Below, one piece after another: positions 1-64,000 of a DNA stretch of 64,000 nt. The DNA is taken from contig JAHCIT010000008.1 of the NCBI GenBank assembly GCA_026129095.1, forward strand, positions 7,021 to 71,020. Direction: 5' to 3'. The notes beneath the pieces are model-generated. The model worked only from the letters and a program-made list of their open reading frames with translations, was not told where the DNA came from and did not search any database. How positions within the stretch are numbered: the first letter of the stretch is position 1; the number at the start of each line of letters is the position of its first letter. This stretch comes from Deltaproteobacteria bacterium (GTDB taxonomy: Bacteria; JAGRBM01; JAHCIT01). The translations under genes and the position numbers were made by a program.

Positions 1-1107
1 GTGGTGGGGTTTGGCGCTGGCGAGCCCGATTTCGACACGCCCGACCACATCAAGCAGGCAGCCAAGACCGCGCTCGACAAGGGGCAGACCAAATACACCC
101 CGGTCGGCGGCACGAAGGAACTGAAGGAAACCGTCTGCGCCAAGTTCAGGCGGGACTACGGCCTCGACTACACGCCGGCCGAAATCCTGATCTCGGTGGG
201 CGGCAAGCACTCGCTGTTCAACATCTTCATGGCACTGGTGGAGGAAGGCGACGAGGTCATCATCCCCGCCCCGTACTGGGTGAGTTACCCGGAGATGGTC
301 GCCTTCTGCGGCGGAACGCCGGTCTGCGTGCCCACGAAGGAGTCGAACGGCTTCTGCATGACCCCGGCGGAACTGGAAGCGGCCATCACGCCAAGGACGA
401 AGATCTTCATCCTCAACTCGCCATCGAACCCGACTGGCGGCATGTACAGCGAGGAGCATATCCGCGCCCTGGCAGCGGTGCTCGAAAAGCACCCGGACAT
501 CTGGATCGTGTCGGACGACATCTACGAGAAGCTCACCTATGACGGGATGAGGTTCTTTTCCATCGCGACGATCTCGCCCGCATGGAAGGCCCGCACCATC
601 GTCTGCAACGGCATGAGCAAGGCCTATTCCATGACCGGGTGGCGGATCGGCTTCACCGCCGCGCCAAAAGACCTGACCTCCGCCATGGACACGATCCAGG
701 GTCAGTCCACCTCGAACCCCACGTCGATCGCACAGGCGGCCTCGGTCGCCGGCCTCAGCGGCGACCATTCGTTCCTCACCGCCTGGGTGGCGGAGTTCGA
801 CAGGCGCCGCCGCTATATCGTCGAGCGGCTGAACCGGATTCCCGGCATCTCGTGCTTCACGCCGAAGGGGGCCTTCTACGCCTTCCCGAACATCTCCGGG
901 CTGCTTGGCAAGAAGACCCCGTCGGGCAAGACGCTCACCGATTCGATGGGCGTGGCCGCCTGGCTGATCGAGGAGCACAACGTCGCCGTCGTGCCCGGCG
1001 CGCCATTCGGCGCCGAGGGGTTCATGCGGCTTTCCTACGCCACGTCAATGGAGCAGATCACCAAGGGGCTCGACCGGATCGAGACGGCCGCCAAATCCCT
1101 GAAGTAG
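1..1107 (+). CDS. class I PLP-dependent aminotransferase (aspartate/aromatic aminotransferase-like), 5' end outside window
   Basis: ORF track 1..1107; motifs NSPSNPTG and SKAYSMTGWRIGF typical of fold-type I aminotransferases; frame open to base 1; TAG stop at 1105-1107. Confidence 0.85.
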   Translation: MVGFGAGEPDFDTPDHIKQAAKTALDKGQTKYTPVGGTKELKETVCAKFRRDYGLDYTPAEILISVGGKHSLFNIFMALVEEGDEVIIPAPYWVSYPEMVAFCGGTPVCVPTKESNGFCMTPAELEAAITPRTKIFILNSPSNPTGGMYSEEHIRALAAVLEKHPDIWIVSDDIYEKLTYDGMRFFSIATISPAWKARTIVCNGMSKAYSMTGWRIGFTAAPKDLTSAMDTIQGQSTSNPTSIAQAASVAGLSGDHSFLTAWVAEFDRRRRYIVERLNRIPGISCFTPKGAFYAFPNISGLLGKKTPSGKTLTDSMGVAAWLIEEHNVAVVPGAPFGAEGFMRLSYATSMEQITKGLDRIETAAKSLK

Positions 1108-1145
1108 GCCGGAAGCCCGGCCTGCCCCGGCGGCCTCTCCTTTTC
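1107..1145. terminator. candidate bidirectional terminator between convergent aminotransferase and ftsZ
   Basis: GGCCGG-AAGC-CCGGCC dyad at 1107-1122 and further GC-rich dyads followed by TCTCCTTTTC (1136-1145); hairpin/T-tract geometry not ideal. Confidence 0.3.
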
Positions 1146-1177
1146 AGGAGTCTGCCGCCAGGGCTCCAGGATCTTTT

Positions 1178-2755
1178 CTAGTCCCTCAGGTTCCCGTTCT
1201 TCCGGAGGAAGGCGGGAACGTCGAGGTTCGCCATGTCGATCGACGGTCCCGTGAACCGCCGCCGGGCGGGCGGAGGCTGGGACGTGCCGGCGGCCGGAGC
1301 CACCCGCGTCTGGGTCGAATCGAGATCGCGGGCCGTATCGTCCTGCGCGGCCAGCGACTCCCTCGGGTTCGGCGTCACCCGGGTCATCTCGCCGTTGGGC
1401 ATGGTGAGCCGGATCGAGGGTGGCGGGGGCGGCGTGGTCATCACCGTCGCGCCGGGATTTACGCCGTTCCAGCTCTGCGAGGCGGCATAGACACGCTGGC
1501 TGCGGTCCACGGCCGGTATGGGCGCCGTGATGGCCTGCCGGCCGGTCACTTCCGGCTGCGGCTGCGCTGCCGTCACGAAACCCGTCGCCACCACCGTCAC
1601 GCGCACCCATTCGCCCATCGAGTCGTCGATCACCGTGCCAACGATGATGTTCGCCTCGTCGTGGGCGGCCTTCTGGATGAGCGAGGTCACTTCGTCCAGC
1701 TCCGACAGCGCGAAGTCGGACGAGCCGGTGACGTTGATCAGGACTCCCGTCGCGCCGTGGATCGAAACCTCGTCCAGCAGCGGCGAATTGACGGCCATGC
1801 GCGCCGCCTCAACCGCCCGGTCCTCGCCCTTGGCCATTCCGGTTCCCATGAGCGCCAGGCCCGCGCCCTGCATGATCGTCCGGACGTCGGCGAAGTCTAC
1901 GTTCACCAGACCGCTCTCGGTCACGATGTCCGCGATTCCCTTGACCGCCTGGCCGAGCACCTCGTCGGCCTTCTGGAAGGCGCTCTTCATGGTCATCTTC
2001 ATTCCGGCCAGCGCCAGGAGGCGCGAGTTCGGAATTGTGACGAGTGCGTCCACCGACTGTCTCAGTTCGGCGATGCCCGCCTCGGCGTGCCGCGCACGGG
2101 GCTTGCCCTCGAACGGGAACGGCCGGGTGACCACGCCCACGGTGAGCGCGCCGCACTCGCGGGCAATCTGGGCGATCACCGGCGCCGCGCCGGTGCCGGT
2201 CCCGCCCCCCATGCCGGCGGTGACGAACACCATGTCGGCGCCTTCGATGGAGGCCCGGAGCCGCTCGCGGTCCTCAAGGGCCGCCTGGCGTCCCACGTCC
2301 GGGCGCGCACCGGCCCCGAGGCCCCGCGTGCAGTCACGCCCGATCTGGACCCGCACCTTGGCCAGCGAGCGTTCGAGCGCCTGGAGGTCGGTATTGGCAG
2401 AAATGAAATCAACACAGTGGATGTTGCCGCCCGCCACCATCGAGTTGAGGGCGTTGCAGCCTGCGCCGCCCACGCCGATCACCTTGATCTTCACCATGTG
2501 TCCGGCCTGCGGCTCGGTGTCCTCGAACTGGAATGACCGTGCCGGAGCGGGCGGAGATTTCGGCTCCACTGGCGCCGCCCCAGATGCCGGGGAAGCGGCC
2601 ACCGCCATCGGTCCCGTGACATCCTCGATCACCTCGACCTCCTCGAACTCGTCCCCGGAATCCTCCAGGGTGCCGGCCTCCTCGGCCGGATGCGGGAAAT
2701 CGAGACTCAGGTTGCCCGCCGTCTCTTCGTCCTCGAAATTGAACTTTTCCTTCAT
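1178..2755 (-). CDS. ftsZ: cell division GTPase FtsZ with acidic N-terminal extension
   Basis: 525 aa; tubulin-like motifs VIGVGGAGCNA and GMGGGTGTGAAPV; C-terminal peptide DVPAFLRKN; ATG at 2753-2755 with GGAG 9 nt upstream; canonical N-terminal FQFED only at residues 75-79. Confidence 0.93.
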   Translation of the reverse strand: MKEKFNFEDEETAGNLSLDFPHPAEEAGTLEDSGDEFEEVEVIEDVTGPMAVAASPASGAAPVEPKSPPAPARSFQFEDTEPQAGHMVKIKVIGVGGAGCNALNSMVAGGNIHCVDFISANTDLQALERSLAKVRVQIGRDCTRGLGAGARPDVGRQAALEDRERLRASIEGADMVFVTAGMGGGTGTGAAPVIAQIARECGALTVGVVTRPFPFEGKPRARHAEAGIAELRQSVDALVTIPNSRLLALAGMKMTMKSAFQKADEVLGQAVKGIADIVTESGLVNVDFADVRTIMQGAGLALMGTGMAKGEDRAVEAARMAVNSPLLDEVSIHGATGVLINVTGSSDFALSELDEVTSLIQKAAHDEANIIVGTVIDDSMGEWVRVTVVATGFVTAAQPQPEVTGRQAITAPIPAVDRSQRVYAASQSWNGVNPGATVMTTPPPPPSIRLTMPNGEMTRVTPNPRESLAAQDDTARDLDSTQTRVAPAAGTSQPPPARRRFTGPSIDMANLDVPAFLRKNGNLRD

Positions 2756-2866
2756 CGCACTTTACTCCACGGTCCGGCTTGGTCTGCTGGGCGCCGTCCC
2801 CTGCCCGCCCTCGGTAATACCCGCCATCCGCGCCGGAACTCCCCAGCCCCGCACGGACAAATGAGA

Positions 2867-4096
2867 TCAGAAGAACTCGGCAAACGTCTCCTTCATTCCC
2901 CGCGAGATCCGCGAGAAGAATCCGTCGCCACTGGCACGGTTGCGCGCCCCGAAATTGCGGTACTTGCTGCCATAGAGCACAAGCCCGATCGGCGTGGCGA
3001 ACCGGGGATCGTGGACCATGTCCACCAGCCCCCCGACGCCCGCCGGCTCGCCCACCCGCGCCGGCAGGTCGAGTATCTGCTCGGCAAGATCGGCGATGCC
3101 GGGCAGCGAGGCCGTGCCCCCCGTGATGACGACACCCGCCGCCAGCAGGTTCTTGAAGCCCGAGCGGATCAGCTCGCTGTCGATCAGGGTGAAGAGCTCG
3201 TCCACACGCGGCTCGATGATCTGCGCCAGTGTGCGGCGTTCCACCCGCCGGGGCGGACGGCCGCCGACGCCCGACACCTCGATCATCTCGTCGTCCCCAA
3301 CCATGAGGGCGCGCGCGCAGCCGTGCTGGAGCTTCACCTTCTCGGCCTCCTGGAGCGGCGTCCGCATGCCCTGGGCGACGTCCTTGGTGATGTGCGTGCC
3401 GGCGATCGGCACCACCGCCGTGTGGCGGATCGCGCCGTTCACGTAGATGGCGATGTCGCAGGTGCCGCCGCCAATGTCGAACAGGGCCACGCCCAGTTCC
3501 TTTTCGTCCGGCGTCAGGACCGATTCGGCAGAGGCGATCTGCGTCAGCACGATGTCGGAGACATGGAGCCCGGACCGGTGGCAGCTTTTCATGATGTTCT
3601 GCACACTGGAGGCCAGCCCCGTGACCATGTGGACCTTCGCCTCCAGCCGCACGGCGCTCATCCCCAGCGGGTCGCGCACGTTGTCCTGGTCGTCCACGAT
3701 GAAGTCCTGCGGGAGAATGTGGACGATCTCCCGGTCCGCCGGGAGCGGCACGGCGCGGGCCGCTTCGACGACACGCTGGATGTCCACGTCCCGGACCTCG
3801 CCGTTCTTGACGGCAATGAGGCCCGTCGAATTGAACCCCTTGATGTGGGAGCCGGCGATGCCGGCGTAGACCGACTCCACCTTCACTCCCGACATGGTTT
3901 CCACCTCGTAGAGGGCGTGTTTGATCGCCTCGACGGTGTTCTCGATGTTGACGACCACGCCCCGCGAGAGGCCCCGCGAGGGCGCACTCCCGACGCCGAT
4001 CACTTCCAGCTCGTTGTCCCGGACCTCGGCCACCACGCAGCACACCTTCGTGGTGCCGATGTCGAGTCCCGCCAGGATCTCATCCCTTCTTGCCAT
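2867..4096 (-). CDS. ftsA: cell division protein FtsA (actin-like ATPase)
   Basis: 409 aa; N-terminal GLDIGTTKV and DIGGGTCDIAIY motifs; sits between ftsQ and ftsZ. Confidence 0.93.
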   Translation of the reverse strand: MARRDEILAGLDIGTTKVCCVVAEVRDNELEVIGVGSAPSRGLSRGVVVNIENTVEAIKHALYEVETMSGVKVESVYAGIAGSHIKGFNSTGLIAVKNGEVRDVDIQRVVEAARAVPLPADREIVHILPQDFIVDDQDNVRDPLGMSAVRLEAKVHMVTGLASSVQNIMKSCHRSGLHVSDIVLTQIASAESVLTPDEKELGVALFDIGGGTCDIAIYVNGAIRHTAVVPIAGTHITKDVAQGMRTPLQEAEKVKLQHGCARALMVGDDEMIEVSGVGGRPPRRVERRTLAQIIEPRVDELFTLIDSELIRSGFKNLLAAGVVITGGTASLPGIADLAEQILDLPARVGEPAGVGGLVDMVHDPRFATPIGLVLYGSKYRNFGARNRASGDGFFSRISRGMKETFAEFF

Positions 4097-4163
4097 GACT
4101 GTCTCCTCTGTTGCCCTGCTGTAGTTCCAGCGTCTCCGTGTCGCCCTTCACTTCGTTGTCTTT

Positions 4164-5111
4164 TCAGATTTCCAGACTCTTGCCTGCTCCGCCGCCATCG
4201 GGTGACGGGGCCGTGCCCGGCGTTACTCCCGGCGCCGCTCCCGGCCGCCCCGCACCAGCGTCCGGCTGCGCTCCGCGCCGCTGGGCGGATTTCGGCGGAT
4301 GGGGAACCGGCTGCATCCTCAGGACGGCCATCCGCTGCGAGCGGAAATCAACGGTCGATACGTCGAGCTGCCGTTCCTCGATGTCGAGGAGGATCGCCTG
4401 GAGCTGCTTCCAGCGGATGTCCCATCCGGCCGTTCCGAGCTGGACCACCGGTATCCGGGCGGCCGAATACACCGTGAGGCCTTTTTCGGCGTCCCAGTTC
4501 AGTTCGTCGAGATCGTCAACGGACGGCATGCCGCCGTGCGCGACCATCTGGAGGAACGCGACGAGATCGCGGAGCGCGCCCAGCGAGCGTCTGTCGCCGG
4601 CGCGGACGGCCGTGATGTCGATGCCGGTAATCACCGGATAGTCCACGCTTTCCTCTGGCCGGATCGCCTTGAACACGACGCCGTCGTCCGAGACGTAATA
4701 AAGCCCGCCGCTCTGGAGCACGGCGGCAGGCACGTGCTCCACCACGTCGGCGACCAGCGTGGACGGAAGGCGCCGGTAGACCCGGGCGCTCGCCACCCAG
4801 GGATGCAGTTCCACGTCACTCTTCAGGGATTCCAGGTCGAGCTTGAACAGGTTCTGTCCGGGCTCGATGCCAAGCAGCGCCGTCACCTCGTCGGCCGATG
4901 CCCGCCGGTTGTGGAGTACGATCACCTGCTGGACGTTGAAGTGGGGGCTTTCGCTGACACCGCGCCAGATCGCATAGCCGCCCGCAACAAACGCACCGGC
5001 GGCAAGCACGACCACGGCAAGTCCCACCCCTGCCCGGAGCAGGGGGGAGTGGCCGTCGGCGGCCGTTTTCCGGCGGTTCGCCGGGCGGCGGAGTATCATC
5101 GTCCGGCCCAT
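4164..5111 (-). CDS. ftsQ: cell division protein FtsQ/DivIB
   Basis: 315 aa; single N-terminal TM helix then POTRA-like region; position between ddl and ftsA; start overlaps ddl stop; Pro/Gly-rich C-terminal tail. Confidence 0.85.
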   Translation of the reverse strand: MGRTMILRRPANRRKTAADGHSPLLRAGVGLAVVVLAAGAFVAGGYAIWRGVSESPHFNVQQVIVLHNRRASADEVTALLGIEPGQNLFKLDLESLKSDVELHPWVASARVYRRLPSTLVADVVEHVPAAVLQSGGLYYVSDDGVVFKAIRPEESVDYPVITGIDITAVRAGDRRSLGALRDLVAFLQMVAHGGMPSVDDLDELNWDAEKGLTVYSAARIPVVQLGTAGWDIRWKQLQAILLDIEERQLDVSTVDFRSQRMAVLRMQPVPHPPKSAQRRGAQPDAGAGRPGAAPGVTPGTAPSPDGGGAGKSLEI

Positions 5112-6091
5112 CAGCGGCGTGTTCCTTCCTGCCCGGAATCGAGCTTGAGCGAGGCGAGGTCCAGTATCTGCTCGCAGAGAACAGGGAACGGAATACCCGC
5201 CTGCGCGGCGATCTTCGGCACCAGCGACAGCTCCGTGAGGCCCGGCAGCGTGTTCACTTCCAGCACGTAGTTCTCGAACGTGTCGGTGACGATGAAATCA
5301 ACCCGGGAAACCCCCTCGCAGGCGATCACCTTGCTGGCCACGATGGCGTCAGCCGACAGGCGGTGCTCCACGACCGGGTCCAGCGGTGCCGGGACAAGGT
5401 ATTTCGTCTCGCCCCTGGTGTACTTGGCCTTGTAGTCGTAGAACTCGCGGCGGGTGCGGATCTCGACAGTCCCGAGCGCCCGCTCGCCCAGCACGGCGAC
5501 GGCGATCTCGCGGCCTTTCACGTACTGCTCGACCAGCACCTTGCTGCTGTACCTGAACGCCGCGGCCAGTGCCGGGGCGAGTTTCGCCCGCGTCTTCACG
5601 ACCGAGACGCCCACCGACGAGCCCTCGTCATTGGGCTTGACGACCACGGGAAGCCCGAACGGGCTCTCAAAGCTCCTGAACGCCGCCGGCGCGGGGAACT
5701 GGCGGCGCTCCAGCTCGACGAACGGCGCCTCGGTGAGCCCCGCCGCCCGGAAGATCTTCTTGGCGGCCGACTTGTCCATGCTCATCGCCGAAGCCGCCAC
5801 ACCGGGGCCGGTATAGGGGACGCCGACGATCTCCAGAAGCCCCTGGACGCAGCCGTCCTCGCCGTATTTGCCGTGGAGGGCGTTGAACACCACATCAATC
5901 CGGTTCCTCACCAGCACCTGCGCGAGATCGCGCCCGGCATCGATCTCCGTCACCTGGTAGCCAAGCCCTTTCAGAGCCTTCGCCACGGCCTTCCCCGACC
6001 GGAAGGAAACGTCGCGTTCGCTGGACAGGCCGCCCATCAGTACGCCAACCCGCCTTTTCCGCCAGGGATGTTCCATTTTCTGTGCAGCCAT
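5111..6091 (-). CDS. ddl: D-alanine--D-alanine ligase
   Basis: 326 aa; ATP-grasp Ddl blocks (HGKYGEDG, LEVNTLPG); dcw position. Confidence 0.93.
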   Translation of the reverse strand: MAAQKMEHPWRKRRVGVLMGGLSSERDVSFRSGKAVAKALKGLGYQVTEIDAGRDLAQVLVRNRIDVVFNALHGKYGEDGCVQGLLEIVGVPYTGPGVAASAMSMDKSAAKKIFRAAGLTEAPFVELERRQFPAPAAFRSFESPFGLPVVVKPNDEGSSVGVSVVKTRAKLAPALAAAFRYSSKVLVEQYVKGREIAVAVLGERALGTVEIRTRREFYDYKAKYTRGETKYLVPAPLDPVVEHRLSADAIVASKVIACEGVSRVDFIVTDTFENYVLEVNTLPGLTELSLVPKIAAQAGIPFPVLCEQILDLASLKLDSGQEGTRR

Positions 6092-6102
6092 GATCTCTGC
6101 CC

Positions 6103-7068
6103 TTACCTTTCCGAGCCTTCCGCGGGCTCGCCGATAATCCTGATTTCCAGTTCCAGCCGGATGCCGGTCCGTTCAAACACCTTGTTGCGGACGTGCCGGA
6201 TGACCGCCTCCACGTCCGCCGCCGTCGCCTCGGTGGAACCGACGATGAAATTGGCATGCAGCTCGCTCACTCGGGCGCCGCCCACGCGATAGCCCTTCAG
6301 TCCGGCCTCCTCGATCAGCCGGCCCGCGAACTCCTTTTCCGGGTTCTTGAACACCGATCCGGCATTGGGCTCGCCGAGCGGCTGGGTCGCCGTCCGGTGC
6401 CGGGAAAACTCGCGCATCCGTTCGCGGGCGGCCCCCACATCCCCCGGCGGGACCAGCAGGTCCACCGATGCCACGGCGTCGCCCGGAGCAAGCGCGCTCC
6501 GCCGGTACGAAAGTCCCAGTTCATCGAGGCTGCGGGTTTCGATCCGGCCGTCCGCGGCCACGATGTCGGCGCTGTCCACAAACTCGCGGATCTCGCTCCC
6601 GTGCGCGCCGGCATTCATCCGGATCGCGCCGCCAACCGTCCCCGGAATGAGGGCCAGGAACTCCAGCCCCACCAGGCCGTTGTGGTGGCAGTATTTGACG
6701 AGCTGCGCGTTCAGCACGCCGCCGCCCGCCCGGAGGAGCATTTTTCCGCCCTGTTCGCCGATCCGGGCGATCTGCTCGAAATCACCGCCGAGCACGGCCA
6801 CCGCGCCCCGGAAGCCGCCGTCGCGGACGAGCAGGTTCGTTCCGCGGCCGAGCAGGAAGACCGGAAGACCCTCAGCGGCGCACAGCCGGTACAGCTCCGC
6901 CAGTTCGGCCGCCGTCCAGACCTCGGCGAAAAGGTCCGCCGGCCCGCCGAGGCGGAAGGCCGTATGCCGGACGAGGGGCTCCTGCAGCCGCAACCGCTTG
7001 CCCATCCGGCCTTCGAGCCCGGCGGCGACGCGCCCTGCGGCGCCGGCATCCAGTCTGGCGGCAGCCAT
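6103..7068 (-). CDS. murB: UDP-N-acetylenolpyruvoylglucosamine reductase
   Basis: Track ORF 6103..7434 trimmed to ATG at 7066-7068 (MAAARLDAGAAGRV...), 2 nt after the murC stop; FAD-binding domain blocks LGRGTNLL and LIPGTVGGAIRMNAGAHG. Confidence 0.88.
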   Translation of the reverse strand: MAAARLDAGAAGRVAAGLEGRMGKRLRLQEPLVRHTAFRLGGPADLFAEVWTAAELAELYRLCAAEGLPVFLLGRGTNLLVRDGGFRGAVAVLGGDFEQIARIGEQGGKMLLRAGGGVLNAQLVKYCHHNGLVGLEFLALIPGTVGGAIRMNAGAHGSEIREFVDSADIVAADGRIETRSLDELGLSYRRSALAPGDAVASVDLLVPPGDVGAARERMREFSRHRTATQPLGEPNAGSVFKNPEKEFAGRLIEEAGLKGYRVGGARVSELHANFIVGSTEATAADVEAVIRHVRNKVFERTGIRLELEIRIIGEPAEGSER

Positions 7069-7070
7069 GA

Positions 7071-8468
7071 TCACCCTGCGGTTCCTCCGGTCGCCTGAGC
7101 GCCCAGCGCGGCCAGCACCTCGTCGCCCACCTGATGCACGTTCCCCGCCCCCAGCGTCAGGAACAGGTCGCCTTCCAGCAGTTCCGAGGGAAGCGCCGCG
7201 GAGGCCTCCTTCACCGTGCCGCCCAGCTGCACGCGCTTGACGCCCCGGGCCTGGAGCCCCTTCACCAGCCATTCGGCATTGACGCCCGGCGTGGCCGTCT
7301 CGCCCGCCGGATAGATGTCCAGCACCCAAACGACGTCGGCGTCGTTGAACGCGTTCATGAACTGGTCGTAGAGCGCTTTGGTCCGGCTGTAGCGGTGCGG
7401 CTGGAAGCAGACCACGAGCCGCCGGTCCGGGCACAGGCGGCGGGCGGTTTCCAGCGTGGCCCGGATTTCCGCCGGGTGGTGGCCGTAGTCGTCCACGACC
7501 AGCACGCCGCGGGCCTCTCCCCGCACCTCGAAGCGGCGGTGGACACCGGTGAACCGCTCCAGCCCCCGGACGATCTTCGCCACCGGCACGCCCAGTTCCA
7601 GGCCCACGGCCACCGCGGCCAGCGAGTTCTGCACGTTGTGCCGGCCCGGCACCGACAGCTTCACCTCGGCCACCTCGCGGCCGTCCACGACGAGGCGGTA
7701 CCGGCTGCCGAACGCCTCGTCCCGCACATCCACGGCGCGGATGTCGGCGGGCGCCCCGAACCCGTAGGTCCGCACCCGGCGGGTCACGCGCGGCAGGATG
7801 GACTGGACCTCCGGGTGGTCAATGCAGGCGACGACAAGCCCGAAGAACGGAACCTTGTTGGCGAAGTCCACGAACGCCTCGCGGTAGCGGTCCATGTCGC
7901 CCCAGAAATCCAGATGCTCAGCGTCAATGTTCGTGATGACGCTGATGCAGCTCGTGAGCCGGAGGAACGTCCCGTCCGACTCGTCCGCCTCGGCGACGAA
8001 GAACTCCCCTGCCCCCGGACGCGCATGGGAACCGAACACCTTGAGCCGTCCACCCACGATGACCGTCGGGTCCAGCGCACCGGTCTCCAGCACCAGCCCC
8101 ACCATCGAGGTGGTCGTGGTCTTGCCGTGAGTGCCCGCGATGGAGATGCCGTATTTCATCCGCATCAGCTCGGCGAGCATCTCGGCCCTGGGGATCACAA
8201 TGAGCCCGCGCTCGCGGGCGGCCACCACTTCGGGGTTATCGGCCCGGATCGCCGTCGAGAGAACCACGATATCCGCACCCTCGACATTGGAGGCCCGGTG
8301 CCCCTCGAACACCTGCGCACCGAGCGCCTCCAGGCGGCGTGTCGTCTCGCCCGGCTTCTGGTCGGACCCGGAAACCGGGAACCCCCGGTTCAGCAGTATC
8401 TCCGCGATTCCGCTCATGCCGGAACCGCCGATTCCCACAAGGTGAATTTTTCTGACTCGTCCGTACAT
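7071..8468 (-). CDS. murC: UDP-N-acetylmuramate--L-alanine ligase
   Basis: 465 aa; N-terminal VGIGGSGMSGIAE and Mur-ligase P-loop GTHGKTTTT. Confidence 0.93.
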   Translation of the reverse strand: MYGRVRKIHLVGIGGSGMSGIAEILLNRGFPVSGSDQKPGETTRRLEALGAQVFEGHRASNVEGADIVVLSTAIRADNPEVVAARERGLIVIPRAEMLAELMRMKYGISIAGTHGKTTTTSMVGLVLETGALDPTVIVGGRLKVFGSHARPGAGEFFVAEADESDGTFLRLTSCISVITNIDAEHLDFWGDMDRYREAFVDFANKVPFFGLVVACIDHPEVQSILPRVTRRVRTYGFGAPADIRAVDVRDEAFGSRYRLVVDGREVAEVKLSVPGRHNVQNSLAAVAVGLELGVPVAKIVRGLERFTGVHRRFEVRGEARGVLVVDDYGHHPAEIRATLETARRLCPDRRLVVCFQPHRYSRTKALYDQFMNAFNDADVVWVLDIYPAGETATPGVNAEWLVKGLQARGVKRVQLGGTVKEASAALPSELLEGDLFLTLGAGNVHQVGDEVLAALGAQATGGTAG

Positions 8469-8570
8469 CGCTTCTCACTCCTCACCGGCGGTGCCGTCAG
8501 CGGCCCGCCAACCCTTGGTAAAACATCCGGAAGCTCCCGCGCCTCCGACTCCAGTCGCCCTCGCTACCCG

Positions 8571-9698
8571 TCAGGCGGCCCTGCCGCCCGCCGCCATTCC
8601 TTTCCCGCCAGCACCGGCGGACCTCCCCAGGTCCGCCAGGCAGATGTCCACGATCCGGGCGGCGGCATCCGGCTTTCCGAACGACCGCATCGCCAGGCCC
8701 ATCCTTTCCAGTTCCGTCCGGCTCCGGAGCAGCCGGTCCACCTCGGCGGCGAGCCGTTCGACGGCCGCCTCCGCCTGCGGTACCAGCACCGCCCCGCCCG
8801 CCGCCACGCAGTCGCGGGCGTTCAGCGTCTGGTGATCGTCGGTCGCCGCCGGGAACGGCACGAACAGGGCCGGACGCCCGAGCGCGGCAAGCTCGGCCAC
8901 GGTCGAGGCCCCGGCGCGCCCCACGACCAGCGTCGCGTCCTGGATCAGGGCGGCCATGTCGGAGACGAACTCCGCCACGGTGATGCCTTCTGCTCCCGTG
9001 CCGTAGGCGGCCTTCACGCCGTCCAGATTCCCGCGCCCGCACTGGTGCGTCCACTTCAGGCCCGGATGCTGCGGCGCCACCTTCTTCCAGACTTCCGGCA
9101 GGCGCTCGTTCAGGGCCCGCGCCCCCTGCGAACCGCCCAGAATCACCACATGCGGCTGTGCCGGAAGCGGCGATGGCTGCGCGGCCTTCGCCCGGATGTC
9201 CGAGCGGACGGGATTTCCCGTAACGGCCGTCTTCGCCGCCGGAAACTGGCTCCGGGCGCCCTCGAAACCGAGGAACACCCGGCGGACAAGCCGCCCCAGC
9301 ACGCGGTTGGTCAGGCCGGCCCGCGAGTTCTGTTCCTGGACCGCCGTGTAGGCGCGGGCGAGCCAAGCCCCCAGCAGCACCGGACCCGAGGCGTAGCCGC
9401 CCACACCCAGCACGATATCCGGACGGAACTCACGCACGATGCCGAGCGCCCGGAGCAGTGCCACCGGCAGCCGCATCAGGCCCCTGAGCCTTGCCCCCAG
9501 ACCGAGCCCCTTCAGCCCGGACACGTCCAGGAGCCGGTGCGGAAGCCCCCGCTCAGGAAGCACCCGCGCCTCGATTCCCTGCCGGGCGCCGACGAACAGC
9601 ACCTGGTTTTCCGGATCGCGGGCAAGGAACTCCTCCGCCACCGCAATGCCGGGGAACAGGTGTCCGCCCGTGCCGCCGCCCGCCACGATCAGTCTCAT
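8571..9698 (-). CDS. murG: UDP-GlcNAc:lipid I N-acetylglucosaminyltransferase (GT28)
   Basis: 375 aa; N-terminus MRLIVAGGGTGGHLFP; 102-nt gap to murC, 4-nt overlap with ftsW. Confidence 0.93.
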   Translation of the reverse strand: MRLIVAGGGTGGHLFPGIAVAEEFLARDPENQVLFVGARQGIEARVLPERGLPHRLLDVSGLKGLGLGARLRGLMRLPVALLRALGIVREFRPDIVLGVGGYASGPVLLGAWLARAYTAVQEQNSRAGLTNRVLGRLVRRVFLGFEGARSQFPAAKTAVTGNPVRSDIRAKAAQPSPLPAQPHVVILGGSQGARALNERLPEVWKKVAPQHPGLKWTHQCGRGNLDGVKAAYGTGAEGITVAEFVSDMAALIQDATLVVGRAGASTVAELAALGRPALFVPFPAATDDHQTLNARDCVAAGGAVLVPQAEAAVERLAAEVDRLLRSRTELERMGLAMRSFGKPDAAARIVDICLADLGRSAGAGGKGMAAGGRAA

Positions 9699-10831
9699 GC
9701 GGGTGTCCTCCGGGCGATGGAGATCAGGATGCCGACCAGCCAGAAGTGGATGACCAGGCTCGTGGCCCCGACCGAGAAGAACGGCAGGGGAAGCCCCTTG
9801 GTGGGAGCGAGTCCCATCACCACGGCGAGGTTGAAGAAGGCCTCGACCGCGATCAGCATCGAGATTCCCGCCGCGGCCAGCATTTCGAAACGGGTTTCCG
9901 CCTTCGAGGCGATCCTGAGACCGGAGATCACCAGCGCCAGGAACAGACTGATCACGAAGATGACGCCGAGGAACCCCATTTCCTCGGCCAGGACACTAAA
10001 GATGAAATCAGTGTGCGCCTCCGGGAGGAAGTGCAGCTTCTGGCGCGAGTCGCCGAGACCAACGCCCAGGATGCCGCCCTTGGCGAAGGCGATGAGCGAC
10101 TGGACGAGCTGGAATCCCGAGTCGCGGGAGTTTTCCCACGGGTCCAGGAAGGCGATCACCCGCTGAACCCGCCACGGGGTCACGGCGATGACGGCCGCCA
10201 CGGCTCCGGCACCAGCCAGAACCAGTCCGCCCAGGTGCAGCGGATGGGCTCCGGCAACGAACAGCATTCCGCAGGCGACGGTGCCGATCACAACCGCCGT
10301 TCCCAGGTCCGGCTGGGCCATGATGAGTGCCAGCGGCACCAGCGCCAGCAGAAGCGGCGGCAGGAACCCGCCGGTAAAGGAACGCACCCGGTCGTCAATG
10401 GAACTGAGGCCCCTTGCCAGGAGCAGGATCAGGGCGAGCTTGGCGAACTCCGACGGCTGGAACCCGAACCCCATGAAACGGAACCAGCGGCGGGCGCCGT
10501 TGGCGGCGACACCGATCGAGGGGTGCAGGACCAGAACCAGCATGATGAGGGCCGCCGCATACAGGACGGGCGCGAGCCTCGACCACCGGGCCGGCGGAAC
10601 GGCCACCGCGATTCCAGCCATCGCGCAGCCGATGGCCGCGCCGATCCCCTGCCGGGTCAGGTAGTAGAACTCGTCGCCGAACAGTTCCTTCGCCCGGATC
10701 GAGCTGGCGCTGAACACCATCACCATGCCGATGACAAAGAGGGACATGACAGGAACGAGGATGCCGGCCGTGGAGGGATGCGCCCTCGCGGACAGGGTTT
10801 TCCGTACGAGACTGCGGGCGGCGGAACTCAT
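9695..10831 (-). CDS. ftsW: SEDS-family peptidoglycan polymerase FtsW
   Basis: 378 aa polytopic membrane protein between murD and murG; overlaps both neighbours by 4 nt. Confidence 0.9.
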   Translation of the reverse strand: MSSAARSLVRKTLSARAHPSTAGILVPVMSLFVIGMVMVFSASSIRAKELFGDEFYYLTRQGIGAAIGCAMAGIAVAVPPARWSRLAPVLYAAALIMLVLVLHPSIGVAANGARRWFRFMGFGFQPSEFAKLALILLLARGLSSIDDRVRSFTGGFLPPLLLALVPLALIMAQPDLGTAVVIGTVACGMLFVAGAHPLHLGGLVLAGAGAVAAVIAVTPWRVQRVIAFLDPWENSRDSGFQLVQSLIAFAKGGILGVGLGDSRQKLHFLPEAHTDFIFSVLAEEMGFLGVIFVISLFLALVISGLRIASKAETRFEMLAAAGISMLIAVEAFFNLAVVMGLAPTKGLPLPFFSVGATSLVIHFWLVGILISIARRTPA

Positions 10832-12174
10832 AAACGTCCCACCTCCGCTTCAAAGACTTCGCCACGGTGGGCATAGTTCCTGAACTGGTCGAAGCTGGCG
10901 CAGGCCGGCGCCAGAAGAACCGTATCGCCCGGCACGGCGGCTCCGTGGGCAAGGCGCACCGCCTCGGGAAGGGTCTCTGCGGTTTCAACCGGGACGACAC
11001 CGCCCAGTTCGGCGGCCAGCCGGTCCCGCGAGGAACCAAAAGCGATCACCCGGCTGACGATGCTGCCCAGCTTGCGGCGGACCGGTTCGTAGCTGCCGCC
11101 CTTTTCCACGCCGCCCACAAGGAGGATCACGTTCCCGGCAAAGCCTTCCAGCGCACGGACCGTGGCCCCGACGTTCGTGGCCTTGGAGTCGTTGTAGTAG
11201 GCGGCGCCATTCAGTTCCCGTACCAGCACGCAGCGGTGGGGCAGCCCCCGGAACCCCTGCACGACGGAACGGATGGCGGTCCAGTCCGCGCCCATGAGGC
11301 GGGCCGCCAGGATCGCGGCGGCCAGGTTCTCGCGGTTGTGGAGTCCCTTCAGCGGCGAACGGGCGAGGTCGATATCCTCGGTCACGCCATCAACGCAGTA
11401 GCGGGCAAGCGTTCCGTGAAGCCTGATCCCGTCGCCCGGCAGCTCGCGGCCGTTGGCCGAGAACCACAGCCGCCGCGCACGAATGGACGACGCTCCCTTT
11501 ACCACGGCGCTGTCGTCGGCCGACAGCACTGCCCAGTCGCTCTCGCCCATCGCCCGGAACAGGCGCAGCTTGGCGGCGGCGTAGTCATCAAACGACGGAT
11601 AGCGGTCCAGATGATCCTCGGTAATGTTGAGAAGGACCGCCACCTTCGGACAGAACTTCTCGACGGTTTCGCACTGGTAGGAGGAAACCTCCAGCACGAT
11701 GGCATCCAGCTTCTGCCCGGCCGCCTCGAACACCGGCGTGCCGAGGTTTCCGCCCATGAAAATCCGCCTGCCGGACGCCTTCAGCATCTCGCCGACGAGC
11801 GTCGTCGTGGTGGACTTGCCGTTGGTCCCGGTGATGGCGACGACGGGGCCCTCCAGGGCGGGCCAGGCGAACTCGATGTCACCCACGAGGCGAAGTCCAC
11901 GGGCGGCGGCCTGCCGCAGCGGATCGCTCATGAGCGGGACGCCGGGACTCACCATGACCCCATCGAGCCCCTCGAAGAAGGCCGGCGGGTGGCCGCCAAG
12001 GAACAGGTCCACGCCGGACCGCCGGAGTTCAGCATCGGTATCCGCTTCCAGTGATGGCCGCGTGTCGGAGGCCCGCACGCGGGCGCCTCCGGCGCGCAGG
12101 TAACGGCAGGCCGAGAGGCCGGTCTTGCCGAGCCCCACGACTCCGATCACCTGTCCTTCGTACCGTCCGTGCAT
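10828..12174 (-). CDS. murD: UDP-N-acetylmuramoylalanine--D-glutamate ligase
   Basis: 448 aa; N-terminal GLGKTGLS and P-loop GTNGKSTTT. Confidence 0.93.
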   Translation of the reverse strand: MHGRYEGQVIGVVGLGKTGLSACRYLRAGGARVRASDTRPSLEADTDAELRRSGVDLFLGGHPPAFFEGLDGVMVSPGVPLMSDPLRQAAARGLRLVGDIEFAWPALEGPVVAITGTNGKSTTTTLVGEMLKASGRRIFMGGNLGTPVFEAAGQKLDAIVLEVSSYQCETVEKFCPKVAVLLNITEDHLDRYPSFDDYAAAKLRLFRAMGESDWAVLSADDSAVVKGASSIRARRLWFSANGRELPGDGIRLHGTLARYCVDGVTEDIDLARSPLKGLHNRENLAAAILAARLMGADWTAIRSVVQGFRGLPHRCVLVRELNGAAYYNDSKATNVGATVRALEGFAGNVILLVGGVEKGGSYEPVRRKLGSIVSRVIAFGSSRDRLAAELGGVVPVETAETLPEAVRLAHGAAVPGDTVLLAPACASFDQFRNYAHRGEVFEAEVGRL

Positions 12175-12187
12175 GAAAACCTGCCTG

Positions 12188-13264
12188 CTACCTCAGCTTC
12201 AGCGTCGAGAAACTCACGAGCGCCAGGATGATGGAGATGATCCAGAACCGCACGGTCACGCGGGTTTCGGGCCATCCCACCTGTTCAAAGTGGTGGTGAA
12301 GCGGGGCCATGCGGAAAATCCGCCTGCCCCCGCTCAGCTTGTACCAGGAGACCTGCATCATCACCGACACCGTTTCGATCACGAACACGCCGCCCACGAT
12401 GACGAGGAGGAACTCATGCTTGGCCAGCACGGCGATGCTGCCGATGAGCGCACCCAGGGCCAGTGCCCCCACGTCGCCCATGAACACCAGCGCCGGGTGG
12501 CAGTTGAACCACAGGAAGGCGAGGCCGGCACCGGCCGCCGCCGATCCGATCACGGCCAGTTCCCCGGCTCCCGGCACGAAGGGCAGCTGGAGGTAGTCGG
12601 CGATCTTCTGGTGGCCGGTGAGATACGCCAGCACGGCGTAAGCCGCCGAGCAGATGATGATGGGGCCGATGGCGAGCCCGTCGAGGCCGTCCGTCAGGTT
12701 CACGGCGTTGGCCGCGCCCACGATGACGAACATGGCGAGGAACACGTAAAAGGCCCCGATGTCCGGCGTGAATTCCTTGATGAACGGAACCGACAGCTCG
12801 GTGGAGATGCCCCGGGTCCAGACCCAGTAGCCAACCGTGCCCGCGATCAGGAACTCGCAGAGGAGCCGGAGTTTCCCCGACAGCCCCTTGGTGTTCTTCT
12901 TCGTGATCTTGAGCCAGTCGTCGTAGAAGCCGATCACGCCGAAGCCGGTCATCGTGAACATGACCACCCACATCTTCTCGGAGTTGAGGCGGCTCCAGAG
13001 CAGCACGGAGACGAGGATCGACCCCAGGATGAGCACGCCACCCATCGTCGGCGTGCCTTGCTTGGCCATGTGCGTCTGGGGACCGTCGGTGCGGATCTGC
13101 TGGCCGTACTTGAGCTCGCGCAGCTTGCCGATCACCCACGGACCCAGCAGGACGCCCAGCAGGAACGCCGTCACGGCAGCCCCGAGCGACCGGAACGTGA
13201 TGTACCGGAACACGTTGAAGGCGAAAAACTGGTCCGCCATCGGATAGAGCAGCCAGTAGAGCAT
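12188..13264 (-). CDS. mraY: phospho-N-acetylmuramoyl-pentapeptide transferase
   Basis: 358 aa; MraY signatures NLTDGLDGLA and APLHHHFE; polytopic membrane protein; ATG directly abuts murF stop. Confidence 0.95.
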   Translation of the reverse strand: MLYWLLYPMADQFFAFNVFRYITFRSLGAAVTAFLLGVLLGPWVIGKLRELKYGQQIRTDGPQTHMAKQGTPTMGGVLILGSILVSVLLWSRLNSEKMWVVMFTMTGFGVIGFYDDWLKITKKNTKGLSGKLRLLCEFLIAGTVGYWVWTRGISTELSVPFIKEFTPDIGAFYVFLAMFVIVGAANAVNLTDGLDGLAIGPIIICSAAYAVLAYLTGHQKIADYLQLPFVPGAGELAVIGSAAAGAGLAFLWFNCHPALVFMGDVGALALGALIGSIAVLAKHEFLLVIVGGVFVIETVSVMMQVSWYKLSGGRRIFRMAPLHHHFEQVGWPETRVTVRFWIISIILALVSFSTLKLR

Positions 13265-14695
13265 CTAGTGTGTCTCTCCTCCGGCGCGGCCGGTGAGCCG
13301 CGCCTCCAGCGGTCCCGCAACCGCTTCCATGCGGGAGCCCCGCGAACCCTTGACGAGAATCCGCTCACCGCCCGCGAGGGCGGGTTCCAGGGCCGCCAGC
13401 AGGGACGCATGGGAATCGAACGCTTCCGCCACCGCCGCACCGCCGTCGCGGGCGCCATCGGCGATCCGGCGTCCGCCCGCGCCATAGGCATACACCGCCT
13501 GGAATCCGTGCCGGGCCGCGGACCCGCCGGTCTCGTAGTGGAGCCGGCCGGAATCCACGCCCAGTTCCTTCATCTCGCCCAGCACGGCAACGAGCCGGCC
13601 CGTTCCCGGCAGAGCCGCGACCGAGGCCATCGCCGCTTCCATCGAGGCGGGGTTCGCGTTGTAGCAGTCGATGAACAGGCGCGTGCCGTCAGTGCCCCGG
13701 ACCAGCCTTCCGCGCAGGGCGGCCGGTTCGGCCGACTCCAGCCCGGCGGAAACCGCTTCGGCCGGAATACCGAGCGCCAGCGCCAGCGCCGAGGCGGCGA
13801 GCGCGTTCATCAGGTTGTGGCGGCCCACAAGAGGGAAGCGGAGTTCGATACTCTCGCCGCCGTAGCGGAGCGTGAACTGCTGCACGCCGTCGCCGCCATC
13901 CCTGATGCCGGTGGCTGTCACGTCAGCGGCGCCTTCCAGTCCGAAGCTGACCTTGCGGCCCCGGTAGCCTTCAGCCATGCGGACGCAGAAGGGATCGTCC
14001 ACGTTCACGACGAAAAATCCGTCTGGCGGCAGGTGGGCGATGATCTCTCCCTCGGCCTTCGCCACGCCTTCGATGGACCCAAGGCCTTCCAGATGCTCGG
14101 GGCCGATATTGGTCATCAGCGCGCCCGACGGCCGGACAAGCCCTGCCAGCCGGTCGATCTCGCCAAAATGGTTCATTCCGAGTTCCAGCACGGCGAACTG
14201 GTGGTACGGCTCCAGCCGGAGCAGCGTGAGCGGGACGCCGAGGTCGTTGTTGAACGAGCCGTGGGTATGGAGCGACGGCGCGACGGCCCGGCAGACAGCC
14301 CCGGCAAGATTCTTGGTCGTGGTCTTGCCGTTGGAACCGCACACGGCCACGACGGTTCCTCCGAACGAGGCACGCCGCGCCGCCGCGAGCTGCCACAGCG
14401 CGGCCCGGGGGTCGGGAACCACGATCGCACCCACATGGCCGAGCTTTTCCAGTGGGGCGAGATCCGGCAGGCCGCCAGCGGAGCCGTCCAGCACCACCGC
14501 CGGAGCGCCCAGCGCTGCCGCCTGCGTCACGAACCGGTGGCCGTGCGCCTTTTCTCCCGGCAGGGCCAGGAACAGCTCGCCCGGAACGATCGAGCGGGTA
14601 TCGATGGAGGCGCCCGAAATGGACCGGCCCGTCGGGATGATTACATCCCCGCCGGTGATCCTCACCATTTCCTCGAATCCGAGGAACGGCATCAT
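13265..14695 (-). CDS. murF: UDP-N-acetylmuramoyl-tripeptide--D-alanyl-D-alanine ligase
   Basis: 476 aa; P-loop GSNGKTTTK; Mur ligase family; overlaps murE by 4 nt. Confidence 0.92.
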   Translation of the reverse strand: MMPFLGFEEMVRITGGDVIIPTGRSISGASIDTRSIVPGELFLALPGEKAHGHRFVTQAAALGAPAVVLDGSAGGLPDLAPLEKLGHVGAIVVPDPRAALWQLAAARRASFGGTVVAVCGSNGKTTTKNLAGAVCRAVAPSLHTHGSFNNDLGVPLTLLRLEPYHQFAVLELGMNHFGEIDRLAGLVRPSGALMTNIGPEHLEGLGSIEGVAKAEGEIIAHLPPDGFFVVNVDDPFCVRMAEGYRGRKVSFGLEGAADVTATGIRDGGDGVQQFTLRYGGESIELRFPLVGRHNLMNALAASALALALGIPAEAVSAGLESAEPAALRGRLVRGTDGTRLFIDCYNANPASMEAAMASVAALPGTGRLVAVLGEMKELGVDSGRLHYETGGSAARHGFQAVYAYGAGGRRIADGARDGGAAVAEAFDSHASLLAALEPALAGGERILVKGSRGSRMEAVAGPLEARLTGRAGGETH

Positions 14696-16257
14696 GACCT
14701 TCCCTCCCGTTTCGAACGGAGGGCAAGCGCCGCTTCCAGCCGGTCATCGAAAGGCCGTTTTTCCGTGCCGATGATCTGGCAGGTTTCGTGCCCCTTGCCC
14801 GCAATCAGCACGATGTCTCCGGGCCGGGCGCGGCGGACGGCCTCCCCGATGGCTGCCTGCCGGTCGGCGATACGCACGTAACCCCTTGTCATGCCGCCGG
14901 ACGCGGCCGGGAAATTCTCCGCCGCAAAACCGGCCTCGCAGGCATCCAGTATCCGCTCCGGGTCTTCGGTCCTCGGATTGTCGGAGGTGAGCACCACCAG
15001 ATCGCTGTACCGGGCGGCGGCGGCGGCCATCTCCGGACGCTTGGTGGCGTCGCGGTCGCCGCCGCAGCCGAACACCGTGATGAGCCTTCCCCCGGCGAGC
15101 GGCCTGAGCGTGACGAGGACTTTCTCCAGCGCGTCGGGCGTGTGGGCGTAATCGACGAGAACCTCGAAACCGGCGCCGCCGTCCACCCGCTCCAGCCGTC
15201 CGGGTGGCGGCGGGGCCAGTTCCAGCCCCCGGATCACCGTCTCCGGCGGGATGTCCATGCCAATCCCCGCCGCCAGCGCGCCAAGGAGGTTCGACAGGTT
15301 GTAGGCACCCAGAAGCCGCGACCTCAGCTCCAGCTTTCCGGCGGGAGTTATGACGGACGCCCGGATGCCGGAAGCGGACAGCTCATAGCTTTCGGCCCAT
15401 ACCTGCGCGCCCGTACCGGCCTCGCACGAATAGAGCAGCACCCGCTCCACCTCCGCCGGGACCATTCCCGCCAGGCGGCGGCCATAGGGGTCGTCCAGAT
15501 TGATGACGGCGGTGCGCGGCCGTTTCACCGACTGGACGAGCAGCCGTGTGAACATCGCCGCCTTGGCGGCGAAATACCGATCCATGCCGCCGTGGTAGTC
15601 GAGATGGTCGCGGGTGAGGTTGGTGAAGACCGCGCAGTCCAGGTCGAGCCCGTCGGCCCGCCACTGGTCGATGGCATGGGAGGATATCTCGATCGAGAGC
15701 GACCGCGCACCGGCTTTCACCGCCGAGGCGAGCAGCCCCTGGAGGGCCGCCGCCCCCGGTGTCGTCTGCGCCGATTCGGCCGCATGGCCGGGCCAGCGGG
15801 TTCCAACCGTACCGACCAGGGCGGGCGCGAGATCCGCCACCTGGAATACCGACTCCAGAAGGAACGCCGTCGTCGTCTTGCCGTTGGTGCCGGTAACGCC
15901 CGCCGAGCGGAGACTCCGGCCCGGATACCCGCTGATGGCGGCGGCGGCGGGACCGGCAAGCTCGCGGGTATTCCGGGCCAGCAGTACGGCGCGATCCGGG
16001 AACGCCGCGGCAAGGGATCCGGCCACATCCGTCCGGTCAAGAAGCACGCCAGTGGCCCCCTGCCCGAGCGCGGCGGCGGCCCAGTCGTGGCCGTCCATCC
16101 GGGCACCCTTCAGCGCGACGAAAAGCGAACCGGCGCGGGCGGCCCGGTGATCGTCCACGCACGAGACGAGTTCGGCCGAACCGTCGCAGCGGCTGGCCAG
16201 TTCGATTCCATTGAGAGAGGTCAGGAGCACTTCAAGCCTCACTCTGTCTCTCCACAC
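14692..16257 (-). CDS. murE: UDP-N-acetylmuramoyl-L-alanyl-D-glutamate--2,6-diaminopimelate ligase
   Basis: 521 aa; P-loop GTNGKTTT; DNPR motif (meso-DAP-adding type). Confidence 0.93.
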   Translation of the reverse strand: MWRDRVRLEVLLTSLNGIELASRCDGSAELVSCVDDHRAARAGSLFVALKGARMDGHDWAAAALGQGATGVLLDRTDVAGSLAAAFPDRAVLLARNTRELAGPAAAAISGYPGRSLRSAGVTGTNGKTTTAFLLESVFQVADLAPALVGTVGTRWPGHAAESAQTTPGAAALQGLLASAVKAGARSLSIEISSHAIDQWRADGLDLDCAVFTNLTRDHLDYHGGMDRYFAAKAAMFTRLLVQSVKRPRTAVINLDDPYGRRLAGMVPAEVERVLLYSCEAGTGAQVWAESYELSASGIRASVITPAGKLELRSRLLGAYNLSNLLGALAAGIGMDIPPETVIRGLELAPPPPGRLERVDGGAGFEVLVDYAHTPDALEKVLVTLRPLAGGRLITVFGCGGDRDATKRPEMAAAAARYSDLVVLTSDNPRTEDPERILDACEAGFAAENFPAASGGMTRGYVRIADRQAAIGEAVRRARPGDIVLIAGKGHETCQIIGTEKRPFDDRLEAALALRSKREGRS

Positions 16258-16331
16258 GGCTCTTCAGGGTTTCTGGACCACTGGCTCCCCAGCCACCGGT
16301 CCCCCCCAAAGGCCCTGGGCCACCCCTGCCT

Positions 16332-18323
16332 TCAGGGTGGCGGTTTCATCTCCACCGTCACTTTTCCAGCATGCTCCAGCGGCGTTCCCCAGGGAGGCTG
16401 CTGGCGCATGACTATTCCGGAACCCCGGATTTCAAATTCGACACTGTTCTGGCGGCCCCAGGCGATGAGACGCCGCTGGGTCATCCCGGTAAAGTCCGGG
16501 AGCCGGGGGCCGTATTCCTCTCCGGCGTCCGGTTCGTGAACGACCGGTTCGCGGCGGCGCGGAACGGCGCCGGACTCGCCCTCCCAGGAGGCGGGCACGA
16601 CGCCGGCCTGCATTGCCAGCGCCCCCGCCACCGGAGCGGTCGGGGTCACGGCCATGAGCGAAAGGGTCTGCTCGGCGATGGCCCGGAAGACGGGCCCGGC
16701 GGTCTTGCCGCCGTACACGACACCCTTGGGCTCGTCGATCGAGACGAAGATGACCAGCTTCGGATCCCGGGAGGGAACGAAGCCGACGAACGATCCGATC
16801 CGGGCCTTGGCGGAATAACCGCGCCGGCTAATGTCGTGCTTCTGCGACGTGCCGGTCTTTCCGGCGATCGTGTAACCGGCGACGTTCGCCAGCGCACCGG
16901 TGCCGTCGGGCTCGACGACTGTTTCCAGCATCCGCGTCATCGTTTCGGCTGTCCTGGAACTGATCACCCGCTCCAGGTGCGGCGGCTGGCGGCCGACCAC
17001 AATGCCTCCTGCCGGGTTTCGCACCGAGGCCAGCAGCCGGGGCCGGGGCAGCCGTCCGCCGTTGGCGATGGCGGCCATGGCGCGCGTCACCTGGAGCGGC
17101 GTCACCGAAATACCCTGTCCGAAGGCGATCGTCGCCCACTGCACATCGCGTATCTGCGACGTGGGCCCGAGTATTCCACGCTCTTCGCCCGGCAGGTCGA
17201 TCTCCGACCGGACGCCGAAGCCGAACCGGCGCAGGTAGTCCAGATGCATTTCCTTGCCCAGTTTTTCCGCGATGCGGATCGAACCGATGTTGGAGCTGAA
17301 CTTGAGCACGTCCGCCGCCGGGATCACCTCCCGCGGATGATCGTCCCTGAACACCACCCGGCGGGCGTATTCGAGCCGGCCATTCTCGCAGTCGATCAGC
17401 GTTGAAGGAGCAACAGCGCCTTCTTCCAGGGCGGCGGCGATCAGGAACGTCTTGAGGGTCGAGCCCGGCTCCCAGACGCTTCCAATGGCATCGTTGCGCC
17501 ACCGCTCCTGCGGGTAGTCCCGGTACCGGTTGGGATCGAAACCGGGATAGCTGGCCATCGCCAGGATATCGCCGGTCCACGGGTCCATGACGACAGCGGT
17601 ACCGCCGATCGCCTCGTGCCGCCCGACCGCGGCCATCAGTTCGCGCTCGGCGATCTCCTGAATGCGGGCATCGATGGTAATGTAGATGTTGTCACCGTCC
17701 GGCGACCGGTCGGGTTCACGTCCGCCGATGCGGAAAAAACGTCCGCGGGCGTCCCGTTCGCCGACGACTTCCCGGTCCCGGCCGCGAAGGATCGCGTCGG
17801 CGGCATACTCAATTCCCGCAAGCCCGTTGGAGTCGATGCCCGTGAAACCGAGGACCGGCCCCGCCAGCATCCCGTGGGGGTACGACCGCTTCGACTCTTC
17901 CACGAAATCGATGCCGGAAATCTCCAGCGCACGCACCCGGTCGGCTGTTTGCCGGTCCAGTTGCCGGGCGAGCCAGACGAAACTGCGCGAACCCGACAGC
18001 TTGTGGTGCAGTTCCCGCTCGTCCTGGCGGAGAATCTTCGCAAGCTGCTTTGCCACGGCTTTCGGGTTCTCGATCAGCTTCGGGTGTGCCCACAGGCTCT
18101 CGGCGGGGATACTGACGGCCAGTTCCGTCCCGTTGCTGGCGATGATGTTTCCGCGGGTGGCGGGGATGGTGATCCGGATCCGGTTCTGGGTCTGGGCCCA
18201 GCGCGGAAGCTGGTCGAACTGCTTGAGCTGGACGGAGGCGGCGCGGACGGCGAGCACCAGCGAGCCGAGCACGACCAGCGTGCCGGTCCAGATGAGACGG
18301 GTGCGCATCGCCTCCGGCGTCAT
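16332..18323 (-). CDS. ftsI: peptidoglycan D,D-transpeptidase FtsI (class B PBP) with C-terminal PASTA-like domain
   Basis: 663 aa; N-terminal membrane anchor; transpeptidase motifs STLK, SSN, KTGT; C-terminal LPDFTGMTQRRLIAWGRQNSVEFEIRGSGIVMRQQPPWGTPLEHAGKVTVEM resembles a PASTA domain. Confidence 0.92.
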   Translation of the reverse strand: MTPEAMRTRLIWTGTLVVLGSLVLAVRAASVQLKQFDQLPRWAQTQNRIRITIPATRGNIIASNGTELAVSIPAESLWAHPKLIENPKAVAKQLAKILRQDERELHHKLSGSRSFVWLARQLDRQTADRVRALEISGIDFVEESKRSYPHGMLAGPVLGFTGIDSNGLAGIEYAADAILRGRDREVVGERDARGRFFRIGGREPDRSPDGDNIYITIDARIQEIAERELMAAVGRHEAIGGTAVVMDPWTGDILAMASYPGFDPNRYRDYPQERWRNDAIGSVWEPGSTLKTFLIAAALEEGAVAPSTLIDCENGRLEYARRVVFRDDHPREVIPAADVLKFSSNIGSIRIAEKLGKEMHLDYLRRFGFGVRSEIDLPGEERGILGPTSQIRDVQWATIAFGQGISVTPLQVTRAMAAIANGGRLPRPRLLASVRNPAGGIVVGRQPPHLERVISSRTAETMTRMLETVVEPDGTGALANVAGYTIAGKTGTSQKHDISRRGYSAKARIGSFVGFVPSRDPKLVIFVSIDEPKGVVYGGKTAGPVFRAIAEQTLSLMAVTPTAPVAGALAMQAGVVPASWEGESGAVPRRREPVVHEPDAGEEYGPRLPDFTGMTQRRLIAWGRQNSVEFEIRGSGIVMRQQPPWGTPLEHAGKVTVEMKPPP

Positions 18324-18685
18324 GGGCCGTTCCTCCCTGCAAACACCTTCCGCATGATCTCCGGGTTCACCTGAAGGAGCTGCGACGGGCTCCGGGTCAC
18401 AAGGCCGAGCTGTGTGCGGGCGAACTTCTCGATACGGGCCGGGTTCTTGAGCGCCGACACTTCCGTGAGAAGCTCCCGCTCCCGCATCTCCAGTTCACGT
18501 TCCAGGCGGCGAAGCTCGCCCGTCTCCATCGCCGTGTGGACCAGTTCGGTCCGGGCCCAGGCATAGCCGACACCCAGTACCAGCGTGAGCAGACACGGGC
18601 CGATGATGAGCAGGAGGCCAGGGCCATCGTGCGCGCGGCGCTGGAGCTGGACCGACCGGCTGGCGCTGATCGAAACGCTGGTCAT
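18320..18685 (-). CDS. ftsL: cell division protein FtsL
   Basis: 121 aa; one TM helix plus coiled-coil-like region (ELRRLERELEMRERELL); between rsmH and ftsI with 4-nt overlaps. Confidence 0.75.
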   Translation of the reverse strand: MTSVSISASRSVQLQRRAHDGPGLLLIIGPCLLTLVLGVGYAWARTELVHTAMETGELRRLERELEMRERELLTEVSALKNPARIEKFARTQLGLVTRSPSQLLQVNPEIMRKVFAGRNGP

Positions 18686-19617
18686 GCGGCCCTCCGTTCC
18701 AGCACACGGAGCCGGGCGCTCCGGGCGCGGGGGTTGGATCCGGTTTCGGCATCCGACGGCGCGATATCGCGGAGCGTTTTCCAGCCGGCTTCCTTCACGA
18801 TCTGGCCGGTCACGGGGTCTTTCTCCGGCGTGGACAGGGACCGGAAGGCGTTTTTCACCATGCGGTCTTCGGCCGAATGGAAGGTGATGACTGCCAGCCG
18901 TCCGCCGGGCGCGAGCCGGCCGGGAATATTCTCCAGCGCAGCGCGAAGGTTTCCCGCCTCGTCGTTCACGCGCATCCTGAGCGCCTGAAAGGTCTTCGTC
19001 GCCGGATGAATCCGCGCGCCCCGGCGGCCGCCCTTGCCTTCCTCGACAATGCGGGCGAGCTCGGCCGTGGTCGTGACCGGCCGGGCGGCAACAATGGCCC
19101 TGGCGACTCGGCGGCTCTCGGTTTCGCCGCCCAGATGAAACAGGGTGTCGGCGAGGGCCTTTTCGGGCAGGCCGTTCACAAGACCGGCCGCCGTGACGGC
19201 GAGGTCCGGGTCCAGGCGCATGTCGAGCGGTTCATCCCGCATGAACGACATCCCCTTTCCTTCCAGTTGCAGGCCGGACCAGCCGAGATCGAGCAGCACG
19301 CCATCCACGGCCCCGATTCCCATCCCGTCCAGAATCTCCGGGAGCCGGGCGAAGTTCCCGCGGCGGAGCGTGACGCGGGCGGCCAGCGGCCCCAGCCGCC
19401 CGCCGCCCGCCTCAATGGCTCCGGGGTCCACGTCGAGCGCGATCACGCGGCCCCCTTCCGGCAGGCGGCGCACCAGTTCCCGCGAGTGCCCGCCTGCTCC
19501 GAACGTGCCGTCCACATAGAGACCGCCACGCTCCGGCATGAGGGCCGAGACAGCCTCGTCGAGCAGGACACTCCGGTGCCCGCTGGCGTTCTCCATGTCA
19601 TCATGCCGTTCCACCAC
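18682..19617 (-). CDS. rsmH: 16S rRNA (cytosine1402-N4)-methyltransferase
   Basis: 311 aa; SAM-binding block YVDGTFGAGGHS; conserved dcw position after mraZ. Confidence 0.93.
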   Translation of the reverse strand: MVERHDDMENASGHRSVLLDEAVSALMPERGGLYVDGTFGAGGHSRELVRRLPEGGRVIALDVDPGAIEAGGGRLGPLAARVTLRRGNFARLPEILDGMGIGAVDGVLLDLGWSGLQLEGKGMSFMRDEPLDMRLDPDLAVTAAGLVNGLPEKALADTLFHLGGETESRRVARAIVAARPVTTTAELARIVEEGKGGRRGARIHPATKTFQALRMRVNDEAGNLRAALENIPGRLAPGGRLAVITFHSAEDRMVKNAFRSLSTPEKDPVTGQIVKEAGWKTLRDIAPSDAETGSNPRARSARLRVLERRAA

Positions 19618-19650
19618 TTGCCCGTAATCTTCATTTCCCGGCCGCCCCGC

Positions 19651-20076
19651 TCATGCCTTGCCGTTCAGCGCGGCGGCCGCCTCGTACCGGTTCCATACTT
19701 CCGGATCCCACAGCTCGATCCGGTTCACGCTGCCGATCGCCACCAGCGAGGACGGCAGCGCCACCTGCCGGCGCACATCCTGCGGAATGAGCAGCCGCCA
19801 CTGCTCGTCGAACTCGGCGTCCACGGCCCTGGCGGTGAGCAGCCGCAGTTTCATTCTTTCCTCGCCGCTCTCGATCACGTTCAGACGGTCGGCGAACTCC
19901 ATCAGCTTCGGCGCATAAGCCGCATACGGGATCAGGTCGAGGCAGGGCATGTTCTGGTCGCGGACGATAAACACCTTCCGCTGCGGATCGCGCTCCAGGA
20001 AGCTGCTCCGCCAGCGGGACGGAAGGGCAATGCGGCCCTTGCCGTCCATGGTGATTTCGTGCTGACCCGTGAACAC
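19651..20076 (-). CDS. mraZ: transcriptional regulator MraZ
   Basis: Track ORF begins at TTG 20107-20109; GTG at 20074-20076 gives N-terminus (M)FTGQHEITMDGKGRIALP, which matches the canonical MraZ N-terminus in length; an in-frame ATG at 20047-20049 is a shorter alternative. Confidence 0.85.
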   Translation of the reverse strand: MFTGQHEITMDGKGRIALPSRWRSSFLERDPQRKVFIVRDQNMPCLDLIPYAAYAPKLMEFADRLNVIESGEERMKLRLLTARAVDAEFDEQWRLLIPQDVRRQVALPSSLVAIGSVNRIELWDPEVWNRYEAAAALNGKA

Positions 20077-20150
20077 TGACTGTCGACACCCTTCCCCTGA
20101 ACTCCACAAGGGACTCCAGGCAGTTTCGAGCCAATGGGATACAGAGGGAT

Positions 20151-20180
20151 TTTATCCCACTTTATTCCACTTTTGTCCAT
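20151..20180 (-). promoter_or_regulatory. candidate MraZ operator: three head-to-tail 10-bp repeats
   Basis: Forward strand TTTATCCCAC / TTTATTCCAC / TTTTGTCCAT; on the coding strand GTGGGATAAA, GTGGAATAAA, ATGGACAAAA; exact 10-bp period; 75-104 nt upstream of the mraZ GTG; a fourth copy at 20353-20362. Confidence 0.5.
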
Positions 20181-20353
20181 TCTCTTCAACTTCGCCCCCG
20201 CTGTCAAGAATTCCCTTAAGTATTTCAGATAGTTATGCATAGAAACGACAACCTTACAGAAACCGAAAGCAACCATATACTGGGCTTATATATGCCGTAA
20301 ACCACAAATTATAGTGGCCAAATATGAAGCAGGAATGAGCGCGTTATGGAGAT

Positions 20354-21448
20354 TTATTCCACTTTGGTGGAAGGAGAGCCGGTCCGGGCGGCGGCGATGC
20401 GCTCATGGATGATGAACGGCCCCACCAGAACGAGCGTGGCGATCTGCTGAACCAGCACGAGCGTGGCGAGCGCGATCAGCTTGGGTTCGGCGATCTCCCA
20501 TGAGGGCGGAAGGAAGTAGATGAGCGCCGCCTCGCGGGAACCGGTGCCAAGGAAACCCGCCGGCACGATCGTGGCAATGCCCAGCACGGCCCAGATGACC
20601 AGCACCTGGTCGGGCGAGATGCCGATGTTCACCGCCCGGCAGAAAAGCCACAGGGCGGCGCCGATCGGCACGAAGGCGAGCAGCGTGAGGACGACGATCC
20701 GGACCCGGTCCATCCGGGTACGGCCGCGAAGCCAGACGCCGATCTGGAAAAGCATCTGCCGCAGCCCCTTGTGGTGGGAGGTTTCGGCCCCTTCCGGGGC
20801 CAGCAGGTAGCGCGGCACCAGCAGGAACCCGGCGAAGATCGCCGCCGGCGCCAGCAGGATGAGCGGCCCGAGCCGGTTCAGCTGCAGGTCAGGATAGCCC
20901 AGCTTCGAGAAGGGAAAGACGACCGACTCCGGCAGCGCGGCGCATCCCAGGCCCAGCACAATGAGCACGCCAGCGGAATCGAAAAACCGCTCGGCGACAC
21001 CGGCGGCGATGGAGGCGGTCCAGGAATGGCCCTCCTTGCGGAGATCCACGCACTTGAGGAAATCGCCGACCCGGCCCGGTGTCACGACGCCCCAGAAGGC
21101 GGCCTTGAGGAAACTGTAGATATGGCGCCCGAACCGGCCTGGTTCCGCCGGGGCTCCCTCGCCCGGATGGGCAAAGACCGTCCAGCGCACCGCCCGGAAC
21201 CCCTGGTAGAACGGTGTCATGGCCATGCCGAGAAGCACCAGCACGAGGTCCGCGCCGCGAAGCTCGGCCATCACCTTGCGGATATCGAACTTGAACAGGA
21301 ACCAGACGAAGATGCCGACGCCGGCCACCTGCACGAACCGCTGGAACACGGGATTATGAAGGAGCCCCTGCTTCTGCGGAAGACCGGCCTCGGCCGTGAC
21401 TTCCACGGAAGCCCCGCCCTCCCCGGCTTTTCCTGAATGTTCAGCCAC
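20354..21448 (-). CDS. polytopic membrane protein, lysylphosphatidylglycerol-synthase TM-region-like (function unknown)
   Basis: 364 aa with about eight hydrophobic segments; family assignment from memory, low certainty; its stop codon lies inside the fourth MraZ-box-like repeat. Confidence 0.6.
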   Translation of the reverse strand: MAEHSGKAGEGGASVEVTAEAGLPQKQGLLHNPVFQRFVQVAGVGIFVWFLFKFDIRKVMAELRGADLVLVLLGMAMTPFYQGFRAVRWTVFAHPGEGAPAEPGRFGRHIYSFLKAAFWGVVTPGRVGDFLKCVDLRKEGHSWTASIAAGVAERFFDSAGVLIVLGLGCAALPESVVFPFSKLGYPDLQLNRLGPLILLAPAAIFAGFLLVPRYLLAPEGAETSHHKGLRQMLFQIGVWLRGRTRMDRVRIVVLTLLAFVPIGAALWLFCRAVNIGISPDQVLVIWAVLGIATIVPAGFLGTGSREAALIYFLPPSWEIAEPKLIALATLVLVQQIATLVLVGPFIIHERIAAARTGSPSTKVE

Positions 21449-21536
21449 GCGCCCGCCGCCTGTCCCGGCCTCTCACCGGTCCGGCCAATAAGCGCACGGC
21501 GGCGGGGAATGCAAGGAGAAACACGCCGCCGTCCGC

Positions 21537-23057
21537 TTATCCCCTCGGCGCGATCATGTCGTACCAGACCTTCTTCGAGCGGGTGCCGATAAGGTCGATA
21601 TGGAGGTGCTTGGTTTCGAGATAGGCCTCGAGCCCTTCCTCGCCGAACTCGCGGCCGATACCCGACTGCTTGTAGCCGCCGAAGGGAGCCTTGACGTTCA
21701 GCATGTGCCACTCGTTGATCCAGACCGTCCCGGTGCGGAGCCGCTTGGCGACAGCGAGCGCCTTGTCGTTCGATTTTGACCAGACGCCGCCGCCAAGGCC
21801 ATAGATCGAGTCGTTGGCCAGCGCGACGGCCTCGTCCACGTCCTTGTACTTGAGCACCGACAGCACCGGCCCGAATATCTCCTCCTGGGCGATCTTCATG
21901 TCGTTCTTCACCGCCACGAACACGGTGGGCTCGATGAACCAGCCCTTCTGGAACGCCTCGCCCGCAGGCTTGCCACCACCGGTGACGGCCTCGGCCCCCT
22001 GCTCGCGTCCGCTCTGGATGTAGCCCAGTATCCGCTTCTGCTGCCGCTCGCTCACGACCGGCCCCATCTGCGTGGTCATCTGGGCCGGATCGCCCAGACG
22101 GATTTTCCGGGTCTTTTCCGCCAGCTTCTCAACGAACTGGTCGTGGAGTTTCTCGGGCAGGAACAGCCGGGTGCCCGATTCGCAGGCCTGGCCGGCATGG
22201 AAGAAGGTCGCCCACATGGAACCGTCGATGGCCTGGTCGAGGTCGGCATCCTCAAGGACGATGTTGGCGCTCTTGCCGCCGCACTCCAGCGTCACGCGCT
22301 TCAGCGTCCCCGAAGCCACCTCCATCACCCGGCGGCCGATGGCCGTCGAGCCAGTGAAGGCGACCTTGTCGATGCCAGGATGGGAGCTGATCCGCTCGCC
22401 CGCCTCGGCCCCGCCCGGCACGATGTTGATGGCCCCGGCCGGTACACCCGCTTCGCCGCAGAACCGGGCGAACTCCATCGCCGTAGACGGGGTTTCCAGT
22501 GCCGGCTTGATGACCACCGTGCAGCCGGCGGCGAGCGCCGGGCCGATCTTCCAGCAGAACATCACCAGAGGGAAGTTCCACGGGATGATCTGCCCCACGA
22601 CGCCGACCGGCTCCTTGTAGACGTAGTTGGCCGACATGATGGGTTTTTCGAACAGTTCCAGCGGACGCATGGCGTTCAGACGCCGGGCGCATTCGGCGTA
22701 GTATTTCAGCGTGGCGATACACTGGCTCATGTCGCTCATCGCCTTCAGCATGATCGAGCCCGAATCGGCCGCCTCCAGCTTGGCGAGGTCGCTCAGGTTC
22801 TTCTGGACCAGCCCGGCCAGCCGGTCGAGTATCGCGCCGCGGTCGGCACCAGTAAGCTTTTGCCACTCCTTCGACTCGAACGTCTTGCGGGCGGCCGCGA
22901 CGGCCCGGTCCACGTCGGCCGGTCCCGCCAGCGCGCAGGTCGCCACCAGTTCCTGGTTGAAGGGATTGCGGGACTCGAACACAGCCCCGTCGGCTGCATC
23001 CACAAACTCCCCGCCAATGAACAGCTTGTACTGCCTTGCGTCCGCCATGCGCGTCAC
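21537..23057 (-). CDS. NAD(P)-dependent aldehyde dehydrogenase
   Basis: 506 aa; ALDH blocks FTGSTAIGRRV and catalytic-Cys block LECGGKSANIV. Confidence 0.92.
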   Translation of the reverse strand: MTRMADARQYKLFIGGEFVDAADGAVFESRNPFNQELVATCALAGPADVDRAVAAARKTFESKEWQKLTGADRGAILDRLAGLVQKNLSDLAKLEAADSGSIMLKAMSDMSQCIATLKYYAECARRLNAMRPLELFEKPIMSANYVYKEPVGVVGQIIPWNFPLVMFCWKIGPALAAGCTVVIKPALETPSTAMEFARFCGEAGVPAGAINIVPGGAEAGERISSHPGIDKVAFTGSTAIGRRVMEVASGTLKRVTLECGGKSANIVLEDADLDQAIDGSMWATFFHAGQACESGTRLFLPEKLHDQFVEKLAEKTRKIRLGDPAQMTTQMGPVVSERQQKRILGYIQSGREQGAEAVTGGGKPAGEAFQKGWFIEPTVFVAVKNDMKIAQEEIFGPVLSVLKYKDVDEAVALANDSIYGLGGGVWSKSNDKALAVAKRLRTGTVWINEWHMLNVKAPFGGYKQSGIGREFGEEGLEAYLETKHLHIDLIGTRSKKVWYDMIAPRG

Positions 23058-23149
23058 TCCTTAACTTCCCGTCCGGAACCGCCCGCGGTTTCCGTCCGCA
23101 GGTGACGCTAAACCGGAGCGGGAAGTAACGGCAACAGGAAATCCGATAT

Positions 23150-23611
23150 TTACCCGGTCCGCTCCGCGGGAACCTCCGGTGGCGTCTCCGGCCTCGCATC
23201 CCGGCCGGACCCGGCGCGTTCCTTCCGGAGATCGTCCACGGCCAGCTGGAGGAGGGCCGCCTCCTGGGTGAGGTTCTTCACGCGGTTGGTGAGCTGGGAT
23301 ATCCGGATGGAAAAATGGATCGCCAGCACCACGAGGAAAATGACCGAGAAGATCATCAGCGTACTGGTGGAATCGACCGCCCCGATCCAGCCGGTCAGCG
23401 CAAGCAGCCAGTTGTAGCGGAACACCAGCACAAAGAGCGCAAAGCCGGTGATAATCCACAGCCACGCATACTCGATCCGCATCGTCCGCCTGCGGACCAG
23501 TTCGAACACCGTCACGAGGAGCCCCACGACCACGATGGTGGCGAACACGGTCTGCCGGGGCGTGAGGCCGTCGGCACCCAGCGCTGCGGTTACCATGAGC
23601 GGTCCCGTCAT
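23150..23611 (-). CDS. small integral membrane protein (DUF2304-like), translationally coupled to GT2
   Basis: Track ORF trimmed to ATG 23609-23611 (MTGPLMVTAAL...), which overlaps the GT2 stop TGA 23608-23610; three to four hydrophobic segments. Confidence 0.6.
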   Translation of the reverse strand: MTGPLMVTAALGADGLTPRQTVFATIVVVGLLVTVFELVRRRTMRIEYAWLWIITGFALFVLVFRYNWLLALTGWIGAVDSTSTLMIFSVIFLVVLAIHFSIRISQLTNRVKNLTQEAALLQLAVDDLRKERAGSGRDARPETPPEVPAERTG

Positions 23612-24342
23612 GGCTTGGCGTCCTCCGGCAGGCGGTCCCGCCTCAGCACCATCAGGATCATCGACAGCGTCATGTGGAACACATAGTAGAGCGGCTTCAG
23701 CCCGGCGTGCATGGAAATCTTCTCGGGCGGCGAGCCGTGCATGACCACCGGCGTCTCGACCACCTTCAGTCCCGCCCGGTGGCACATCACGATGGCGTCG
23801 CCGTCCGGGTAGTCGTCCGGGTAGCGGTCGCCGGTCACCAGTTGCATCGCCCGGCGGCCATAGGCCCGGAACCCGCTGGTGGGATCGCTCACATTCCGGC
23901 GGATCAGAAGACGCGTCAGCCAGGCAAAGACCTTCGCCCCGATGCGGCGGACGACCGACGTGTCATAGCGGGGCCGCTCCTTCGAGTACCGGGTGCCGAT
24001 GACCAGATCGGCGCCAGAGAGCTGCATCTGCGCAAGCAGCGTCCGGATTTCCTGCGGCTCGTGCTGGCCGTCGGCGTCGCAGGTAACCGCCACGGTGAAC
24101 CCCTCGCGCCAGGCCCACTTGAGTCCGGTCTGGACAGCAACGCCATAGCCCGCGTTGAGACCATGCCTGCAGATGCTGACACCGGCCATCCTCGCCCGCT
24201 CTCCGGTGCCGTCCCACGAGCCGTCGTCCACGACCAGTACCGCCGCCTCGGGCAGTTCATGGCGGACCGCCTCCAGCACCTTCCGTATCCGGGCAGCCTC
24301 GTTCCACGCGGGAACCACGACGACGATCCGCTCAGGCCGCAT
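23608..24342 (-). CDS. glycosyltransferase family 2, Dpm1/polyprenyl-phosphate-sugar-synthase-like
   Basis: Trimmed to ATG 24340-24342 (MRPERIVVVVPAWNE...), 6 nt after the GT4 stop; GT2 blocks VLVVDDGSWDGT and TCDADGQH. Confidence 0.85.
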   Translation of the reverse strand: MRPERIVVVVPAWNEAARIRKVLEAVRHELPEAAVLVVDDGSWDGTGERARMAGVSICRHGLNAGYGVAVQTGLKWAWREGFTVAVTCDADGQHEPQEIRTLLAQMQLSGADLVIGTRYSKERPRYDTSVVRRIGAKVFAWLTRLLIRRNVSDPTSGFRAYGRRAMQLVTGDRYPDDYPDGDAIVMCHRAGLKVVETPVVMHGSPPEKISMHAGLKPLYYVFHMTLSMILMVLRRDRLPEDAKP

Positions 24343-25597
24343 GGGAGCGCTCCCCGTAGAAACGAAGCAAACCGGCGGCATCGTCCGAAATCGACCGGAC
24401 CTTCCCGCGGGCGGCTCCCAGTCCGCCGAGTACCGGAGTCCCGGCGGCCCATTCGCCGAGCGCCCGCGCCCATGCACCCACATCACCCGGCGTCACCAGT
24501 ATCCCGTCCTCTCCGTCCGTCACCAGTTCTTTCAGGCCACCGATGCGGCTCGCCATCACCGGAGTGCCGGCCAGAAATGCCTCCTGCACGACGAGCGGCG
24601 AGTTTTCCGGCCAGATGCTCGGCACCGCCAATAGGTCGGCACGGGCAAGCACCGGAGGAACTTCCTCGTGCGGGACCGGTCCGCAGTCTGTCACCCGCGG
24701 TCCGGCGAGAAAACGCGCGCAGTCGTCACGGTAGCCGCCCCGCCCGTGGTAGTCGCTCCACCTTCCGTACAGTTCCAGGGAAAGCTCCGGCGCGCCGAGC
24801 CGCGAAAATGCTTCCAGCAGTATGTGGGCGCCCTTCGAGTACATCAGCGACCCGATGAACACGATCCGCCTGCGGCCCGGTGGCGCCGGGCGGGCGGACT
24901 GCCCCGGCAGCGGAAAACCGTACCGGGCGGCCACGGATTTCCCGACCGGGACCAGCCCCAGCTCCACGTGACGGGCGGCGAGGTCTTCGGAGGGCGAAAT
25001 GAAAAGGTCCACGCGCTTCAGTCCGGATTCCAGCCTGACCCAGCGGTTGTCCACGCGGGCCGTTCCTGAACTCCACCGGTGCTTGTAACGGTGGCGCCAG
25101 TAGGCGGCCCCCGTGAAGCCCAGGCACCGGGCGCAGCGAGAGGCCTCCGGGCCGTCGCACAGGTTCAGGTCCGAATCGAGAAGCTGTCCCCGTGCACAGT
25201 AGAGCCAGTGATCGGCGAGCGTCATGGCGACAAAGGGACCGGGGCGGGGAACACCGGCCAGCCACCCGGCGGAGAGACCCGACAGGTGGAGCAGATGGAT
25301 GGCGCCGGGCCGTTCCGATTCCAGAAGCCCCGATATCTGGCGGTCGGTCATGGGGTCATCGTGCCAGGTGTCGAATCCCATCCGTTCGGCGGGCGGGGTT
25401 GCAAGGAACCGCACATCCAGGCCGTCAACGGTTTCCCGGCTCCATGAATAGGCGGGCCGGTGCAGGGTCCGGTCCACCGTGACCACCAAAACCTCCGCCC
25501 CCTGCCGCTTCAGTTCATGGGCGAGTGTGCGGCAGTAGACCTCCGTCCCCCCGGCCGAGGGGTCGCGGAACTGGTGGATGAAGAGCATGACTTTCAT
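24332..25597 (-). CDS. glycosyltransferase family 4 (GT-B fold)
   Basis: 421 aa; N-terminus MKVMLFIHQFRDPSAGGTEVY and C-terminal EAFLAGTPVMAS...GGLKELV region typical of GT4. Confidence 0.85.
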   Translation of the reverse strand: MKVMLFIHQFRDPSAGGTEVYCRTLAHELKRQGAEVLVVTVDRTLHRPAYSWSRETVDGLDVRFLATPPAERMGFDTWHDDPMTDRQISGLLESERPGAIHLLHLSGLSAGWLAGVPRPGPFVAMTLADHWLYCARGQLLDSDLNLCDGPEASRCARCLGFTGAAYWRHRYKHRWSSGTARVDNRWVRLESGLKRVDLFISPSEDLAARHVELGLVPVGKSVAARYGFPLPGQSARPAPPGRRRIVFIGSLMYSKGAHILLEAFSRLGAPELSLELYGRWSDYHGRGGYRDDCARFLAGPRVTDCGPVPHEEVPPVLARADLLAVPSIWPENSPLVVQEAFLAGTPVMASRIGGLKELVTDGEDGILVTPGDVGAWARALGEWAAGTPVLGGLGAARGKVRSISDDAAGLLRFYGERSHAA

Positions 25598-26511
25598 GCA
25601 CCCGCCTCCGGCACTTCCTCTATATAGGTGGCGTAGTGGCGGCCGGCCGTCCGCTCCAGCCCGCCGATCAGGCCGCCGACGTACTGGCCGAACACCTCGC
25701 CCACTGCCTCAGGGAACCGGTGTTCCCGCTGTCGAACCAGCGTGGCAACCCCTTTCAGGGCGCCCGCCAGCGACGGCACGGTGCGAAGGCCGTACACGCG
25801 GGAGAGCAGCCGGTGGAGCCTGACGCCCCGCTCGAAATCGGCGCGGCCGTCGAGATCGTGTGCATGGAAAACGGCGGCCGAGGGTTCGTAGGCGAACTTC
25901 CACCCGCGCCCGGAGAGGATGCGGGCCCACTCGATGTCCTCGGCGATCTCCACCAGCGGAAACGGGCGGTCCAGCCAGGCCTTCAGGCGGATAATTCCGG
26001 CCACGCTGTCGAAACGGACAACACCGGCCGCCCGGAGCGGATCGGCCGCATCCGGGTTTGCCGGGTAATGGGCGTCCACACGGCGGCGGACCGGCTCCGG
26101 GGTCGAATCGAAAGGCATCTGTCTGGCAAATACACCCGCCAGCCGCTCATCCGCCATGATTCGCCGCACGAGGGCCGAAAGGCAGTCTTTTTCCGGCAGG
26201 GCATCCTGGGAAAAAAGGGCCACCAGTTCGGCCCCGCACAGGGCGATTCCGAGGTTGCGTGTCCAGCCGTGGTTGAACCTGCCCGGCTCCAGCCGGATCA
26301 CGGTGAAATCAGAACCGGCCTTCCGGGCTTCCGGAGCGATTACCGTCACCAGCAGGCGGTACAGGTCCGGCGCGGCCGACGAATCGACGCAGACGATCCT
26401 CGCCGGTACGAGACTCCCCGCAAGCAGGGCCCGGACCAGCCGGGCCGTGCCGCGAAGGTCGTCGCAGACGGGAATGACCACCCCCGGACGGGCTGGAACT
26501 GAAGACGGCAT
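25594..26511 (-). CDS. glycosyltransferase family 2-like
   Basis: 305 aa; VVIPVCDDL...IVCVDSSAAPD...RFNHGWTRNLGIALCGAELVALFSQDALP consistent with GT-A fold; 4-nt overlap with the GT4 gene. Confidence 0.75.
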   Translation of the reverse strand: MPSSVPARPGVVIPVCDDLRGTARLVRALLAGSLVPARIVCVDSSAAPDLYRLLVTVIAPEARKAGSDFTVIRLEPGRFNHGWTRNLGIALCGAELVALFSQDALPEKDCLSALVRRIMADERLAGVFARQMPFDSTPEPVRRRVDAHYPANPDAADPLRAAGVVRFDSVAGIIRLKAWLDRPFPLVEIAEDIEWARILSGRGWKFAYEPSAAVFHAHDLDGRADFERGVRLHRLLSRVYGLRTVPSLAGALKGVATLVRQREHRFPEAVGEVFGQYVGGLIGGLERTAGRHYATYIEEVPEAGA

Positions 26512-26619
26512 ACGTTGGTTACGTCCGCCGTCCAGTATAGCTGCATTTTAATGGGAACCAGATGCGGGAGAATTAATGATGGACTCCCCCGCCCGGCTTA
26601 AATCCGGTTCATCCGGCCG

Positions 26620-26835
26620 TCAGTCGATCTCGGCAACCGGGTCGCCTTCCTTCACGGAATCGTTTTCTTTCACGAGAATTTTCGATATGGTCCCGGCGCA
26701 CGGGGCCTCGACTGGCATCTCCATTTTCATGGATTCGAGGATCACGACTTCCTGGCCTTCGGAAACCTGATCGCCCGGCTTGACGACGATCTTCCAGACG
26801 ACCCCGGTAATATGCGCATTGACAGGTGTACTCAT
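26620..26835 (-). CDS. free-standing biotin/lipoyl-attachment (biotin carboxyl carrier-like) domain protein
   Basis: 71 aa; biotinylation-type motif in VVILESMKMEMPVEAP; ATG at 26833-26835. Confidence 0.8.
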   Translation of the reverse strand: MSTPVNAHITGVVWKIVVKPGDQVSEGQEVVILESMKMEMPVEAPCAGTISKILVKENDSVKEGDPVAEID

Positions 26836-28887
26836 TTGGAAACGAACTCCCCTCTCGACGACGGCGTGAATAGACCACAGGCACCGGAATCTGTCAACGA
26901 GACGGCGAACGAAAACGCCGGCCCCGCCGAATCAGGTTCAGGCGGATCGCAGCCCCAAAGCAGCAGGCTGCTCATCACGGGCGGACTCGTTGTGCTGCTG
27001 GGCCTTGTGTGGTTTGCCTGGTCAACGGTATTTCCCGGCGGATTCCATCTCGACGATCTGCCGAACATCACCAAGAACAAGAGGCTCGCCGCCGTCGTCC
27101 AGGGCAAGGGCTCCATCCAGTCGTATGCACTCCAGAGCCCGGCCAAATACCGTCCCCTCCCGTACGTGACCTTCGCACTCAACGCCAAGCAGCTCAGCAT
27201 GAAGGGCCGCAAGGTGGAGTGGAAGGCAGAACCCTTCCTGAAGACGAACATCGGTATCCACATGGCGGCAGCCGTGATGGTGTTCCTTCTCCTGAGGACG
27301 CTATTGCGGGTTCATGCGCCTGGCTGGACGCCCCTCGTGCGGGACGGCTCGGCCCTGCTCGGGGCCGCGATGTGGGCACTGAACCCGGTCCAGACGGCGG
27401 CGGTCAGCTACACCGTGCAGCGCATGGCGCTCATGGCGACGCTCTTCATCGTGATCTGCCTGTGGAGCTGGGTCCGGTGGAGGGAATCGGGCAAGATAGT
27501 ATTCGCCGTGACCGCCCTTGCCGCCTTCACCCTCGGCATGGCCTCCAAGGAAATCGCGGCGACGGCCGTGCTGGTGATCGTGCTCTACGAATGGCTCCTC
27601 AGGCCGGAACGGAAGCTGTGCGCGGCGGGCTATACCCTCATCACGGTCATGGCCGCGGCCCCGGCGGTGCTGTTCTACTTCTACATGCAGGCCTCCCCGG
27701 TCCACTGGGCCTCGGCCGGCGATCCGCTTGCCAACCGCGACTACAACTCGGTCGAGCGGGTGATGACCCAGGGCCGTGTGCTCTGGCACTACGTATCGCT
27801 GTGGCTGGCTCCCCTGCTGGGCCGTCTGCACCTTGAATATGCCGTCCCGGTGTCCCGCGGCCTGCTTGATCCGGCGACGACGGTACTCGCCTGGCTTGCC
27901 TGGGCCGGCGCCGTGGCGGGGGCCATCGCCCTGCGCAGGCGCAGCCCGCTCGCCGCATTCGGCGTCCTGTCGTTCCTCGCCTTCGCTTCCGTGGAAAGCT
28001 CGTTCCTGAACCTCGTGATGGCCTTCCAGTACCGCCTGTACTTGCCGTCGCTGGCACTGGCCGGCCTTGTGGCCGGAGCCGCCGGATGGTTCGTCTCGCG
28101 GCAGGGCCGCAGCCCGGCCCTCCTCGCCGTGGCGGCCGTCGCCATTCTGGCGTTCTATGTGCCGGTGGCACAGGCACGGAACCGCGAGTGGTCGTCATCC
28201 ATCGGCCTGCTGACGGCGGATATCGGCCGCGTCCCGCTCGGCGCACGGTCGTACTACAACCTCGCCCGGAAGATCGACAAGAAGGGCGACCAGGAGCAAA
28301 AGCTGTCGCTGCTGGAGAAGGCCCTGGAGCTGGACTACGGCGTCGATGCCTGTCTCGAAGCCGCCTCGGTGCGGTCCCGCAAGCCGGGCATGGTCGAGCG
28401 GGGCGAGAAGATGTTCCAGACCTGCGAGGAGCGGTACGGCCTTTCGACCGGGCTGCTGCTCAACTGGGGCGGCTTCTACAAGAACGCCGGGGACGAAGCG
28501 GCCGCACGGGCCCGCTACCAGCGCGGCCTCGACCTGGATCCCGAGGAAGCACGGCTGCACGCCAACTACGGCTCGTCGCTGTACCGGGAAGGCCGGATGG
28601 ACGAGGCCGAGGAACGGCTCCACCATGCCCTCTCCCTGAACCCCAGGCTCGCCTCGGCGCATGTGTCCCTCGGCATGCTGTATTTCCGCAAGGGCGAGGA
28701 CGAGAAGGCCAACGAGCACGTGAAACAGGCGAACCGTTACGGGTTCCGCATACCGGCGGGCCTCGTCCGCATGCTGGCCAAGCAGGGTGTGAAAAAACCG
28801 GGGGCAGGACCGGACAAGGCCGGGACGGCTGACCCTGATCCGGCCGATACCGGCCACGATGATGACGATGGTGATCTGACGCCCTGA
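26812..28887 (+). CDS. multi-pass membrane protein with C-terminal TPR repeats (TMTC/PMT-like putative GT-C glycosyltransferase)
   Basis: 691 aa; about 11 hydrophobic segments in the N-terminal 450 aa; acidic loop motif GGFHLDDLPNI; C-terminal TPR-like repeats; ATG 26812 overlaps the divergent biotin-domain gene by 24 nt, so the true start may be downstream. Confidence 0.75.
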   Translation: MRIDRCTHLETNSPLDDGVNRPQAPESVNETANENAGPAESGSGGSQPQSSRLLITGGLVVLLGLVWFAWSTVFPGGFHLDDLPNITKNKRLAAVVQGKGSIQSYALQSPAKYRPLPYVTFALNAKQLSMKGRKVEWKAEPFLKTNIGIHMAAAVMVFLLLRTLLRVHAPGWTPLVRDGSALLGAAMWALNPVQTAAVSYTVQRMALMATLFIVICLWSWVRWRESGKIVFAVTALAAFTLGMASKEIAATAVLVIVLYEWLLRPERKLCAAGYTLITVMAAAPAVLFYFYMQASPVHWASAGDPLANRDYNSVERVMTQGRVLWHYVSLWLAPLLGRLHLEYAVPVSRGLLDPATTVLAWLAWAGAVAGAIALRRRSPLAAFGVLSFLAFASVESSFLNLVMAFQYRLYLPSLALAGLVAGAAGWFVSRQGRSPALLAVAAVAILAFYVPVAQARNREWSSSIGLLTADIGRVPLGARSYYNLARKIDKKGDQEQKLSLLEKALELDYGVDACLEAASVRSRKPGMVERGEKMFQTCEERYGLSTGLLLNWGGFYKNAGDEAAARARYQRGLDLDPEEARLHANYGSSLYREGRMDEAEERLHHALSLNPRLASAHVSLGMLYFRKGEDEKANEHVKQANRYGFRIPAGLVRMLAKQGVKKPGAGPDKAGTADPDPADTGHDDDDGDLTP

Positions 28888-28895
28888 CGGTACGC

Positions 28896-29777
28896 CTAGA
28901 GTCCGAGCCGGTCCAGAACGCCGGTGGCGTTCGCCACGCGGCCGAGCGGCATGACATGAACGCCGCGGAACCGCTTCAAATGAGGCTTGGCGATCTCGCA
29001 GACCACTTCGAGTCCCACGCGGGACTCGGCCTCCGGTGAACCGGCCTTTTTCAGCCGTTCCAGCGTTTCGGCGGCGACGGAAATCTCCGGCACGTTTTCG
29101 CCCATGTAGGCGGCGAACTTCCAGGACTTGAGCGGCAGGATGCCGAGGATGACCGGCGCGTTTACCGGCTCCAGTGCCTTCAGGAACCGCTCCATCGCCT
29201 TCACCGAATAGACGGGCTGGGAGATGACGAACTGGCCGCCCGCTTCCAGCTTGCGGTGGAGCTGCTCCATCTCCGCCTCCAGCTTCGGCGCGGCCGGGTT
29301 CACCGTGACGCCGATCCGGAAGCTCGTCGCCCGGTTGATCTTCCCGCCTTCGAAATCCTCGCCCCGGTTGAGCCGCGAGATGGCGGCGGCGAGCTTCACC
29401 GAGTTGAACTCGAACACCGCCTTCGCCTTCGGGAAATCGCCGATCTTCGGCGGATCGCCGGTCACCAGGAGGAGGTTGCGGACTCCCAGCGCATCGTCCC
29501 CGAACAGGTCCGACTGGATGGCGATGAGGTTCCGGTCACGGCAGGAGAAGTTGATGATCGTCTCGCAGCCGAACTTCTGCTGGATGAGGTGTGCCGCCAT
29601 GCCCGGATTGATCTTGAGCCGGGCCATGGGCGAATCGGTGAGGTTCAGGGCATCAAAACGGGCAAGATACTGCTCGCACTCGGCGTACGTCTTCGTGAGG
29701 TCGGGGCCCCGCGGAATCGTCAGCTCTACCGAGGTGGTGAACCCGCCCCGGCCGAACTTCTCGCTGAACCTGCCCAT
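28896..29777 (-). CDS. metF: methylenetetrahydrofolate reductase
   Basis: 293 aa; overall MTHFR-family similarity; 21 nt downstream of the MIPS gene on the same strand. Confidence 0.82.
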   Translation of the reverse strand: MGRFSEKFGRGGFTTSVELTIPRGPDLTKTYAECEQYLARFDALNLTDSPMARLKINPGMAAHLIQQKFGCETIINFSCRDRNLIAIQSDLFGDDALGVRNLLLVTGDPPKIGDFPKAKAVFEFNSVKLAAAISRLNRGEDFEGGKINRATSFRIGVTVNPAAPKLEAEMEQLHRKLEAGGQFVISQPVYSVKAMERFLKALEPVNAPVILGILPLKSWKFAAYMGENVPEISVAAETLERLKKAGSPEAESRVGLEVVCEIAKPHLKRFRGVHVMPLGRVANATGVLDRLGL

Positions 29778-29798
29778 CCGGCGGCTGCCCTCTCCGGG

Positions 29799-31187
29799 TC
29801 AGCTCCCGCGCTGCCAGTATTCGTCGCCCAGGTGGGTGATGATCGGCGCGCCGACCAGTTCACGGATGGTGTTCTCGAACTTCTCGCGCTGCACGAAGAA
29901 GTCGTGCTGGACCGGCACACCCTCGGCCACCGGCTGCGGGCTCTTGGAGTAGAGGCCGAGCCATTCCTGGACACTCCCCATTCCCTTGCGGCGGGCCCAG
30001 TCGAGGAACCGGGCGAGGTCGATCACCATCGGCGCGGCGAGGATCGAGTCGCGGCAGAAGAACGAGAAGTCGATGATCATCGGGTATCCGAGGAACCCCT
30101 GGAAATCGACGCGGTCCAGCGCGTGCTTGTCGTCGCCGGCGATCTTGTAATAGCTGATGAGAACCGGCTGCTCGATCTCGTAGCCCAGGATGTTGGCCGC
30201 CTGGTTCGACTTGGACTTCTTCTTCGTCTGGAAGGAGCCGGGCTCGTCGAGCACCAGGCCGTCCTTGTTGCCGATCCAGTTGTTGCTGGCCCAGCCCATG
30301 ATCTTCAGTTCCTTGCCCTTGAAACCCGGCATGATGACCGACTTCATCCAGGTCTGGCCCGTCTTGCCGTCGTTGCCGCTGAACGGAACGTTGTTCTTGC
30401 GGGCGAGCTCGCGCAGGGCCGGAATCTCGGCGCCCTGTGACGGCGAGAAGTTGTGGTGCGGCACGCCCAGCCGGAACGCGGCGTAGATGTAAACCTGCGA
30501 GGGGGCGATGTCGGGCGAGTTCTTCACCAGTCCCTTCTCGAACGCGGCCAGCGTCTGGTGCACCGGCTTTACCTCGTGGTACCGCTCGGTCGATCCGACA
30601 TAGACCACGACGGCGCGGTCGCAGCGGTTCTTCTTCATGAAGGTCTGGATGTCCTTCATGATCTGCTCGGCCGCCTTCATCTTGTTCTTCGCCTTGATCT
30701 GGATGTCGGCCTTCAGGTTCTTCACATAGGCGTTCTCGAAGTAGCCCGGCATCGGCTTGCGGCCCTTGAGCGCACCCTTCACCTGGTCCACCAGCGCCGG
30801 ATCGAGCACCTTGGCGTAGCGGGCCGCCTCATAGGCGTCCATCCGGTTGATATCCCAGCCACCCACCACCATGTCGCCGAAATCGGCAACGCTCACGATG
30901 TCGTTGATCTTCGCGAAGTTGTCGCGTGCGCCGATACGGATGGTGCCGGTCTGCGACAGCATGCCGTGCTTGTCATCGGCGTCCGCCAGTCCGCGCTTGA
31001 ACAGCTCGATCCCCACCTGCACGGTCGTGGCGATGGCCCCGTTGCAGCCCACCAGCAGGATGGCCAGCTTGCCGAGCTTTTTCTTCTCGTCGCTGGCCGT
31101 GCGCGTCAGTTTGCCGAGGTTGACGGTGTTGGGGGTGCGGGGTGCTGCCGAACGGGCTGTCTTGCGCGCGGCGGTGGCCTTGGCCAT
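29799..31187 (-). CDS. myo-inositol-1-phosphate synthase (inositol-3-phosphate synthase)
   Basis: 462 aa; NAD-binding N-terminus LAILLVGCNGAIATT and conserved MIPS core blocks; ATG at 31185-31187. Confidence 0.88.
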   Translation of the reverse strand: MAKATAARKTARSAAPRTPNTVNLGKLTRTASDEKKKLGKLAILLVGCNGAIATTVQVGIELFKRGLADADDKHGMLSQTGTIRIGARDNFAKINDIVSVADFGDMVVGGWDINRMDAYEAARYAKVLDPALVDQVKGALKGRKPMPGYFENAYVKNLKADIQIKAKNKMKAAEQIMKDIQTFMKKNRCDRAVVVYVGSTERYHEVKPVHQTLAAFEKGLVKNSPDIAPSQVYIYAAFRLGVPHHNFSPSQGAEIPALRELARKNNVPFSGNDGKTGQTWMKSVIMPGFKGKELKIMGWASNNWIGNKDGLVLDEPGSFQTKKKSKSNQAANILGYEIEQPVLISYYKIAGDDKHALDRVDFQGFLGYPMIIDFSFFCRDSILAAPMVIDLARFLDWARRKGMGSVQEWLGLYSKSPQPVAEGVPVQHDFFVQREKFENTIRELVGAPIITHLGDEYWQRGS

Positions 31188-31301
31188 GTGGGTGAACTCC
31201 TTGTTTCTCCAGAGGTTTTCCGGCCGGGCGCCGGTATCCGCAAGCTGGCGGCCACCCCTGAAGGCCCACGCCTATACCCCTGTCCCGTTTTGAGAGTCAA
31301 G

Positions 31302-31335
31302 GAACACCCCCGGCGGATCGGCGCCGGGGGTGTTC
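31302..31335. repeat. perfect 14-bp inverted repeat with 6-nt spacer (stable hairpin or dimer-binding palindrome)
   Basis: GAACACCCCCGGCG gatcgg CGCCGGGGGTGTTC; between hypothetical gene stop (31404) and MIPS start (31187); no U-tract on either strand. Confidence 0.7.
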
Positions 31336-31403
31336 GGGAGAGGGAGAGTGGGCTCCCGCCCCAGGACAGTGGAGCAGAAGGAACCGGTTGAGGAAGCAGA
31401 AAA

Positions 31404-32081
31404 CTAGAATCCGAGGCCGAGCTGGGGGGTATCGAACCCGACGGCCAGCAGGTGCGTGATGCCGTCGGCGATCTGCTCGCAGGCGGGGGCGAGCGCCGTG
31501 CCTTCCGGACGGTGCGGCAGCTCTGTGCCGGGGCGGATCCGCTCCACCTGCTCGGCGCTGAAGCCGGTGGCCGCATGGCTCTCGGCCTGCCTGCACAGGT
31601 AGGCGACCCGCCAGGAGTTGGCGAACTCGGCGTCAAGCGCCTCGCCGGGGACGACCGTCACCGGCACGTGGTGGCGTCCCACCACCGGACCAAGCTGGAC
31701 GATCACGTTGGCGGCCGTCTCGTCGCGGCCAGTTTCAGCCACGATGCCGGTGGCCCCGAGCCGCCCGTAAAGCCATGCCCGCCGGGCCACGCCTTCCAGG
31801 TCCCGGATCCGGCGGCTCCGGGCGTTCTCCATCAGCAGGCGGCCCTCGCCGCCCGTCACCCGCTGGAACTCGGCCGCGAAGGCGCGGCGGAACTTCTCGC
31901 TCGTGAAGAAGGCGACGATCATCGGCCGACGGCCGGCCGACTCGCGCAGGAGGTGCGCGACCGCCATCCGTGCCCGGCCCTCCGCGTCCCCGTGACCGAT
32001 CACGGTGAGGCGTGCGGGTGCCGGGACGATGGCTTCATCCACTTTTCTGGCTGCCTTTGCGGCGGTAGTGCTGATGCTCAT
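31404..32081 (-). CDS. hypothetical protein
   Basis: 225 aa ORF with ATG 32079-32081; no recognisable motif; soluble. Confidence 0.55.
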   Translation of the reverse strand: MSISTTAAKAARKVDEAIVPAPARLTVIGHGDAEGRARMAVAHLLRESAGRRPMIVAFFTSEKFRRAFAAEFQRVTGGEGRLLMENARSRRIRDLEGVARRAWLYGRLGATGIVAETGRDETAANVIVQLGPVVGRHHVPVTVVPGEALDAEFANSWRVAYLCRQAESHAATGFSAEQVERIRPGTELPHRPEGTALAPACEQIADGITHLLAVGFDTPQLGLGF

Positions 32082-32141
32082 GGCGTGGTGCCTTTCCTGC
32101 TTAGGTTCTGGACAGCGCCCCCGTGCCGTCCATGCCTATAC

Positions 32142-32239
32142 CGTAAGTGATACATATGACAGGATATGACACTCATATTTTACATAGTTATATCATATAG
32201 TTAATATATGTTTTTAATATATTTATTATACACGTAAGT
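32142..32239. other. strongly AT-rich intergenic segment flanked by CGTAAGT direct repeats (divergent promoter region)
   Basis: About 85 bp that are AT-rich by eye, in an otherwise GC-rich window; CGTAAGT at 32142-32148 and 32233-32239; internal ATATGACA x2. Confidence 0.5.
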
Positions 32240-32299
32240 AGGTGCCGTGGCAGTTTTCCCACTTTCCCTGGAACCAGAAGACGGGTTAAGGAACCACCC

Positions 32300-33190
32300 A
32301 TGACCAGCGCAGGCAAGACGGTTCTCGTGACGGCTGGGAACGGCAACCAGGCGCGTTCGGTCATTCCGCGGCTGGCGAAGGCGGGCTTCCGGGTGAGAGC
32401 CATGCGCCGCGTCGACCGTCCGCCGCCGGGGCCCAAGGAGCTGGGAGCGGAGGAAGTCGTCGTCGGCGACGCCTGCAGTGCCGAGGATGCCTTCAGGGCC
32501 ATGCAGGGTGTCCATGCCGTCTATCATGTGGGCCCCTCGTTCCATCCAAAGGAGCGGGAGATGGGCTTCAACATGATCGGGCAGGCGGCGCGGGCCGGCG
32601 TCCGGCACTTCATCTTCAGCTCGGTGCTGCATCCGATTCTCACCGGGCTGCCGCAGCACGAGATCAAGCGCGACATCGAGGAAAAACTGGTCGAGTCGGG
32701 CATGAACTTCACGATCCTCCAGCCGGCCGACTACATGCAGATGGTCGCCTGGGGCGTCATCCCCCACCAGTCGATGTTTCTCCTGGGCTGGAATCTCGAC
32801 AGGCGCCAGGCCCTCGTCGATCTCGACGACGTGGCCGACGTGCTGGTGAAGGTCATCACCGAAGGCGAGACGCACTACGGGGCGACCTACGAGCTGTGCA
32901 GCGGCGAGAACCTTTCGGCCCACGACATCGCCCGGTCCCTGTCGGAGGCGTTCGCCCGCCCGTTCAAGGCGATGCAGTTCCAGCACAACTACAGCCAGCC
33001 CATGCCGTTCATCCTGGGGGACTACGACCGGGAGCACAGCCTTCACCAGATGTCGGTTTTCAAGGTCGTGAACGAGTGGTACGACCGCCACGACTTCATC
33101 GGAAACAGCCAGGTGCTGCGCCTCCTGCTCGGCCGCAGCCCTTCCACCTTCGCCGCTTTCGCCCGCCGCCGCTACAACCTGAGTGCCTGA
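32300..33190 (+). CDS. NmrA-family NAD(P)-binding protein
   Basis: 296 aa; Rossmann N-terminus KTVLVTAGNGNQARSV; NmrA-like length and layout; AAGGAAC 8 nt upstream of the ATG. Confidence 0.82.
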   Translation: MTSAGKTVLVTAGNGNQARSVIPRLAKAGFRVRAMRRVDRPPPGPKELGAEEVVVGDACSAEDAFRAMQGVHAVYHVGPSFHPKEREMGFNMIGQAARAGVRHFIFSSVLHPILTGLPQHEIKRDIEEKLVESGMNFTILQPADYMQMVAWGVIPHQSMFLLGWNLDRRQALVDLDDVADVLVKVITEGETHYGATYELCSGENLSAHDIARSLSEAFARPFKAMQFQHNYSQPMPFILGDYDREHSLHQMSVFKVVNEWYDRHDFIGNSQVLRLLLGRSPSTFAAFARRRYNLSA

Positions 33191-33210
33191 AGGTCCGGGT
33201 TCACGACGGC

Positions 33211-34146
33211 TCAAAGCCACGGGGAGCAGGCCCGGTTGCATTCGTCCCAGAACCGGCGGCGCTTTTCCTCCTGGAGCACCGGGTCGTTGGCTGGCAGCGC
33301 CATCTTCCCCCGGACGTTATGGATGTAGTCGCCGCCCCGGATCCCGCCGCCGGTCAGCGCATGAACGATGCTCTGGGCGCTTTTCGCGGGCGTGATGAGA
33401 AAGAGCCGCTTCAGGATTTCTCCTCCGTTCACAAGTCCGCTGGCGACGACGCCGGGGTGGACTGCCACGCAACTGACCGCAAGGCGCCGCGCCGCGACGT
33501 GTTCCTGCATCGAGAGGGCATTCCACGACACTCCCAGCTTGGAGCGCGCATAGGCAAGGGTGGCAAGCCGGTCCTTGTACCGGAAATCCAGCGTGCAGTC
33601 CCCGGCGAGCACGTAGATGTCGCCGGTCACATGAACGATCCGGCCCGCGCCGGACTTCGCAAGATCGTCAAGCAGAAGATTCGCCAGCAGGTGATGGCCG
33701 AGCACATTGGTGGCGACGTGCAGCTCATGCCCCTGAGGGCTTGTGCCCCAGCGCCGCCCGGCGATCCCGGCATTGAGGACAAGGCCGTCCAGCGCCCCGC
33801 CGCCAAGGGCGTCCTTCACCCGGCCCGCGAGCCGGACCATCCCCTCAAGGTCGGCCGTATCGGATCCGTCGAGTACCGTGATCCGGGCGCCGGGATGCTC
33901 CGCGAGTATCTCCGCACGGAGTTTTTCACCCTGCGCCCCGTCCCGGCAGGCAAGGATTACCTGCGCGTTCCACAGGGCGAGTGTCCGCACCACCTCGGCG
34001 CCGATCCCCCGTGCGCCGCCGGTCACGAGGATCGTGCGCCCCGAAAGGTCGCGCCGCTCCGCGCCGATGCTGCGCCACTGGAGAAAGGCCCCCGCAAGCC
34101 GCAGGAGCTTCTGGAAAAGTGTGAACGGCTTGGGACCGGGCGGCAT
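33211..34146 (-). CDS. short-chain dehydrogenase/reductase (SDR) family oxidoreductase
   Basis: 311 aa; TGGARGIG cofactor motif and YARSK catalytic Tyr/Lys block. Confidence 0.85.
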   Translation of the reverse strand: MPPGPKPFTLFQKLLRLAGAFLQWRSIGAERRDLSGRTILVTGGARGIGAEVVRTLALWNAQVILACRDGAQGEKLRAEILAEHPGARITVLDGSDTADLEGMVRLAGRVKDALGGGALDGLVLNAGIAGRRWGTSPQGHELHVATNVLGHHLLANLLLDDLAKSGAGRIVHVTGDIYVLAGDCTLDFRYKDRLATLAYARSKLGVSWNALSMQEHVAARRLAVSCVAVHPGVVASGLVNGGEILKRLFLITPAKSAQSIVHALTGGGIRGGDYIHNVRGKMALPANDPVLQEEKRRRFWDECNRACSPWL

Positions 34147-34196
34147 GGCCTATCCATGCGCGATGTCACGGCGAAGGGTCAATGGGGGGGGGAAAC

Positions 34197-34272
34197 TGGT
34201 CGGGCTGGAGGGACTCGAACCCTCGACCTCTTGCTCCCGAAACAAGCGCGCTACCAACTGCGCTACAGCCCG
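34197..34272 (-). tRNA. tRNA-Pro (anticodon CGG)
   Basis: Minus-strand sequence CGGGCTG-TA-GCGC-AGTTGGTA-GCGC-G-CTTGT-TTCGGGA-GCAAG-AGGTC-GAGGG-TTCGAGT-CCCTC-CAGCCCG-A-CCA folds as a cloverleaf with a 7-bp acceptor stem, C1:G72 and encoded CCA. Confidence 0.93.
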
Positions 34273-34324
34273 AAAGAAACTTTCCGGATGGACCCTGCCG
34301 CGCTGCGGCCGGGCCGGGCGGCCG

Positions 34325-34987
34325 TCAGCCGGCCCCTTTGAGGCGGCGGATCGTAGACGAATAATCCGGACTTTCAAATACCGCCGAACCGGCCACGACG
34401 ATGTCCACCGCGTCGCCGCAAACCTGCTCCACATTGTCCGCCTTGATGCCGCCGTCCACCTCCAGTTCGACGGCCGGGTTGTGCCGGTCAATGAGTTCCC
34501 GGCACCTGCGTATCTTCTCCGCCACGGAGGGGATGAAGCTCTGGCCGCCAAAGCCGGGATTGACTGACATGAGGAGCACCATGCCGATCTCGCTCCACAG
34601 GTGCTCCAGGGCGGCGAGCGGCGTCGCCGGGTTCAGCACCACCGCCGGCATGGCGCCGTGGCTGCGGATGAGCTGGAGCGTGCGGTGGAGGTGCGGCGTG
34701 TTCTCCACGTGGACGCTGATCCGGTTGGCTCCGGCCTTTGCGAACTCGGGGATGTAGACGTCGGGATTCTCGATCATGAGGTGCGCGTCGAGCGGCAGCT
34801 TCGTTACCTTGCGGACGGCGGCGAGAACGAGCGGGCCTACGGTGATGTTCGGGACGAAGTGGCCATCCATGACATCGAAGTGGATAAGGTCGGCTCCGCC
34901 CGCCTCGACGGCGCGCACCTCCTCGCCGAGCCGCGTGAAGTCGGCCGACAGGAGGCTGGGAGCTATTTTCCGCTGGCGGCGGGCCAT
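34325..34987 (-). CDS. rpe: ribulose-phosphate 3-epimerase
   Basis: 220 aa; Rpe blocks [29 protein letters not shown]. Confidence 0.92.
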
Positions 34988-35072
34988 CCTTGGAAGGAAC
35001 CTCTTTCCCTGCCCCGGCTTTAATTGGCGGCAGACTTCCGTTCAAGCGGGGCTGTGCTAACTATCCACGCGG

Positions 35073-35939
35073 ATGAAGGATTTTCTCGCCCGGAACTGGT
35101 TTTTCCTGCTGATGGCGGCGCTGGCGGGCCTTGCCGTCACAAACAACGTCTGGCCGCCGCCAGAGCCGGAACGCATTCAGCCTGTCTGGCCGCCCGCCGC
35201 CCCGAGGGCGGCCTCCGGCCCCTGCACCCAGTGGCGGTCGGTACTGGAAACCGAACCCGCCGCCGCGGATGCGCCCGAAGTCCTGGCGCTCATGGCGCAG
35301 TTCCGCGAGGCTGCAATCATCGGCGAATCGGACCCCGCTCCCGCGGGGACCGGCGGCCAGTTCCGCGAGATCTCCCGGGAGGCCCGCGGCATCGGCGTCC
35401 GGATCGGCCGGCTCGCTGGCAGCGACGCCATGAAGCCGGTCATGGAGGTCACGCTGGTTGACCTTTGCCGGCTGGTTCTTCTGGACCATGGATCGGTACG
35501 GATAGAACCGGATGTTTCGCCCAAGGCGGCGGCCGCGTCCATCCGCGCCTCGCTGGACCGCCTCTCGCCGCCGGGGATGCGCTCCCCGATCGCCGGGATC
35601 AGCGGTTTCCTCCCGCTGGACGGAGCCCCGCCGGAACTGGCCCTGAAACTCCGCGAAACAGTCCGCGACTTCGCCTCCAGTGACGACGAACTGCTGCTGC
35701 GCGAGACGGATTACGAAAGCCTCCGGCTCCCCGAGGCCCGGCTGGAGGAGAACGCCGCCGAGCCGCCCGTGGCGGACCTTCTGGTGACAATCAGGGCCGG
35801 ACGGAACGGCCCGCTCCATGTGGCGCACCTCGAACGGGAGTATCCCTCGCCCGGACGGGAGACGATCGAGGGGGGTTCGGTCGCCGAACTTGCCGAAAAT
35901 ATCCTGAACCGCATGAAGCGGATCGCCTACGCCCGCTAG
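35073..35939 (+). CDS. hypothetical protein with N-terminal signal/TM segment
   Basis: 288 aa; N-terminus MKDFLARNWFFLLMAALAGLAVT; no recognised domain; 3' end overlaps the convergent rhodanese-like gene by 4 nt. Confidence 0.55.
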   Translation: MKDFLARNWFFLLMAALAGLAVTNNVWPPPEPERIQPVWPPAAPRAASGPCTQWRSVLETEPAAADAPEVLALMAQFREAAIIGESDPAPAGTGGQFREISREARGIGVRIGRLAGSDAMKPVMEVTLVDLCRLVLLDHGSVRIEPDVSPKAAAASIRASLDRLSPPGMRSPIAGISGFLPLDGAPPELALKLRETVRDFASSDDELLLRETDYESLRLPEARLEENAAEPPVADLLVTIRAGRNGPLHVAHLEREYPSPGRETIEGGSVAELAENILNRMKRIAYAR

Positions 35940-36997
35940 CGCGGCGACGCCGGGCCGGTTTCAATCCGGTAGCCCGGATAGGCCGTCCACTCGGCGAAAC
36001 CGCCGGGGAAGTGCTGGACGTTCCGGTAACCTGCTGACCTCAACGCAAGCCAGACGGCAGCCGAGCGAAGCCCCCAGGAGTCATAGACGACCACCGGCGT
36101 GTCCGGGAAAATCCCCCGTTCCACTGCGATCGACTGGATCTTCTCCCTTGAAAGCCACTGGCCGGAAGGCCACCGCATGCGGGGATAGACCAGCGTCCAT
36201 TCGAGATGTTTAGCGCCACCGATCCGGCCCCTCACAGGGAGTGGAGACGAAGTCTGTCTCCCTTCAAACTCGCCCAAGGTCCGGGTGTCCAGAACCAGCC
36301 GTACCGTTCCGGTGGCAATGATCTGGTCCACATCCGGGGCCGTCAGGGTCTGGCGGGTATAAAAGTCCGGCGGATACTCCAGCACGTCCGCAGGCGGCGG
36401 CGTTCTCCATGACCGCGTGAACGGGCGCCCGTCGAATTTCCAGGCGGGAACCCCGCCGTCCATCAGGGCTACGTTCGGATAACCCCATTGCCGGAGCGCA
36501 TAAACGACATAGGCCGCCTCACCCCAATCCCGCTCGGGGCTTCCGACGACGATGACCCTGACTGACGGGACCGTGAGCCGTGCACGTGAAACCGCCAGTT
36601 CTTTCCGTTTGTGGTCGTGCGCGACGCGCCCGTCCGGATTCAGGAAGGGTTCGGCGTCCTCGCCCCACCCCGCAAAATCGGTCCACCGCATCCTCACCGA
36701 TCCGTCGATATGGCCATCCAGGTAGTAGTCATAGGACTGGCGGACATCGATGATCCGCACGTTTCCATCCCCCATCCAGGTATGCACCTCATGCGTGGAA
36801 GCAACGTAGGGGAAATCCGTGTCCGGTGCATCGCCGGCGTACACCCCGCCGGGCGGCGAACTGTCTATCCGTGGGGGAGCTTCTTCCGGTGCCAGTCCCG
36901 GGCCGATCATCTGGGCGCCGGCCGGCAGCGCCACGAGCCAGACGGCAAGCACGGTCCAGCAATACCGGATAAGGGACTGACGAAAGCTTCGGAACAT
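35936..36997 (-). CDS. secreted tandem rhodanese-homology-domain protein (no obvious catalytic Cys)
   Basis: Track ORF trimmed to M21 (MFRSFRQSLIRYCWTVLAVWLVALPAGAQ signal peptide); two rhodanese-like halves; the active-site-loop position reads YDSWGLRS rather than CxxGxR. Confidence 0.75.
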   Translation of the reverse strand: MFRSFRQSLIRYCWTVLAVWLVALPAGAQMIGPGLAPEEAPPRIDSSPPGGVYAGDAPDTDFPYVASTHEVHTWMGDGNVRIIDVRQSYDYYLDGHIDGSVRMRWTDFAGWGEDAEPFLNPDGRVAHDHKRKELAVSRARLTVPSVRVIVVGSPERDWGEAAYVVYALRQWGYPNVALMDGGVPAWKFDGRPFTRSWRTPPPADVLEYPPDFYTRQTLTAPDVDQIIATGTVRLVLDTRTLGEFEGRQTSSPLPVRGRIGGAKHLEWTLVYPRMRWPSGQWLSREKIQSIAVERGIFPDTPVVVYDSWGLRSAAVWLALRSAGYRNVQHFPGGFAEWTAYPGYRIETGPASPR

Positions 36998-37010
36998 TCC
37001 GGCCGGGATT

Positions 37011-37787
37011 CTAGCCCGCCCTCGACGGCTCGGGCCACCCCAGCTCACGCCGGACAAAGGCGAGTATCTCCTGGGCGAGTTTCTCCTTGTGGTCGGTCAG
37101 GCGGTGGTCGCCGCCGGGAATCTCGACCAGCTTCACCCGCCCGCCAGAGGCGGCAGCCACCCGGCGGGAATCGTCCACCGGCACCTGCTCGTCCCTCGTT
37201 CCGTGCAGGATGAGGGCGGGCACCCTCAGCCGGGAAGCCAGGGAGTCGTGCCCGTAGCCCTGCCAGTCGGCGGCGAGATCCCACGTAAAATCGAGCTTGA
37301 GCCACGGGCTCTCGATCCGCAGGCTGTTGGTGTCGCGCCACTCGCGCACGCGGCGCTCACCGACACCCGCCATGATGTTGTCAACGAACCGGAAGGCCGG
37401 GGCGATCAGTGCCAGACCAGCGATTCCCTCTGGCTCCTCGACGGACGTCCAGGCCGACGTGAGCCCGCCGAGCGAGGAGCCGATCAGCACCACCCGGCCG
37501 GTCCACTCTTCTTTCCGGCGGATGTAGCCGAGAAAGCCCGCCAGATCGTCAATCTGCCGGGTCAGTGTCAGCGTGCGTATTTCCCCTTCGGAACCCCCGT
37601 GACCGGTCGTGTCGAGCGCCGCATAGCCAAAGCCCCGCTGGCCGAAAAATTCGGCGAAGTAGCGGGCCTTGTCGCCGCGGCGGTCCGAACCCAGCCCGTG
37701 CACAAAGACAAAGCCGAAATCATGCGCCGGCCCGCTGATGTCGTATTCGAGCAGCCGGCCGCTTACCTGCAGGGAACCGGACTTCAT
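37011..37787 (-). CDS. alpha/beta-fold hydrolase
   Basis: 258 aa; nucleophile elbow GSSLGG; HGLGSD oxyanion region; start overlaps the upstream SGNH gene stop. Confidence 0.8.
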   Translation of the reverse strand: MKSGSLQVSGRLLEYDISGPAHDFGFVFVHGLGSDRRGDKARYFAEFFGQRGFGYAALDTTGHGGSEGEIRTLTLTRQIDDLAGFLGYIRRKEEWTGRVVLIGSSLGGLTSAWTSVEEPEGIAGLALIAPAFRFVDNIMAGVGERRVREWRDTNSLRIESPWLKLDFTWDLAADWQGYGHDSLASRLRVPALILHGTRDEQVPVDDSRRVAAASGGRVKLVEIPGGDHRLTDHKEKLAQEILAFVRRELGWPEPSRAG

Positions 37788-39025
37788 TGGCCTTCCTCCA
37801 CTGGCTGCGGCCGGAGTCCGGGCCAGAACTCGCTGACGAATGTCTCGGCCACGATCCGGTTTCCGGCGGCCGTCCAGTGCCCATCCCTTGGGAAATATAC
37901 CCAGGTGTCTCCGGCCTCGCGGCGGATCAGGTGTTCCAGAAGGCCAAGCACCGGCACGTTTTCCACGGCTCCCCAGGATTTCAGCCCGCGGTCCAGCGCC
38001 CAGAGGTCGAACTCGTCCGGGTTCAGCCTCATGAGTTCGACCGTCCGCCCCCAGTCATCCTTCACGTAACGGCCACTGGTCTGCATCTCCCACTTGTGGG
38101 GAACGACCACGACCGCGAACTGCGCCCCCGTGGCGCGGACTTCGGCAGCATAAAGGGACAGGATGGCCTTGAGAAGCCGGAGCGCGGAGTCCAGCACCTC
38201 GGGGCGTTCCTTCCGGTACAGCATCAGCACGTCATCGTAACGGCCCCGCGCTTCACCGGAAGCGCGGAGACTCCGCAACCGGCCCTTGAAGAACGCGTAC
38301 AGGTGAGAGCGGTTTCTGAGGAAACGGTCAACCGGAAGCAGTCTGGGCACCGTACGACTGCTCTCCCGTGCCGGAACAAGGTCCAGGCCACCATCCCCGT
38401 TCAGCACAAACCGGGGCTTGGGGAAATACCGGAACTCCTGGAGGATATCGATCAGGTCATTGGGATAGACCACTTCGACCACGAGCCGGGCCTTCAGTGC
38501 CTCTCCATGCCGCCGCCAGTGAAGCAGATGCTGATCGGTACCGGTCCCCGGCACGCCCAGGTTCAGCCAGATGTGGTCACCAAGGCTATTCGCCACCAGA
38601 TCGAAGGCCCGCCCGGACTCTTCCACGCCGTGCCCCCACACAAACGAATCCCCGGTGACAACCACCACCGGCTTGCCGGTATCCAGAAGCGGCCCGAACT
38701 CCGGGGCCCGGTAACCATCCGAATTGGTTTGGACTGTGACCGAGAACTCCGGCGCAGAGTTGATGAACCTGACATTGGGCCGTAGGACCAGTCCCCGGTC
38801 CGGATCACCGGCGTATGGACTCTCCAGGCCGGCTGGCTCGATCATGCGGATGCTGGTGTCCACGGACAGTGCCGCGTCCTGGGGAGCGGCGATCCGGAAA
38901 AATCCCTCCAGCACGAGCAGCAGGAGAAGCGTGCTTCCCAGCATGGCGGCCAGACCAAAAAGGACCCGCCGCCGCACGGGATGCTTCGCCGCATTGGCGT
39001 CCGCCAGCGCAGTTCCGCGGGCCAT
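37784..39025 (-). CDS. SGNH/GDSL-type hydrolase or acyltransferase (AlgX/AlgJ-like), membrane-anchored
   Basis: 413 aa; N-terminal TM helix; block I VVVTGDSFVWGHG. Confidence 0.72.
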   Translation of the reverse strand: MARGTALADANAAKHPVRRRVLFGLAAMLGSTLLLLLVLEGFFRIAAPQDAALSVDTSIRMIEPAGLESPYAGDPDRGLVLRPNVRFINSAPEFSVTVQTNSDGYRAPEFGPLLDTGKPVVVVTGDSFVWGHGVEESGRAFDLVANSLGDHIWLNLGVPGTGTDQHLLHWRRHGEALKARLVVEVVYPNDLIDILQEFRYFPKPRFVLNGDGGLDLVPARESSRTVPRLLPVDRFLRNRSHLYAFFKGRLRSLRASGEARGRYDDVLMLYRKERPEVLDSALRLLKAILSLYAAEVRATGAQFAVVVVPHKWEMQTSGRYVKDDWGRTVELMRLNPDEFDLWALDRGLKSWGAVENVPVLGLLEHLIRREAGDTWVYFPRDGHWTAAGNRIVAETFVSEFWPGLRPQPVEEGQ

Positions 39026-39026
39026 T

Positions 39027-39329
39027 TCAGAAGATGGTGTAGATAAACGGTGCGACGGCAGTGCCCTGCGTCATCACCAGCAGGAACCCGATGGCCAGCA
39101 GCACGATCACGATGGGCGCCATCCAGTAGAGCTTGCGCTCCATCAGGAAGTCCTTGAACTCCGCCAGGGTACCGGCCCTCTCCTTCGCATCCCGCACGAA
39201 GCCGCCGCCCTCGCCCGCCTTCGCGAACGGGCTCTCTTCCTTGCCGGTTTCCGGTGTCTGGTTGCTGGAATCAGTCATGACGTCTGGATTACTCCGGTCC
39301 CGCCGGGGTGGCAAGGCTTCCTGCCGCAC
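39027..39329 (-). CDS. tiny membrane protein, DUF5989-like (SxtK-like)
   Basis: C-terminal EFKDFLMERKLYWMAPIVIVLLAIGFLLVMTQGTAVAPFIYTIF matches my recollection of the DUF5989 consensus; true start probably the internal ATG (MTDSSNQ...); 2 nt after the carbamoyltransferase stop. Confidence 0.6.
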   Translation of the reverse strand: MRQEALPPRRDRSNPDVMTDSSNQTPETGKEESPFAKAGEGGGFVRDAKERAGTLAEFKDFLMERKLYWMAPIVIVLLAIGFLLVMTQGTAVAPFIYTIF

Positions 39330-39331
39330 CG

Positions 39332-41083
39332 TTAATCGAGCTCAAAGGTTTCGAGCCAGTCCTTGCCCACCCGGTTCTTCTCCGGCTGCTCCCGCTTGTC
39401 GAGCAGATACGGCCCCACCACGAGATAGTCGATATTGGTGGCCATGAAGCACCGGTAGGCGTCCTCCGGCGAGTTGACGATCGGCTCGGATCGCACGTTG
39501 TAGCTGGTATTGATCAACAGAGGGCAGCCGGTACGGCGGTCGAACTCGGCCAGCACGTCATAAACAAGCGGATTCATCTCCCGCGAGACTGTCTGGATCC
39601 GGGCGGAACCGTCCACATGGGTCACCGCCGGTATCGTCCGCTTCTGGGGGTGGACCTGGCAGACGTGCAGCATGTACGGCGATTTGTGCCCCCGGAGATC
39701 GAACCACTCCTCGGCTTTCTCTTCCAGAACGATCGGTGCGAACGGCCGGAAACTCTCGCGGAACTTCACCTTGAGGTTCACCCGGTCCCGGTTATCGGGC
39801 CGGCGCGGGTCGGCGAGAATCGACCGGTTGCCGAGCGCCCTCGGACCGAACTCCATCTTCCCCTGCATCCAGCCGATGACGGCCTGTTCCTCGTCCAGCA
39901 GCCGGGCCGTTTCACGGACAAGTTCATCACGGCTCAGCTTGCGGTACGGGGCCTGCTTTTCATCGAAATGCTTCTGGATCTCCTCATCGGAGTATTCCGG
40001 TCCCGTATAAGGGTAGAAGGTCTCCGGTGTGCGGGGTTTGTTGAGCAGCGTGTACCAGCCAAACAGGGCCGCGCCGAGCGCCCCGCCCGCATCGCCAGCC
40101 GCAGGCTGGACATATATGCGGCGGAAGGGGCCTTCCCTGAGCAGCCGGCCGTTCGCCACGCAGTTGAGCGCGACGCCGCCGGCCATGCACAGGTCTTCCT
40201 TGCCGGTTTCACGATGCAGGTGCCGGGCCATCCGGAGAATGGCCTCCTCGGTTACCTTCTGGACGCTCATGGCCATGTCCTTGTGGAACTGCTCCAGGGG
40301 GTCTTCCTCACGCTGGCGGGGCGGGCGGCCGAACAGCCGGTCGAACTTCCCGTTCGTCATCCGCAGACCCTTGTGGTACGAAAAATAGTCCATGTTCATC
40401 TGGAAAGACCCGTCATCGCGGAGGTCGAGGAGGTTGTCCATGATGAGATCGACGTATTTGGGCTCACCGTATGGCGCGAGTCCCATCACCTTGTATTCGG
40501 CCGAATTCACCTTGAACCCCAGATAGTAGGTAAAGGCCGAATACAGGAGCCCCAGCGAGTGCGGGAAACGCACCTCCCGGATGATCCTGAACCGGTTTCC
40601 CTCGCCTTCACCGAAGGTGGTCGTGGCCCATTCGCCAACGCCGTCAGCGCACAGGATGGCTGCCTTCTCAAACGGGGAGGTCAAAAAGGCGCTCGCCGCG
40701 TGCGACTGGTGATGTTCCATGAACAGCAGTTCGCCGTTGTAGTCCAGTTCCTTGCGGATGAGACTCTTGATCCAGAGCTTCTTGGCTATCCAGACCGGCA
40801 TCGCCTTTGCGAATGACGGTAGCGACCAGGGGAACGACCCGAGATAAGTCGTGAGGAGCCGCTCGAACTTCACGAACGGCTTGTCGTAGAAGATCACCGC
40901 GTCGAGGTCTTTGACGGAAACTCCGCCGGTACGGAGCACGTACTCGACGGCATTCTGCGGGAACTCCTCGTCGTGCTTCTTGCGGGTGAAGCGCTCCTCG
41001 CTCGCGGCCCCCACAACCCGGCCATCCTGCACCAGCGCGGCAGCCGAATCGTGATACCAGCAGGAGATTCCCAGAATATTCAT
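39332..41083 (-). CDS. carbamoyltransferase, NodU/CmcH family
   Basis: 583 aa; N-terminus MNILGISCWYHDSAAALVQDGRVVGAASEERFTRKKHD and overall layout typical of NodU/CmcH/SxtI-type O-carbamoyltransferases. Confidence 0.9.
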   Translation of the reverse strand: MNILGISCWYHDSAAALVQDGRVVGAASEERFTRKKHDEEFPQNAVEYVLRTGGVSVKDLDAVIFYDKPFVKFERLLTTYLGSFPWSLPSFAKAMPVWIAKKLWIKSLIRKELDYNGELLFMEHHQSHAASAFLTSPFEKAAILCADGVGEWATTTFGEGEGNRFRIIREVRFPHSLGLLYSAFTYYLGFKVNSAEYKVMGLAPYGEPKYVDLIMDNLLDLRDDGSFQMNMDYFSYHKGLRMTNGKFDRLFGRPPRQREEDPLEQFHKDMAMSVQKVTEEAILRMARHLHRETGKEDLCMAGGVALNCVANGRLLREGPFRRIYVQPAAGDAGGALGAALFGWYTLLNKPRTPETFYPYTGPEYSDEEIQKHFDEKQAPYRKLSRDELVRETARLLDEEQAVIGWMQGKMEFGPRALGNRSILADPRRPDNRDRVNLKVKFRESFRPFAPIVLEEKAEEWFDLRGHKSPYMLHVCQVHPQKRTIPAVTHVDGSARIQTVSREMNPLVYDVLAEFDRRTGCPLLINTSYNVRSEPIVNSPEDAYRCFMATNIDYLVVGPYLLDKREQPEKNRVGKDWLETFELD

Positions 41084-41205
41084 GAAATGCCGTCTACTCC
41101 CTTAAATACCGTCCGGCTGCCCAGGCCGCATATCGCCGGCAACTGTGTAGCCTGAAAATCCAGGCAACGGGAACAGGTAACCCAGACTACGCAAACATAC
41201 CGGTT

Positions 41206-42312
41206 TTATTGGCTTTTATCCGGCTCAATCCGCAACTTCACGTCTTTCGGAGCGTCCATTACCGGCGACAGCCGTTCTGCAACCAGTTCCGCAACCCTTC
41301 GGTTGCCATGAGGGCTCCAGTGGGCGTCCACGTCGAAATGCCAGCTTTCCCAGCCGGACGGATCGGACAGCGCCTCGTCGTGCAGGTCAAGATACCTTAC
41401 TTCGAGTGAACCCAGCGTCTCCGCAAGGCTGCGCCGCTGCCAGTCCCTGAGCGTATTCGTAAAGACAACGTACGGGACCGCTCCATCGGAACGGACACGG
41501 CGAACCCATTCGGCCGTGATCGCGTTGAATCTCCTGATTCGCCGGACTGTTTCCGGATCTTCCGGAGACCGGTTTTCCGACAGTGCATCAATAAACACAC
41601 GCATCCGTTCGGCAGGCGTTCCGGCCGATGTGCGCGGCATCCGGCCCCTGCCGCCAAAGTTGAATGCCAGTATCCGGGGGAGGGAACGGACCAGCTTGTA
41701 GAGCCGGACCTGTTTTTCCGCCGCCGAGTTGAACCTTTGCCACCATCCCGGCCGGGGAACCGGAAGCAGTTCCACGTTTTCGCCATCCCCGGGAGCAAGA
41801 ACACGTGCCGTATCGGCATCTTCCCAGTCGTTCCCGCACACCGTATAAACGGCAATACGTGGCTGGAGTTCCCGCGCCCTGTAGACGTAACTCGTCAGCA
41901 CATTGGCGATGGAATAGCTTACGACGCCGAAGTTGAGACTTTCGACCGGCCGCCCCAGTTCTCCGGCGAGCAGACCAGCGGTGATCACCGGCCAGCTCGC
42001 TTCATAGGGAACCTCGGCTGCCAGCGTGTAGCTGTCGCCCAGAAACGCGATCCGCACCGAATCATCCGAAAGAGCGGGTTCCGGCCCCCGGAAATGGCGG
42101 CTGTTGAAACTGATCCGGTTCCGGTAGCCAGGCCCCACGTAGTCGTAGGAGGCACCGGCTTCGGGCACTTTCCCCTCACGGGGATCGAACTGAAGGTAGT
42201 GGAACCGGATCGGCATCTGCCGGGCTGCGTATTCAGCCAGCCCGAACGTCGCCAGCATAAACAGGCCCAGCAGGCCGGCGGCGTATATCCTGAACCGTTG
42301 GCGCCGCTCCAT
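41206..42312 (-). CDS. SGNH/GDSL-type hydrolase-like protein, membrane-anchored
   Basis: 368 aa; N-terminal TM helix; block I VRIAFLGDSYTLAAEV. Confidence 0.7.
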   Translation of the reverse strand: MERRQRFRIYAAGLLGLFMLATFGLAEYAARQMPIRFHYLQFDPREGKVPEAGASYDYVGPGYRNRISFNSRHFRGPEPALSDDSVRIAFLGDSYTLAAEVPYEASWPVITAGLLAGELGRPVESLNFGVVSYSIANVLTSYVYRARELQPRIAVYTVCGNDWEDADTARVLAPGDGENVELLPVPRPGWWQRFNSAAEKQVRLYKLVRSLPRILAFNFGGRGRMPRTSAGTPAERMRVFIDALSENRSPEDPETVRRIRRFNAITAEWVRRVRSDGAVPYVVFTNTLRDWQRRSLAETLGSLEVRYLDLHDEALSDPSGWESWHFDVDAHWSPHGNRRVAELVAERLSPVMDAPKDVKLRIEPDKSQ

Positions 42313-42324
42313 CTGGTCTTGGTT

Positions 42325-42633
42325 TCAGAATTGCCGGCGGCAGGCGCCAACAGAATCGTTGGTGGACTGATGGACTTCGTAATAGGTGCCGGTTCCGCCA
42401 TCGGACCGGAACTTCAGCCTGAGCGGGTCGCCGCCCGACAGCCGCGACAACAGGCTGACCGGTCCCAGGACGAGCAGGTACACCACCGCCATCACAACCG
42501 GATTGACGACCGACCCGATCAGGTGTCCCAGCTTGATGAGCGCCCTGTTAATGGCGCCAAGCAGGCGGCGGACGGGTCCTTTGGGGGTATTCTTCTCTTT
42601 CACCGCTCTATCCAGCCGTTTACGGCATCTCAA
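42325..42633 (-). CDS. small membrane protein (possibly SxtJ-like), first gene of the carbamoyltransferase operon
   Basis: 102 aa; basic N-terminus then hydrophobic VVNPVVMAVVYLLVLGPVSLL; family call is tentative. Confidence 0.5.
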   Translation of the reverse strand: MRCRKRLDRAVKEKNTPKGPVRRLLGAINRALIKLGHLIGSVVNPVVMAVVYLLVLGPVSLLSRLSGGDPLRLKFRSDGGTGTYYEVHQSTNDSVGACRRQF

Positions 42634-42756
42634 CTGCCGCCATATCGGCCCAATGGCCGGTACATGTCAAGCGTGACTCCCCTCTTGTCACCCGGTCCCC
42701 GACCGGATAGGGAAGCGCCGCCCGGCGCGTGCCGTGTTCATTCCGAAGGGAACCCC

Positions 42757-44031
42757 ATGCAGGTAGATATCTCCAGTCCCTCCAGTGTCGAGCGAAAAGT
42801 CGTGATCCGCGTGCCCGCCGAACGGCTTGCCGAGGAGCGGCAGAAGGTCATTACGGACCTGAGCAAGTATGCCCAGATCAAGGGGTTCCGGAAAGGAAAG
42901 GCCCCGGTCGCCGTCATCGAGCGGTTGTACGGCTCCGCCATACTGGATGAGGTCCGCCAGCGGATCCTGCGCGACACGGTCGAAAAGGCCTTCGACGAGA
43001 ACAAGCTCCAGCCGATCTCCCAGCCGGTCGTGGATGCCAAGGAGCCGGAACTGGGCCGCGACTACGAGTTCAGCATCCAGTTCGAGGTCAAGCCGGAGTT
43101 CGAGGTCAAGAACTACACCGGAATCGAAATCACCCAGAAGGCAGAGGCCGTCACCGACGATGACGTGGCCAAGACGCTGGAGAACCTGCGCCAGCAGCAC
43201 GCGATACTGGTCCCCAACGAGGCCGACCAGACGCTGGGCACCGGCCTGTTTTTCGTCGGTTCGTACACCGGCACCATCGGCGAGAAAGAGGTTTCCTCGG
43301 GCGGCAAGGATGTGGAGATCGAAATCGGCGCCTCCGGGCAGCTTCCGGGCCTGTCGGACAAGCTCGAAGGGATGAAGACCGGTGAAACCCGGCTGGTCGA
43401 GCTCACCGTCCCCGCGGACTGGGGCTCTCCCGACATCCAGGGCAAGACCTACAAGGTTACTTTCACCTGTAACGCCATCAAGCGGCGGGTGCTGCCCACG
43501 CTGGATGACGAGTTCGCCAAGGATCTCGAGATGGAATCGATGGACGCGCTCCGGAAAAAGGTCCGTGAGGACATGGAGGCGGCGGCGGCCAGCCGGGCGC
43601 GCAACGAAGCGGTCAGCAAGCTGCTCGACCGGATCGTCGAGCAGAACCCGGTCGATGTGCCGCCCTCGCTCGTCGAGTCGCAGTCCATGGAATACATTCA
43701 GCGGACCTATGCCCAGTTCCAGATGCAGGGTCTGAAAATGCAGCCGCGCCCGGAAGAACTCGAGAAGATGAAGGAAAGCGTGCGTGAGGACTCCACCAAG
43801 GCCGTCCGGCGCTCGCTGGTGCTGCTGGCCATCGCCGAGAAGGAAAAGCTCGAGGCCACCGACACCGATGTCGAGGCCGAGGTGGCCCGCCGGGCCGAAT
43901 CGGCAGGAGTGCCCGCAGACAAGCTCCGCGCCTATCTGGACAAGGAAGGCGCTCTCAGCCAGATCAGGGGACAACTGATCGAGAAGAAGGTGATCGACTT
44001 TCTGATGGAAAAATCGAAGGTGACGGTCTAG
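42757..44031 (+). CDS. tig: trigger factor (ribosome-associated chaperone/PPIase)
   Basis: Real start ATG 42757-42759 (MQVDISSPSSVERKVVIRVP) with GAAGGG 8 nt upstream; the track ORF 41737..44031 is an upstream read-through of the same frame. Confidence 0.93.
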   Translation: MQVDISSPSSVERKVVIRVPAERLAEERQKVITDLSKYAQIKGFRKGKAPVAVIERLYGSAILDEVRQRILRDTVEKAFDENKLQPISQPVVDAKEPELGRDYEFSIQFEVKPEFEVKNYTGIEITQKAEAVTDDDVAKTLENLRQQHAILVPNEADQTLGTGLFFVGSYTGTIGEKEVSSGGKDVEIEIGASGQLPGLSDKLEGMKTGETRLVELTVPADWGSPDIQGKTYKVTFTCNAIKRRVLPTLDDEFAKDLEMESMDALRKKVREDMEAAAASRARNEAVSKLLDRIVEQNPVDVPPSLVESQSMEYIQRTYAQFQMQGLKMQPRPEELEKMKESVREDSTKAVRRSLVLLAIAEKEKLEATDTDVEAEVARRAESAGVPADKLRAYLDKEGALSQIRGQLIEKKVIDFLMEKSKVTV

Positions 44032-44032
44032 T

Positions 44033-44773
44033 TCAGCCGCCCCTGGCTTCCTTCAGCCGTTTTTCGATCATCTGGCGCGCAACCGGCTCCGACACGCCGG
44101 GAAGCAGCTTCTCCAGAACCGCATCGGCTTCCTTCGTTTTCAGCTGCGTCAGGCCCGACACCGCCGACAGCTGGATTCCCCGCTCACCGGAAGAAGCGAT
44201 TTCTTTCAGGGCCGGAACGGCACGGGCGGGATAGCCGTACACAAGGCATCCCATCGCCGCATCCCGGAAGAACTTTGTCTCTGTTTCGCTGCGGGCAATC
44301 GCGTCGCAGGTGTTGTAGGCCGATGGCGTCTCCGGGAAATGGGCCAGTGAATGTATGGCCAGGACCCGGTGCTGCTGTCCCGACTGGGCATCGGAGGCGA
44401 TCTCCACCATGACCCTGCCCGTTACCGGCGGATAATCCTTCCAGGTTTCCTTGGGCGGAAACTCGTTGTTGCGGCCGAACATGTTGAGGATCTGGTATTT
44501 CACCCGGAGCCACTCCTCGTGCTCCGGAGTTCCGGGAGCCGGACGGTCGCCGGTTGCCTTGGCGGCATCCTTCGAGGCGCCCTTGCCATTTTTGGCATCC
44601 TTGCCTGCCGCTGCCTTCGGCTTGCTGTCTTTTGCGGCCTTCTTCTGTTGTGCCGGAGCAGACTGCCCGGCGGCCGGGGATGCCATCAGTAAGGCTACGG
44701 CGACGGCCGCTCCAGCCATTCGTGCGAGCCTCACCGGAAATGTTATTACAAGATTTTGCCTGTCGGAATGCAT
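44033..44773 (-). CDS. secreted hypothetical protein, HEAT/ARM-like repeats
   Basis: 246 aa; signal-like MAGAAVAVALLMASPAAG; Lys/Ala-rich linker then helical repeats; convergent with tig with a 1-nt gap. Confidence 0.5.
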   Translation of the reverse strand: MHSDRQNLVITFPVRLARMAGAAVAVALLMASPAAGQSAPAQQKKAAKDSKPKAAAGKDAKNGKGASKDAAKATGDRPAPGTPEHEEWLRVKYQILNMFGRNNEFPPKETWKDYPPVTGRVMVEIASDAQSGQQHRVLAIHSLAHFPETPSAYNTCDAIARSETETKFFRDAAMGCLVYGYPARAVPALKEIASSGERGIQLSAVSGLTQLKTKEADAVLEKLLPGVSEPVARQMIEKRLKEARGG

Positions 44774-44999
44774 CTATCTGGACAGCCTTTCAGAGCCGGT
44801 AGTTCCCCTAAAATCGCAGATTCTCACGCGATTTTCCTTGCACCCGGCAATTGACGGAACCCGGTCCGGTTATTTATAAAGGCCCGACTTCCGGCCGTCA
44901 AACACGCGCAAGCGGACTGGACCTGCGACCAGGCCCATTCGGCTGGAGAATTCCCCGGCGAACGCCGCGGACCCTATACCACTGAGGAGTCACACAACG

Positions 45000-45653
45000 A
45001 TGTCTATCAAGGAACTTCTGGCGCTTCTGGGCGAGCACTATCATGAGGGCGGCTGGATGATGCATGGCATCGCCGCCACCGGAATTATCGCCTTCGCCAT
45101 CTTCTGCGAGCGGTTCTACATCATCTGGATCAAGGCCAAGTTCAGCAAGGAAGAATACCTCGTCACCATCAAGAAGTTCCTCTCGGAACGGAACGTGGAT
45201 GGCGCCATTGCGTGGCTCCAGGAGCGCGAGCACCCGCTGGCCAACATCCTCCGCGCCGGTCTCGTGCAGTTCAAGTCGGGAGACCCCAAGTTCAAGGAAG
45301 CGATGGATCTTGCATCCATCTCCAACATGCCGCAGCTCGAAAAGCGCACTGGATACCTGGCCATGCTCGGCAACATTGCAACGCTGGCCGGACTGCTGGG
45401 AACGGTTGTCGGTCTCATTGGCGCCTTCGGCGCGGTGGGTGGCGCCGAGGCATCAAAGAAAGCAGAAATCCTCGCCGCCTCGATTTCGGAAGCCATGAAC
45501 TGCACGGCCTTCGGCATTGGCACGGCGATCCCGTGCCTCCTGTCATTCGCCATCGTGAGTTCAAAGACCACGGCCGTTATCAGCGATATCGAAACCGTAT
45601 CCGCGACGGTCTCGGACTTCCTGGAACGGATTGCCGAGAAGGAAGCGGCCTGA
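45000..45653 (+). CDS. exbB: MotA/TolQ/ExbB-family proton channel
   Basis: 217 aa; three TM helices; conserved C-terminal block AEALxxTAFGL-like (ISEAMNCTAFGIGTAIP). Confidence 0.85.
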   Translation: MSIKELLALLGEHYHEGGWMMHGIAATGIIAFAIFCERFYIIWIKAKFSKEEYLVTIKKFLSERNVDGAIAWLQEREHPLANILRAGLVQFKSGDPKFKEAMDLASISNMPQLEKRTGYLAMLGNIATLAGLLGTVVGLIGAFGAVGGAEASKKAEILAASISEAMNCTAFGIGTAIPCLLSFAIVSSKTTAVISDIETVSATVSDFLERIAEKEAA

Positions 45654-45716
45654 CCCGGTTCGGATGACCTGCGGCTCCATAGCGGAGCCGTGGGACATCA
45701 ATGGAGCACCCTATAG

Positions 45717-46196
45717 ATGGGCAAGCACACCAAAGGCATCAAGTCACTGGACGCGCCGGTCAACCTGATGCCGTTCATTGACCTGCTGTGCGTCTTGATC
45801 TGTTTTCTGATCATGTCGGCCGTATGGGTTTCCATCACGCAGATCGAGATCAACCTGCCATCATCGGGCGGCGGCGGAGCCGGGGCGGCCGAGGATGCAC
45901 CCCCGCCATTTTCACTGACGGTCGTGGTGAAAAAGGCCGGGTATGGCATCGCCGCTTCAGGCGGCGCCCTGCCTGAAATACCCAAGACGGATGACGGCAA
46001 GTACGACACTGCAAAACTCGGCGAGAAGCTCGCCGAGATTCGCGGGCACTTCCCCAACGAACGGGAAGTGGTGATTGCCAGCGATCCGGGCATTCCCTAC
46101 GAAAACCTGGTCAGCACAATGGATATCGCCGTGAAAAACGGCTTTGACGCGATATCACTGGCCCCCTGGAATGAAACGACTGCTGAAGGGCAGTAG
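45717..46196 (+). CDS. exbD: ExbD/TolR-family biopolymer transport protein
   Basis: 159 aa; basic N-terminus, INLMPFIDLLCVLICFLIM TM helix, periplasmic domain. Confidence 0.85.
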   Translation: MGKHTKGIKSLDAPVNLMPFIDLLCVLICFLIMSAVWVSITQIEINLPSSGGGGAGAAEDAPPPFSLTVVVKKAGYGIAASGGALPEIPKTDDGKYDTAKLGEKLAEIRGHFPNEREVVIASDPGIPYENLVSTMDIAVKNGFDAISLAPWNETTAEGQ

Positions 46197-46208
46197 GAGA
46201 GAAAGGCA

Positions 46209-46748
46209 ATGGGCGCTGGCGCAGCAATGCCGGAACCATCCGGCGGAGGCGGTCAAAAAGGATTCCTGAAGCGCGGTAAGGCCGGCGGGCGTCGCATGAG
46301 CGCTCCCGATCTCATGCTGACTCCGCTGATCGACTTTCTCATCGTGCTCGTGATCTTCCTCATCCAGAGCTTTTCCGCCGACCCGACGATCAGCCTCCCC
46401 GGTGACGTGCGTCTCCCCCACTCCATATCCGAGAAGGGCCTCAAGGCCGCGGTAGCGGTGGCAGTATCCGAATCGGTAATCACCGTGGAAGGGCATGCTG
46501 TCGCCGCCGTTTCAGACGTGGCAGCCATGAAGGATTTCATCATTCCTGGCCTCGTCGCCGCCCTTCAGAAGACCCGCGAGCGGGCTGATGCCTGGGCGGC
46601 CGCCGGCATCGAAGGCACTGAATTCAAGGGGGACGTCATCATCACGTCCGACAAGGAAATCCCCTTCGATATCCTCATGAAGATCATGGCCTCCTGCGGC
46701 GAAGTGGGATACGGCAACCTGTCGCTCGCCGTGCTCCAGACCATCTGA
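46209..46748 (+). CDS. exbD: ExbD/TolR-family biopolymer transport protein (second copy)
   Basis: 179 aa; LMLTPLIDFLIVLVIFLI TM helix; start may be the internal ATG (MSAPDLML...). Confidence 0.8.
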   Translation: MGAGAAMPEPSGGGGQKGFLKRGKAGGRRMSAPDLMLTPLIDFLIVLVIFLIQSFSADPTISLPGDVRLPHSISEKGLKAAVAVAVSESVITVEGHAVAAVSDVAAMKDFIIPGLVAALQKTRERADAWAAAGIEGTEFKGDVIITSDKEIPFDILMKIMASCGEVGYGNLSLAVLQTI

Positions 46749-46930
46749 TTCCTCTCTCTGACGGCCATCGTATCCGGCCAGCGAACGCTATTGCCCCGCT
46801 CCGTGCAGTCAGTTATTTCCCGGCCGTGGGCGACTAACTGAGCAGTCAGTGAGCCCCTCTGGCCCGCCAGAACACACAGGAGATTCCGGACGTTACGCTT
46901 CGGTGAGGAGCGGCCCTTCCGGCACCGGCA

Positions 46931-47908
46931 TTGGCACTCGATCCGCATCAGTATCCGCTTGAATGGACCGCTCCCGTCCCCCCGGTGGAAGACGCCCGGC
47001 GGTGGTGCCAGCGCATGGCGGCAAGCCACTACGAGAACTTCCCCGTGGCGAGCTGGATACTGGGCGGCCGCAGGCGGCACCATGTGGCTGCCGTATACGC
47101 CTTTGCACGGACCGCCGACGACCTGGCCGACGAGCCGGACTATCCGGAACCCGGTGTGACCCCCGAAAAGCGTCTGGCCAACCTGGACCAGTGGCAATCC
47201 CACCTGACGCTGGCGTTTGAGGGCCGGGCATCCCATCCGGCATTTGTCGCGCTCTCGGCCACGGCCCGGGAACTCGGCCTACCGAAAAACCTGTTTGAAG
47301 ACCTGCTGTCGGCATTCCGCCAGGACGTGATGAAGTCCCGGTATGAAAACCTGGATGAGGTGCGTGACTACGCCCGCCGGTCCGCGAATCCGGTCGGGAG
47401 GCTCGTGCTCCGCATCTGGGGGATCACGGATCCCAGGGCCGACGCCTGTTCGGATGCCATCTGCTCGGCCCTCCAGCTCGTGAACTTCTGGCAGGACGTG
47501 TCGAAGGATTATGTCGAGCGCGACCGCATCTATCTCCCCCGCGACCGGATGGTGCACCATGGGGTATCCGAGACTGAACTCCGTGCGGGACCGGTGACTG
47601 CCGGCTACCGGAACCTGCTGGAGGAAATGAACCAGACCGCCGCACAGCTTTTCGAGGCGGGCCGTCCCCTGCCCTCGATGCTTCCGTTCCCCCTGTCACT
47701 GTGGCTCCGGTGGGTCTGGCTTGGCGGCACGGCCATCGGAAGGCGGCTCCGGCTGGCCGGGTACGATGTCTTTTCCCGGCGCCCTGTCCTCACGGGGCCC
47801 GACATGGTGAAGCTGCTGCTGCGGGGCCTGTTCCCCCTGGGCGGACGCCCTGCCCTGCCGTCCGGCCGGATGCTGGCAGCGGCCACGGTATCCAAGGAGG
47901 CTGCCTGA
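46931..47908 (+). CDS. hpnC: squalene/phytoene-synthase-family enzyme, HpnC-like (hydroxysqualene synthase)
   Basis: 325 aa; HYENFPVAS block; Asp-rich motifs ADDLADE and QDVSKD; TTG start per track, with internal GTG/ATG alternatives; stop overlaps the hpnD ATG (TGATG). Confidence 0.72.
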   Translation: MALDPHQYPLEWTAPVPPVEDARRWCQRMAASHYENFPVASWILGGRRRHHVAAVYAFARTADDLADEPDYPEPGVTPEKRLANLDQWQSHLTLAFEGRASHPAFVALSATARELGLPKNLFEDLLSAFRQDVMKSRYENLDEVRDYARRSANPVGRLVLRIWGITDPRADACSDAICSALQLVNFWQDVSKDYVERDRIYLPRDRMVHHGVSETELRAGPVTAGYRNLLEEMNQTAAQLFEAGRPLPSMLPFPLSLWLRWVWLGGTAIGRRLRLAGYDVFSRRPVLTGPDMVKLLLRGLFPLGGRPALPSGRMLAAATVSKEAA

Positions 47909-48753
47909 TGGCCGATACAGCCGCTACCGACCAGTTCCGGAACTCCAACTTCGCGCTAGCCTTCTTCTTCCTGCCGAAGGCCGAACGTGAGGCGATGCAG
48001 ATTGTCTATGCCTACTGCCGGATACTGGATGATATTGTCGATGAACCCGGTGATCCCGCGGTCAAGCGCAAGGAACTCCGCAAGTGGGAGGAGGAACTGG
48101 ACCAGATATACAACGGCCGTCCCCTCGACCCACTGGGCCGCCGCCTCCAGGAAATCGTCCGCCAGTTCCACCTGAGCCGCGAACCGTTCCAGCGGATCAT
48201 CGACGGATGTGCAATGGACCTCGACCACGCCCGTTATGAAACCTTCGACGATCTCTATGTCTACTGCACCAAGGTGGCGAGCGCGGTCGGCCAGTGCTGC
48301 ATCGAGATATTCGGCTACGAAAACATGAAAACGCAGGACTATGCCGAGCATCTGGGAGTCGCGCTCCAGCTTACCAACATCCTCCGGGACGTGGGCGAGG
48401 ATGCCCGGCGGGGGCGGATCTACCTTCCGCGGCAGGAAATGGACCGGTTCGGAGTCACCGAGACGGACATTCTCGCCGGCCGGCAAACGGACAATACGCG
48501 AAAGCTTCTCGAACAGTTCGGCAAGAGGGCGAAAGGCTACTACGAACTCGCCGAGAGCGAAAAGCATGAGCTGGAACCGAAACGGCTCATGGCCGCCGAA
48601 ATCATGGGTGCCATTTACCGGAAGGTGCTCGACCGGGTGGAAGCCTCCGGGTACGACGTATTCGGCGCTCCCCTGAAACTGACCACACTGGAGAAGGCTT
48701 CGGCGCTCGCAGGAGTCATGGCGCGCCATTACCTGCGCCGCGAGGCAGCCTGA
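47908..48753 (+). CDS. hpnD: squalene/phytoene-synthase-family enzyme, HpnD-like (presqualene diphosphate synthase)
   Basis: Trimmed to ATG 47908-47910 (MADTAATDQFRNSNFALAFFFLP...); Asp-rich motifs LDDIVDE and RDVGEDARRGRIYLP. Confidence 0.75.
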   Translation: MADTAATDQFRNSNFALAFFFLPKAEREAMQIVYAYCRILDDIVDEPGDPAVKRKELRKWEEELDQIYNGRPLDPLGRRLQEIVRQFHLSREPFQRIIDGCAMDLDHARYETFDDLYVYCTKVASAVGQCCIEIFGYENMKTQDYAEHLGVALQLTNILRDVGEDARRGRIYLPRQEMDRFGVTETDILAGRQTDNTRKLLEQFGKRAKGYYELAESEKHELEPKRLMAAEIMGAIYRKVLDRVEASGYDVFGAPLKLTTLEKASALAGVMARHYLRREAA

Positions 48754-48755
48754 TC

Positions 48756-50105
48756 GTGCCGCCGCCGGACGTCCTCATCGTGGGCGGCGGCATCGCTGGC
48801 CTTGCGGCCGCCACGGAACTGGCCGACAGCGGCCTTCGGCCCCTCATTCTGGAAATGCGCGCCGACGGCGGCGGACGGGCGTCGTCCTTCAATGATCCGG
48901 CCAGCGGAATCCGGGTAGACAACGGGCAGCACCTTCTCATGGGCTGCTATGCCGAAACGCTCCGGTTTCTGGAACGTATCGGAGCACGCGGCGACCTGAT
49001 CTTCCAGGAACAGCTCGAAGTGAACTATCTCGGCGACAGCAAGGGGCCCGGACGGATGCGGGCGCTCAACCTGCCCGCCCCGTTGCATCTGCTGGGGGGG
49101 CTGCTCACTTTCAACCTGCTGTCATGGCGCGAGCGGTTCCAGACCCTGCGCGTGGGACTGGCCATCCAGTTCGGCGGCTCCGGCGGAGCCGACGAAAGCG
49201 TACGCGACTGGCTGACACGGCTCGGTCAGAGCAGACGGGTGCAAACGGTCCTGTGGGATCCGATCACCATTGCCACCCTGAACGAGGAACCCGAACGCGC
49301 CTCCGCGGAACTGCTCCGCGAAGTGCTTCGCATCGCCTTCTTCAGCTCCAGGGAGGGCTCCCGTCTGGTCATACCCGCCACGCACCTCAGCGATCTGTAC
49401 GTGGGCCGGGCGAAGTCATGGCTCGCGGCTCGCGGGTCCGAATTCCGCCCGCAGGCCCACGTGTCCGAAATCCTGTTCGATAGCGGCAAAGTGGCAGGGG
49501 TCCGGCTCCGGAGCGGGGAAACCATCCTGTGCGGCCGGGTGATATCGGCCGTGCCGGCACATCCCCTGCTCAGTCTGCTGCCCCAGGGAATACGGAGCGA
49601 GGCGCCCTTCAACAGGCTGGAGGAGCTTTCCGGCTCGCCGATCGTCAGCGTCAACCTGTTTTACGACCGCCCGGTGACGGACGACCCGTTCGTCGCGCTC
49701 CTCGACAGCCCGATCCACTGGGTATTCAACCGCCCCAGGATACTGGGAGAGAAAAGCCCGCAGCTTCACCACTACGCACTGATTGTGAGCGGCGCCCGGA
49801 CCCTGCTCGACGTGCCGAACGACAGGATTTGCGCCGATGCGGCCCGCGAGATGGTCCGGGTCTTCCCTCTGGCCCGCGAGGCGAAACTGGTCCGGTCCGT
49901 TGCGGTCAAGGACCGGGAGGCGACATTCGCCCAGTTCCCCGGCGTCAACGGCATACGGCCGGGGCCGGTGACACGGCATGAGGGTTTTTATCTGGCCGGA
50001 GACTGGACCGGGACACGGCTTCCGGCGACCATCGAGAGCGCCGCCCTGAGCGGGCATCAGGCCGCCCGGGCCCTACTGGATAAAGGCCAACCTGTCAGGG
50101 GCTGA
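48756..50105 (+). CDS. hpnE: FAD-dependent amine-oxidase-family protein, HpnE-like (hydroxysqualene dehydroxylase)
   Basis: 449 aa; GTG start 48756-48758; dinucleotide-binding VLIVGGGIAGLAAA; follows the two synthase-family genes. Confidence 0.78.
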   Translation: MPPPDVLIVGGGIAGLAAATELADSGLRPLILEMRADGGGRASSFNDPASGIRVDNGQHLLMGCYAETLRFLERIGARGDLIFQEQLEVNYLGDSKGPGRMRALNLPAPLHLLGGLLTFNLLSWRERFQTLRVGLAIQFGGSGGADESVRDWLTRLGQSRRVQTVLWDPITIATLNEEPERASAELLREVLRIAFFSSREGSRLVIPATHLSDLYVGRAKSWLAARGSEFRPQAHVSEILFDSGKVAGVRLRSGETILCGRVISAVPAHPLLSLLPQGIRSEAPFNRLEELSGSPIVSVNLFYDRPVTDDPFVALLDSPIHWVFNRPRILGEKSPQLHHYALIVSGARTLLDVPNDRICADAAREMVRVFPLAREAKLVRSVAVKDREATFAQFPGVNGIRPGPVTRHEGFYLAGDWTGTRLPATIESAALSGHQAARALLDKGQPVRG

Positions 50106-50958
50106 CGACCTCGATATCCAGCCGGACGGCCGCCCCCTCCACCTTTTGCGATTTCACAATGACCTTGTAGGGAAAGTCCGCCATCCGGGCACGCAGGTTT
50201 TCGAGGTCAGCGGCGAGCCGCTCCGGCGTCGTCCGGAATTCGCCGCCAATGGCATAAGGTACCGACCCTTCGAAGCTCTTGCGTACCGATCTCTGAACGT
50301 CCTCGGTGGAGCTGAATGACAGGTTCCGGACCACGTTCAGTTCCAGCTTCCACGAGGTATTGACGTGAAACCCGCGGCCCGCGAGCGTCTGGCGGACTGC
50401 CGCCATGTTCGCGCTGAATGCCATCTTGATCCCTTCGGGCGCTTCCTCGACCGTGCTTTCACTAATTGCCCTGTCTATGGCGGACTTTATCGCCGAGATG
50501 CCGGCGGCCGGGACATTCTTCATTCCGCCAGGCACCGGAAGCCCTGAAAACACGGCCGGGACCAGTTCATCAACGGCGGCCGAGCGCATCCGTTTCGTCT
50601 CGCTGCCCTGGACAGTGATGGTGGAGGCGGCAGCCGGATTGAGTTTCCGGCCAATCACCTTCTGGGGCCATTTCTGGACCGGAGCGGCTGCAACTGGCGG
50701 CGGTTCCGGATCTGGCGCCGCCGGGACTGGTTCAGGGACCGGAACCGGTGCTTCGACCGGAACAACGGGCTGTGCAGGGACGGCGGCGGCTGGCGGCGCG
50801 GCTTCAGCCGGGGAGCCCGGCGATCCAAGCCGCCAGGGAGACTGGGATGACGTAAACATCCACCACGCCGCACCGCCGGTTCCAAGGCCCGCGATGGCCA
50901 CCAGCACCGACACGACGATCGGCGCTCCATAGGAGGGACTGTTGGCTGGACCGGCCAT
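50095..50958 (-). CDS. membrane-anchored proline-rich protein (TonB-like layout, unassigned)
   Basis: 287 aa; N-terminal TM helix, Pro/Ala/Val-rich spacer (PVPVPEPVPAAPDPEPPP), about 190-aa C-terminal domain without recognisable motif; 3' end overlaps convergent hpnE by 11 nt. Confidence 0.5.
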   Translation of the reverse strand: MAGPANSPSYGAPIVVSVLVAIAGLGTGGAAWWMFTSSQSPWRLGSPGSPAEAAPPAAAVPAQPVVPVEAPVPVPEPVPAAPDPEPPPVAAAPVQKWPQKVIGRKLNPAAASTITVQGSETKRMRSAAVDELVPAVFSGLPVPGGMKNVPAAGISAIKSAIDRAISESTVEEAPEGIKMAFSANMAAVRQTLAGRGFHVNTSWKLELNVVRNLSFSSTEDVQRSVRKSFEGSVPYAIGGEFRTTPERLAADLENLRARMADFPYKVIVKSQKVEGAAVRLDIEVVSP

Positions 50959-51106
50959 GTGCGGTCATTGGTACCCCGTCCGGCACTAGCCATGCAAGCA
51001 CCCTCATCCGGCCTCGCCAAAAGAAACGGGCGCTCCGGGCCGGGAACCCGGAGCGCCCATGGAACATAAGGGACATGCACCCTTTGCGGGTGCAGGGGTG
51101 GCTGTT

Positions 51107-52645
51107 TTACCAGTCCGCCTGGAAGCGGGTCTGGAAGGTGTGCAGGGCACCCTTCGGCACGTAGAGCGTCAGCGAGTCGGTGTTCCTCACAACCGAGTAG
51201 ATGTAATTGGACTTCAGCATGAAGTTCGGCGTGAGGTGCCAGTTAACGGCAAACGCGTAGTTGTCCAGCTTGCCGCCATCGCCGTTGACCGACGGGTACG
51301 GATTGGATGCCGTGGGTGGCGGGAGTATCTGGTTCTCGCCCGCCGGCGAGTCAGCATGCGCCGTGTTCACCAGCGCAGCGGTCGAGCGGCCCGGCACATC
51401 GCCATCAATCAGGTTCAGGTGCGACCAGCGGAAGGCGAACTCCCAGGCGCCAATCCCGCCGTCCTTGAAGGCGATCTGCTTGAGGACTGGCCGGCCGAAT
51501 GTTCCATTACTGTAGGTCCGGTTGCCATTCAGCATGTAGGAACCCTGGAGATAGGTTCCCCACAGGAACGGGTTTCCCATTCCGCGCCGGGATACATGCG
51601 ATATCATGTATTCACCCTGCAGCGAGAACGACTCAATCTGGGCAGCGTACTCAAATGAGTACTGGGCAAGCTTCCTGACCGAACCCAAACCGCCCTGTCC
51701 GAACAGGCCGGGGTTGGTAGCACTGGCGCCTGGGCCGATGCTCCGCATGGAGCCGGTCTGGACCAGGGCCGGGCCCTGGTTGATCTCGGGCCGGGCGCTG
51801 AATGCCACTGTATCCTGCTGCGGCGCGGAAAGACGGTAAGAGAAACCGAGGTGGAGCAGCTCAGCACCCTTGTCCTCCAGCAGCGGTGCCCAGGTGAGCC
51901 GGGCCGTCAGGTCGTAATCCTTGTCGTCGATCTGCCGGATCCGGGACGGTGTGTTGGGCGGCGCAGGTACCGCGGGCGAGGCCGTTACCGGCACCCGGTG
52001 GTTGGCTCCGGTTACCCGGAATACGCCCACCGTTGCGGTGGCAGTCTTGTTCAGAAGGCTGGTGTTGCTGATTGCAAGGCCCATGTCGCGGCTCGGAGCA
52101 AACGCCAGGGTCGGCGAGCTGCGTTCCATGAACGTGATGAACCGGCTGGTGGTGAGCTCTTCCAGACTCCACGGCTGCTTGAAGTGGCCGAAGGTCACGT
52201 TGAAATCACCGGGCAGCTTTCTCAGCCGGATGTAGGCATCTTCAAACGTCGCCGCGTTACCGGCAAAGTTCGGCTGGAACTTGAATTCAAAGTGGTTGTA
52301 CACCGTGCAGCCGATATCGAGACGGCCGGTCCGGATATTGGTACCGTCCTTGAATGGATACCCGCCCACGGCGCCCAGCGCCGGGACAGCCGGGAACGGC
52401 GGGGTAGCCGGAGTCGCCGTTGTGGCTGGAGCGAACGGGCCGTTCGCGCCTTCCAGCGCGCTGTTGCCGTTCATCCAGTAGGCATCGAAATAGATACGGC
52501 CGCCGAGGGCGCAGCTTGCCTCGTCGCTCTTCAGCTTGATTCCGTCCTTCCATTCGACCTTGAAATCGCCTGCGCTGGCTGCCCGTGAAAACGCGAGAAC
52601 CATTCCCGCAACGAGCCAAATCCTGACCTTGTTTCTGGTGTCCAT
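51107..52645 (-). CDS. outer-membrane porin, phosphate-selective porin O/P-like
   Basis: Track ORF trimmed to M42 (MDTRNKVRIWLVAGMVLAFSRAASA signal peptide); beta-barrel-like alternating pattern; C-terminal aromatic residue (...FQADW). Confidence 0.72.
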   Translation of the reverse strand: MDTRNKVRIWLVAGMVLAFSRAASAGDFKVEWKDGIKLKSDEASCALGGRIYFDAYWMNGNSALEGANGPFAPATTATPATPPFPAVPALGAVGGYPFKDGTNIRTGRLDIGCTVYNHFEFKFQPNFAGNAATFEDAYIRLRKLPGDFNVTFGHFKQPWSLEELTTSRFITFMERSSPTLAFAPSRDMGLAISNTSLLNKTATATVGVFRVTGANHRVPVTASPAVPAPPNTPSRIRQIDDKDYDLTARLTWAPLLEDKGAELLHLGFSYRLSAPQQDTVAFSARPEINQGPALVQTGSMRSIGPGASATNPGLFGQGGLGSVRKLAQYSFEYAAQIESFSLQGEYMISHVSRRGMGNPFLWGTYLQGSYMLNGNRTYSNGTFGRPVLKQIAFKDGGIGAWEFAFRWSHLNLIDGDVPGRSTAALVNTAHADSPAGENQILPPPTASNPYPSVNGDGGKLDNYAFAVNWHLTPNFMLKSNYIYSVVRNTDSLTLYVPKGALHTFQTRFQADW

Positions 52646-52878
52646 CCGTAACTCCCTTTCAGTGTTGACGCGCATCCGGCTACAGGGGGCCGCAGACCGG
52701 ATGACGGCGGGCAGCCTATGCCTGCCGCGTGGCGGAATGATGGAAACCGTGTGACGGGGACGTGACAAGCACCGGAACGGTCACCATAAGGGCCTTAGCG
52801 GCCTCTGGAGGCACCGTGTTACGGATCATGGACGCCGGAGGGGGTTTCCCCCTAGAATCGTTCCAAGATGGCCGACAG

Positions 52879-54435
52879 ATGAAGATTCTTCTCGTCAACC
52901 CGCCGACGACCAACGTCCATGTGCCGGAAAACACGCCGCTGGGGCTTCTGTACCTGGCACAGGCGGTCCGTGATATCGCTGATCCGTGGGTGATCGACTT
53001 CGACGCCATGAAGCTTCCCGCTGGCGGGATGCTGCGCCGCCTGACGGAAGAACGGCCCGATCTTCTCGGCATCACCTGCACGACATACAGCTTCAAGGCC
53101 CTTGTCGAGATCACCCGGTTTGTCCGCGAGCAGTTGCCTGAAACCCGGATCGTGATCGGCGGCCCGCACGTGACTGCCTATCCGGAGCAGGCGATGAAAG
53201 AGGCCGCTCCCGACTGGATCATTACCCGGGAAGGCGAACTGGCATTCCGTGATCTGGTACTGGGTCTGAAAGGCGAACAGTCCTGTCCAGCGCCCGGCAG
53301 CATCATCGAGGGCACTCCGCTGGAGCCGATCGAGCGTTTCGGCTTTCCTGCCCGCGATCTCCTGGAACCCGGACTGTATGGCTACCTGGGGAACCATCCC
53401 CGGCACGTGGCCCCCGAGGCGGTCATGCTCTGGGGACGGGGCTGCCCGCACAAGTGTACCTTCTGCTCGGATGTCGTGTTCATGGACCGGAAGACCCGGT
53501 TCCGGCCCGCGGACGCCGTGCTGGACGAAATCGGCGAGCTCAAGCGTCTCGGGTTCAAGGAGATATTCGTCTACGACGACGAACTGGCGGGAATGAACCC
53601 GGTGGAAAACGCCTGGATCGCCGAGATATGCAGGGGGATCATCGCCCGCGGCTATAACGACCTTGTATTCAAGTGCCAGGGCCGGTGCTCGAAGTTTGCC
53701 ACCCAGGAGATGCTCGACCTGATGGCCGAGGCCGGATTCCGGACCATCATGTGGGGCGTCGAGAGCGGATCGCCCGCTGTTCTCCGCGCAATCCGCAAGG
53801 GCACGACGCGAGAAGCGATCGAGGAAACGATGGAACGATGCCGCAAGGCCGGTATCGAGCGGTGGATGTTCCTCATCATCGGATTCCCGCAGGAAACCGC
53901 CAGCGATCTCCAGATGACCTGCGACCTGGTAGAGAAGGTGAAGCCGGAATACGTGCAGGTGACCTTCGCCACGCCCTATCCGTCGGCGCTCAGCGAGCAG
54001 GCCCTCAGGGAAAACCGCGTCCAGAACTGGGATATCGACACCTGGAATACGCATCGCCCGGTGATCCGCTGCGACCACCTGACCGACGACGAGCTGATCG
54101 CCTGGCGGGAAAAGATACTGGCCGCCTGCGACCGCCACCACCGCGTCGAGCCGCAACCGGGCATGCATGTCGCCGAGGAAGCCATCGGAAACTCCTGCTA
54201 TTCGGGCATGGTCGTGGGGCTGGATGCCGCAAAGGGCCTGCCTTCAGGAGACCGGATTCCGCCCCGTGTGCCCCAGCACCGGATCCCGACGTGGGATGAC
54301 CACTGGGAGGCGACCAAACTGGCCTGGAAACGGCAGGGCCTCGGTGGCATCTACCAGAAGGCGGTCCGGGCCTTCCAGCGCCGGTTCACGGACCGTTCCG
54401 TCCCGCCCGAAAGCCTGTTCATGGGACAGGGCTAG
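52879..54435 (+). CDS. B12-binding-domain radical SAM protein
   Basis: Trimmed to ATG 52879-52881 (MKILLVNPP...); N-terminal cobalamin-binding-like Rossmann segment; radical-SAM cysteine triad CPHKCTFC. Confidence 0.85.
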   Translation: MKILLVNPPTTNVHVPENTPLGLLYLAQAVRDIADPWVIDFDAMKLPAGGMLRRLTEERPDLLGITCTTYSFKALVEITRFVREQLPETRIVIGGPHVTAYPEQAMKEAAPDWIITREGELAFRDLVLGLKGEQSCPAPGSIIEGTPLEPIERFGFPARDLLEPGLYGYLGNHPRHVAPEAVMLWGRGCPHKCTFCSDVVFMDRKTRFRPADAVLDEIGELKRLGFKEIFVYDDELAGMNPVENAWIAEICRGIIARGYNDLVFKCQGRCSKFATQEMLDLMAEAGFRTIMWGVESGSPAVLRAIRKGTTREAIEETMERCRKAGIERWMFLIIGFPQETASDLQMTCDLVEKVKPEYVQVTFATPYPSALSEQALRENRVQNWDIDTWNTHRPVIRCDHLTDDELIAWREKILAACDRHHRVEPQPGMHVAEEAIGNSCYSGMVVGLDAAKGLPSGDRIPPRVPQHRIPTWDDHWEATKLAWKRQGLGGIYQKAVRAFQRRFTDRSVPPESLFMGQG

Positions 54436-55133
54436 TTCGGCGAGCTGCGTACATCGCGGGTCCGATCGGAAAGCTGCTCACGGGAACCGCCGACCAGCGG
54501 GTCATCACTGCCCTCGATGCGCCCGCCGGCTTCGGCCAGCTTGACGACAAAATCCACCACCTCGCTGGAAGCCCAGTCCACCGGACCAAAAATCTTCTTT
54601 GCCACGTTGCCTTCCAGATCAATCACGTAGGTTTCGGGATAACGGAACGTCCCGTACCGCCGGGCGATCCGGCTGTCCTTGTCCCAGATGACCGGCATGG
54701 AGATGTTCAGGCGTCCGGTGAAGTCCCGGGCAATGCTCTCGCGGACATCCTCGTTGATGGCGATCAGTTCCACACCCTTGTCGCGGGTCAGCCGGTACAG
54801 CTGCTCCAGGTCGGGCATCTCCTTGATACACGGGTCGCACCAGGAGGCCCAGAAGTTCAGGATGATCACGCGCCTGCCCCGTTCGGCGGCCAGATCGAAG
54901 GTTTCGCCTGTCAGGAAGGTTCCGGTAAAGACCGGCGCCTCTTGGCCGGGCAGCGGGAACCGGTTGTCCATGTCCTTCGGAAACCGGAGGAACATGCCGG
55001 CTACCACGGCCACGGCAATGCCCAGAACCACCAGAAAGCCGGTAATGGACGGCTTTTCGGCCTCACGCGGCAGGGCGCCAGGAGCGTTGGGTTCGGTTTT
55101 GCCTGCGTCTGTCATCAGCTTCACCACGGTCAC
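54432..55133 (-). CDS. TlpA-family thiol:disulfide oxidoreductase (thioredoxin fold, membrane-anchored)
   Basis: 233 aa; TM anchor then WASWCDPC active-site motif. Confidence 0.85.
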   Translation of the reverse strand: MTVVKLMTDAGKTEPNAPGALPREAEKPSITGFLVVLGIAVAVVAGMFLRFPKDMDNRFPLPGQEAPVFTGTFLTGETFDLAAERGRRVIILNFWASWCDPCIKEMPDLEQLYRLTRDKGVELIAINEDVRESIARDFTGRLNISMPVIWDKDSRIARRYGTFRYPETYVIDLEGNVAKKIFGPVDWASSEVVDFVVKLAEAGGRIEGSDDPLVGGSREQLSDRTRDVRSSPN

Positions 55134-55372
55134 GGCTCAATGGCCAGCGCCTTCTGCAACGCATCCCGGTCCAGCCGGTAACGGCAGACTTCCCTGCCGT
55201 CCACTTTGACCACCGGGATGTGGATTTCAAGCTCGGACAGGAGGCGGGCGTCGGCTTCGATATTGATCTTGTGAACCCGGAAACCAAGACCAGCCGCCAG
55301 CCCTTTCAGTTCCTTTTCTGCCTCATCACAAAGGCAGCAGCCGGGGCGGCCATAAAGCTCAACCGTTTTCAC
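55130..55372 (-). CDS. glutaredoxin-like small thioredoxin-fold protein
   Basis: 80 aa; N-terminal VELYGRPGCCLCDEA (CxxC); overlaps the TlpA-like gene by 4 nt. Confidence 0.7.
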   Translation of the reverse strand: MKTVELYGRPGCCLCDEAEKELKGLAAGLGFRVHKINIEADARLLSELEIHIPVVKVDGREVCRYRLDRDALQKALAIEP

Positions 55373-55397
55373 AAGACCATCCGGCGCCAGCCACCGG

Positions 55398-57566
55398 TCA
55401 GTTCGTCCCCTGCCAGTCGATCTGCTTGACCGGCTTCATTCCCTTGAACTGCTCGTAAACCCGGTTGTTCACGAACAGCTCGAACAGGTCGCGGTCCAGA
55501 TGGTTGGCATCCACTTCCGCCTTGATGATCTCCAGCGCCTTCGGGATAGGCATGGGCGGCTTGTAGGGACGGTCACGGGCCGTCAGGGCCTCAAATATGT
55601 CGAGAAGCGCCAGAATCTTGGCCTGAGTGAGAAGCTGCTCGCTCTTCAGGCCATGCGGATAGCCCGTTCCGTCGATCTTCTCGTGATGGGAACCAGCGAT
55701 GTGCGGGACGTTCTTGAGGGACTTCGGCCAGGGAATCTTCCGCAGGATTTCCCAGGTGTAGGCAATGTGGCTCTCGATGATCTCGCGTTCCTTTCCGGTC
55801 AGGTTCCCCCGCCGGACGACCAGGTTCTCGACCTCGAATTCGCCGAGCAGCGGCTTTACCGTGCCATCGGTGTCGGTCATCGTCCGCTTCGAGATTTCCT
55901 GGACCTTGGCCACTTCCTCGTCCGAAACGAACCCCCGCTTGTTGATGTCCATCAGCAGCAGGATTTCCGACTGGATGCGGTCGATGTCTTCCTTCACCTT
56001 TCCCGCCGGCTCGTCGCCGGGCCTGAGATCCCCCGCCCGGTAAGCGGCTTCCATCCGCTGGAACTTGAGCATTTCGAACCGGCGGCGGACGGCTTCCATC
56101 TGCTCGGGCGCAAGCTTGTGGGCCTTGGTGAGCACCGCCTCACGGACTGCGATCTTGCCCACGTCATGCAGATAGCTGGCGTATTTGAGTTCCCGGAGTT
56201 CCTCGTCGCTGAACTTCACCCCCGCAAACGGCCCCGATGTCTGCTCGTTGATGATCCGGGCCATCGTCTGGGCGTACTGGACCAGACGGTAGCTGTGACC
56301 GCCAGTGGCCGTATCCCGGTATTCCAGTGTGGCGGCGAACGACTGGGCCAGCGCCTCGAACAGTTTTTCCACGTCGTCGATCAGTTTCACCTTCTCGATC
56401 GAAACGGCCGCCTGCGAGGCCAGCGACAGGAGCAGCTGGCTGTCGGCATCGTCGAATATCGTGACGTGCCGGGGGGTATCCTCCGGCTTGTCGAGAATGG
56501 TTGCGAAGTTCTTCTTCTTGTTGATGAGCTGGATGACGCCCGTGATCTCGCCCCGGTGATTCCGCATCGGTACCACCAGCATTGACACGGAACGGTAACC
56601 CGACTTCTTGTCGAAACCGGAGTTGAACGAGAACGGCGAACCTTCCGGCAGGCTATAGACGTCGGCGATGTTCAGTATCTCGCCCTTGGCAGCCACATAG
56701 CCCGAAATGGACGCCGTGCTCACCGGCATGGCGAACGAGACAAACGGGATGCTGAGCGAATCGTTCTGCGAGCAGGTGAACCGGAGCTGCTTCGGGAACT
56801 CCTTTTCACGTCGGTACGGCAAGGGCGGGTTCTTCTGGTTTTCCTCGGGCTCACCCTCCTCGATGAGATAGAGCGAGCCCGCGTCGGCACTTGTCGCCCG
56901 CCGGCACTCAAACAGGATCATGTCCAGAAGCCGCTGCAGGTTGCTTTCGGTCGAAAGGGCCGTCCCGATCCGGTAGAGCTTGTCGATCTGGTCGGAGGCG
57001 CGGCCAAGCCGGGCCTCCATGTCGCCCAGACGCAGGCTTGAGCCCACCAGTTCCAGCGAGTTCAGCACCGACAGCGCCAGCGCATCGGGATCAATCGGCT
57101 TGGAAACGAGTTCCGTCACCCCGAATGCCTTGACCAGTTTCTGGTTATGGGCACGCCGTCTGGGGGAATACATTGCCACCACCCGGTGCGGAGAACTGCG
57201 GCTGGCGAGAACCTTGGCAAGCCCCCTGGTGTTGGCAGGCAGATGATCGAGATCCATGACCACGGCCGCCGGGAAATCGTGCTGAAGCGTTTCCTCCAGA
57301 CTCTCGACGTCTTCGACCCACAGTTTCGGCGTGCCGGCCGGTATCTCCTTGCTCGCCCTGGAGACGGGGACGGAGCGTTCAACCGCCAGGAAGATGACGG
57401 ACGGGCGCTGGTCTTTCGCCATTGACGCGGTGCTCATCGGTTTGCCGATCCCCTTATATAGGCGCTTCAGAATGCCGCCGGTTCGCCCTGCTGCTGTGCT
57501 ATCCGGTGACAACGCTATCACACCGTTCCGAAACGGCAAAAGCAGGGGAATACCCCGTTGCCCCAC
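55398..57566 (-). CDS. REC-like/GAF/HD-GYP domain protein (putative c-di-GMP phosphodiesterase)
   Basis: 722 aa; C-terminal HD-GYP blocks YLHDVGK and HHEKIDGTGYPHGL; central GAF-like region; N-terminal receiver-like fold with atypical acidic pocket; start probably the internal ATG near 57437. Confidence 0.88.
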   Translation of the reverse strand: MGQRGIPLLLPFRNGVIALSPDSTAAGRTGGILKRLYKGIGKPMSTASMAKDQRPSVIFLAVERSVPVSRASKEIPAGTPKLWVEDVESLEETLQHDFPAAVVMDLDHLPANTRGLAKVLASRSSPHRVVAMYSPRRRAHNQKLVKAFGVTELVSKPIDPDALALSVLNSLELVGSSLRLGDMEARLGRASDQIDKLYRIGTALSTESNLQRLLDMILFECRRATSADAGSLYLIEEGEPEENQKNPPLPYRREKEFPKQLRFTCSQNDSLSIPFVSFAMPVSTASISGYVAAKGEILNIADVYSLPEGSPFSFNSGFDKKSGYRSVSMLVVPMRNHRGEITGVIQLINKKKNFATILDKPEDTPRHVTIFDDADSQLLLSLASQAAVSIEKVKLIDDVEKLFEALAQSFAATLEYRDTATGGHSYRLVQYAQTMARIINEQTSGPFAGVKFSDEELRELKYASYLHDVGKIAVREAVLTKAHKLAPEQMEAVRRRFEMLKFQRMEAAYRAGDLRPGDEPAGKVKEDIDRIQSEILLLMDINKRGFVSDEEVAKVQEISKRTMTDTDGTVKPLLGEFEVENLVVRRGNLTGKEREIIESHIAYTWEILRKIPWPKSLKNVPHIAGSHHEKIDGTGYPHGLKSEQLLTQAKILALLDIFEALTARDRPYKPPMPIPKALEIIKAEVDANHLDRDLFELFVNNRVYEQFKGMKPVKQIDWQGTN

Positions 57567-57593
57567 GGACTCCGGGGGAGTACCTTAAGAAGC

Positions 57594-59399
57594 GTGACCA
57601 CTCCGAACCGGATCACTGTGCCCGCCCTGACCCAGATGCTGCTGAAGGGAGGGCTGATCGAGGCCGAGGCCGCGCGTGAAATCACATCCAGCGAGCGGAC
57701 GCTCGCGGATGCCATTTCCAAGGAACGCAGCGCCATGTATTCGCGTCTGGGCCTCACGGGCGAGGCAGCCCGGCCCTCTCCGGTGGATATCGTCGCGCAC
57801 CTGAACCTCCAGATTCCCGCCCAACCCGGCAAATACCTGAACGAGGACCGGATAGCCCAGTTTCTCGCCGAAACGTACAAAATCCCTTACAAGAAAATCA
57901 TTCCGCTGGAACTGGACCCCAACTTCGTCACGACCCAGTTACCCAAGGCCTATGCCCAGCGGCATATGGTCATACCCCTGTCGAATGACAACGGCGTGAC
58001 CGTCGTGGCCATTCCTGACCCGGCGGCATTGCCGGTACTGCAGGAACTGGAGCAGCGGCTTTCCCGCAAATTCAGGCCCGTGATCTCCTCGCGCTCGGAC
58101 ATCCTCAAGGTCATCAGCGAGTTCTGGGGCCTCCGGCAATCACTGGAGAAGGCAAAGCACGAGTTCCAGGGCGAGACGGTGGACCTGGGAAACCTGGAAT
58201 CCCTGTTCGATCTCAAGGCCGGCTCAGAAATCGAGGCCAACGACCGGCAGATCATCCGGATCGTTGACTACCTGTTCGCCTATGCCATCGACCAGCGGGC
58301 AAGCGACATCCACTATGAGCCCAAGCGGGACCGCGCATCCATCCGGCTGCGGATCGACGGCCATCTGCACGAGGTCGTCCAGCTTCCCCGCCCGGTTCTC
58401 AATGCCATCGTCAGCCACATCAAGACCCGCGCCCGGCTGGATATCGCCGAAAAGCGCCGTCCGCAGGACGGACGCACGAAGGTCTCCCATTACGGCCGGG
58501 AGGTGGAGATGCGCGTCTCCATCGTCCCGGTGGCATTTGGCGAAAAACTGGTCATCCGACTTCTGAACGCCAGCGCCTACCTGCAGCCACTGGACAGCCT
58601 CGGATTCTTCCCGCGTGACCTGGTGCAGTTCCGGTCCATGCTCGCTTCGGCGAACGGGCTCGTCCTCGTCACCGGTCCTACCGGCAGTGGAAAGACGACA
58701 ACGCTCTATTCGGGTCTGAAAGAGGTGTCCCGACCTGACCTCTCCATCACGACAATCGAGGACCCTATCGAGATGGTGATCGAGGAGTTCAACCAGATCG
58801 CCGTCAATCCCAAGATCGAGCTCAGCTTCGCCGATGCCCTGCGGGTGGTGCTCCGGCAGGATCCCGACATCATCATGGTGGGCGAGATACGCGACCCCGA
58901 AACCGCACAGGCCGCCATCCAGGCGGCACTCACCGGCCATCTGGTGCTGGCAACGTTGCACACGAACGACGCTCCCACGGCCGTGACGCGGCTTCTGGAC
59001 CTTGGCGTGGAGGACTACCTCATCGCCTCCACGGTGATCGGCGTGGTCGCCCAGCGTCTGCTCCGCTCGGTCTGCAACGATTGTGCCGAGGCGGCCTCGC
59101 TCACACCCGAGCAGATGGAGGAGCTGAAACTGCCCGCCAAGGGCATGCCGCCGCTGCCGGTCAAGAAGGCCATCGGCTGCCCGGCCTGCCGCTATTCCGG
59201 CTATCAGGGGCGGGCCGGCATCTATGAAGTGATGCCGATGACGGACAAGATCCGCAAGCTGGTGAGGACCAATCCCGACGTGGTGGAAATCCGCAAATCC
59301 TCCATTGATGACGGCATGATCACGCTCCGCGAAGCAGCCGTCAAGAAACTCGCCATGGGCGTCACCACGTTCGAGGAAGTGCTGCGTGCCACCGTCTGA
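57594..59399 (+). CDS. GspE/PilB-family secretion/pilus assembly ATPase
   Basis: Walker A GPTGSGKTTT, Asp/His boxes, C-terminal tetracysteine CNDC...CPAC; start placed at GTG 57594 (track start 57558; ATG 57636 is an alternative). Confidence 0.9.
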   Translation: MTTPNRITVPALTQMLLKGGLIEAEAAREITSSERTLADAISKERSAMYSRLGLTGEAARPSPVDIVAHLNLQIPAQPGKYLNEDRIAQFLAETYKIPYKKIIPLELDPNFVTTQLPKAYAQRHMVIPLSNDNGVTVVAIPDPAALPVLQELEQRLSRKFRPVISSRSDILKVISEFWGLRQSLEKAKHEFQGETVDLGNLESLFDLKAGSEIEANDRQIIRIVDYLFAYAIDQRASDIHYEPKRDRASIRLRIDGHLHEVVQLPRPVLNAIVSHIKTRARLDIAEKRRPQDGRTKVSHYGREVEMRVSIVPVAFGEKLVIRLLNASAYLQPLDSLGFFPRDLVQFRSMLASANGLVLVTGPTGSGKTTTLYSGLKEVSRPDLSITTIEDPIEMVIEEFNQIAVNPKIELSFADALRVVLRQDPDIIMVGEIRDPETAQAAIQAALTGHLVLATLHTNDAPTAVTRLLDLGVEDYLIASTVIGVVAQRLLRSVCNDCAEAASLTPEQMEELKLPAKGMPPLPVKKAIGCPACRYSGYQGRAGIYEVMPMTDKIRKLVRTNPDVVEIRKSSIDDGMITLREAAVKKLAMGVTTFEEVLRATV

Positions 59400-60426
59400 G
59401 GTCCATCCCCCAAAATCGGTAGCAGTGGTGGGGGCCGGTTCATGGGGGACCGCGCTCGCCCACCTGCTGGCGTCCAAGGGCTACGAAGTCCGTATCTGGG
59501 GCAGGGACGCCGACGTGGTGGAAAGCCTCAACCGCCGCCACACGACCAAATACCTCCCCGGCGTCAACATACACCCCAGCCTCCGGGCCACGGGGGAGCT
59601 CACTGAAGCGGTCCGGGGCGCGTCGATGGTCGTGGGGGCCGTTCCGAGCCAGTTCACTCGGAATGTCTTCGAGCAGGTCCGCGATCACCTGTCACATGAC
59701 GCCATCGTCGTCATCGCTTCCAAGGGCATTGAAACCACGACACTCATGACCATGAGCGAGGTGATGCAGGATGTCCTGCCGTTCGAGCGGCATGGCCGCC
59801 TGTGCTTCATCTCCGGGCCGAGCTTCGCCCTCGAAGTAGCCAGGGGTTTTCCCACCGTCGTCACGGTGGCCGGCGAGAACCCGCGTATCGCCCGGACGGT
59901 CCAGCACTGGTTCCATGCGCCCTCTTTCCGGGTGTACACGAGCTATGACGTGGTCGGGGTGGAACTGGGCGGCGCACTCAAGAACGTCATCGCCATCGCA
60001 GCCGGGGCGCTGGAAGGCATTGGGGCGGGAAACAACATCCAGGCGGCCCTCATCACCCGCGGCATCGCGGAAATGACCCGGCTCGGCATCAAGCGGGGGG
60101 CCAATCCCCTCACCTTCGCGGGACTCACGGGCATGGGCGACCTCATCCTCACCTGCACGGGACAGCTCTCGCGCAACCGGAGCGTCGGCCTTCGGCTCGG
60201 CAGGGGCGACAAGATCGACGGCATTCTCAAGGGAATGGACCAGGTGGCCGAAGGCGTCGAAACCTCGCGCTCGGCCTATATGCTCGCCCAGAAGGAAAGC
60301 GTCGAGCTGCCCATCATGGAGCAGGTCTACCGGGTGCTGCATGAGGGCAAGGAGATCCGGCAGGCCATCCAGGACATCATGGCCCGTGAGCTGAAGGCGG
60401 AACTGGACTACCTGACGAGCGGATAA
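59386..60426 (+). CDS. gpsA: NAD(P)H-dependent glycerol-3-phosphate dehydrogenase
   Basis: 346 aa; VAVVGAGSWGTALA Rossmann motif; GTG start overlapping the 3' end of the upstream ATPase gene by 14 nt. Confidence 0.92.
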   Translation: MPPSEVHPPKSVAVVGAGSWGTALAHLLASKGYEVRIWGRDADVVESLNRRHTTKYLPGVNIHPSLRATGELTEAVRGASMVVGAVPSQFTRNVFEQVRDHLSHDAIVVIASKGIETTTLMTMSEVMQDVLPFERHGRLCFISGPSFALEVARGFPTVVTVAGENPRIARTVQHWFHAPSFRVYTSYDVVGVELGGALKNVIAIAAGALEGIGAGNNIQAALITRGIAEMTRLGIKRGANPLTFAGLTGMGDLILTCTGQLSRNRSVGLRLGRGDKIDGILKGMDQVAEGVETSRSAYMLAQKESVELPIMEQVYRVLHEGKEIRQAIQDIMARELKAELDYLTSG

Positions 60427-60429
60427 AAG

Positions 60430-61170
60430 CTAGTTGGCGTCCCGTCCCTGATTCCACCGGGTCCATTCATCGTTAAGCGTCTTCTCGCTGATGGGTGCGA
60501 TTGCGGGCGGCGGCCCGCCCGCGAGCCCCACTGTCACCGACTGGCGCGTCTGGATGAGCAGCTTGGTCCACTCCTCGCGGGAAATGTCACGCGGTCCCGG
60601 CACGTCACGCGGGGCGACGATAATCTGCCCCGGTTTGGGCACGTCAATCGGCCTGAACGGGTTGTAGACCTCGACCGCTCCCTTGAATACGTCGATCTTC
60701 AGGTTGTCGCCCGTGACGGCGTAGTTGAACACCGTTCCGCGCACGGCGGCTCCGGCAAAGGGCGAGTTGATCTTGAAGTCGTCGTTCGCGCCAAGCGCCG
60801 AAATGGACGCCCAGACCTGGCCCTGCTCCACGTCCAGCTGGATATCGCGCTTCTGCTGTTCCTGCTCCAGCAGCTTGACGAGATCGACGATGGTGTTCTC
60901 GTCCAGTCGGACCGTCTTGCCCGATTCGATGGAAACTTCCGCCCGGGACTTGCGCTTGGTCTGCATGGTGTCGCCCGATTCGACGGTGGACTTCTCCGGC
61001 ACGGGAACCCAATCGGTTCCGGCCTTTTTCTTTTCCGTCTCGCCGCGAACATATGTCACCAGCCCCCGCTCGTCGGCGGCATCCGTGCCCGCGGCCAGCT
61101 GGAAGCTGAAAACCACGAAACCGGACAGGACCACGGCGAACGAAACGGCGGCGGATTTGAGCGGACTCAT
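60430..61170 (-). CDS. secreted FecR-domain protein
   Basis: 246 aa; signal peptide MSPLKSAAVSFAVVLSGFVVFSFQLAAG; beta-rich C-terminal region consistent with FecR-type sensor domains. Confidence 0.68.
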   Translation of the reverse strand: MSPLKSAAVSFAVVLSGFVVFSFQLAAGTDAADERGLVTYVRGETEKKKAGTDWVPVPEKSTVESGDTMQTKRKSRAEVSIESGKTVRLDENTIVDLVKLLEQEQQKRDIQLDVEQGQVWASISALGANDDFKINSPFAGAAVRGTVFNYAVTGDNLKIDVFKGAVEVYNPFRPIDVPKPGQIIVAPRDVPGPRDISREEWTKLLIQTRQSVTVGLAGGPPPAIAPISEKTLNDEWTRWNQGRDAN

Positions 61171-61280
61171 CAGAACTGTCTCCTGCTTGCCCGTGCTTCC
61201 CCTTCAGGAAGAAGCCGGCACTTCGGGCCGGACGCTATTAGAACCTGCCGGAACGGGCAATTTCGGTGATTCACGTTACA

Positions 61281-64000
61281 TTATTCCCCGGTGGAGGCAA
61301 TTGGTCCGTAAAGCGCCGTACCGGCCCAGGCGAACGGGTGGCCATACGTCCCGTCCAGATCACGGGCCGCGCCGAGGAAGGCAGCAGCCGGCAACTGCCC
61401 CTTCTGCAGTGCCCCATACCCCTGCCGGTAGATCCGGGCGCCCACTGCGCCCCGCCGCCAGCCAGGCAGCACCCACGGATTCCGTGCGCCCCGCATGAGT
61501 GATGGCGCCCGGAGCGCCAGAACCGTAACCGAATCCGGCGGTACGCCACCGTCCATCACGCTTGCCGAGAGGGATGTGCTCTCGATCACGGAAATCCGGT
61601 CCGGCCCGCAGGTAACACCGGCCGGGGAAACCGGCGAAATCCTGAGCCGGTCGGCGCAGTGGAGCCAGCCCCGCGCAGGCCCCCGCGTTTCGATCACGGT
61701 CCGTTCCTGTCCGAAGAAATCGGCGCCGCCCCGGCTGTCGAGATCCAGCCCGAAGCCAGCCCGGACCCGTGACGGGTTCGCCCCGGCCATGCGACTCCGG
61801 TCCGGACGGAACTCCTGACGGACGGCTACCGGTTCCAGTTCCCACAGTGCCCCCAGCGACGACACGGCGAGCCGGGGAGACCAGACACCTCCATCCTGCC
61901 GGCGGGCCCCCAGCAGTGGGGCCGGAAGCTGCTCCAGCAGCCCGTCAGGCACCAGCATCACGGCAGCGCCCGGTGGAAGGGTATCCAGCAGCGTCCGGAT
62001 TTTCCCGGGCAGGAACTTCTCCCGGAAGGAATCCCATACCGGTTCGTAGCGGCCCTGTGAGCGAACTGTCTCGGCAAGGGTTGGAACGGTTCTGGCCAGC
62101 GATCCGGGTTCGAACGTCAGCTCCGAGGCATCCACCCCGCGGCTGTCCAGCGTCCACCAGAGAATGGCTCCCTCTCCATCGAGATCGACCGGAACCAGCA
62201 CCACCGAACCCGGAGCGACTCCGGGCAGCGAAAAGTCCGGACTGTCGCGGAGAAGCGCCAGCGCCGGGTGCGCCCCCGGCGGCATGGCAACCGGGTATCT
62301 GCGCCGGGCACTCACCGCCTCTGCCACCCGGTCATGCCAGGCAGCACCCGGGACACCATCGGGCAGAAGGACCGGCTCCAGCGCGCGACGGGAAAGCCCC
62401 GTTTCCCACATCCGGTCCCGAAGGAGTTTCCGGCGGCCGCGCTCCCAGAACCGGAGGGCCGCGGGAGGATCGCCGGCCGACAGTTCGCGGGCCGCCCGGC
62501 GGAATATGGCGGCCTTGGCCACGGCGAGCCCCGACCGCGCTTCCGTGGCGGGCGAGGACGGAGGTTCCAGAAGCCATGCCTCGGCGGCTGAAACAGCCGG
62601 GAACGGTGCAGCCGTCCGCGCAATGAGGCCGGGATCGCCCAGTTCCCGGGCGGCGGTGTGCAGGGATTCCATGTCTTCTCCGCCAGCATTTTCCAAGCGG
62701 GATGCGCGAAGCCAGCGAAGTTCAAGTTCGGTCCTGCGGTGGCCGCTGGCGGCAGCGGAGGCGACGGCTTCATCCAGAAATTTCCGACCTTCCGCCATGC
62801 GGCCTGAATCCAGCGCAATCAGCGCCAATTGCCTGAGAGCGCCGGAAAGTCCCGCCGGATTTTCCCGTTGCCGGTCGATCCCCGCCGCTTCAGCGAGGTA
62901 AAGCCGTGCCTCATCGTGCTGGCCGAGCACACGAAGCGATGTCCCGAGTGTGACCAGAATGGCAGCCACCCGGCCGGGATCGGCCTCACGGCGCGCATGA
63001 ACGAGCGCCCCTTGCGAAAAACCGACCGAAATCTCCTCGCGGCCCAGTGACCAGTAGAGAAGTGCCGCGAGGTTAAGCAGGTCGGCGGCGGGGCCATCGC
63101 CCGCAGGGGCCGCCAGCGACGCCGGCCTTTCCTTAAGGAGCGGCGCGATAACTTCTATCGCCGAATCCGGCCGCGCCAGCTGCCTCAGGGCCGTCGCCCG
63201 GTAGAGCCGCGCCTGAAACTCCAGCTCCCCCAGCCCGCGCCGCGCCGCCTCGGTGGCGAGTTCTCCCAGCGCGGTTTCGGCAACCTGATACCGCCCGCGG
63301 GCACTTTCCACGAGCGCCAGTGTGAGCCGGTTGCGGAAAACCGCCTGCTCCAGCGCGGCGGTTTCGTCTCCAGGCTGGGGAGAGCCCTGTGCCTGACGCA
63401 GCAGAGACGATGCAATCCGGATGGCCGCCTCCAGGTCGGCCGCCGCACCGTCGTGGTTTTCCGTCTGTTCGTATTGCACGCGGCCGCGGTTGAACAGAAG
63501 TTCGGCACGGCTCGCTGCATCGCCAGCGGCCTCCGCATGAGCGATGGCCGATGTATACCGCTCCACCGCCGCTTTCCCCTGCCCCGCGAGCGCGAGCCCC
63601 CGCCCCCATTCGGATTCGATCACCAGCAACATCTGCCGGTTCGCCCCCGCCGCCCGAATGGCATCCTCGAACCGCTCGAAGGCATCTTCAAACCGGTTGG
63701 CGCGCAGGTAGTCCTGACCCGCGAAGTACAGGGCCTGAGCCGCCTGCACCGTAGCGCCCGCTTCGGCGTAGATCCGCGCGAGCCGGTCCTCGTATGCCGC
63801 CGCCCGCTCCCACTCGCGCATCTGCTTGAGGGCATACACCGCCGCATTCAGCATCTGGACCAGCGTGCGCGGATCGACACCGATCACGTCCATCGTCGTC
63901 ACGGCCCGCTCGGCGGCCAGCGCCGCCTCCGGCCAGCGTTTTCCGGCTGCCCCGGAAGCCGCCCGGTTGGCAAGATCGTTGATGAGCGTCCGGGCAAAGG
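61281..64000 (-). CDS. TPR-repeat protein with C-terminal CHAT-like (caspase-family) domain, 5' end outside window
   Basis: Track ORF 61281..63902, but the frame stays open to base 64000; TPR-like helical repeats N-terminally; C-terminal block GTYGHPFAWAGTALYGP resembles the CHAT C-terminal signature. Confidence 0.75.
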   Translation of the reverse strand, partial: FARTLINDLANRAASGAAGKRWPEAALAAERAVTTMDVIGVDPRTLVQMLNAAVYALKQMREWERAAAYEDRLARIYAEAGATVQAAQALYFAGQDYLRANRFEDAFERFEDAIRAAGANRQMLLVIESEWGRGLALAGQGKAAVERYTSAIAHAEAAGDAASRAELLFNRGRVQYEQTENHDGAAADLEAAIRIASSLLRQAQGSPQPGDETAALEQAVFRNRLTLALVESARGRYQVAETALGELATEAARRGLGELEFQARLYRATALRQLARPDSAIEVIAPLLKERPASLAAPAGDGPAADLLNLAALLYWSLGREEISVGFSQGALVHARREADPGRVAAILVTLGTSLRVLGQHDEARLYLAEAAGIDRQRENPAGLSGALRQLALIALDSGRMAEGRKFLDEAVASAAASGHRRTELELRWLRASRLENAGGEDMESLHTAARELGDPGLIARTAAPFPAVSAAEAWLLEPPSSPATEARSGLAVAKAAIFRRAARELSAGDPPAALRFWERGRRKLLRDRMWETGLSRRALEPVLLPDGVPGAAWHDRVAEAVSARRRYPVAMPPGAHPALALLRDSPDFSLPGVAPGSVVLVPVDLDGEGAILWWTLDSRGVDASELTFEPGSLARTVPTLAETVRSQGRYEPVWDSFREKFLPGKIRTLLDTLPPGAAVMLVPDGLLEQLPAPLLGARRQDGGVWSPRLAVSSLGALWELEPVAVRQEFRPDRSRMAGANPSRVRAGFGLDLDSRGGADFFGQERTVIETRGPARGWLHCADRLRISPVSPAGVTCGPDRISVIESTSLSASVMDGGVPPDSVTVLALRAPSLMRGARNPWVLPGWRRGAVGARIYRQGYGALQKGQLPAAAFLGAARDLDGTYGHPFAWAGTALYGPIASTGE

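Follow-up and report, generated by a model that had tools for sequence, protein, structure and literature searches.

A clade-specific, acidic N-terminal extension of FtsZ with a tip resembling the canonical N-terminal tail

The ftsZ locus and the core of its product

The window, that is, the whole 64,000-nucleotide stretch of DNA that was analysed, carries the gene order murC-murB-ddl-ftsQ-ftsA-ftsZ, in which ftsZ is the final gene of the cluster and lies directly after ftsA (dcw position). Pfam labels at the syntenic loci of three related species (L001-L003) back this dcw order. According to the ORF list, the ftsZ coding sequence occupies positions 1178..2755 of the minus strand, on which all features described below are located, and encodes 525 residues followed by a stop codon. 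Two other ORFs over the region, 1518..2864 (plus strand) and 2409..4043 (minus strand), were discarded as high-GC open frames, the chosen frame having overwhelming FtsZ homology. Rfam and tRNA scans of the window returned a tRNA-Pro at ~34.2 kb as their sole match, and no rRNA was found by Rfam.

Pfam assigns two domains to the protein, Tubulin (PF00091, residues 89-249, E=1.4e-46) and FtsZ_C (PF12327, residues 299-393, E=1e-33). It is identical (100%) to P0001, and the protein search returned thousands of FtsZ matches, the nearest named ones belonging to Myxococcota, Polyangia, and 'Deltaproteobacteria' (~50-58% identity, full-length alignment). The nucleotide-binding signature GGGTGTG is present (GMGGGTGTGAAP, residues 181-192) and is invariant in an alignment of 120 FtsZ sequences. 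The core displays two clade-specific changes: the T1 loop is a variant, GGAGCN instead of GGGGGN, and an arginine occupies the position mapped to E. coli K51. AlphaFold2 (AF2) models this core with pLDDT values above 90, the first strand (S1) being located at residues 90-95. The C-terminal linker (residues 396-505, positions 1241..1570) is unusually well conserved in the clade, with dN/dS of 0.16-0.47 in the four-species alignment. It is followed by a C-terminal region (positions 1181..1240) that harbors, by direct reading, the peptide LDVPAFLRK (residues 511-519), which matches the D-[IV]-P-x-F-L-R pattern of the FtsZ C-terminal conserved peptide. Behind its N-terminal extension, the protein is thus an otherwise complete FtsZ that retains the canonical N-terminal peptide.

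Start, make-up and distribution of the N-terminal extension

Direct reading places the first possible in-frame start codon, an ATG, at positions 2753..2755, with a Shine-Dalgarno-like GGAG (2765..2768) 9 nt before it, in agreement with the preliminary description of this DNA. A GGAG or GAGG also precedes the equivalent ATG in L001-L003. An in-frame stop precedes the ATG by 2-3 codons in the window (a TAA, two codons upstream), in L001, and in L003; the frame of L002 continues open for a further 93 codons, none of them ATG, GTG, or TTG. The ATG that opens the extension is therefore the earliest possible start in all four species. Just 5' of the Shine-Dalgarno sequence, the ftsA-ftsZ spacer contains a stem-loop, CGGCGCCCAGCAGACCAAGCCGG (2774..2796), that is conserved across the four species, a C-G pair being exchanged for U-A in one compensatory change, and that may be part of ftsZ expression control. 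Promoter and terminator scans of positions 2400-3300 of the window gave no matches. The distance from ftsA to the start is 111-128 nt in the clade, versus 24-138 nt in three outgroups, and lengths in this small sample fit the addition of coding DNA better than the recruitment of spacer.

The first 73 residues contain 18 Asp+Glu for 4 Lys+Arg, along with 9 Pro and 11 Ala, giving a net charge of -14; these counts bear out the earlier portrayal of a segment rich in Asp/Glu and Pro/Ala ahead of the canonical peptide. Across the clade, the net charge of the extension ranges from -11 to -14. The AF2 model of the full protein, in which only four sequences cover this region, shows residues 1-88 without secondary structure (pLDDT 48-61), and thus predicts that the extension is disordered.

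The same extension is found in three other species, all uncultured MAGs, the FtsZs of which are ~75% identical; its length in the clade is about 63-76 residues. Alignment delineates two conserved blocks. Block 1 (residues 1-23, MKEKFNFEDEETAGNLSLDFPHP, positions 2687..2755) sits at the extreme tip, with the consensus M[KR]EKF[NK]FED.E..GNLSLDFP.P. It comprises 17 residues invariant in the four species, including F5, F7, E8, and D9 as well as G14, N15, L16, S17, L18, D19, F20, P21, and P23, and its pN is 0.07-0.18 for a pS of 0.42 to saturated. Block 2 (EEVEVIED, residues 38-45, positions 2621..2644; consensus [ED]EVEVI[DE]D) comes about 15-20 residues past the tip motif, with E39, V40, E41, V42, I43, and D45 invariant and a pN of 0.06-0.22. 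It is followed by a variable Pro/Ala-rich spacer (residues 46-70, positions 2546..2620), in which pN is close to pS and in-frame indels change the length from species to species. Judged from these substitution patterns, blocks 1 and 2 are under purifying selection, while the spacer drifts yet stays in frame.

In DNA of ~70% GC, an open frame upstream of a gene is weak evidence for coding, and it is conservation that carries the case. The GC content at the three codon positions (0.72/0.47/0.77) is coding-like and also counts in favor of translation. The extension is hence very probably a real, translated, and conserved sequence and not a start-codon artefact. The view that some extension was unavoidable had been put forward from the window alone, with a proposal to align related FtsZs; such an alignment reveals the extension in three further species, with low pN from the first ATG onwards.

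Outside this clade, the extension appears to be absent from the collections searched. It is present in only 3 of 185,579 species genomes. A profile of the extension, compared with 1.84 billion representative proteins, matched solely the clade's own representative, with P0004 entered as its called fragment. Neither Pfam nor the PDB yielded a match, and a scan of JGI metagenomes with the extension motifs gave 600 pattern-matching stretches, of which none was confirmed. When the 86-residue extension was used by itself as the query, a word-indexed protein search found no matches, but it also missed the protein from which the query came and is uninformative. Among the 120 nearest FtsZs, 116 have only 10-24 residues ahead of the core IKVIGVGG, which upholds the initial statement that N-terminal extensions are uncommon in FtsZ outside cyanobacteria and plastids. 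On these sequence comparisons, the extension is clade-specific, a modest lineage-specific variant and not a new kind of system. The clade itself is small, with four known sequences, and uncultured.

The canonical peptide and its look-alike at the tip

The canonical N-terminal peptide is internal in this FtsZ (PARSFQFED, residues 71-79, positions 2519..2545), with P71, A72, R73, F75, and F77 invariant in the clade. Residues S74-G85 read SFQFEDTEPQAG, followed by H86 and then by MVKIKVIGVGGAG (M87-G99). SFQFED, at residues 74-79, is found in its normal register before IKVIGVGG (usually 13-14 residues). In the 120-FtsZ alignment, F75-D79 share columns with the canonical [LIF][EQ][FL][DE][DE] peptide, and the segment lines up with the start, M(AL)LEFD[DE], of 116 outgroup FtsZs. 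Both this reading and the alignment concur with the original assignment of the usual N-terminal peptide to residues 74-85. Alignment shows that residues 80-89 (positions 2489..2518), which link the canonical peptide to strand S1, are variable, IKVIGVGG beginning at residue 90.

The tip of the extension, F5-N-F-E-D9 (positions 2729..2743), resembles the same canonical core. Using a matrix built from 116 canonical FtsZ N-tails, it scores 9.9, versus 10.1 for the internal site. The two sites are the best two matches in all four species, the tip being second in three of them and first in the fourth; their scores range from 5 to 12 across species, versus a canonical median of 17. The probability of an equally good match within the first eight positions of shuffled sequences is 0.004-0.046 in the four species, which are not independent, and pairwise Smith-Waterman comparison of the tip with the internal segment gives p values of 0.002-0.33. 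With hhalign, the clade tip aligns with 87 canonical N-termini in the right register, over 8 columns only and not significantly (P=0.08). The pattern F.F[ED][ED] occurs twice in the 71,978 open-frame residues of the window, at F5-D9 and F75-D79. Neither copy combines a terminal position with a distance of 10-24 residues to S1: the internal copy lies at the right distance but 74 residues from the N-terminus, whereas the tip copy occupies the terminus and is ~85 residues away from S1.

The preliminary description had called the tip a second copy, or near duplicate, of the canonical peptide. The F-x-F-E-D resemblance over 5-8 residues stands; given the moderate statistics, "duplicate" overstates it, and saturation of the synonymous sites makes duplication and convergence indistinguishable. 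A duplication reaching into strand S1 (NLSLDF aligned with KIKVIG) was also considered and found no support from hhalign. Of note, GNLSLDF resembles the beta-clamp-binding hexapeptide QLxLx[LF], with an Asn in place of the first residue, Gln, of the clamp motif.

Possible roles and comparison with known systems

The canonical N-tail of FtsZ, or N-IDR (residues 1-10 in E. coli), is essential, contacts the K51 surface, and promotes disassembly (Yin et al. 2025, PMC12137876). Acting in cis, it loosens the longitudinal filament interface in E. coli, B. subtilis, and S. aureus. In Klebsiella pneumoniae FtsZ (KpFtsZ), Phe2 hooks ZapA, which sandwiches the tail, and the F2A substitution abolishes binding (Fujita et al. 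2025, PMC12216130). Like these tails, the clade protein has a conserved Phe set in a hydrophobic-acidic motif within a short disordered peptide, and it bears this signature, as the tip F5-D9, at its extreme N-terminus. It differs in that the canonical peptide has lost its terminal position, the look-alike at the N-terminus stands ~85 residues from the core, and both copies score below typical matrix values; contact with the K51 surface and binding of ZapA are hypothetical here.

It is plausible, by analogy with these tails, that the extension alters polymerisation or partner binding, as first suggested. More specifically, since its tip bears the Phe-containing signature of a tail that loosens filaments or hooks ZapA, the favored reading is that the extension would act as a tethered regulatory tail, a second, long-reach hook on each subunit that could extend to a neighboring subunit, a neighboring filament, or a ZapA-like partner. 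Its acidic stretch might form a brush that disfavors lateral bundling, and hook and brush together would tune Z-ring dynamics. Eukaryotic tubulins carry acidic C-terminal tails, which offer an analogy only: they are likewise disordered, Glu/Asp-rich tails on a subunit of the tubulin superfamily, and could likewise project from the polymer surface to govern partner binding and lateral contacts. They are, however, located at the opposite terminus and share no homology with the extension. The reading as a whole, a translated, clade-specific, two-motif extension working as a tethered regulatory tail, is tentative and given slightly less than an even chance, and the particular mechanism of a tail and brush acting on Z-ring dynamics is more doubtful. 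The AF2 single-chain model shows no docked pose for either peptide, tip or internal.

Canonical tails contain nothing equivalent to the GNLSLDFP stretch of block 1 or to any part of block 2, so the main function of the extension may be unrelated to N-tail activity. The extension could instead serve to dock a partner peculiar to this lineage, such as a protein for positioning, membrane anchoring, or regulation, through GNLSLDFP and/or EVEVIDD; the F-x-F-E-D likeness would then be a coincidence arising from a motif rich in acidic residues and Phe. The invariant residues do extend well past F.FED (G14-P21, P23, E39-D45), the statistics for the likeness are only moderate, the similarly motif-rich C-terminal linker suggests several extra FtsZ partners in this lineage, and the Anabaena N-extension is needed for the interaction with SepF. 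Against coincidence, F5, F7, E8, and D9 are invariant, F.FED is positioned at the extreme N-terminus as in canonical tails, and it is the sole other F.F[ED][ED] in ~72,000 open-frame residues; furthermore, no candidate partner has been identified. This alternative is considered rather unlikely.

A bolder version of the tethered-tail reading, and an unlikely one, is that of a natural duplication of the N-tail. The tip copy, held on a ~65-residue acidic leash, would bind the canonical surface (K51-equivalent) or ZapA, and would work in trans on neighboring subunits or filaments, while acting in cis would be left to the internal copy. The T1 variant GGAGCN and the arginine would have co-evolved with it, these altered residues lying where the E. 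coli N-IDR crosslinks. If so, the clade would have a natural FtsZ with two hooks, in which the N-IDR activities in cis and in trans are separated.

Two isoforms, with translation starting also or mainly at GTG42 or at a spacer Met (M50 here) and the long acidic form being a regulated minor species, would account for the GAGG or GGAGG that each of the four species has 5 nt before GTG42 or the equivalent codon (GGAGG in the window), for the 1-2 Met residues in every spacer, and for the GGAGG 5 nt before the spacer ATG of L003. However, GAG-GAG-GTC-GAG-GTG is merely the coding of EEVEV, synonymous variation at V40, I43, and D45 indicates selection on the protein, and the spacer Met positions are unaligned and mostly devoid of a Shine-Dalgarno sequence. 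Strong protein-level selection on block 1 implies that the long form must be made, and a dual start is regarded as improbable. An annotation artefact, in which the upstream frame is merely open and translation begins close to the core, at M87 or a comparable codon, is far less probable still. Open frames are common at ~70% GC, as illustrated by the 93 codons of L002, and the gene caller did pick an internal ATG as the start of P0004; yet the P0004 locus encodes a MREKFKFED start upstream of the called one, and it is from the first ATG onward that sequence conservation, low pN, and in-frame indels are seen. The orthologues do not begin at the internal Met, the outcome named beforehand as one that would refute the extension: M87 is replaced in them by Q, V, or H, and the 10 codons before F75 are, as already noted from the window alone, devoid of ATG, GTG, or TTG, the nearest being GTG63 and ATG50. 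The least probable reading, an amphipathic membrane-tethering helix, has precedents in Odinarchaeota FtsZ1 and some Mycoplasma FtsZs (PMC12583498), which likewise carry an extra functional element N-terminal to the globular core, but the clade extension is acidic (-11 to -14) and non-helical in AF2, making a membrane-binding role unlikely, F5 and F7 have a non-helical i, i+2 spacing, and the adjoining ftsA encodes an FtsA with its own C-terminal amphipathic end (...GMKETFAEFF). Charge and absence of helix likewise led to the rejection of membrane-helix and secretion-signal readings of the extension.

A close parallel to the extension is found in cyanobacterial and plastid FtsZs. In Anabaena, the N-extension (residues 2-51) alters polymer morphology and SepF binding (Corrales-Guerrero et al. 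2018, PMC6175996). In both cases the extension is lineage-restricted, tens of residues long, always on FtsZ, well conserved in sub-clades only, and often lost through mis-called starts. In contrast, the extension described here is strongly acidic, keeps the canonical peptide behind it, and ends in an N-tail-like tip; the FtsZ bearing it is closest to those of Myxococcota and 'Deltaproteobacteria', and the profile search of the 1.84 billion representatives, matching its own clade only, revealed no sequence homology to the cyanobacterial N-terminal region. The clade joins cyanobacteria as a second lineage of bacteria whose FtsZ bears a conserved N-extension, and it provides a renewed example of gene callers truncating such extensions. 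Its practical value is limited, the lineage being uncultured and tiny. Long overlooked, the short tail at the N-terminus of FtsZ was recognized in 2025 as essential in E. coli, a built-in disassembly element, and a ZapA hook. In this clade, the canonical tail is buried behind a conserved acidic leash, the tip of which resembles a second tail, and the protein may thus serve as a natural construct for asking whether the tail must be terminal and whether it acts in cis only.

The ftsZ gene and its translation start

The ftsZ gene (1178..2755, minus strand, 525 aa) is the last of a murC-murB-ddl-ftsQ-ftsA-ftsZ cluster, whose gene order agrees with that of the Pfam-labelled syntenic loci of relatives. 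In all the defining features tested, its product is an FtsZ; Pfam assigns residues 89-249 to the Tubulin/FtsZ GTPase domain and residues 299-393 to FtsZ_C. As the preliminary description had it, translation starts at the ATG at 2753-2755, with a GGAG Shine-Dalgarno (SD) sequence nine bases 5' of it (2765-2768); a TAA lies in frame two codons 5' of this ATG. The usual FtsZ peptide was correctly placed at residues 74-85 (SFQFEDTEPQAG), followed by H86 and then MVKIKVIGVGGAG. The ten codons ahead of F75 indeed hold no start codon, GTG63 and ATG50 being the nearest. Residues 1-73 (the “extension”) are acidic and rich in Pro and Ala, as had been noticed (18 Asp+Glu, 4 Lys+Arg, 9 Pro, 11 Ala), and carry a net charge of -14. 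On the 3' side, a convergent aminotransferase ORF (1-1107, plus strand) directly adjoins ftsZ, whereas three relatives (loci L001-L003) carry rsmD-like (PF03602) and coaD-like (PF01467) genes before the aminotransferase; synteny 3' of ftsZ therefore differs.

At ~70% GC, an open frame by itself is little proof of coding; in one relative (L002), the frame stays open for 93 more codons 5' of the start, without any start codon. It is the comparison of sequences that decides whether the extension is real. A search of 5.8 billion proteins yielded three close FtsZ relatives, ~75% identical, followed by a gap: all other FtsZ among the matches listed align from the core onward only, and those beyond the three close relatives share 49-60% identity in full-length alignment. 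Two of the three relatives start with MKEKF[KN]FED. The public gene call of P0004, the FtsZ encoded at L001 (GCA_964565925.1), starts at an internal ATG (MADMGADD...). Its DNA harbors MREKFKFEDAEELGNLSLDFP in frame, 27 codons 5' of the called start and after an in-frame stop, and the codons left out (L001 5920-6000) encode the conserved MREKFKFED...GNLSLDFP start. The same type of truncated call has been described for cyanobacterial ftsZ by Corrales-Guerrero et al. (PMC6175996). In all four species of the clade (that of the window and three related uncultured MAG species), the conserved ATG is the earliest possible in-frame start and is preceded by GGAG or GAGG.

In the four-species alignment, block 1 (residues 1-23, M[KR]EKF[NK]FED.E..GNLSLDFP.P) gives way to a brief acidic run that varies among species, and this to block 2 ([ED]EVEVI[DE]D). 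Next come a Pro/Ala spacer, which is variable and altered in length by in-frame indels, the canonical peptide PAR[SA]F[QD]F, and about ten variable residues leading to IKVIGVGG. By Nei-Gojobori counts, pN is 0.07-0.18 in block 1 (pS 0.42 to saturated), 0.06-0.22 in block 2 (residues 37-46, pS 0.34-0.86), about equal to pS in the spacer (residues 47-70, pS 0.37-0.80), and 0.03-0.07 in the core (residues 90-395, pS about 0.5). The GC1/2/3 of the extension (0.72/0.47/0.77) displays the same coding pattern as the remainder of ftsZ. From this conservation, the pN/pS values and the codon-position GC, it follows that the extension is, very probably, real, conserved, translated and selected as protein. 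Initiation of orthologues at the internal Met, proposed as a counter-indication, was not borne out: M87, the sole start that removes the extension, is not conserved.

Rarity of the extension and its N-tail-like tip

N-terminal extensions of FtsZ had been called uncommon outside cyanobacteria and plastids. Of the 120 best FtsZ matches, 116 have 10-24 residues before IKVIGVGG and open with some form of M(AL)LEFD[DE]; a stretch of 79-92 residues is seen in the four members of the clade only (P0004 counted from its corrected start). A profile of the extension run against 1.84 billion representative proteins retrieved the clade's own representative only (E=5.5e-32), and by this search it is not homologous to the cyanobacterial FtsZ N-extension. 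Among 185,579 species, one genome each, three have it, each represented by an “uncultured bacterium” MAG, one match being a duplicate of P0003, another relative's FtsZ. None was found in a JGI metagenome scan, and the extension alone has no match in Pfam or PDB. AlphaFold2, using the 120-sequence alignment, predicts the core with pLDDT >90 and residues 1-88 without secondary structure (pLDDT 48-61). The protein is best described as an FtsZ with a lineage-specific N-terminal extension, a known type of thing, distinguished by the retained canonical peptide, a strong acidity and an N-tail-like tip.

Residues F75-Q-F-E-D79 line up, in the alignment of 120 sequences, with the canonical core [LIF][EQ][FL][DE][DE]. 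A matrix built from the N-tails of the 116 FtsZ outside the clade gives its two top ranks in all four species to this internal site and to a second one at residue 5 (F-[NK]-F-E-D, the “tip”), the best being the internal site in three and the tip in L003. Shuffled extensions give an equally good match in their first eight positions with a probability of 0.004-0.046 per species, the four not being independent. The pattern F.F[ED][ED] occurs twice in 71,978 residues (whole-window open frames, 100 codons or longer), at these very sites. Pairwise local alignment of the tip with the internal region gives p 0.002-0.33, significant in some species only, and comparing the two as profiles recovers the correct register, yet aligns only eight columns (P=0.08). 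Both copies score 5-12 on the matrix, for a canonical median of 17. Canonical N-tails are terminal and next to the first core strand (S1), and neither peptide of the window combines the two.

The resemblance between tip and internal peptide is real, short and conserved. What the preliminary description observed is thus confirmed, and its interpretation, which included a “near duplicate”, is supported in part: the translated, conserved extension and the short resemblance stand, while saturation of the synonymous sites leaves duplication unproven as evolutionary origin. The spacer from ftsA stop to ftsZ start (111-128 nt in the clade) lies inside the range of three outgroups (24-138 nt), a weak hint that the extension may be added coding DNA rather than recruited spacer.

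Possible roles of the extension

In E. coli, FtsZ residues 1-10 are essential; they can be crosslinked to the next subunit at G20, N24 and K51, compete with the T7-loop contact, and promote disassembly; tail deletion also raises assembly in B. subtilis and S. aureus (PMC12137876). A cryo-EM structure of ZapA with FtsZ, both from Klebsiella pneumoniae, shows FtsZ residues 1-10 lodged between two ZapA chains; F2A abolishes ZapA binding, and in Gram-positive FtsZ this Phe is residue 4 (PMC12216130). The lineage-specific N-extension of Anabaena FtsZ alters the shape of the polymers (toroids as against straight bundles), and interaction with SepF requires it (PMC6175996).

By analogy, the preferred though tentative reading is that of a disordered regulatory tail, whose tip would provide a second N-tail-like Phe hook held on a long leash, and whose acidic body would oppose lateral association. 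In its main rival, also possible, blocks 1 and 2 would be docking sites for a partner particular to this lineage, the invariant residues reaching well beyond F.FED; the N-tail resemblance would then be incidental. Internal initiation within the extension, yielding dual isoforms, is unlikely: an SD-like GAGG(AGG) stands 5 nt ahead of GTG42 in all four species and each spacer contains a Met, but this DNA is the plain coding of EEVEV and block 1 is clearly under protein-level selection. The sequence GAGGAGGTCGAGGTG (2630-2644, minus strand, codons 38-42) is strongly SD-like, with at least GAGG kept in the four species; it may start translation internally or make ribosomes pause, or merely encode EEVEV. 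That the extension is an artefact is hardly credible, being contradicted by conservation, pN/pS, the first-possible ATG and the non-conserved M87. A membrane helix is more improbable still, an amphipathic anchor being ruled out by the net charge and the AlphaFold2 model without secondary structure.

Other features of ftsZ and its surroundings

A conserved stem-loop, CGG[CT].CCCAGCAGACCAA.[GA]CCG, is found in the ftsA-ftsZ spacer just 5' of the ftsZ SD (2774-2796, minus strand; about 5873-5895 in L001), with equivalents in L002 and L003. Three of the four species have a nearly identical loop, L002 differing at five loop positions, and in L001 one stem pair is U-A in place of C-G. The stem-loop could serve in processing of the ftsZ mRNA or in its regulation. 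FtsZ C-terminal linkers are usually hypervariable, but that of the clade (1241-1570, minus strand, residues about 396-505) is strikingly conserved across the four species, with the motifs APIPAVDR.QRVY, ATVMTTPPPP.S.R.TMPNGEMTR.TP.PRE, DLD.TQTRVA and GRRRF; AlphaFold2 pLDDT climbs to 64-70 near residues 441-460. Both traits suggest additional motifs for binding, or else a small element that folds.

The T1 nucleotide-binding loop (2453-2470, minus strand, residues 96-101) is GGAGCN, not GGGGGN; A98 and C100 each stand in for a Gly that 110 and 115 of the 116 outgroups, respectively, possess. R129 is basic in the clade and S/A/N/H/T in outgroups. We take it, by our own numbering, to match E. coli K51, and on that numbering A98, C100 and R129 overlap the surface crosslinked by the E. 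coli N-tail. GNLSLDF (2696-2716, minus strand, residues 14-20) presumably resembles the beta-sliding-clamp-binding hexapeptide QLxLx[LF], with N at what we take to be the motif's first residue, normally Q.

Positions 20000-64000 encode TPR proteins, a carbamoyltransferase, a myo-inositol-1-phosphate synthase, a GAF-HD protein, a type II/IV secretion ATPase, a phosphate-selective porin and a B12-binding radical SAM protein. This gene content points to a diderm, non-cyanobacterial host. The window has a single tRNA-Pro (CGG) at 34197-34272 and no rRNA. Though limited to four sequences of one uncultured lineage, the extension offers a neat construct, made by nature, for the recently uncovered biology of the FtsZ N-tail.

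Follow-up and report, generated by a model that had tools for sequence, protein, structure and literature searches.

The 64-kb stretch of DNA analysed here (hereafter the window) carries, on the reverse strand, a complete dcw cluster whose first gene is a genuine mraZ. The gene starts with the GTG codon at 20076, which gives the canonical N-terminus MFTGQHEITMDGKGR (MFTGQHEITMDGKGRIALP), and the Pfam family MraZ (PF02381, 2.1e-20) matches its product in two stretches. Next on the same strand come the genes for RsmH, FtsL, FtsI, MurE, MurF, MraY, MurD, FtsW, MurG, MurC, Ddl, FtsA and FtsZ, as assigned by Pfam, the families of the cluster being MraZ, RsmH, FtsL/DivIC, PBP, Mur ligases, MraY, FtsW, MurG, Ddl, FtsA and FtsZ. 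Upstream of mraZ lies a gene for a 364-aa membrane protein of the LPG_synthase_TM family (20354-21448), and the intergenic region is AT-rich (38-41% G+C vs a background of 63-72%). The features of the locus are given here with the variants seen in two relatives, L003 and L009:

19651..20076, reverse strand: mraZ, GTG start, 141 aa
20119..20150, reverse strand: conserved block after box 3, ATCCCTCTGT ATCCCATTGG CTCGAAACTGCC
20151..20160, reverse strand: candidate MraZ box 3, GTGGGATAAA; GTGGAGTAAT in L003 and TTGGGATAAA in L009
20161..20170, reverse strand: candidate MraZ box 2 (the middle box), GTGGAATAAA, 14.9 bits; identical in L003, ATGGAATAGA in L009
20171..20180, reverse strand: candidate MraZ box 1, ATGGACAAAA; ATGGA in L003 and L009
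20179..20184, reverse strand: predicted -10, GAGAAT, 17 nt after the -35; GATTAT at equal spacing in L003, GAATAT in L009
20202..20207, reverse strand: predicted -35, TTGACA (consensus scan); identical in L003, L009 and E. coli Pmra
20353..20364, reverse strand: candidate distal single box, AAGTGGAATAAA, 192 bp upstream of box 2, overlapping the last codons and TAA of the upstream gene

Three phased repeats and a predicted promoter

Read on the mraZ strand from 20180 to 20151, the three repeats are ATGGACAAAA GTGGAATAAA GTGGGATAAA (on the forward strand TTTTGTCCAT, TTTATTCCAC, TTTATCCCAC). Their 4-nt cores are ATGG, GTGG and GTGG (TGGA, TGGA and TGGG), box 1 being without the first G; the start-to-start spacings are exactly 10 and 10 bp, with A-rich 6-nt spacers between the cores. 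Tandem Repeats Finder returns a period-10 array at 20151-20179, and a repeat search places 20151-20166, 20161-20176 and 20353-20368 in one repeat family. The three-box pattern RTGGRNWAAARTGGRNWAAARTGGR has a single zero-mismatch match in the window where 100 dinucleotide shuffles lead one to expect 0.00, its two extra matches, with three mismatches each, being the same array shifted one unit out of register; similarly, the two-box pattern AAGTGGRN5RTGGR has one match vs 0.03 expected. The boxes lie 75-104 nt upstream of the mraZ start. A first-pass annotation had described these three 10-bp repeats, and its sequences, coordinates and distances, including the placement relative to the GTG codon that yields a canonical MraZ N-terminus, all proved correct.

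A consensus scan of the mraZ strand gives one strong sigma-70-like match only, TTGACA-17-GAGAAT at 20207..20179, which fits at 10 of 12 positions (two such sites in the region vs 0.4 expected). The predicted -10 of the window matches at only four of six positions, and that of L009 at three of six, which falls under the scan threshold. The predicted -10 ends at 20179, inside box 1, such that its final AT provides the first two bases of that box, and transcription would start near 20172, approximately 7 nt past the -10 and likewise within box 1.

Beyond box 3, the 10-bp phase is carried on by two ATCCC units in the conserved block at 20119..20150, which also includes TCCCAT, the inverse of ATGGGA; an inverted ATGGGATACA in this block scores 9.2 bits, and TGGCTCG is common to the lineages at +36/+37. 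A small hairpin, GGGAT-AAA-ATCCC, involves box 3. No Rfam family was found in or near the region, on which ground a known RNA element was rejected, and terminator prediction for the mraZ strand of the window and of L003 gave no intrinsic terminator in the interval from the upstream gene to mraZ.

Conservation and comparison with known MraZ systems

The organism belongs to a poorly sampled lineage: it is represented by a MAG (the NCBI ‘Deltaproteobacteria bacterium’), and hardly any close relatives of its MraZ turned up in the databases searched. A scan of GTDB (one genome per species) with the MraZ protein gave only two distant matches, at 33-35% identity. A first scan of JGI metagenomes with a two-sequence alignment gave no matches, and a second with a three-sequence alignment gave eight loci at 30-33% identity, which served only as outgroups. 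Searches of 5.8 billion proteins, by single protein and by profile, recovered the identical protein on five contigs along with two diverged relatives (P0002 and P0006), while a third search of this collection was dominated by Acidimicrobiales. The upstream DNA of the five contigs is 100% identical to that of the window and thus uninformative for conservation, which accordingly rests on three independent lineages: the window, L003 (which encodes P0002) and L009 (which encodes P0006). Their MraZ proteins share 51-55% (L003) and 58-59% (L009) identity with that of the window, and in L003 synteny is kept from the LPG_synthase gene through mraZ, rsmH, ftsL and ftsI to murE.

Conservation of repeat number and phase upstream of related mraZ genes had been put forward in the first-pass annotation as a check on its reading, and in both relatives three boxes are kept in exact phase (ATGGAACTAA GTGGAATAAA GTGGAGTAAT in L003; ATGGAACGAA ATGGAATAGA TTGGGATAAA, with cores ATGG/ATGG/TTGG, in L009). 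Both also keep TTGACA, the 17-nt spacer and a predicted AT-ending -10 that overlaps box 1, the predicted promoter elements of L009 occupying the same positions. The core that is invariant over the three lineages is TGG only, as the first G of the GTG core, a base contacted in the M. genitalium structure, is not conserved among them, and box 1 is ATGG in all three. Further afield, nearly all of the distant MraZ loci carry three to five such boxes at a 10-bp period beside a promoter, and in loci of other phyla the boxes accompany mraZ in either orientation.

The E. coli Pmra operator for MraZ consists of three direct TGGGN repeats with 5-nt spacers. In the E. coli K-12 sequence, which we read directly, TTGACA-17-TAAACT is followed by cctttca and then by GTGGGAAATT GTGGGGCAAA GTGGGAATAA. 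The window likewise has a predicted TTGACA -35 and a 17-nt spacer, followed, between the predicted -10 and mraZ, by three boxes spaced exactly 10 bp apart, and the box sequences are almost the same (E. coli box 3 being GTGGGAATAA). The two differ in that the boxes of the window begin inside the predicted -10 whereas those of E. coli begin 7 nt after it, in the core (TGGA/TGGG vs TGGG), in the predicted 5′ UTR of approximately 95 nt vs approximately 15 nt from box 3 to the start codon in E. coli, and in the distal box, which the lineage of the window keeps at approximately 190 bp, whereas in E. coli a lone GTGGAAAA is found 209 bp upstream. The mra promoter of B. subtilis has three GTGG[A/T]G repeats with 4-nt spacers that are needed for repression; this triple occurs nowhere else in that genome, just as the triple of GTGG-type repeats at a 10-bp period occurs nowhere else in the 64-kb window; spacer composition and the sixth base differ, and no distal site is described there.

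Most bacteria have three MraZ boxes and some Mycoplasma have four (PMC12957436). The M. genitalium operator, for which cryo-EM complexes are available, comprises four boxes (AAAGTGT-N3 three times, then AAAGTGG) with the start site inside box 1 just past the -10 (PMC12957436). The window shares with it the AAAGTGG unit, the 10-bp period, a start inside box 1 and a -10 adjoining upstream (both predicted here), but has three contiguous boxes rather than four, a fourth copy that lies 173 bp off rather than adjacent, and a box 1 without the first G. At the protein level, in alignments to the solved MraZ chains 9qlr and 1n0e, K13, R15 and R94 of the window MraZ fall on the base-contacting residues, which are Lys13, Arg15 and Arg86 in M. 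genitalium MraZ. In the alignment to chain 9qlr these residues fall within the two DXXXR motifs, D11-G-K13-G-R15 and D90-E-Q-W-R94, the second of which reads DEQWR vs the usual D-Q-G-R.

Taken together, the three repeats are very probably an MraZ operator, through which MraZ would negatively autoregulate the dcw promoter (mraZ-rsmH-ftsL-ftsI-murE...ftsZ). Because the boxes are kept in two diverged relatives and at nearly all distant loci, this reading is well supported, and the earlier proposal that these repeats are the organism's MraZ boxes gains from each of several lines of evidence: the core, the 10-bp period, the position at the head of a genuine mraZ/dcw cluster, the overlap with the predicted -10 and start site, the residues K13/R15/R94, and conservation. 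We would expect MraZ to bind boxes 1-3 cooperatively, in the manner of the M. genitalium cryo-EM complex: along one face of the helix, consecutive major grooves would each receive the ‘cradle’ motif of one of the adjacent oligomer subunits. Bound MraZ would cover approximately -8 to +22 and deny RNA polymerase the -10 and start site, such that dcw transcription would fall as MraZ rises. It is plausible that box 1 is ATGG, not GTGG, in all three lineages because its A and T double as promoter positions -8 and -7, in which case MraZ on box 1 would directly mask the essential -7 T.

Repression is suggested here by box position and by analogy. That MraZ instead binds the boxes and activates the dcw promoter is improbable, even though activation has been reported for M. 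gallisepticum MraZ upon overexpression (cited in PMC12957436) and a weak -10 such as the predicted GAGAAT is common among promoters that depend on an activator: the boxes overlap the predicted -10 and start, where a bulky oligomer should exclude RNA polymerase, and it is from this position that the MraZ proteins of E. coli, B. subtilis and M. genitalium act as repressors. Less probable still is that the repeats are bound by some other regulator (e.g. a response regulator of the kind that reads direct repeats with a 10-11 bp period), or serve as phased A-tracts in curved DNA or as a 5′ element of the mRNA, as might be argued from the helical phasing of the A-tract spacers, the transcription of boxes 2-3 if the start is near 20172, and the hairpin involving box 3, since the repeats agree with experimentally defined MraZ sites of three phyla in their core, period, copy number and position, the occurrence of boxes with mraZ in either orientation at nearly all distant loci fits a protein site at the DNA level rather than an RNA element, and Rfam offers no match.

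A fourth copy approximately 190 bp upstream

A fourth GTGGAATAAA occurs on the mraZ strand at 20362..20353, separated from the array by 173 bp. Over 16 nt it shares 94% identity with unit 2, including 13 exact nt, and it reads GTG GAA TAA, i.e. Val-Glu-stop, of the LPG_synthase_TM-family gene. The first-pass annotation had this copy right in its position, its gap to the array, its 13-nt identity to unit 2 and its overlap with the upstream stop, and had taken it as either a looping site or a chance match. The chance part of that suggestion is probably wrong, as the copy is kept at 188-192 bp in all three lineages; the looping part is taken up below.

Within the window itself the octamer AAGTGGAA is not significant, with two occurrences vs 0.81 expected and 19 of 100 shuffles reaching two, and the significance of the distal copy is due to conservation across genomes only. 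A k-mer test found AAGTGGAA to be the only 8-mer common to the intergenic upstream regions of all three lineages: the window and L003 carry it twice, once at the distal position and once in the middle box, and L009 at the distal position only, its middle box reading AAATGGAA. (A 10-nt weight matrix had missed the distal box of L009, which has a different spacer, and the k-mer test recovered it.) When the three sequences are anchored on AAGTGGAA, its eight consecutive columns are identical in all three, and the flanks show zero to one identities per 10 columns. From AAGTGGAA to the middle box the distance is 192 bp in the window, 188 bp in L003 and 190 bp in L009, or 18.3, 17.9 and 18.1 turns at 10.5 bp per turn, a variation of 4 bp or approximately 0.4 turn; relative to the upstream stop, the box overlaps it in the window and lies 36 nt past it in L009 and 86 nt past it in L003. 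Because the distance to the array is kept and that to the stop varies, the distal box appears to be placed relative to the operator rather than to the upstream gene, and coding constraint as a cause of its conservation was rejected, since the box is intergenic in L003 and L009. We therefore hold, with reasonable confidence for the three lineages compared, that the distal copy is probably not a chance match. As a separate matter, a perfect TATAAT at approximately 20314..20309 was considered as a second promoter by the distal box and rejected, as it has no -35 and the hexamer is not kept in L003 or L009.

Auxiliary operators that act by looping are familiar from lac O3/O2, araO2 and gal OE/OI. 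By analogy only, the arrangement here is similar in having a weaker, single candidate auxiliary site that is separated by a whole number of helical turns from the main operator, and a multivalent repressor, but the MraZ oligomer is a ring of 8-12 subunits and not a tetramer of dimers. In MraZ itself, an intact octamer ring can occupy a single box, and the oligomeric wild type still binds when a long spacer separates the boxes, which a monomeric mutant does not (PMC12957436); because the octamer sits on a single box and the wild type tolerates long spacers, bridging of two sites by one oligomer is physically plausible. We tentatively suggest an auxiliary role for the distal box, which lies approximately 190 bp or 18 turns upstream and shares a helix face with box 2, and where free subunits of the same ring oligomer might make contact, loop the AT-rich DNA and so strengthen or sharpen repression. 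What makes looping plausible is the conservation and the helical phase of the box, and an auxiliary or looping role is the possibility that we place first, above an independent single-box site and then a non-functional remnant, while regarding it as far from assured. We also observe a conserved TTCGG-type direct repeat inside the putative loop, which may be the site of a second factor.

The distal copy might alternatively act independently of the array and without a loop, as a stand-alone single-box MraZ site that either blocks or slows transcription reading through from the upstream gene or serves as a reservoir. Read-through is possible given that terminator prediction in the window and L003 found none between the two genes, an MraZ octamer can occupy one box, and the distance to the array does vary by 4 bp; yet the spacing of 188-192 bp to the operator is kept while the distance to the upstream stop ranges from overlap to +86 nt, which points to a relation with the promoter, and we consider independent action unlikely. 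A lower probability still attaches to a non-functional copy, that is, a chance match or the decaying remnant of an ancestral duplicated operator that has not yet diverged. The unremarkable count of AAGTGGAA in the window alone and the comparison of only three lineages are in keeping with it, but the copy is the sole 8-mer common to the three intergenic regions, stands as an isolated island between unconserved flanks (zero to one identities per 10 columns) and lies outside coding sequence in L003 and L009, and distal pairs or arrays occur in four of 11 other clades vs 0.27 expected (post hoc).

This last count comes from a scan of the distant loci that covered 40-320 bp of DNA ahead of the proximal array and looked for GTGG or CCAC paired on the same strand at a spacing of 10-11 bp. 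Distal pairs or arrays were found in four of 11 clade representatives vs 0.27 expected from dinucleotide shuffles (Poisson-binomial P ~3.5e-5), in a test that was post hoc, as the hypothesis was formed on the same data; in a coding-sequence control two of 13 loci had such a pair, and the shuffle null is therefore optimistic. In the clade that includes a Gemmatimonadota MAG (L011, L021, L022), a distal GTGG-N6-GTGG pair is conserved at -257/-247 to -259/-249, and L016 carries approximately ten CCAC boxes in five pairs. No distal pair was found in the scanned 40-320 bp of the Acidimicrobiales-type loci or of L015, L017 and L018.

Implications for MraZ operators

By itself, the array is very probably an ordinary MraZ autoregulatory operator of a well-known kind, and its description here extends a known regulatory site to one more poorly sampled lineage, a result that is useful for annotation and unsurprising. 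The distal copy bears on a different matter. MraZ rings have 8-12 subunits and the known operators use three to four, and what the ring is for is a question left by the 2026 structural paper (PMC12957436). None of the MraZ papers that we consulted mentions distal boxes or looping. It is conceivable, if doubtful, that MraZ operators here and in several unrelated lineages are bipartite, with a proximal array and one or more conserved auxiliary boxes 100-250 bp upstream, and that the dcw promoter is repressed through a DNA loop by way of idle ring subunits. A bipartite operator, if true, would provide a function for an 8-12-subunit ring at three- or four-box sites, and the conserved, phased distal box, along with the distal pairs and arrays in other clades, makes it possible to ask, concretely and at low cost, if one ring can join two sites on the DNA.

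Sampling and the region downstream of the proximal boxes

The lineage of the window is very sparsely sampled. Its FtsI is identical to NCBI MCW5830007.1, annotated as 'MAG: penicillin-binding protein [Deltaproteobacteria bacterium]', and only two relatives of its MraZ above 50% identity were found in 5.8 billion proteins; among the GTDB species representatives scanned, no relative of the lineage's MraZ exceeded 35% identity. The three-lineage comparisons below set the window beside L003 and L009, the mraZ loci of two diverged relatives. Three elements lie between the third proximal MraZ box (box 3) and the GTG start of mraZ, the first of them overlapping the box itself:

20146-20158: small hairpin, GGGAT-AAA-ATCCC, formed by box 3 and the bases after it
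20119-20150, minus strand: block directly after box 3, in which ATCCCTCTGT and ATCCCATTGG extend the 10-bp phase of the boxes
20096-20120, minus strand: 5′ UTR hairpin, directly 5′ of the Shine-Dalgarno-like GGGGAAGGG

The block following box 3 contains the best-conserved stretch outside the boxes across the three lineages, TCCCAT(T)GGCTCG.AAC.GCC, whose TCCCAT is an inverted ATGGGA scoring 9.2 bits with the box matrix. In four of the more distant loci (L012, L013, L014 and L016), comparable partial boxes in inverted orientation come after the last box. The block could be an inverted MraZ box, the site of another protein or an RNA element.

Both hairpins have counterparts in the two relatives. 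The small hairpin is matched by GGAG-TAAT-CTCC in L003 and GGGA-TAAAC-TCCC in L009, so that a hairpin has been kept in all three lineages despite changes in both sequence and register; it could form a 5′-terminal stem-loop on the mRNA. For the 5′ UTR hairpin, the arms are CCTGGA...TTCAGG (window), CCCGAAA...TTTCGGG (L003) and CCCGAAAC...GTTTACGGG (L009); some of the differences among these three sequences are compensatory, and folding of the entire UTR gave z = -2.6.

Distal boxes and their orientation

The distal box, a single MraZ-type box 192 bp upstream of the middle proximal box, is included in a palindrome within the final codons of the gene upstream:

20357-20372: perfect match of the two arms, TTCCAC-CAAA-GTGGAA

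This palindrome is specific to the window in the three-lineage comparison, being absent from L003 and L009. In E. coli K-12 (NC_000913.3, 89391-89400), a lone GTGGAAAATA lies 209 bp upstream of the middle MraZ box in the same orientation; as a single 6-8-mer match in one enterobacterial genome, it could have arisen by chance.

Distal boxes also occur in more distant mraZ loci. Four loci of the clade with a Gemmatimonadota MAG (L010, L011, L021 and L022) carry four to five proximal boxes that read CCAC on the coding strand and lie immediately 5′ of the GTG start, the reverse of the orientation in the window, E. coli, B. subtilis and Mycoplasma. Three of them (L011, L021 and L022) share a conserved distal pair reading GTGG, opposite to their own proximal arrays, while the distal boxes of L010 read CCAC, as does its proximal array. 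The most extreme distal cluster among the loci compared is that of L016 (LFFM01000055.1), where about ten CCAC boxes form five pairs between -405 and -303 relative to the mraZ start, spaced by 10 bp inside each pair and by 22-25 bp from one pair start to the next; a short proximal operator follows some 170-270 bp downstream.

A second conserved motif upstream of mraZ

Between the distal box and the predicted -35 element lies a second conserved motif, a TTCGG/TTACGG direct repeat with an 11-bp period:

Window, 20252-20270, minus strand: GCTTTCGGTTTCTGTAAGG
L009, about 288-306: GCTTACGGTTTGCTTACGG
L003, about 3815-3833
L010, L011, L021 and L022, at -205 to -208 relative to the start codon: TCTTCGGTTTTCCTTCGGA in L021

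All seven loci that belong to the window lineage or to the clade with a Gemmatimonadota MAG carry the repeat; the 12 other loci compared, E. coli among them, all lack it. In the window it is placed nearly halfway from the distal box to the middle proximal box, and a second regulator or an architectural protein may bind there.

Follow-up and report, generated by a model that had tools for sequence, protein, structure and literature searches.

A predicted three-component extracytoplasmic glycosylation block with a TM-TPR glycosyltransferase in a deltaproteobacterial genome

The gene block analyzed here probably encodes an extracytoplasmic three-component glycosylation system, in which a polyprenyl-phosphate sugar would serve as the donor, a membrane protein having both TM helices and TPR (the TM-TPR protein, of the GT-C type) would act as the transferase and a protein would be the most likely acceptor; we give this reading a probability of roughly 65%. 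The block is found in a window of 64,000 nucleotides (the whole stretch of DNA that was analyzed) from contig JAHCIT010000008.1 of a deltaproteobacterial assembly, and it adds one more example to the three-component periplasmic glycosylation systems already known. The initial annotation had described it as a pathway for periplasmic protein or glycan glycosylation; that description holds, and none of the observations named there as speaking against it was made.

The proposed route would run in three steps. At the cytoplasmic face, as the homology with GacI/GacJ and PpgS/Rv3632 suggests, the short GT2 would charge undecaprenyl phosphate with one sugar taken from a nucleotide sugar, while its translationally coupled DUF2304 partner would hold it at the membrane and stimulate it. 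The lipid-linked sugar would then be flipped across the membrane. Finally the TM-TPR enzyme, with its DD loop and TPR facing the periplasm, would hand the sugar over to an acceptor bound by its TPR. This acceptor is most likely a protein, secreted or in the membrane, that would be O-glycosylated on Ser/Thr, as is the case for TfpW on pilin and for the TMTCs on cadherins.

Gene structure of the block

Table 1. Features of the block and of its surroundings (positions are those of the window)
Position	Strand	Feature	Evidence
20354..21448	-	LPG_synthase_TM ("flippase-like") membrane protein	LPG_synthase_TM 1.4e-25; NCBIfam "flippase-like domain" 1.3e-5, below cut-off
23150..23611	-	DUF2304 small membrane protein, 153 aa, GacJ/Rv3632-type GT2 partner	DUF2304 1.7e-20
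23608..24342	-	Short GT2, 244 aa, predicted GacI/PpgS-type polyprenyl-phosphate sugar synthase	Glycos_transf_2 3.4e-23
24332..25597	-	GT4 glycosyltransferase, 421 aa	Pfam GT4 families ~1e-25
25594..26511	-	Second GT2-like glycosyltransferase (GT2b), 305 aa, soluble	Weak Glycos_transf_2 3.2e-8
26620..26835	-	Biotinyl/lipoyl-carrier protein, 71 aa, inside block	Biotin_lipoyl; ESMKME motif
26866..28887	+	TM-TPR glycosyltransferase, GT-C fold, 11 TM helices and C-terminal TPR	
27037..27069	+	GGFHLDDLPNI motif, first extracytoplasmic loop; DD at 27052-27057	
28198..28785	+	TPR domain, residues ~463-658; predicted periplasmic, presumed acceptor-binding module	

All five ORFs claimed in the initial annotation were recovered where it had placed them and with the domains that it had given them in Pfam, the frame 26812-28887 matching TPR families only. 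Two of the gene junctions were also confirmed, namely the ATGA at 23608-23611, in which the DUF2304 start overlaps the GT2 stop by 4 nt, and the junction of GT2b with GT4, which share 4 nt at 25594-25597. A third junction had to be corrected: GT2 had been said to start 6 nt past the GT4 stop, but the two genes share 11 nt, the GT2 ATG (24342-24340) lying upstream of the GT4 stop (24334-24332) in the sequence reading, with which the gene calls agree. The earlier gene list had also omitted the Biotin_lipoyl ORF between GT2b and the TM-TPR gene. This ORF overlaps the ATG 26812 of the TM-TPR reading frame, keeps its position and is called as Biotin_lipoyl both on the window's own contigs and in relatives, in which it is 97-99% identical.

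The TM-TPR frame is open from ATG 26812 (691 aa) and the NCBI model begins at 26836. The true start is probably GTG 26866 (673 aa), because close homologues open with MNRPQDPEAV, to which VNRPQAPESV corresponds in the window.

Sugar donor module

Judged by sequence, the short GT2 together with the DUF2304 protein is a predicted polyprenyl-phosphate-sugar synthase of the GacI/GacJ (PpgS/Rv3632) type with a small membrane activator. It has the layout of that pair, a short GT2 followed at once by a DUF2304 membrane protein, and the DUF2304 match (73.7 bits) is well above the Pfam cut-off of 25.5. Of 80 independent metagenome loci collected with the GT2 as seed, about 70 had a DUF2304-like ORF directly behind it. 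The Dpm1-like nature earlier ascribed to this GT2 is supported by its nearest relatives, all of them polyprenyl-phosphate glycosyltransferases: PpgS is the best NCBIfam family (1.6e-34), and DPMS (2.2e-11) and ArnC (1e-5) are matched in the PDB. PgfS and ArnC are also weakly matched in NCBIfam, and homologues invariably keep the DxD motif (D89/D91). The PpgS match stays below the equivalog cut-off (NF058614, 119.3 bits vs 370) and therefore supports the enzyme class, not the identity of the sugar.

The GacI/GacJ/GacL system of Streptococcus pyogenes and the PpgS/Rv3632/Rv3779 system of Mycobacterium tuberculosis resemble the block in having a short GT2 and an adjoining DUF2304 activator. In both systems the GT2 is stimulated by the small protein (GacJ, Rv3632), the product is polyprenyl-phosphate HexNAc, and its sugar is then transferred by a GT-C on the outer side of the membrane (bioRxiv 10.1101/180810). 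Unlike GacL and Rv3779, which decorate polysaccharides, the GT-C of this block is of the TM-TPR family, with a domain for protein interaction. The Gtr-type (GtrA/GtrB/Gtr*) and ArnC/ArnT systems also consist of a polyprenyl-phosphate sugar synthase, a flippase and an external GT-C (PMC11127046), and streptococcal protein O-glycosylation by GtrB/PgtC2 and PgfS/PgfM1 follows the same three-component logic (PMC12041528). GtrB has TM helices of its own, whereas the synthase here is of the short, DUF2304-dependent type.

Another difference from the Gtr-type systems is that no GtrA, SMR, MATE or Wzx flippase gene was found in the block, nor is a flippase gene conserved along with the block in relatives. 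The LPG_synthase_TM protein, encoded 1.7 kb downstream, may tentatively be named as a weak candidate for flipping the lipid-linked sugar. Its family adjoins TM-TPR genes at L006 and L057, and the close relatives L001 and L003 lack it in the block.

Acceptor

A protein acceptor is favoured because relatives of the TM-TPR gene adjoin pilB-pilC or pilin genes and because TfpW, a protein of the same architecture, glycosylates pilin. TfpW is the pilin D-arabinofuranosyltransferase of Pseudomonas aeruginosa Pa5196/PA7 (bioRxiv 10.1101/2020.04.19.049825), and the pilin-adjacent position typical of its gene is held by distant relatives of the window protein, which lie directly after pilB-pilC or by pilin genes (P0005, P0007, P0022, L018, L043, L058, L087). 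A search started from the pilin-adjacent relative P0022 returned only proteins of Woeseiales and other gammaproteobacterial MAGs and none of Pseudomonas. Unlike tfpW, the window gene has no pilin, pilB or pilC neighbour; no pilin/PilC or other obvious acceptor gene was found near the block in the window gene calls, and a lone PilB/MshE-like ATPase is encoded 29 kb away. The donor module differs too, being a predicted GacI/GacJ-type hexose/HexNAc synthase and not the DprE1/E2 arabinose pathway.

It is also conceivable, though unlikely, that the acceptor is a glycan. GT4 and GT2b with enzymes encoded elsewhere would then build a surface polysaccharide or glycolipid, to which the TM-TPR GT-C would add a side-chain sugar supplied by GT2/DUF2304, as GacL does on polyrhamnose and Rv3779 on arabinogalactan. 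Both characterised GT2-DUF2304 pairs do supply glycan-modifying GT-Cs (bioRxiv 10.1101/180810), many such pairs adjoin TPR-less DUF2142 or PMT_2 proteins, and the block has two more cytoplasmic glycosyltransferases, for which the L099 locus offers an analogy with its GT4 and GT2 sharing an operon with GT2-DUF2304-TM-TPR. However, an initiating phosphoglycosyltransferase, a polymerase, Wzx and an ABC exporter are all absent from the block, TPR on GT-C enzymes have so far been linked to protein acceptors (TfpW, TMTC), and relatives are located in the pilus loci given above. GT4 and GT2b, moreover, are clade-specific additions and have no association with the GT2-DUF2304 pair beyond the close clade; they could build an acceptor glycan or extend the lipid-linked sugar. 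The solved structures nearest to GT4 are MshA and PimA, matched in the C-terminal domain only, while GT2b found no match in a PDB sequence search and occurs, at 56-60% identity, in the close clade only.

Gene neighbourhood and coupling

That the TM-TPR protein of the preferred system would take a polyprenyl-phosphate donor is suggested by the adjoining GT2/DUF2304 module and by neighbourhood statistics. Apart from the TM-TPR gene, no GT-C-like gene was found close to the pair in the window. Co-occurrence across genomes, which the initial annotation had asked to be profiled, was seen at two levels. The genes are kept together in the close clade, where this could be plain synteny because the MTHFR and inositol-phosphate synthase (Ino1) flanks are kept too; in the unrelated lineages L099 and L141 a TM-TPR family member comes directly after the pair and overlaps the DUF2304 gene. 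In two more loci (L091, L126) family members lie within a few kb of a GT2-DUF2304 pair. When distant TM-TPR loci were surveyed, a Dpm1-like GT2 lay within 10 kb in approximately 26 of 75, two of which (L022, L046) also hold a DUF2304 gene.

The adjacency could also exist without any coupling, the TM-TPR donor being made elsewhere, GT2/DUF2304 supplying another GT-C and the units being neighbours by inherited order; we regard this as improbable. Counting against coupling, the TM-TPR gene lies on the strand opposite to the GT operon with the unrelated biotinyl-carrier gene between them, and the 3-4 genomes that share the block, the only ones to do so, keep the gene order of the entire neighbourhood, MTHFR and Ino1 included. 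About two thirds of the distant TM-TPR loci have no Dpm1-like GT2 within 10 kb, and TM-TPR paralogues form tandem arrays of up to six in sulfate-reducer MAGs, where a synthase for each paralogue is impossible. Against this, the same-family GT-C of L099 and L141 follows DUF2304 directly, and GT2-DUF2304 pairs commonly adjoin a GT-C-type protein; at about 10 of 36 such loci that span 5 kb or more, the gene beside the pair encodes a polytopic protein of the PMT_2, DUF2142 or DUF7657 type. The window and its relatives also differ to the left of the block, while the TM-TPR gene and the GT operon remain together.

A more elaborate version of the coupled system is a long shot. GT2/DUF2304 would lay the first sugar on polyprenyl monophosphate, GT4 and GT2b would extend it and the TM-TPR protein would transfer the oligosaccharide en bloc to periplasmic proteins, which would parallel, in a bacterium, the haloarchaeal AglJ/AglB route; in this version the prokaryotic TMTC-like family, some 10^5 strong and largely unstudied, may be ancestral to the eukaryotic TMTCs.

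Fold and motifs of the TM-TPR protein

The TM-TPR protein has a GT-C fold, an assignment taken from predicted structure because no Pfam GT-C family or solved structure was matched. The approximately 11 hydrophobic segments followed by TPR that had been noted earlier are supported by the AlphaFold model and hydropathy, as 11 TM helices, and by Pfam for the TPR. The features of GT-C_A are present, namely a polytopic GT-C-fold membrane domain and an acidic motif in the predicted first extracytoplasmic loop. From the model helices, hydropathy and K/R distribution the TMTC topology is predicted as well, with 11 TM helices, the N-terminus inside and the C-terminal TPR non-cytoplasmic, and the positive-inside pattern on the model helices would place the HLDD loop outside, as the initial annotation had wished to see checked. 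The HMM searches that it had suggested gave the expected Glycos_transf_2, DUF2304 and TPR matches in the block, but PMT and PMT_2 were not matched by the TM-TPR protein. Strict membership of TMTC_DUF1736, PMT or PMT_2 was not found, residues 1-483 matching neither TMTC_DUF1736 nor any other Pfam family at E up to 10; the PMT (GT39) features, Pfam PMT / PMT_4TMC and a luminal MIR domain, are absent, and the family profile had no sequence match among solved structures.

The acidic loop motif GGFHLDDLPNI is present as described and is conserved among homologues. Its DD (D81/D82 in 691-aa numbering), presumed to be a catalytic or metal-binding pair, is invariant in 37 homologues, and in a further 61-82 distant representatives D63 (= D81) is invariant and D64 (= D82) at least 90% conserved. 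R114/P115, H150, P192, R204, K246/E247, Y327-x6-P334 and R408/Y410 are also conserved, and in the predicted N-in, 11-TM topology most of the conserved residues fall in loops on the outer side or at the outer ends of helices.

Compared by description, TfpW resembles the window protein in its length of ~650 aa, cytoplasmic N-terminus, 11 TM helices and periplasmic C-terminal TPR. Its first periplasmic loop also bears a DDx motif, its GT-C domain is modelled on ArnT, its donor is linked to polyprenyl phosphate, and its Y-x6-P motif before the TPR has a counterpart in the invariant Y327-x6-P334. TMTC1-4, which are eukaryotic protein O-mannosyltransferases of CAZy GT105 (PMC7801869), likewise show 11 TM helices before luminal TPR (periplasmic in the window protein), an acidic pair in the first loop, a GT-C fold related to ArnT and PMT and the use of a lipid-phosphate sugar from a Dpm1-type GT2. 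Unlike TMTC1-4, the window protein has no TMTC_DUF1736 match even at E = 10, with those of its relatives below the Pfam cut-off; its donor need not be mannose, and cadherin-domain acceptors are absent from bacteria.

It is hardly credible that the TM-TPR protein is a non-enzyme, such as a polytopic TPR scaffold or chaperone in pilus or envelope assembly that retains a GT-C-like fold, for although it lacks a sequence match to a Pfam GT-C model or solved structure and its TPR domain resembles the TPR lipoproteins PilF, PilW and Tgl, which are assembly factors, the DD never varies and some ten further polar residues, mostly outward-facing, are conserved at 21-32% overall identity, a pattern expected of an active site, and mutation of DDx abolishes TfpW function (bioRxiv 10.1101/2020.04.19.049825).

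TM-TPR family and value of the findings

The initial annotation had regarded a bacterial TMTC-like member as the novel component, a view that did not survive the size of the family, its naming and the TfpW precedent. A TM-only profile gave 136,762 cluster representatives, at least 548 loci among the 600 pattern matches listed in a genome scan encode TM-TPR relatives, and some members are named "protein O-mannosyl-transferase" by JGI. The membrane domain of the family is unmodelled by Pfam. TMTC_DUF1736 appeared below threshold in the TM7-TM8 loop of 3 of 21 relatives (best 2.8e-5), and two such matches reached 21-24 bits on rescanning, vs a cut-off of 27. TfpW, a putative member of the family by its description, is as far as found its only experimental representative.

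Taken alone, the locus is an unremarkable variant of a known scheme; it is also a compact example joining a GacI/GacJ-type synthase module to the TM-TPR GT-C family. If the assignment is right, an uncultured Desulfobacterota-like clade uses a lipid-linked sugar to glycosylate a component of its envelope, probably one protein or several. The broader value lies in the TM-TPR family and in its possible link to the eukaryotic TMTCs.

Gene layout of the block

The block comprises four minus-strand genes, for a second, 305-aa GT2-like protein (GT2b), a GT4, a short 244-aa GT2 and a DUF2304 protein, together with a divergent plus-strand gene for a membrane protein with C-terminal TPR repeats (TM-TPR protein), and this arrangement was borne out by the ORF table and by the Pfam and NCBIfam scans. 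The ATGA overlap of GT2 and DUF2304 was seen in the sequence at the junction and the 4-nt overlap of GT2b and GT4 agrees with the ORF table. The GT2 gene was earlier placed 6 nt after the GT4 stop, which is wrong: its ATG (24342-24340) lies upstream of that stop (24334-24332), the two genes overlap by 11 nt, and gene predictions made separately for this DNA show the same overlap. The true start of the TM-TPR gene is probably the GTG at 26866, because close homologues begin with MNRPQDPEAV, which aligns with VNRPQAPESV of the window. This start would leave about 30 nt between the divergent biotinyl-carrier and TM-TPR genes, the same as in relatives; residue numbers used here are those of the 691-aa ORF at ATG 26812. 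A scan of 20000-29500 for promoters and terminators gave counts at chance level, and operon boundaries were not found.

Features of the block and of the surrounding window, with identity to the proteins of the close clade
Feature	Position	Strand	Evidence or context	Identity
DUF2304 protein	23150-23611	-	1.7e-20, exceeds Pfam cut-off	65-75%
Short GT2	23608-24342	-	Glycos_transf_2, 3.4e-23 (Pfam)	72-83%
GT4	24332-25597	-	GT4 families, about 1e-25 (Pfam)	56-61%
GT2b	25594-26511	-	weak Glycos_transf_2, 3e-8 (ORF table, Pfam)	56-61%
Biotin_lipoyl ORF, 71 aa	26620-26835	-	ESMKME motif; between GT2b and TM-TPR gene	97-99%
TM-TPR ORF	26812-28887	+	TPR families alone (Pfam)	44-50%
myo-Inositol-1-phosphate synthase (Ino1)	29799-31187	-	4 kb from GT4; syntenic in all relatives	about 86%
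LPG_synthase_TM ("flippase-like")	20354-21448		family also adjoins TM-TPR genes in L006, L057	
Carbamoyltransferase, 100-aa ORF, AlgX-like SGNH protein, alpha/beta hydrolase	37011-41083	-	in a run	
Squalene/phytoene synthase, flavin amine-oxidase-type gene	46931-50105 and 52762-54435		B12-binding radical SAM enzyme nearby after	
MshEN + T2SSE (MshE/PilB-type) ATPase	57558-59399	+	lone; then glycerol-3-phosphate dehydrogenase; PilC and pilin not beside	

The biotinyl/lipoyl carrier is far better conserved in relatives than the other block proteins (44-86%), and no partner carboxylase or decarboxylase for it was found in the block. Elsewhere in the window, the carbamoyltransferase run may be another, distinct cluster for the modification of glycans, and the squalene/phytoene synthase with the flavin amine-oxidase-type gene is a squalene or hopanoid-type pair.

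The GT2-DUF2304 pair

The block had been read as a pathway of glycosylation by lipid-linked sugars outside the cytoplasm, and this functional inference is supported by the identity of the GT2-DUF2304 pair, the acidic loop and the 11-TM plus TPR architecture of the TM-TPR protein, and the adjacency of these genes in two distant loci (L099, L141). The best NCBIfam family of the short GT2 is PpgS (1.6e-34; 119 bits, where the equivalog cut-off is 370), and AglJ and dolichyl-phosphate hexose transferase are matched weakly. Its closest solved structures are the Pyrococcus dolichol-phosphate mannose synthase (2.2e-11) and ArnC (1e-5), and its DxD motif is invariant across homologues, of which at least 4,998 were found at E up to 1e-20 in many phyla. 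In 80 metagenome loci collected with a GT2 alignment as seed, an iterated HMM places a DUF2304-like ORF directly after the GT2 in about 70. The DUF2304 family includes GacJ of S. pyogenes and Rv3632 of M. tuberculosis, small membrane proteins which bind GacI and PpgS, both of them GT2 enzymes, and stimulate them; the products of these enzymes, GlcNAc-P- or GalNAc-P-polyprenol, serve a periplasmic GT-C (bioRxiv 10.1101/180810).

The TM-TPR protein

Eleven TM segments are given by the helices of the predicted model and the hydropathy profile. In the predicted topology the short K/R-rich loops LRPERKLC, LRRRS and WRWRESGK all lie on one side, and the DD loop, NP(192), K246/E247, Y327-x6-P334, R408/Y410 and the TPR domain lie on the opposite side, which fits an N-in protein with a periplasmic active site and TPR domain; the DD loop is thus predicted to be periplasmic. 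In the alignment of 39 homologues obtained by word-indexed search, the DD of GGFHLDDLPNI (D81/D82), P192, K246, Y327 and P334 are invariant, and conservation reaches 90% or more at R114, N146, H150, W188, R204, R408, Y410 and R479.

Placement in a named family was not reached by sequence methods alone. Residues 1-483 have no Pfam match even at E = 10, a profile of the TM part matched no PDB sequence at E up to 10, and the PDB matches of the full-length family profile were swamped by TPR proteins. Among 21 relatives, TMTC_DUF1736 was found in three, in all cases under the cut-off and in the TM7-TM8 loop, and PMT_2 was reached by two.

The same architecture has been described for P. aeruginosa TfpW, which puts D-arabinofuranose on pilin (bioRxiv 10.1101/2020.04.19.049825). 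In that description the 646-aa protein has its N-terminus in the cytoplasm, crosses the membrane in 11 TM helices and carries a TPR domain in the periplasm; a DDx motif is essential, a Y-x6-P-type motif is present and the fold resembles that of ArnT. The comparison made here is with the published description, and a search aimed at TfpW from P0022, a pilin-adjacent relative, returned no Pseudomonas protein. Because the description of TfpW matches, the architecture is a known bacterial one, and the suggestion that the TM-TPR protein is a novel component is not supported. The window genes show the GT-C fold (in predicted structure), the acidic loop, the 11-TM plus TPR architecture and the GT2-DUF2304 pair, but no Pfam TMTC_DUF1736, PMT or PMT_2, no PpgS equivalog status and no adjacent pilin gene, so the protein is filed as neither a TMTC, a PMT nor a TfpW orthologue, in a general kind of system which is already known.

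Proposed coupling of the pair to the TM-TPR gene

The entire arrangement, with the TM-TPR gene on one strand and the biotinyl carrier, GT2b, GT4, GT2 and DUF2304 on the other, is present in three other MAG species, where MTHFR and inositol-1-phosphate synthase form the right flank and the left flank varies by genome. Taken alone, this co-conservation is weak support for coupling, because the adjacent housekeeping genes are syntenic too. In L099 and L141, from independent lineages, a gene of the TM-TPR family overlaps DUF2304 at its end (HMM E 2e-91 and 8e-81) and encodes TPR repeats in both; the L099 protein contains FHFDD and shares 25% identity with the window protein across 620 residues. 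Family members also lie within a few kb of the pair in L091 and L126. More generally, of 36 GT2-DUF2304 loci measuring 5 kb or more, 25 encode a large polytopic protein somewhere; where this protein adjoins the pair and was scanned, it is PMT_2 (L118, L164, L131, L129, L091, L157), DUF2142 (L136, L163, L159, L157) or DUF7657 (L133). From the other direction, among 75 distant TM-TPR loci about 26 have a Dpm1-like GT2 within 10 kb, in several of them adjacent, which we judge, as an opinion and not a statistic, to be far above chance from GT2 gene density; a DUF2304 gene is also present in the TM-TPR loci L022 and L046.

GT4 and GT2b were rejected as general partners of the pair because they are missing from the 80 GT2-seeded loci, one weak GT2b match aside. 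The L099 locus (RCNG010000923.1, 1950-8548), from a distant lineage, is a co-directional operon of GT4, a 317-aa GT2, short GT2, DUF2304 and TM-TPR genes whose content matches the window block; its GT4 and 317-aa GT2 are analogous and not orthologous to GT4 and GT2b of the window. The top solved and NCBIfam matches of the window GT4 are MshA and PimA. The acceptors of these enzymes are inositol-phosphate or phosphatidylinositol. The presence of an inositol-1-phosphate synthase gene nearby could reflect a glycosyl-inositol link or coincidence; such a link is no more than a lead, since the matches span the generic C-terminal GT4 domain alone.

Proposed mechanism, acceptor and flippase

On the cytoplasmic face, GT2 with DUF2304 would, from homology, make a polyprenyl-phosphate monosaccharide, which would then be flipped across the membrane, and in the periplasm the TM-TPR GT-C would move the sugar onto a TPR-bound acceptor, most readily a protein. 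GT4 and GT2b may either construct an acceptor glycan or lengthen the lipid-linked sugar, in which case the route would resemble that from AglJ to AglB in haloarchaea. The three-component logic has been reviewed (PMC11127046) and shown for streptococcal protein O-glycosylation (PMC12041528), and the window locus would operate as a TfpW- or TMTC-like glycosylation system supplied by a pair of the GacI/GacJ type.

For TPR-bearing GT-Cs, the examples of TfpW, the TMTCs and the relatives in type IV pilus loci speak by analogy for a protein acceptor; a glycan is a possible acceptor instead. The TM-TPR gene is directly 3' of pilB-pilC at relative P0005 and in L018, L043, L058 and L087. Relative P0022 has a pilin gene on either side, and GT2 and LPG_synthase_TM genes come next, with pilR-pilS alongside; P0007 is close to pilB, pilC and pilin genes. 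L005 is listed with L018, L043, L058 and L087 as one subfamily directly after pilB-pilC, and in L006 two pilin genes flank the TM-TPR gene, accompanied by genes for a GtrB-like GT2 and an LPG_synthase_TM protein; these loci are probably cassettes for the glycosylation of pilin. Near the window block, no pilin or PilC gene was found.

No recognised flippase family was found within the block. The LPG_synthase_TM gene is a tentative flippase candidate; its inclusion among the established block components was rejected, since the block of the close relatives L001 and L003 lacks it. After DUF2304 these relatives carry a TfoX_N-domain gene (5915-6313 in L001, 5030-5491 in L003), and the matching position in the window holds an aldehyde dehydrogenase gene and the LPG_synthase_TM gene.

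Size and spread of the TM-TPR family

With a limit of E = 1e-3, the TM-only profile retrieved 136,762 representatives of 50% clusters, and 67,141 with a limit of 1e-30; D81, R114, H150, P192, R204, K246, Y327, P334 and R408 are still invariant in the representatives. When 61 distant representatives were scanned with Pfam, the 25 most frequent families listed were TPR families alone. When one genome for each GTDB species was scanned for a pattern, with a closer alignment as query than the divergent TM-only one, at least 548 relative-encoding loci were obtained among the 600 matches listed; these loci are chiefly from Desulfobacterota (Thermodesulfobacteriota), plus Nitrospirota and others, several MAGs giving multiple contigs. 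In Desulfobacterota and Lentisphaeria MAGs (L014, L022, L046, L064), four to six TM-TPR paralogues stand in tandem at a single locus, which suggests diversified acceptor or donor specificities.

TMTC homologues have been noted "even among prokaryotes" (PMC7801869). In the databases a few members are called "protein O-mannosyl-transferase" by JGI and the NCBI name is "tetratricopeptide repeat protein". The locus itself is ordinary; it is the very large and poorly annotated TM-TPR family which deserves attention.
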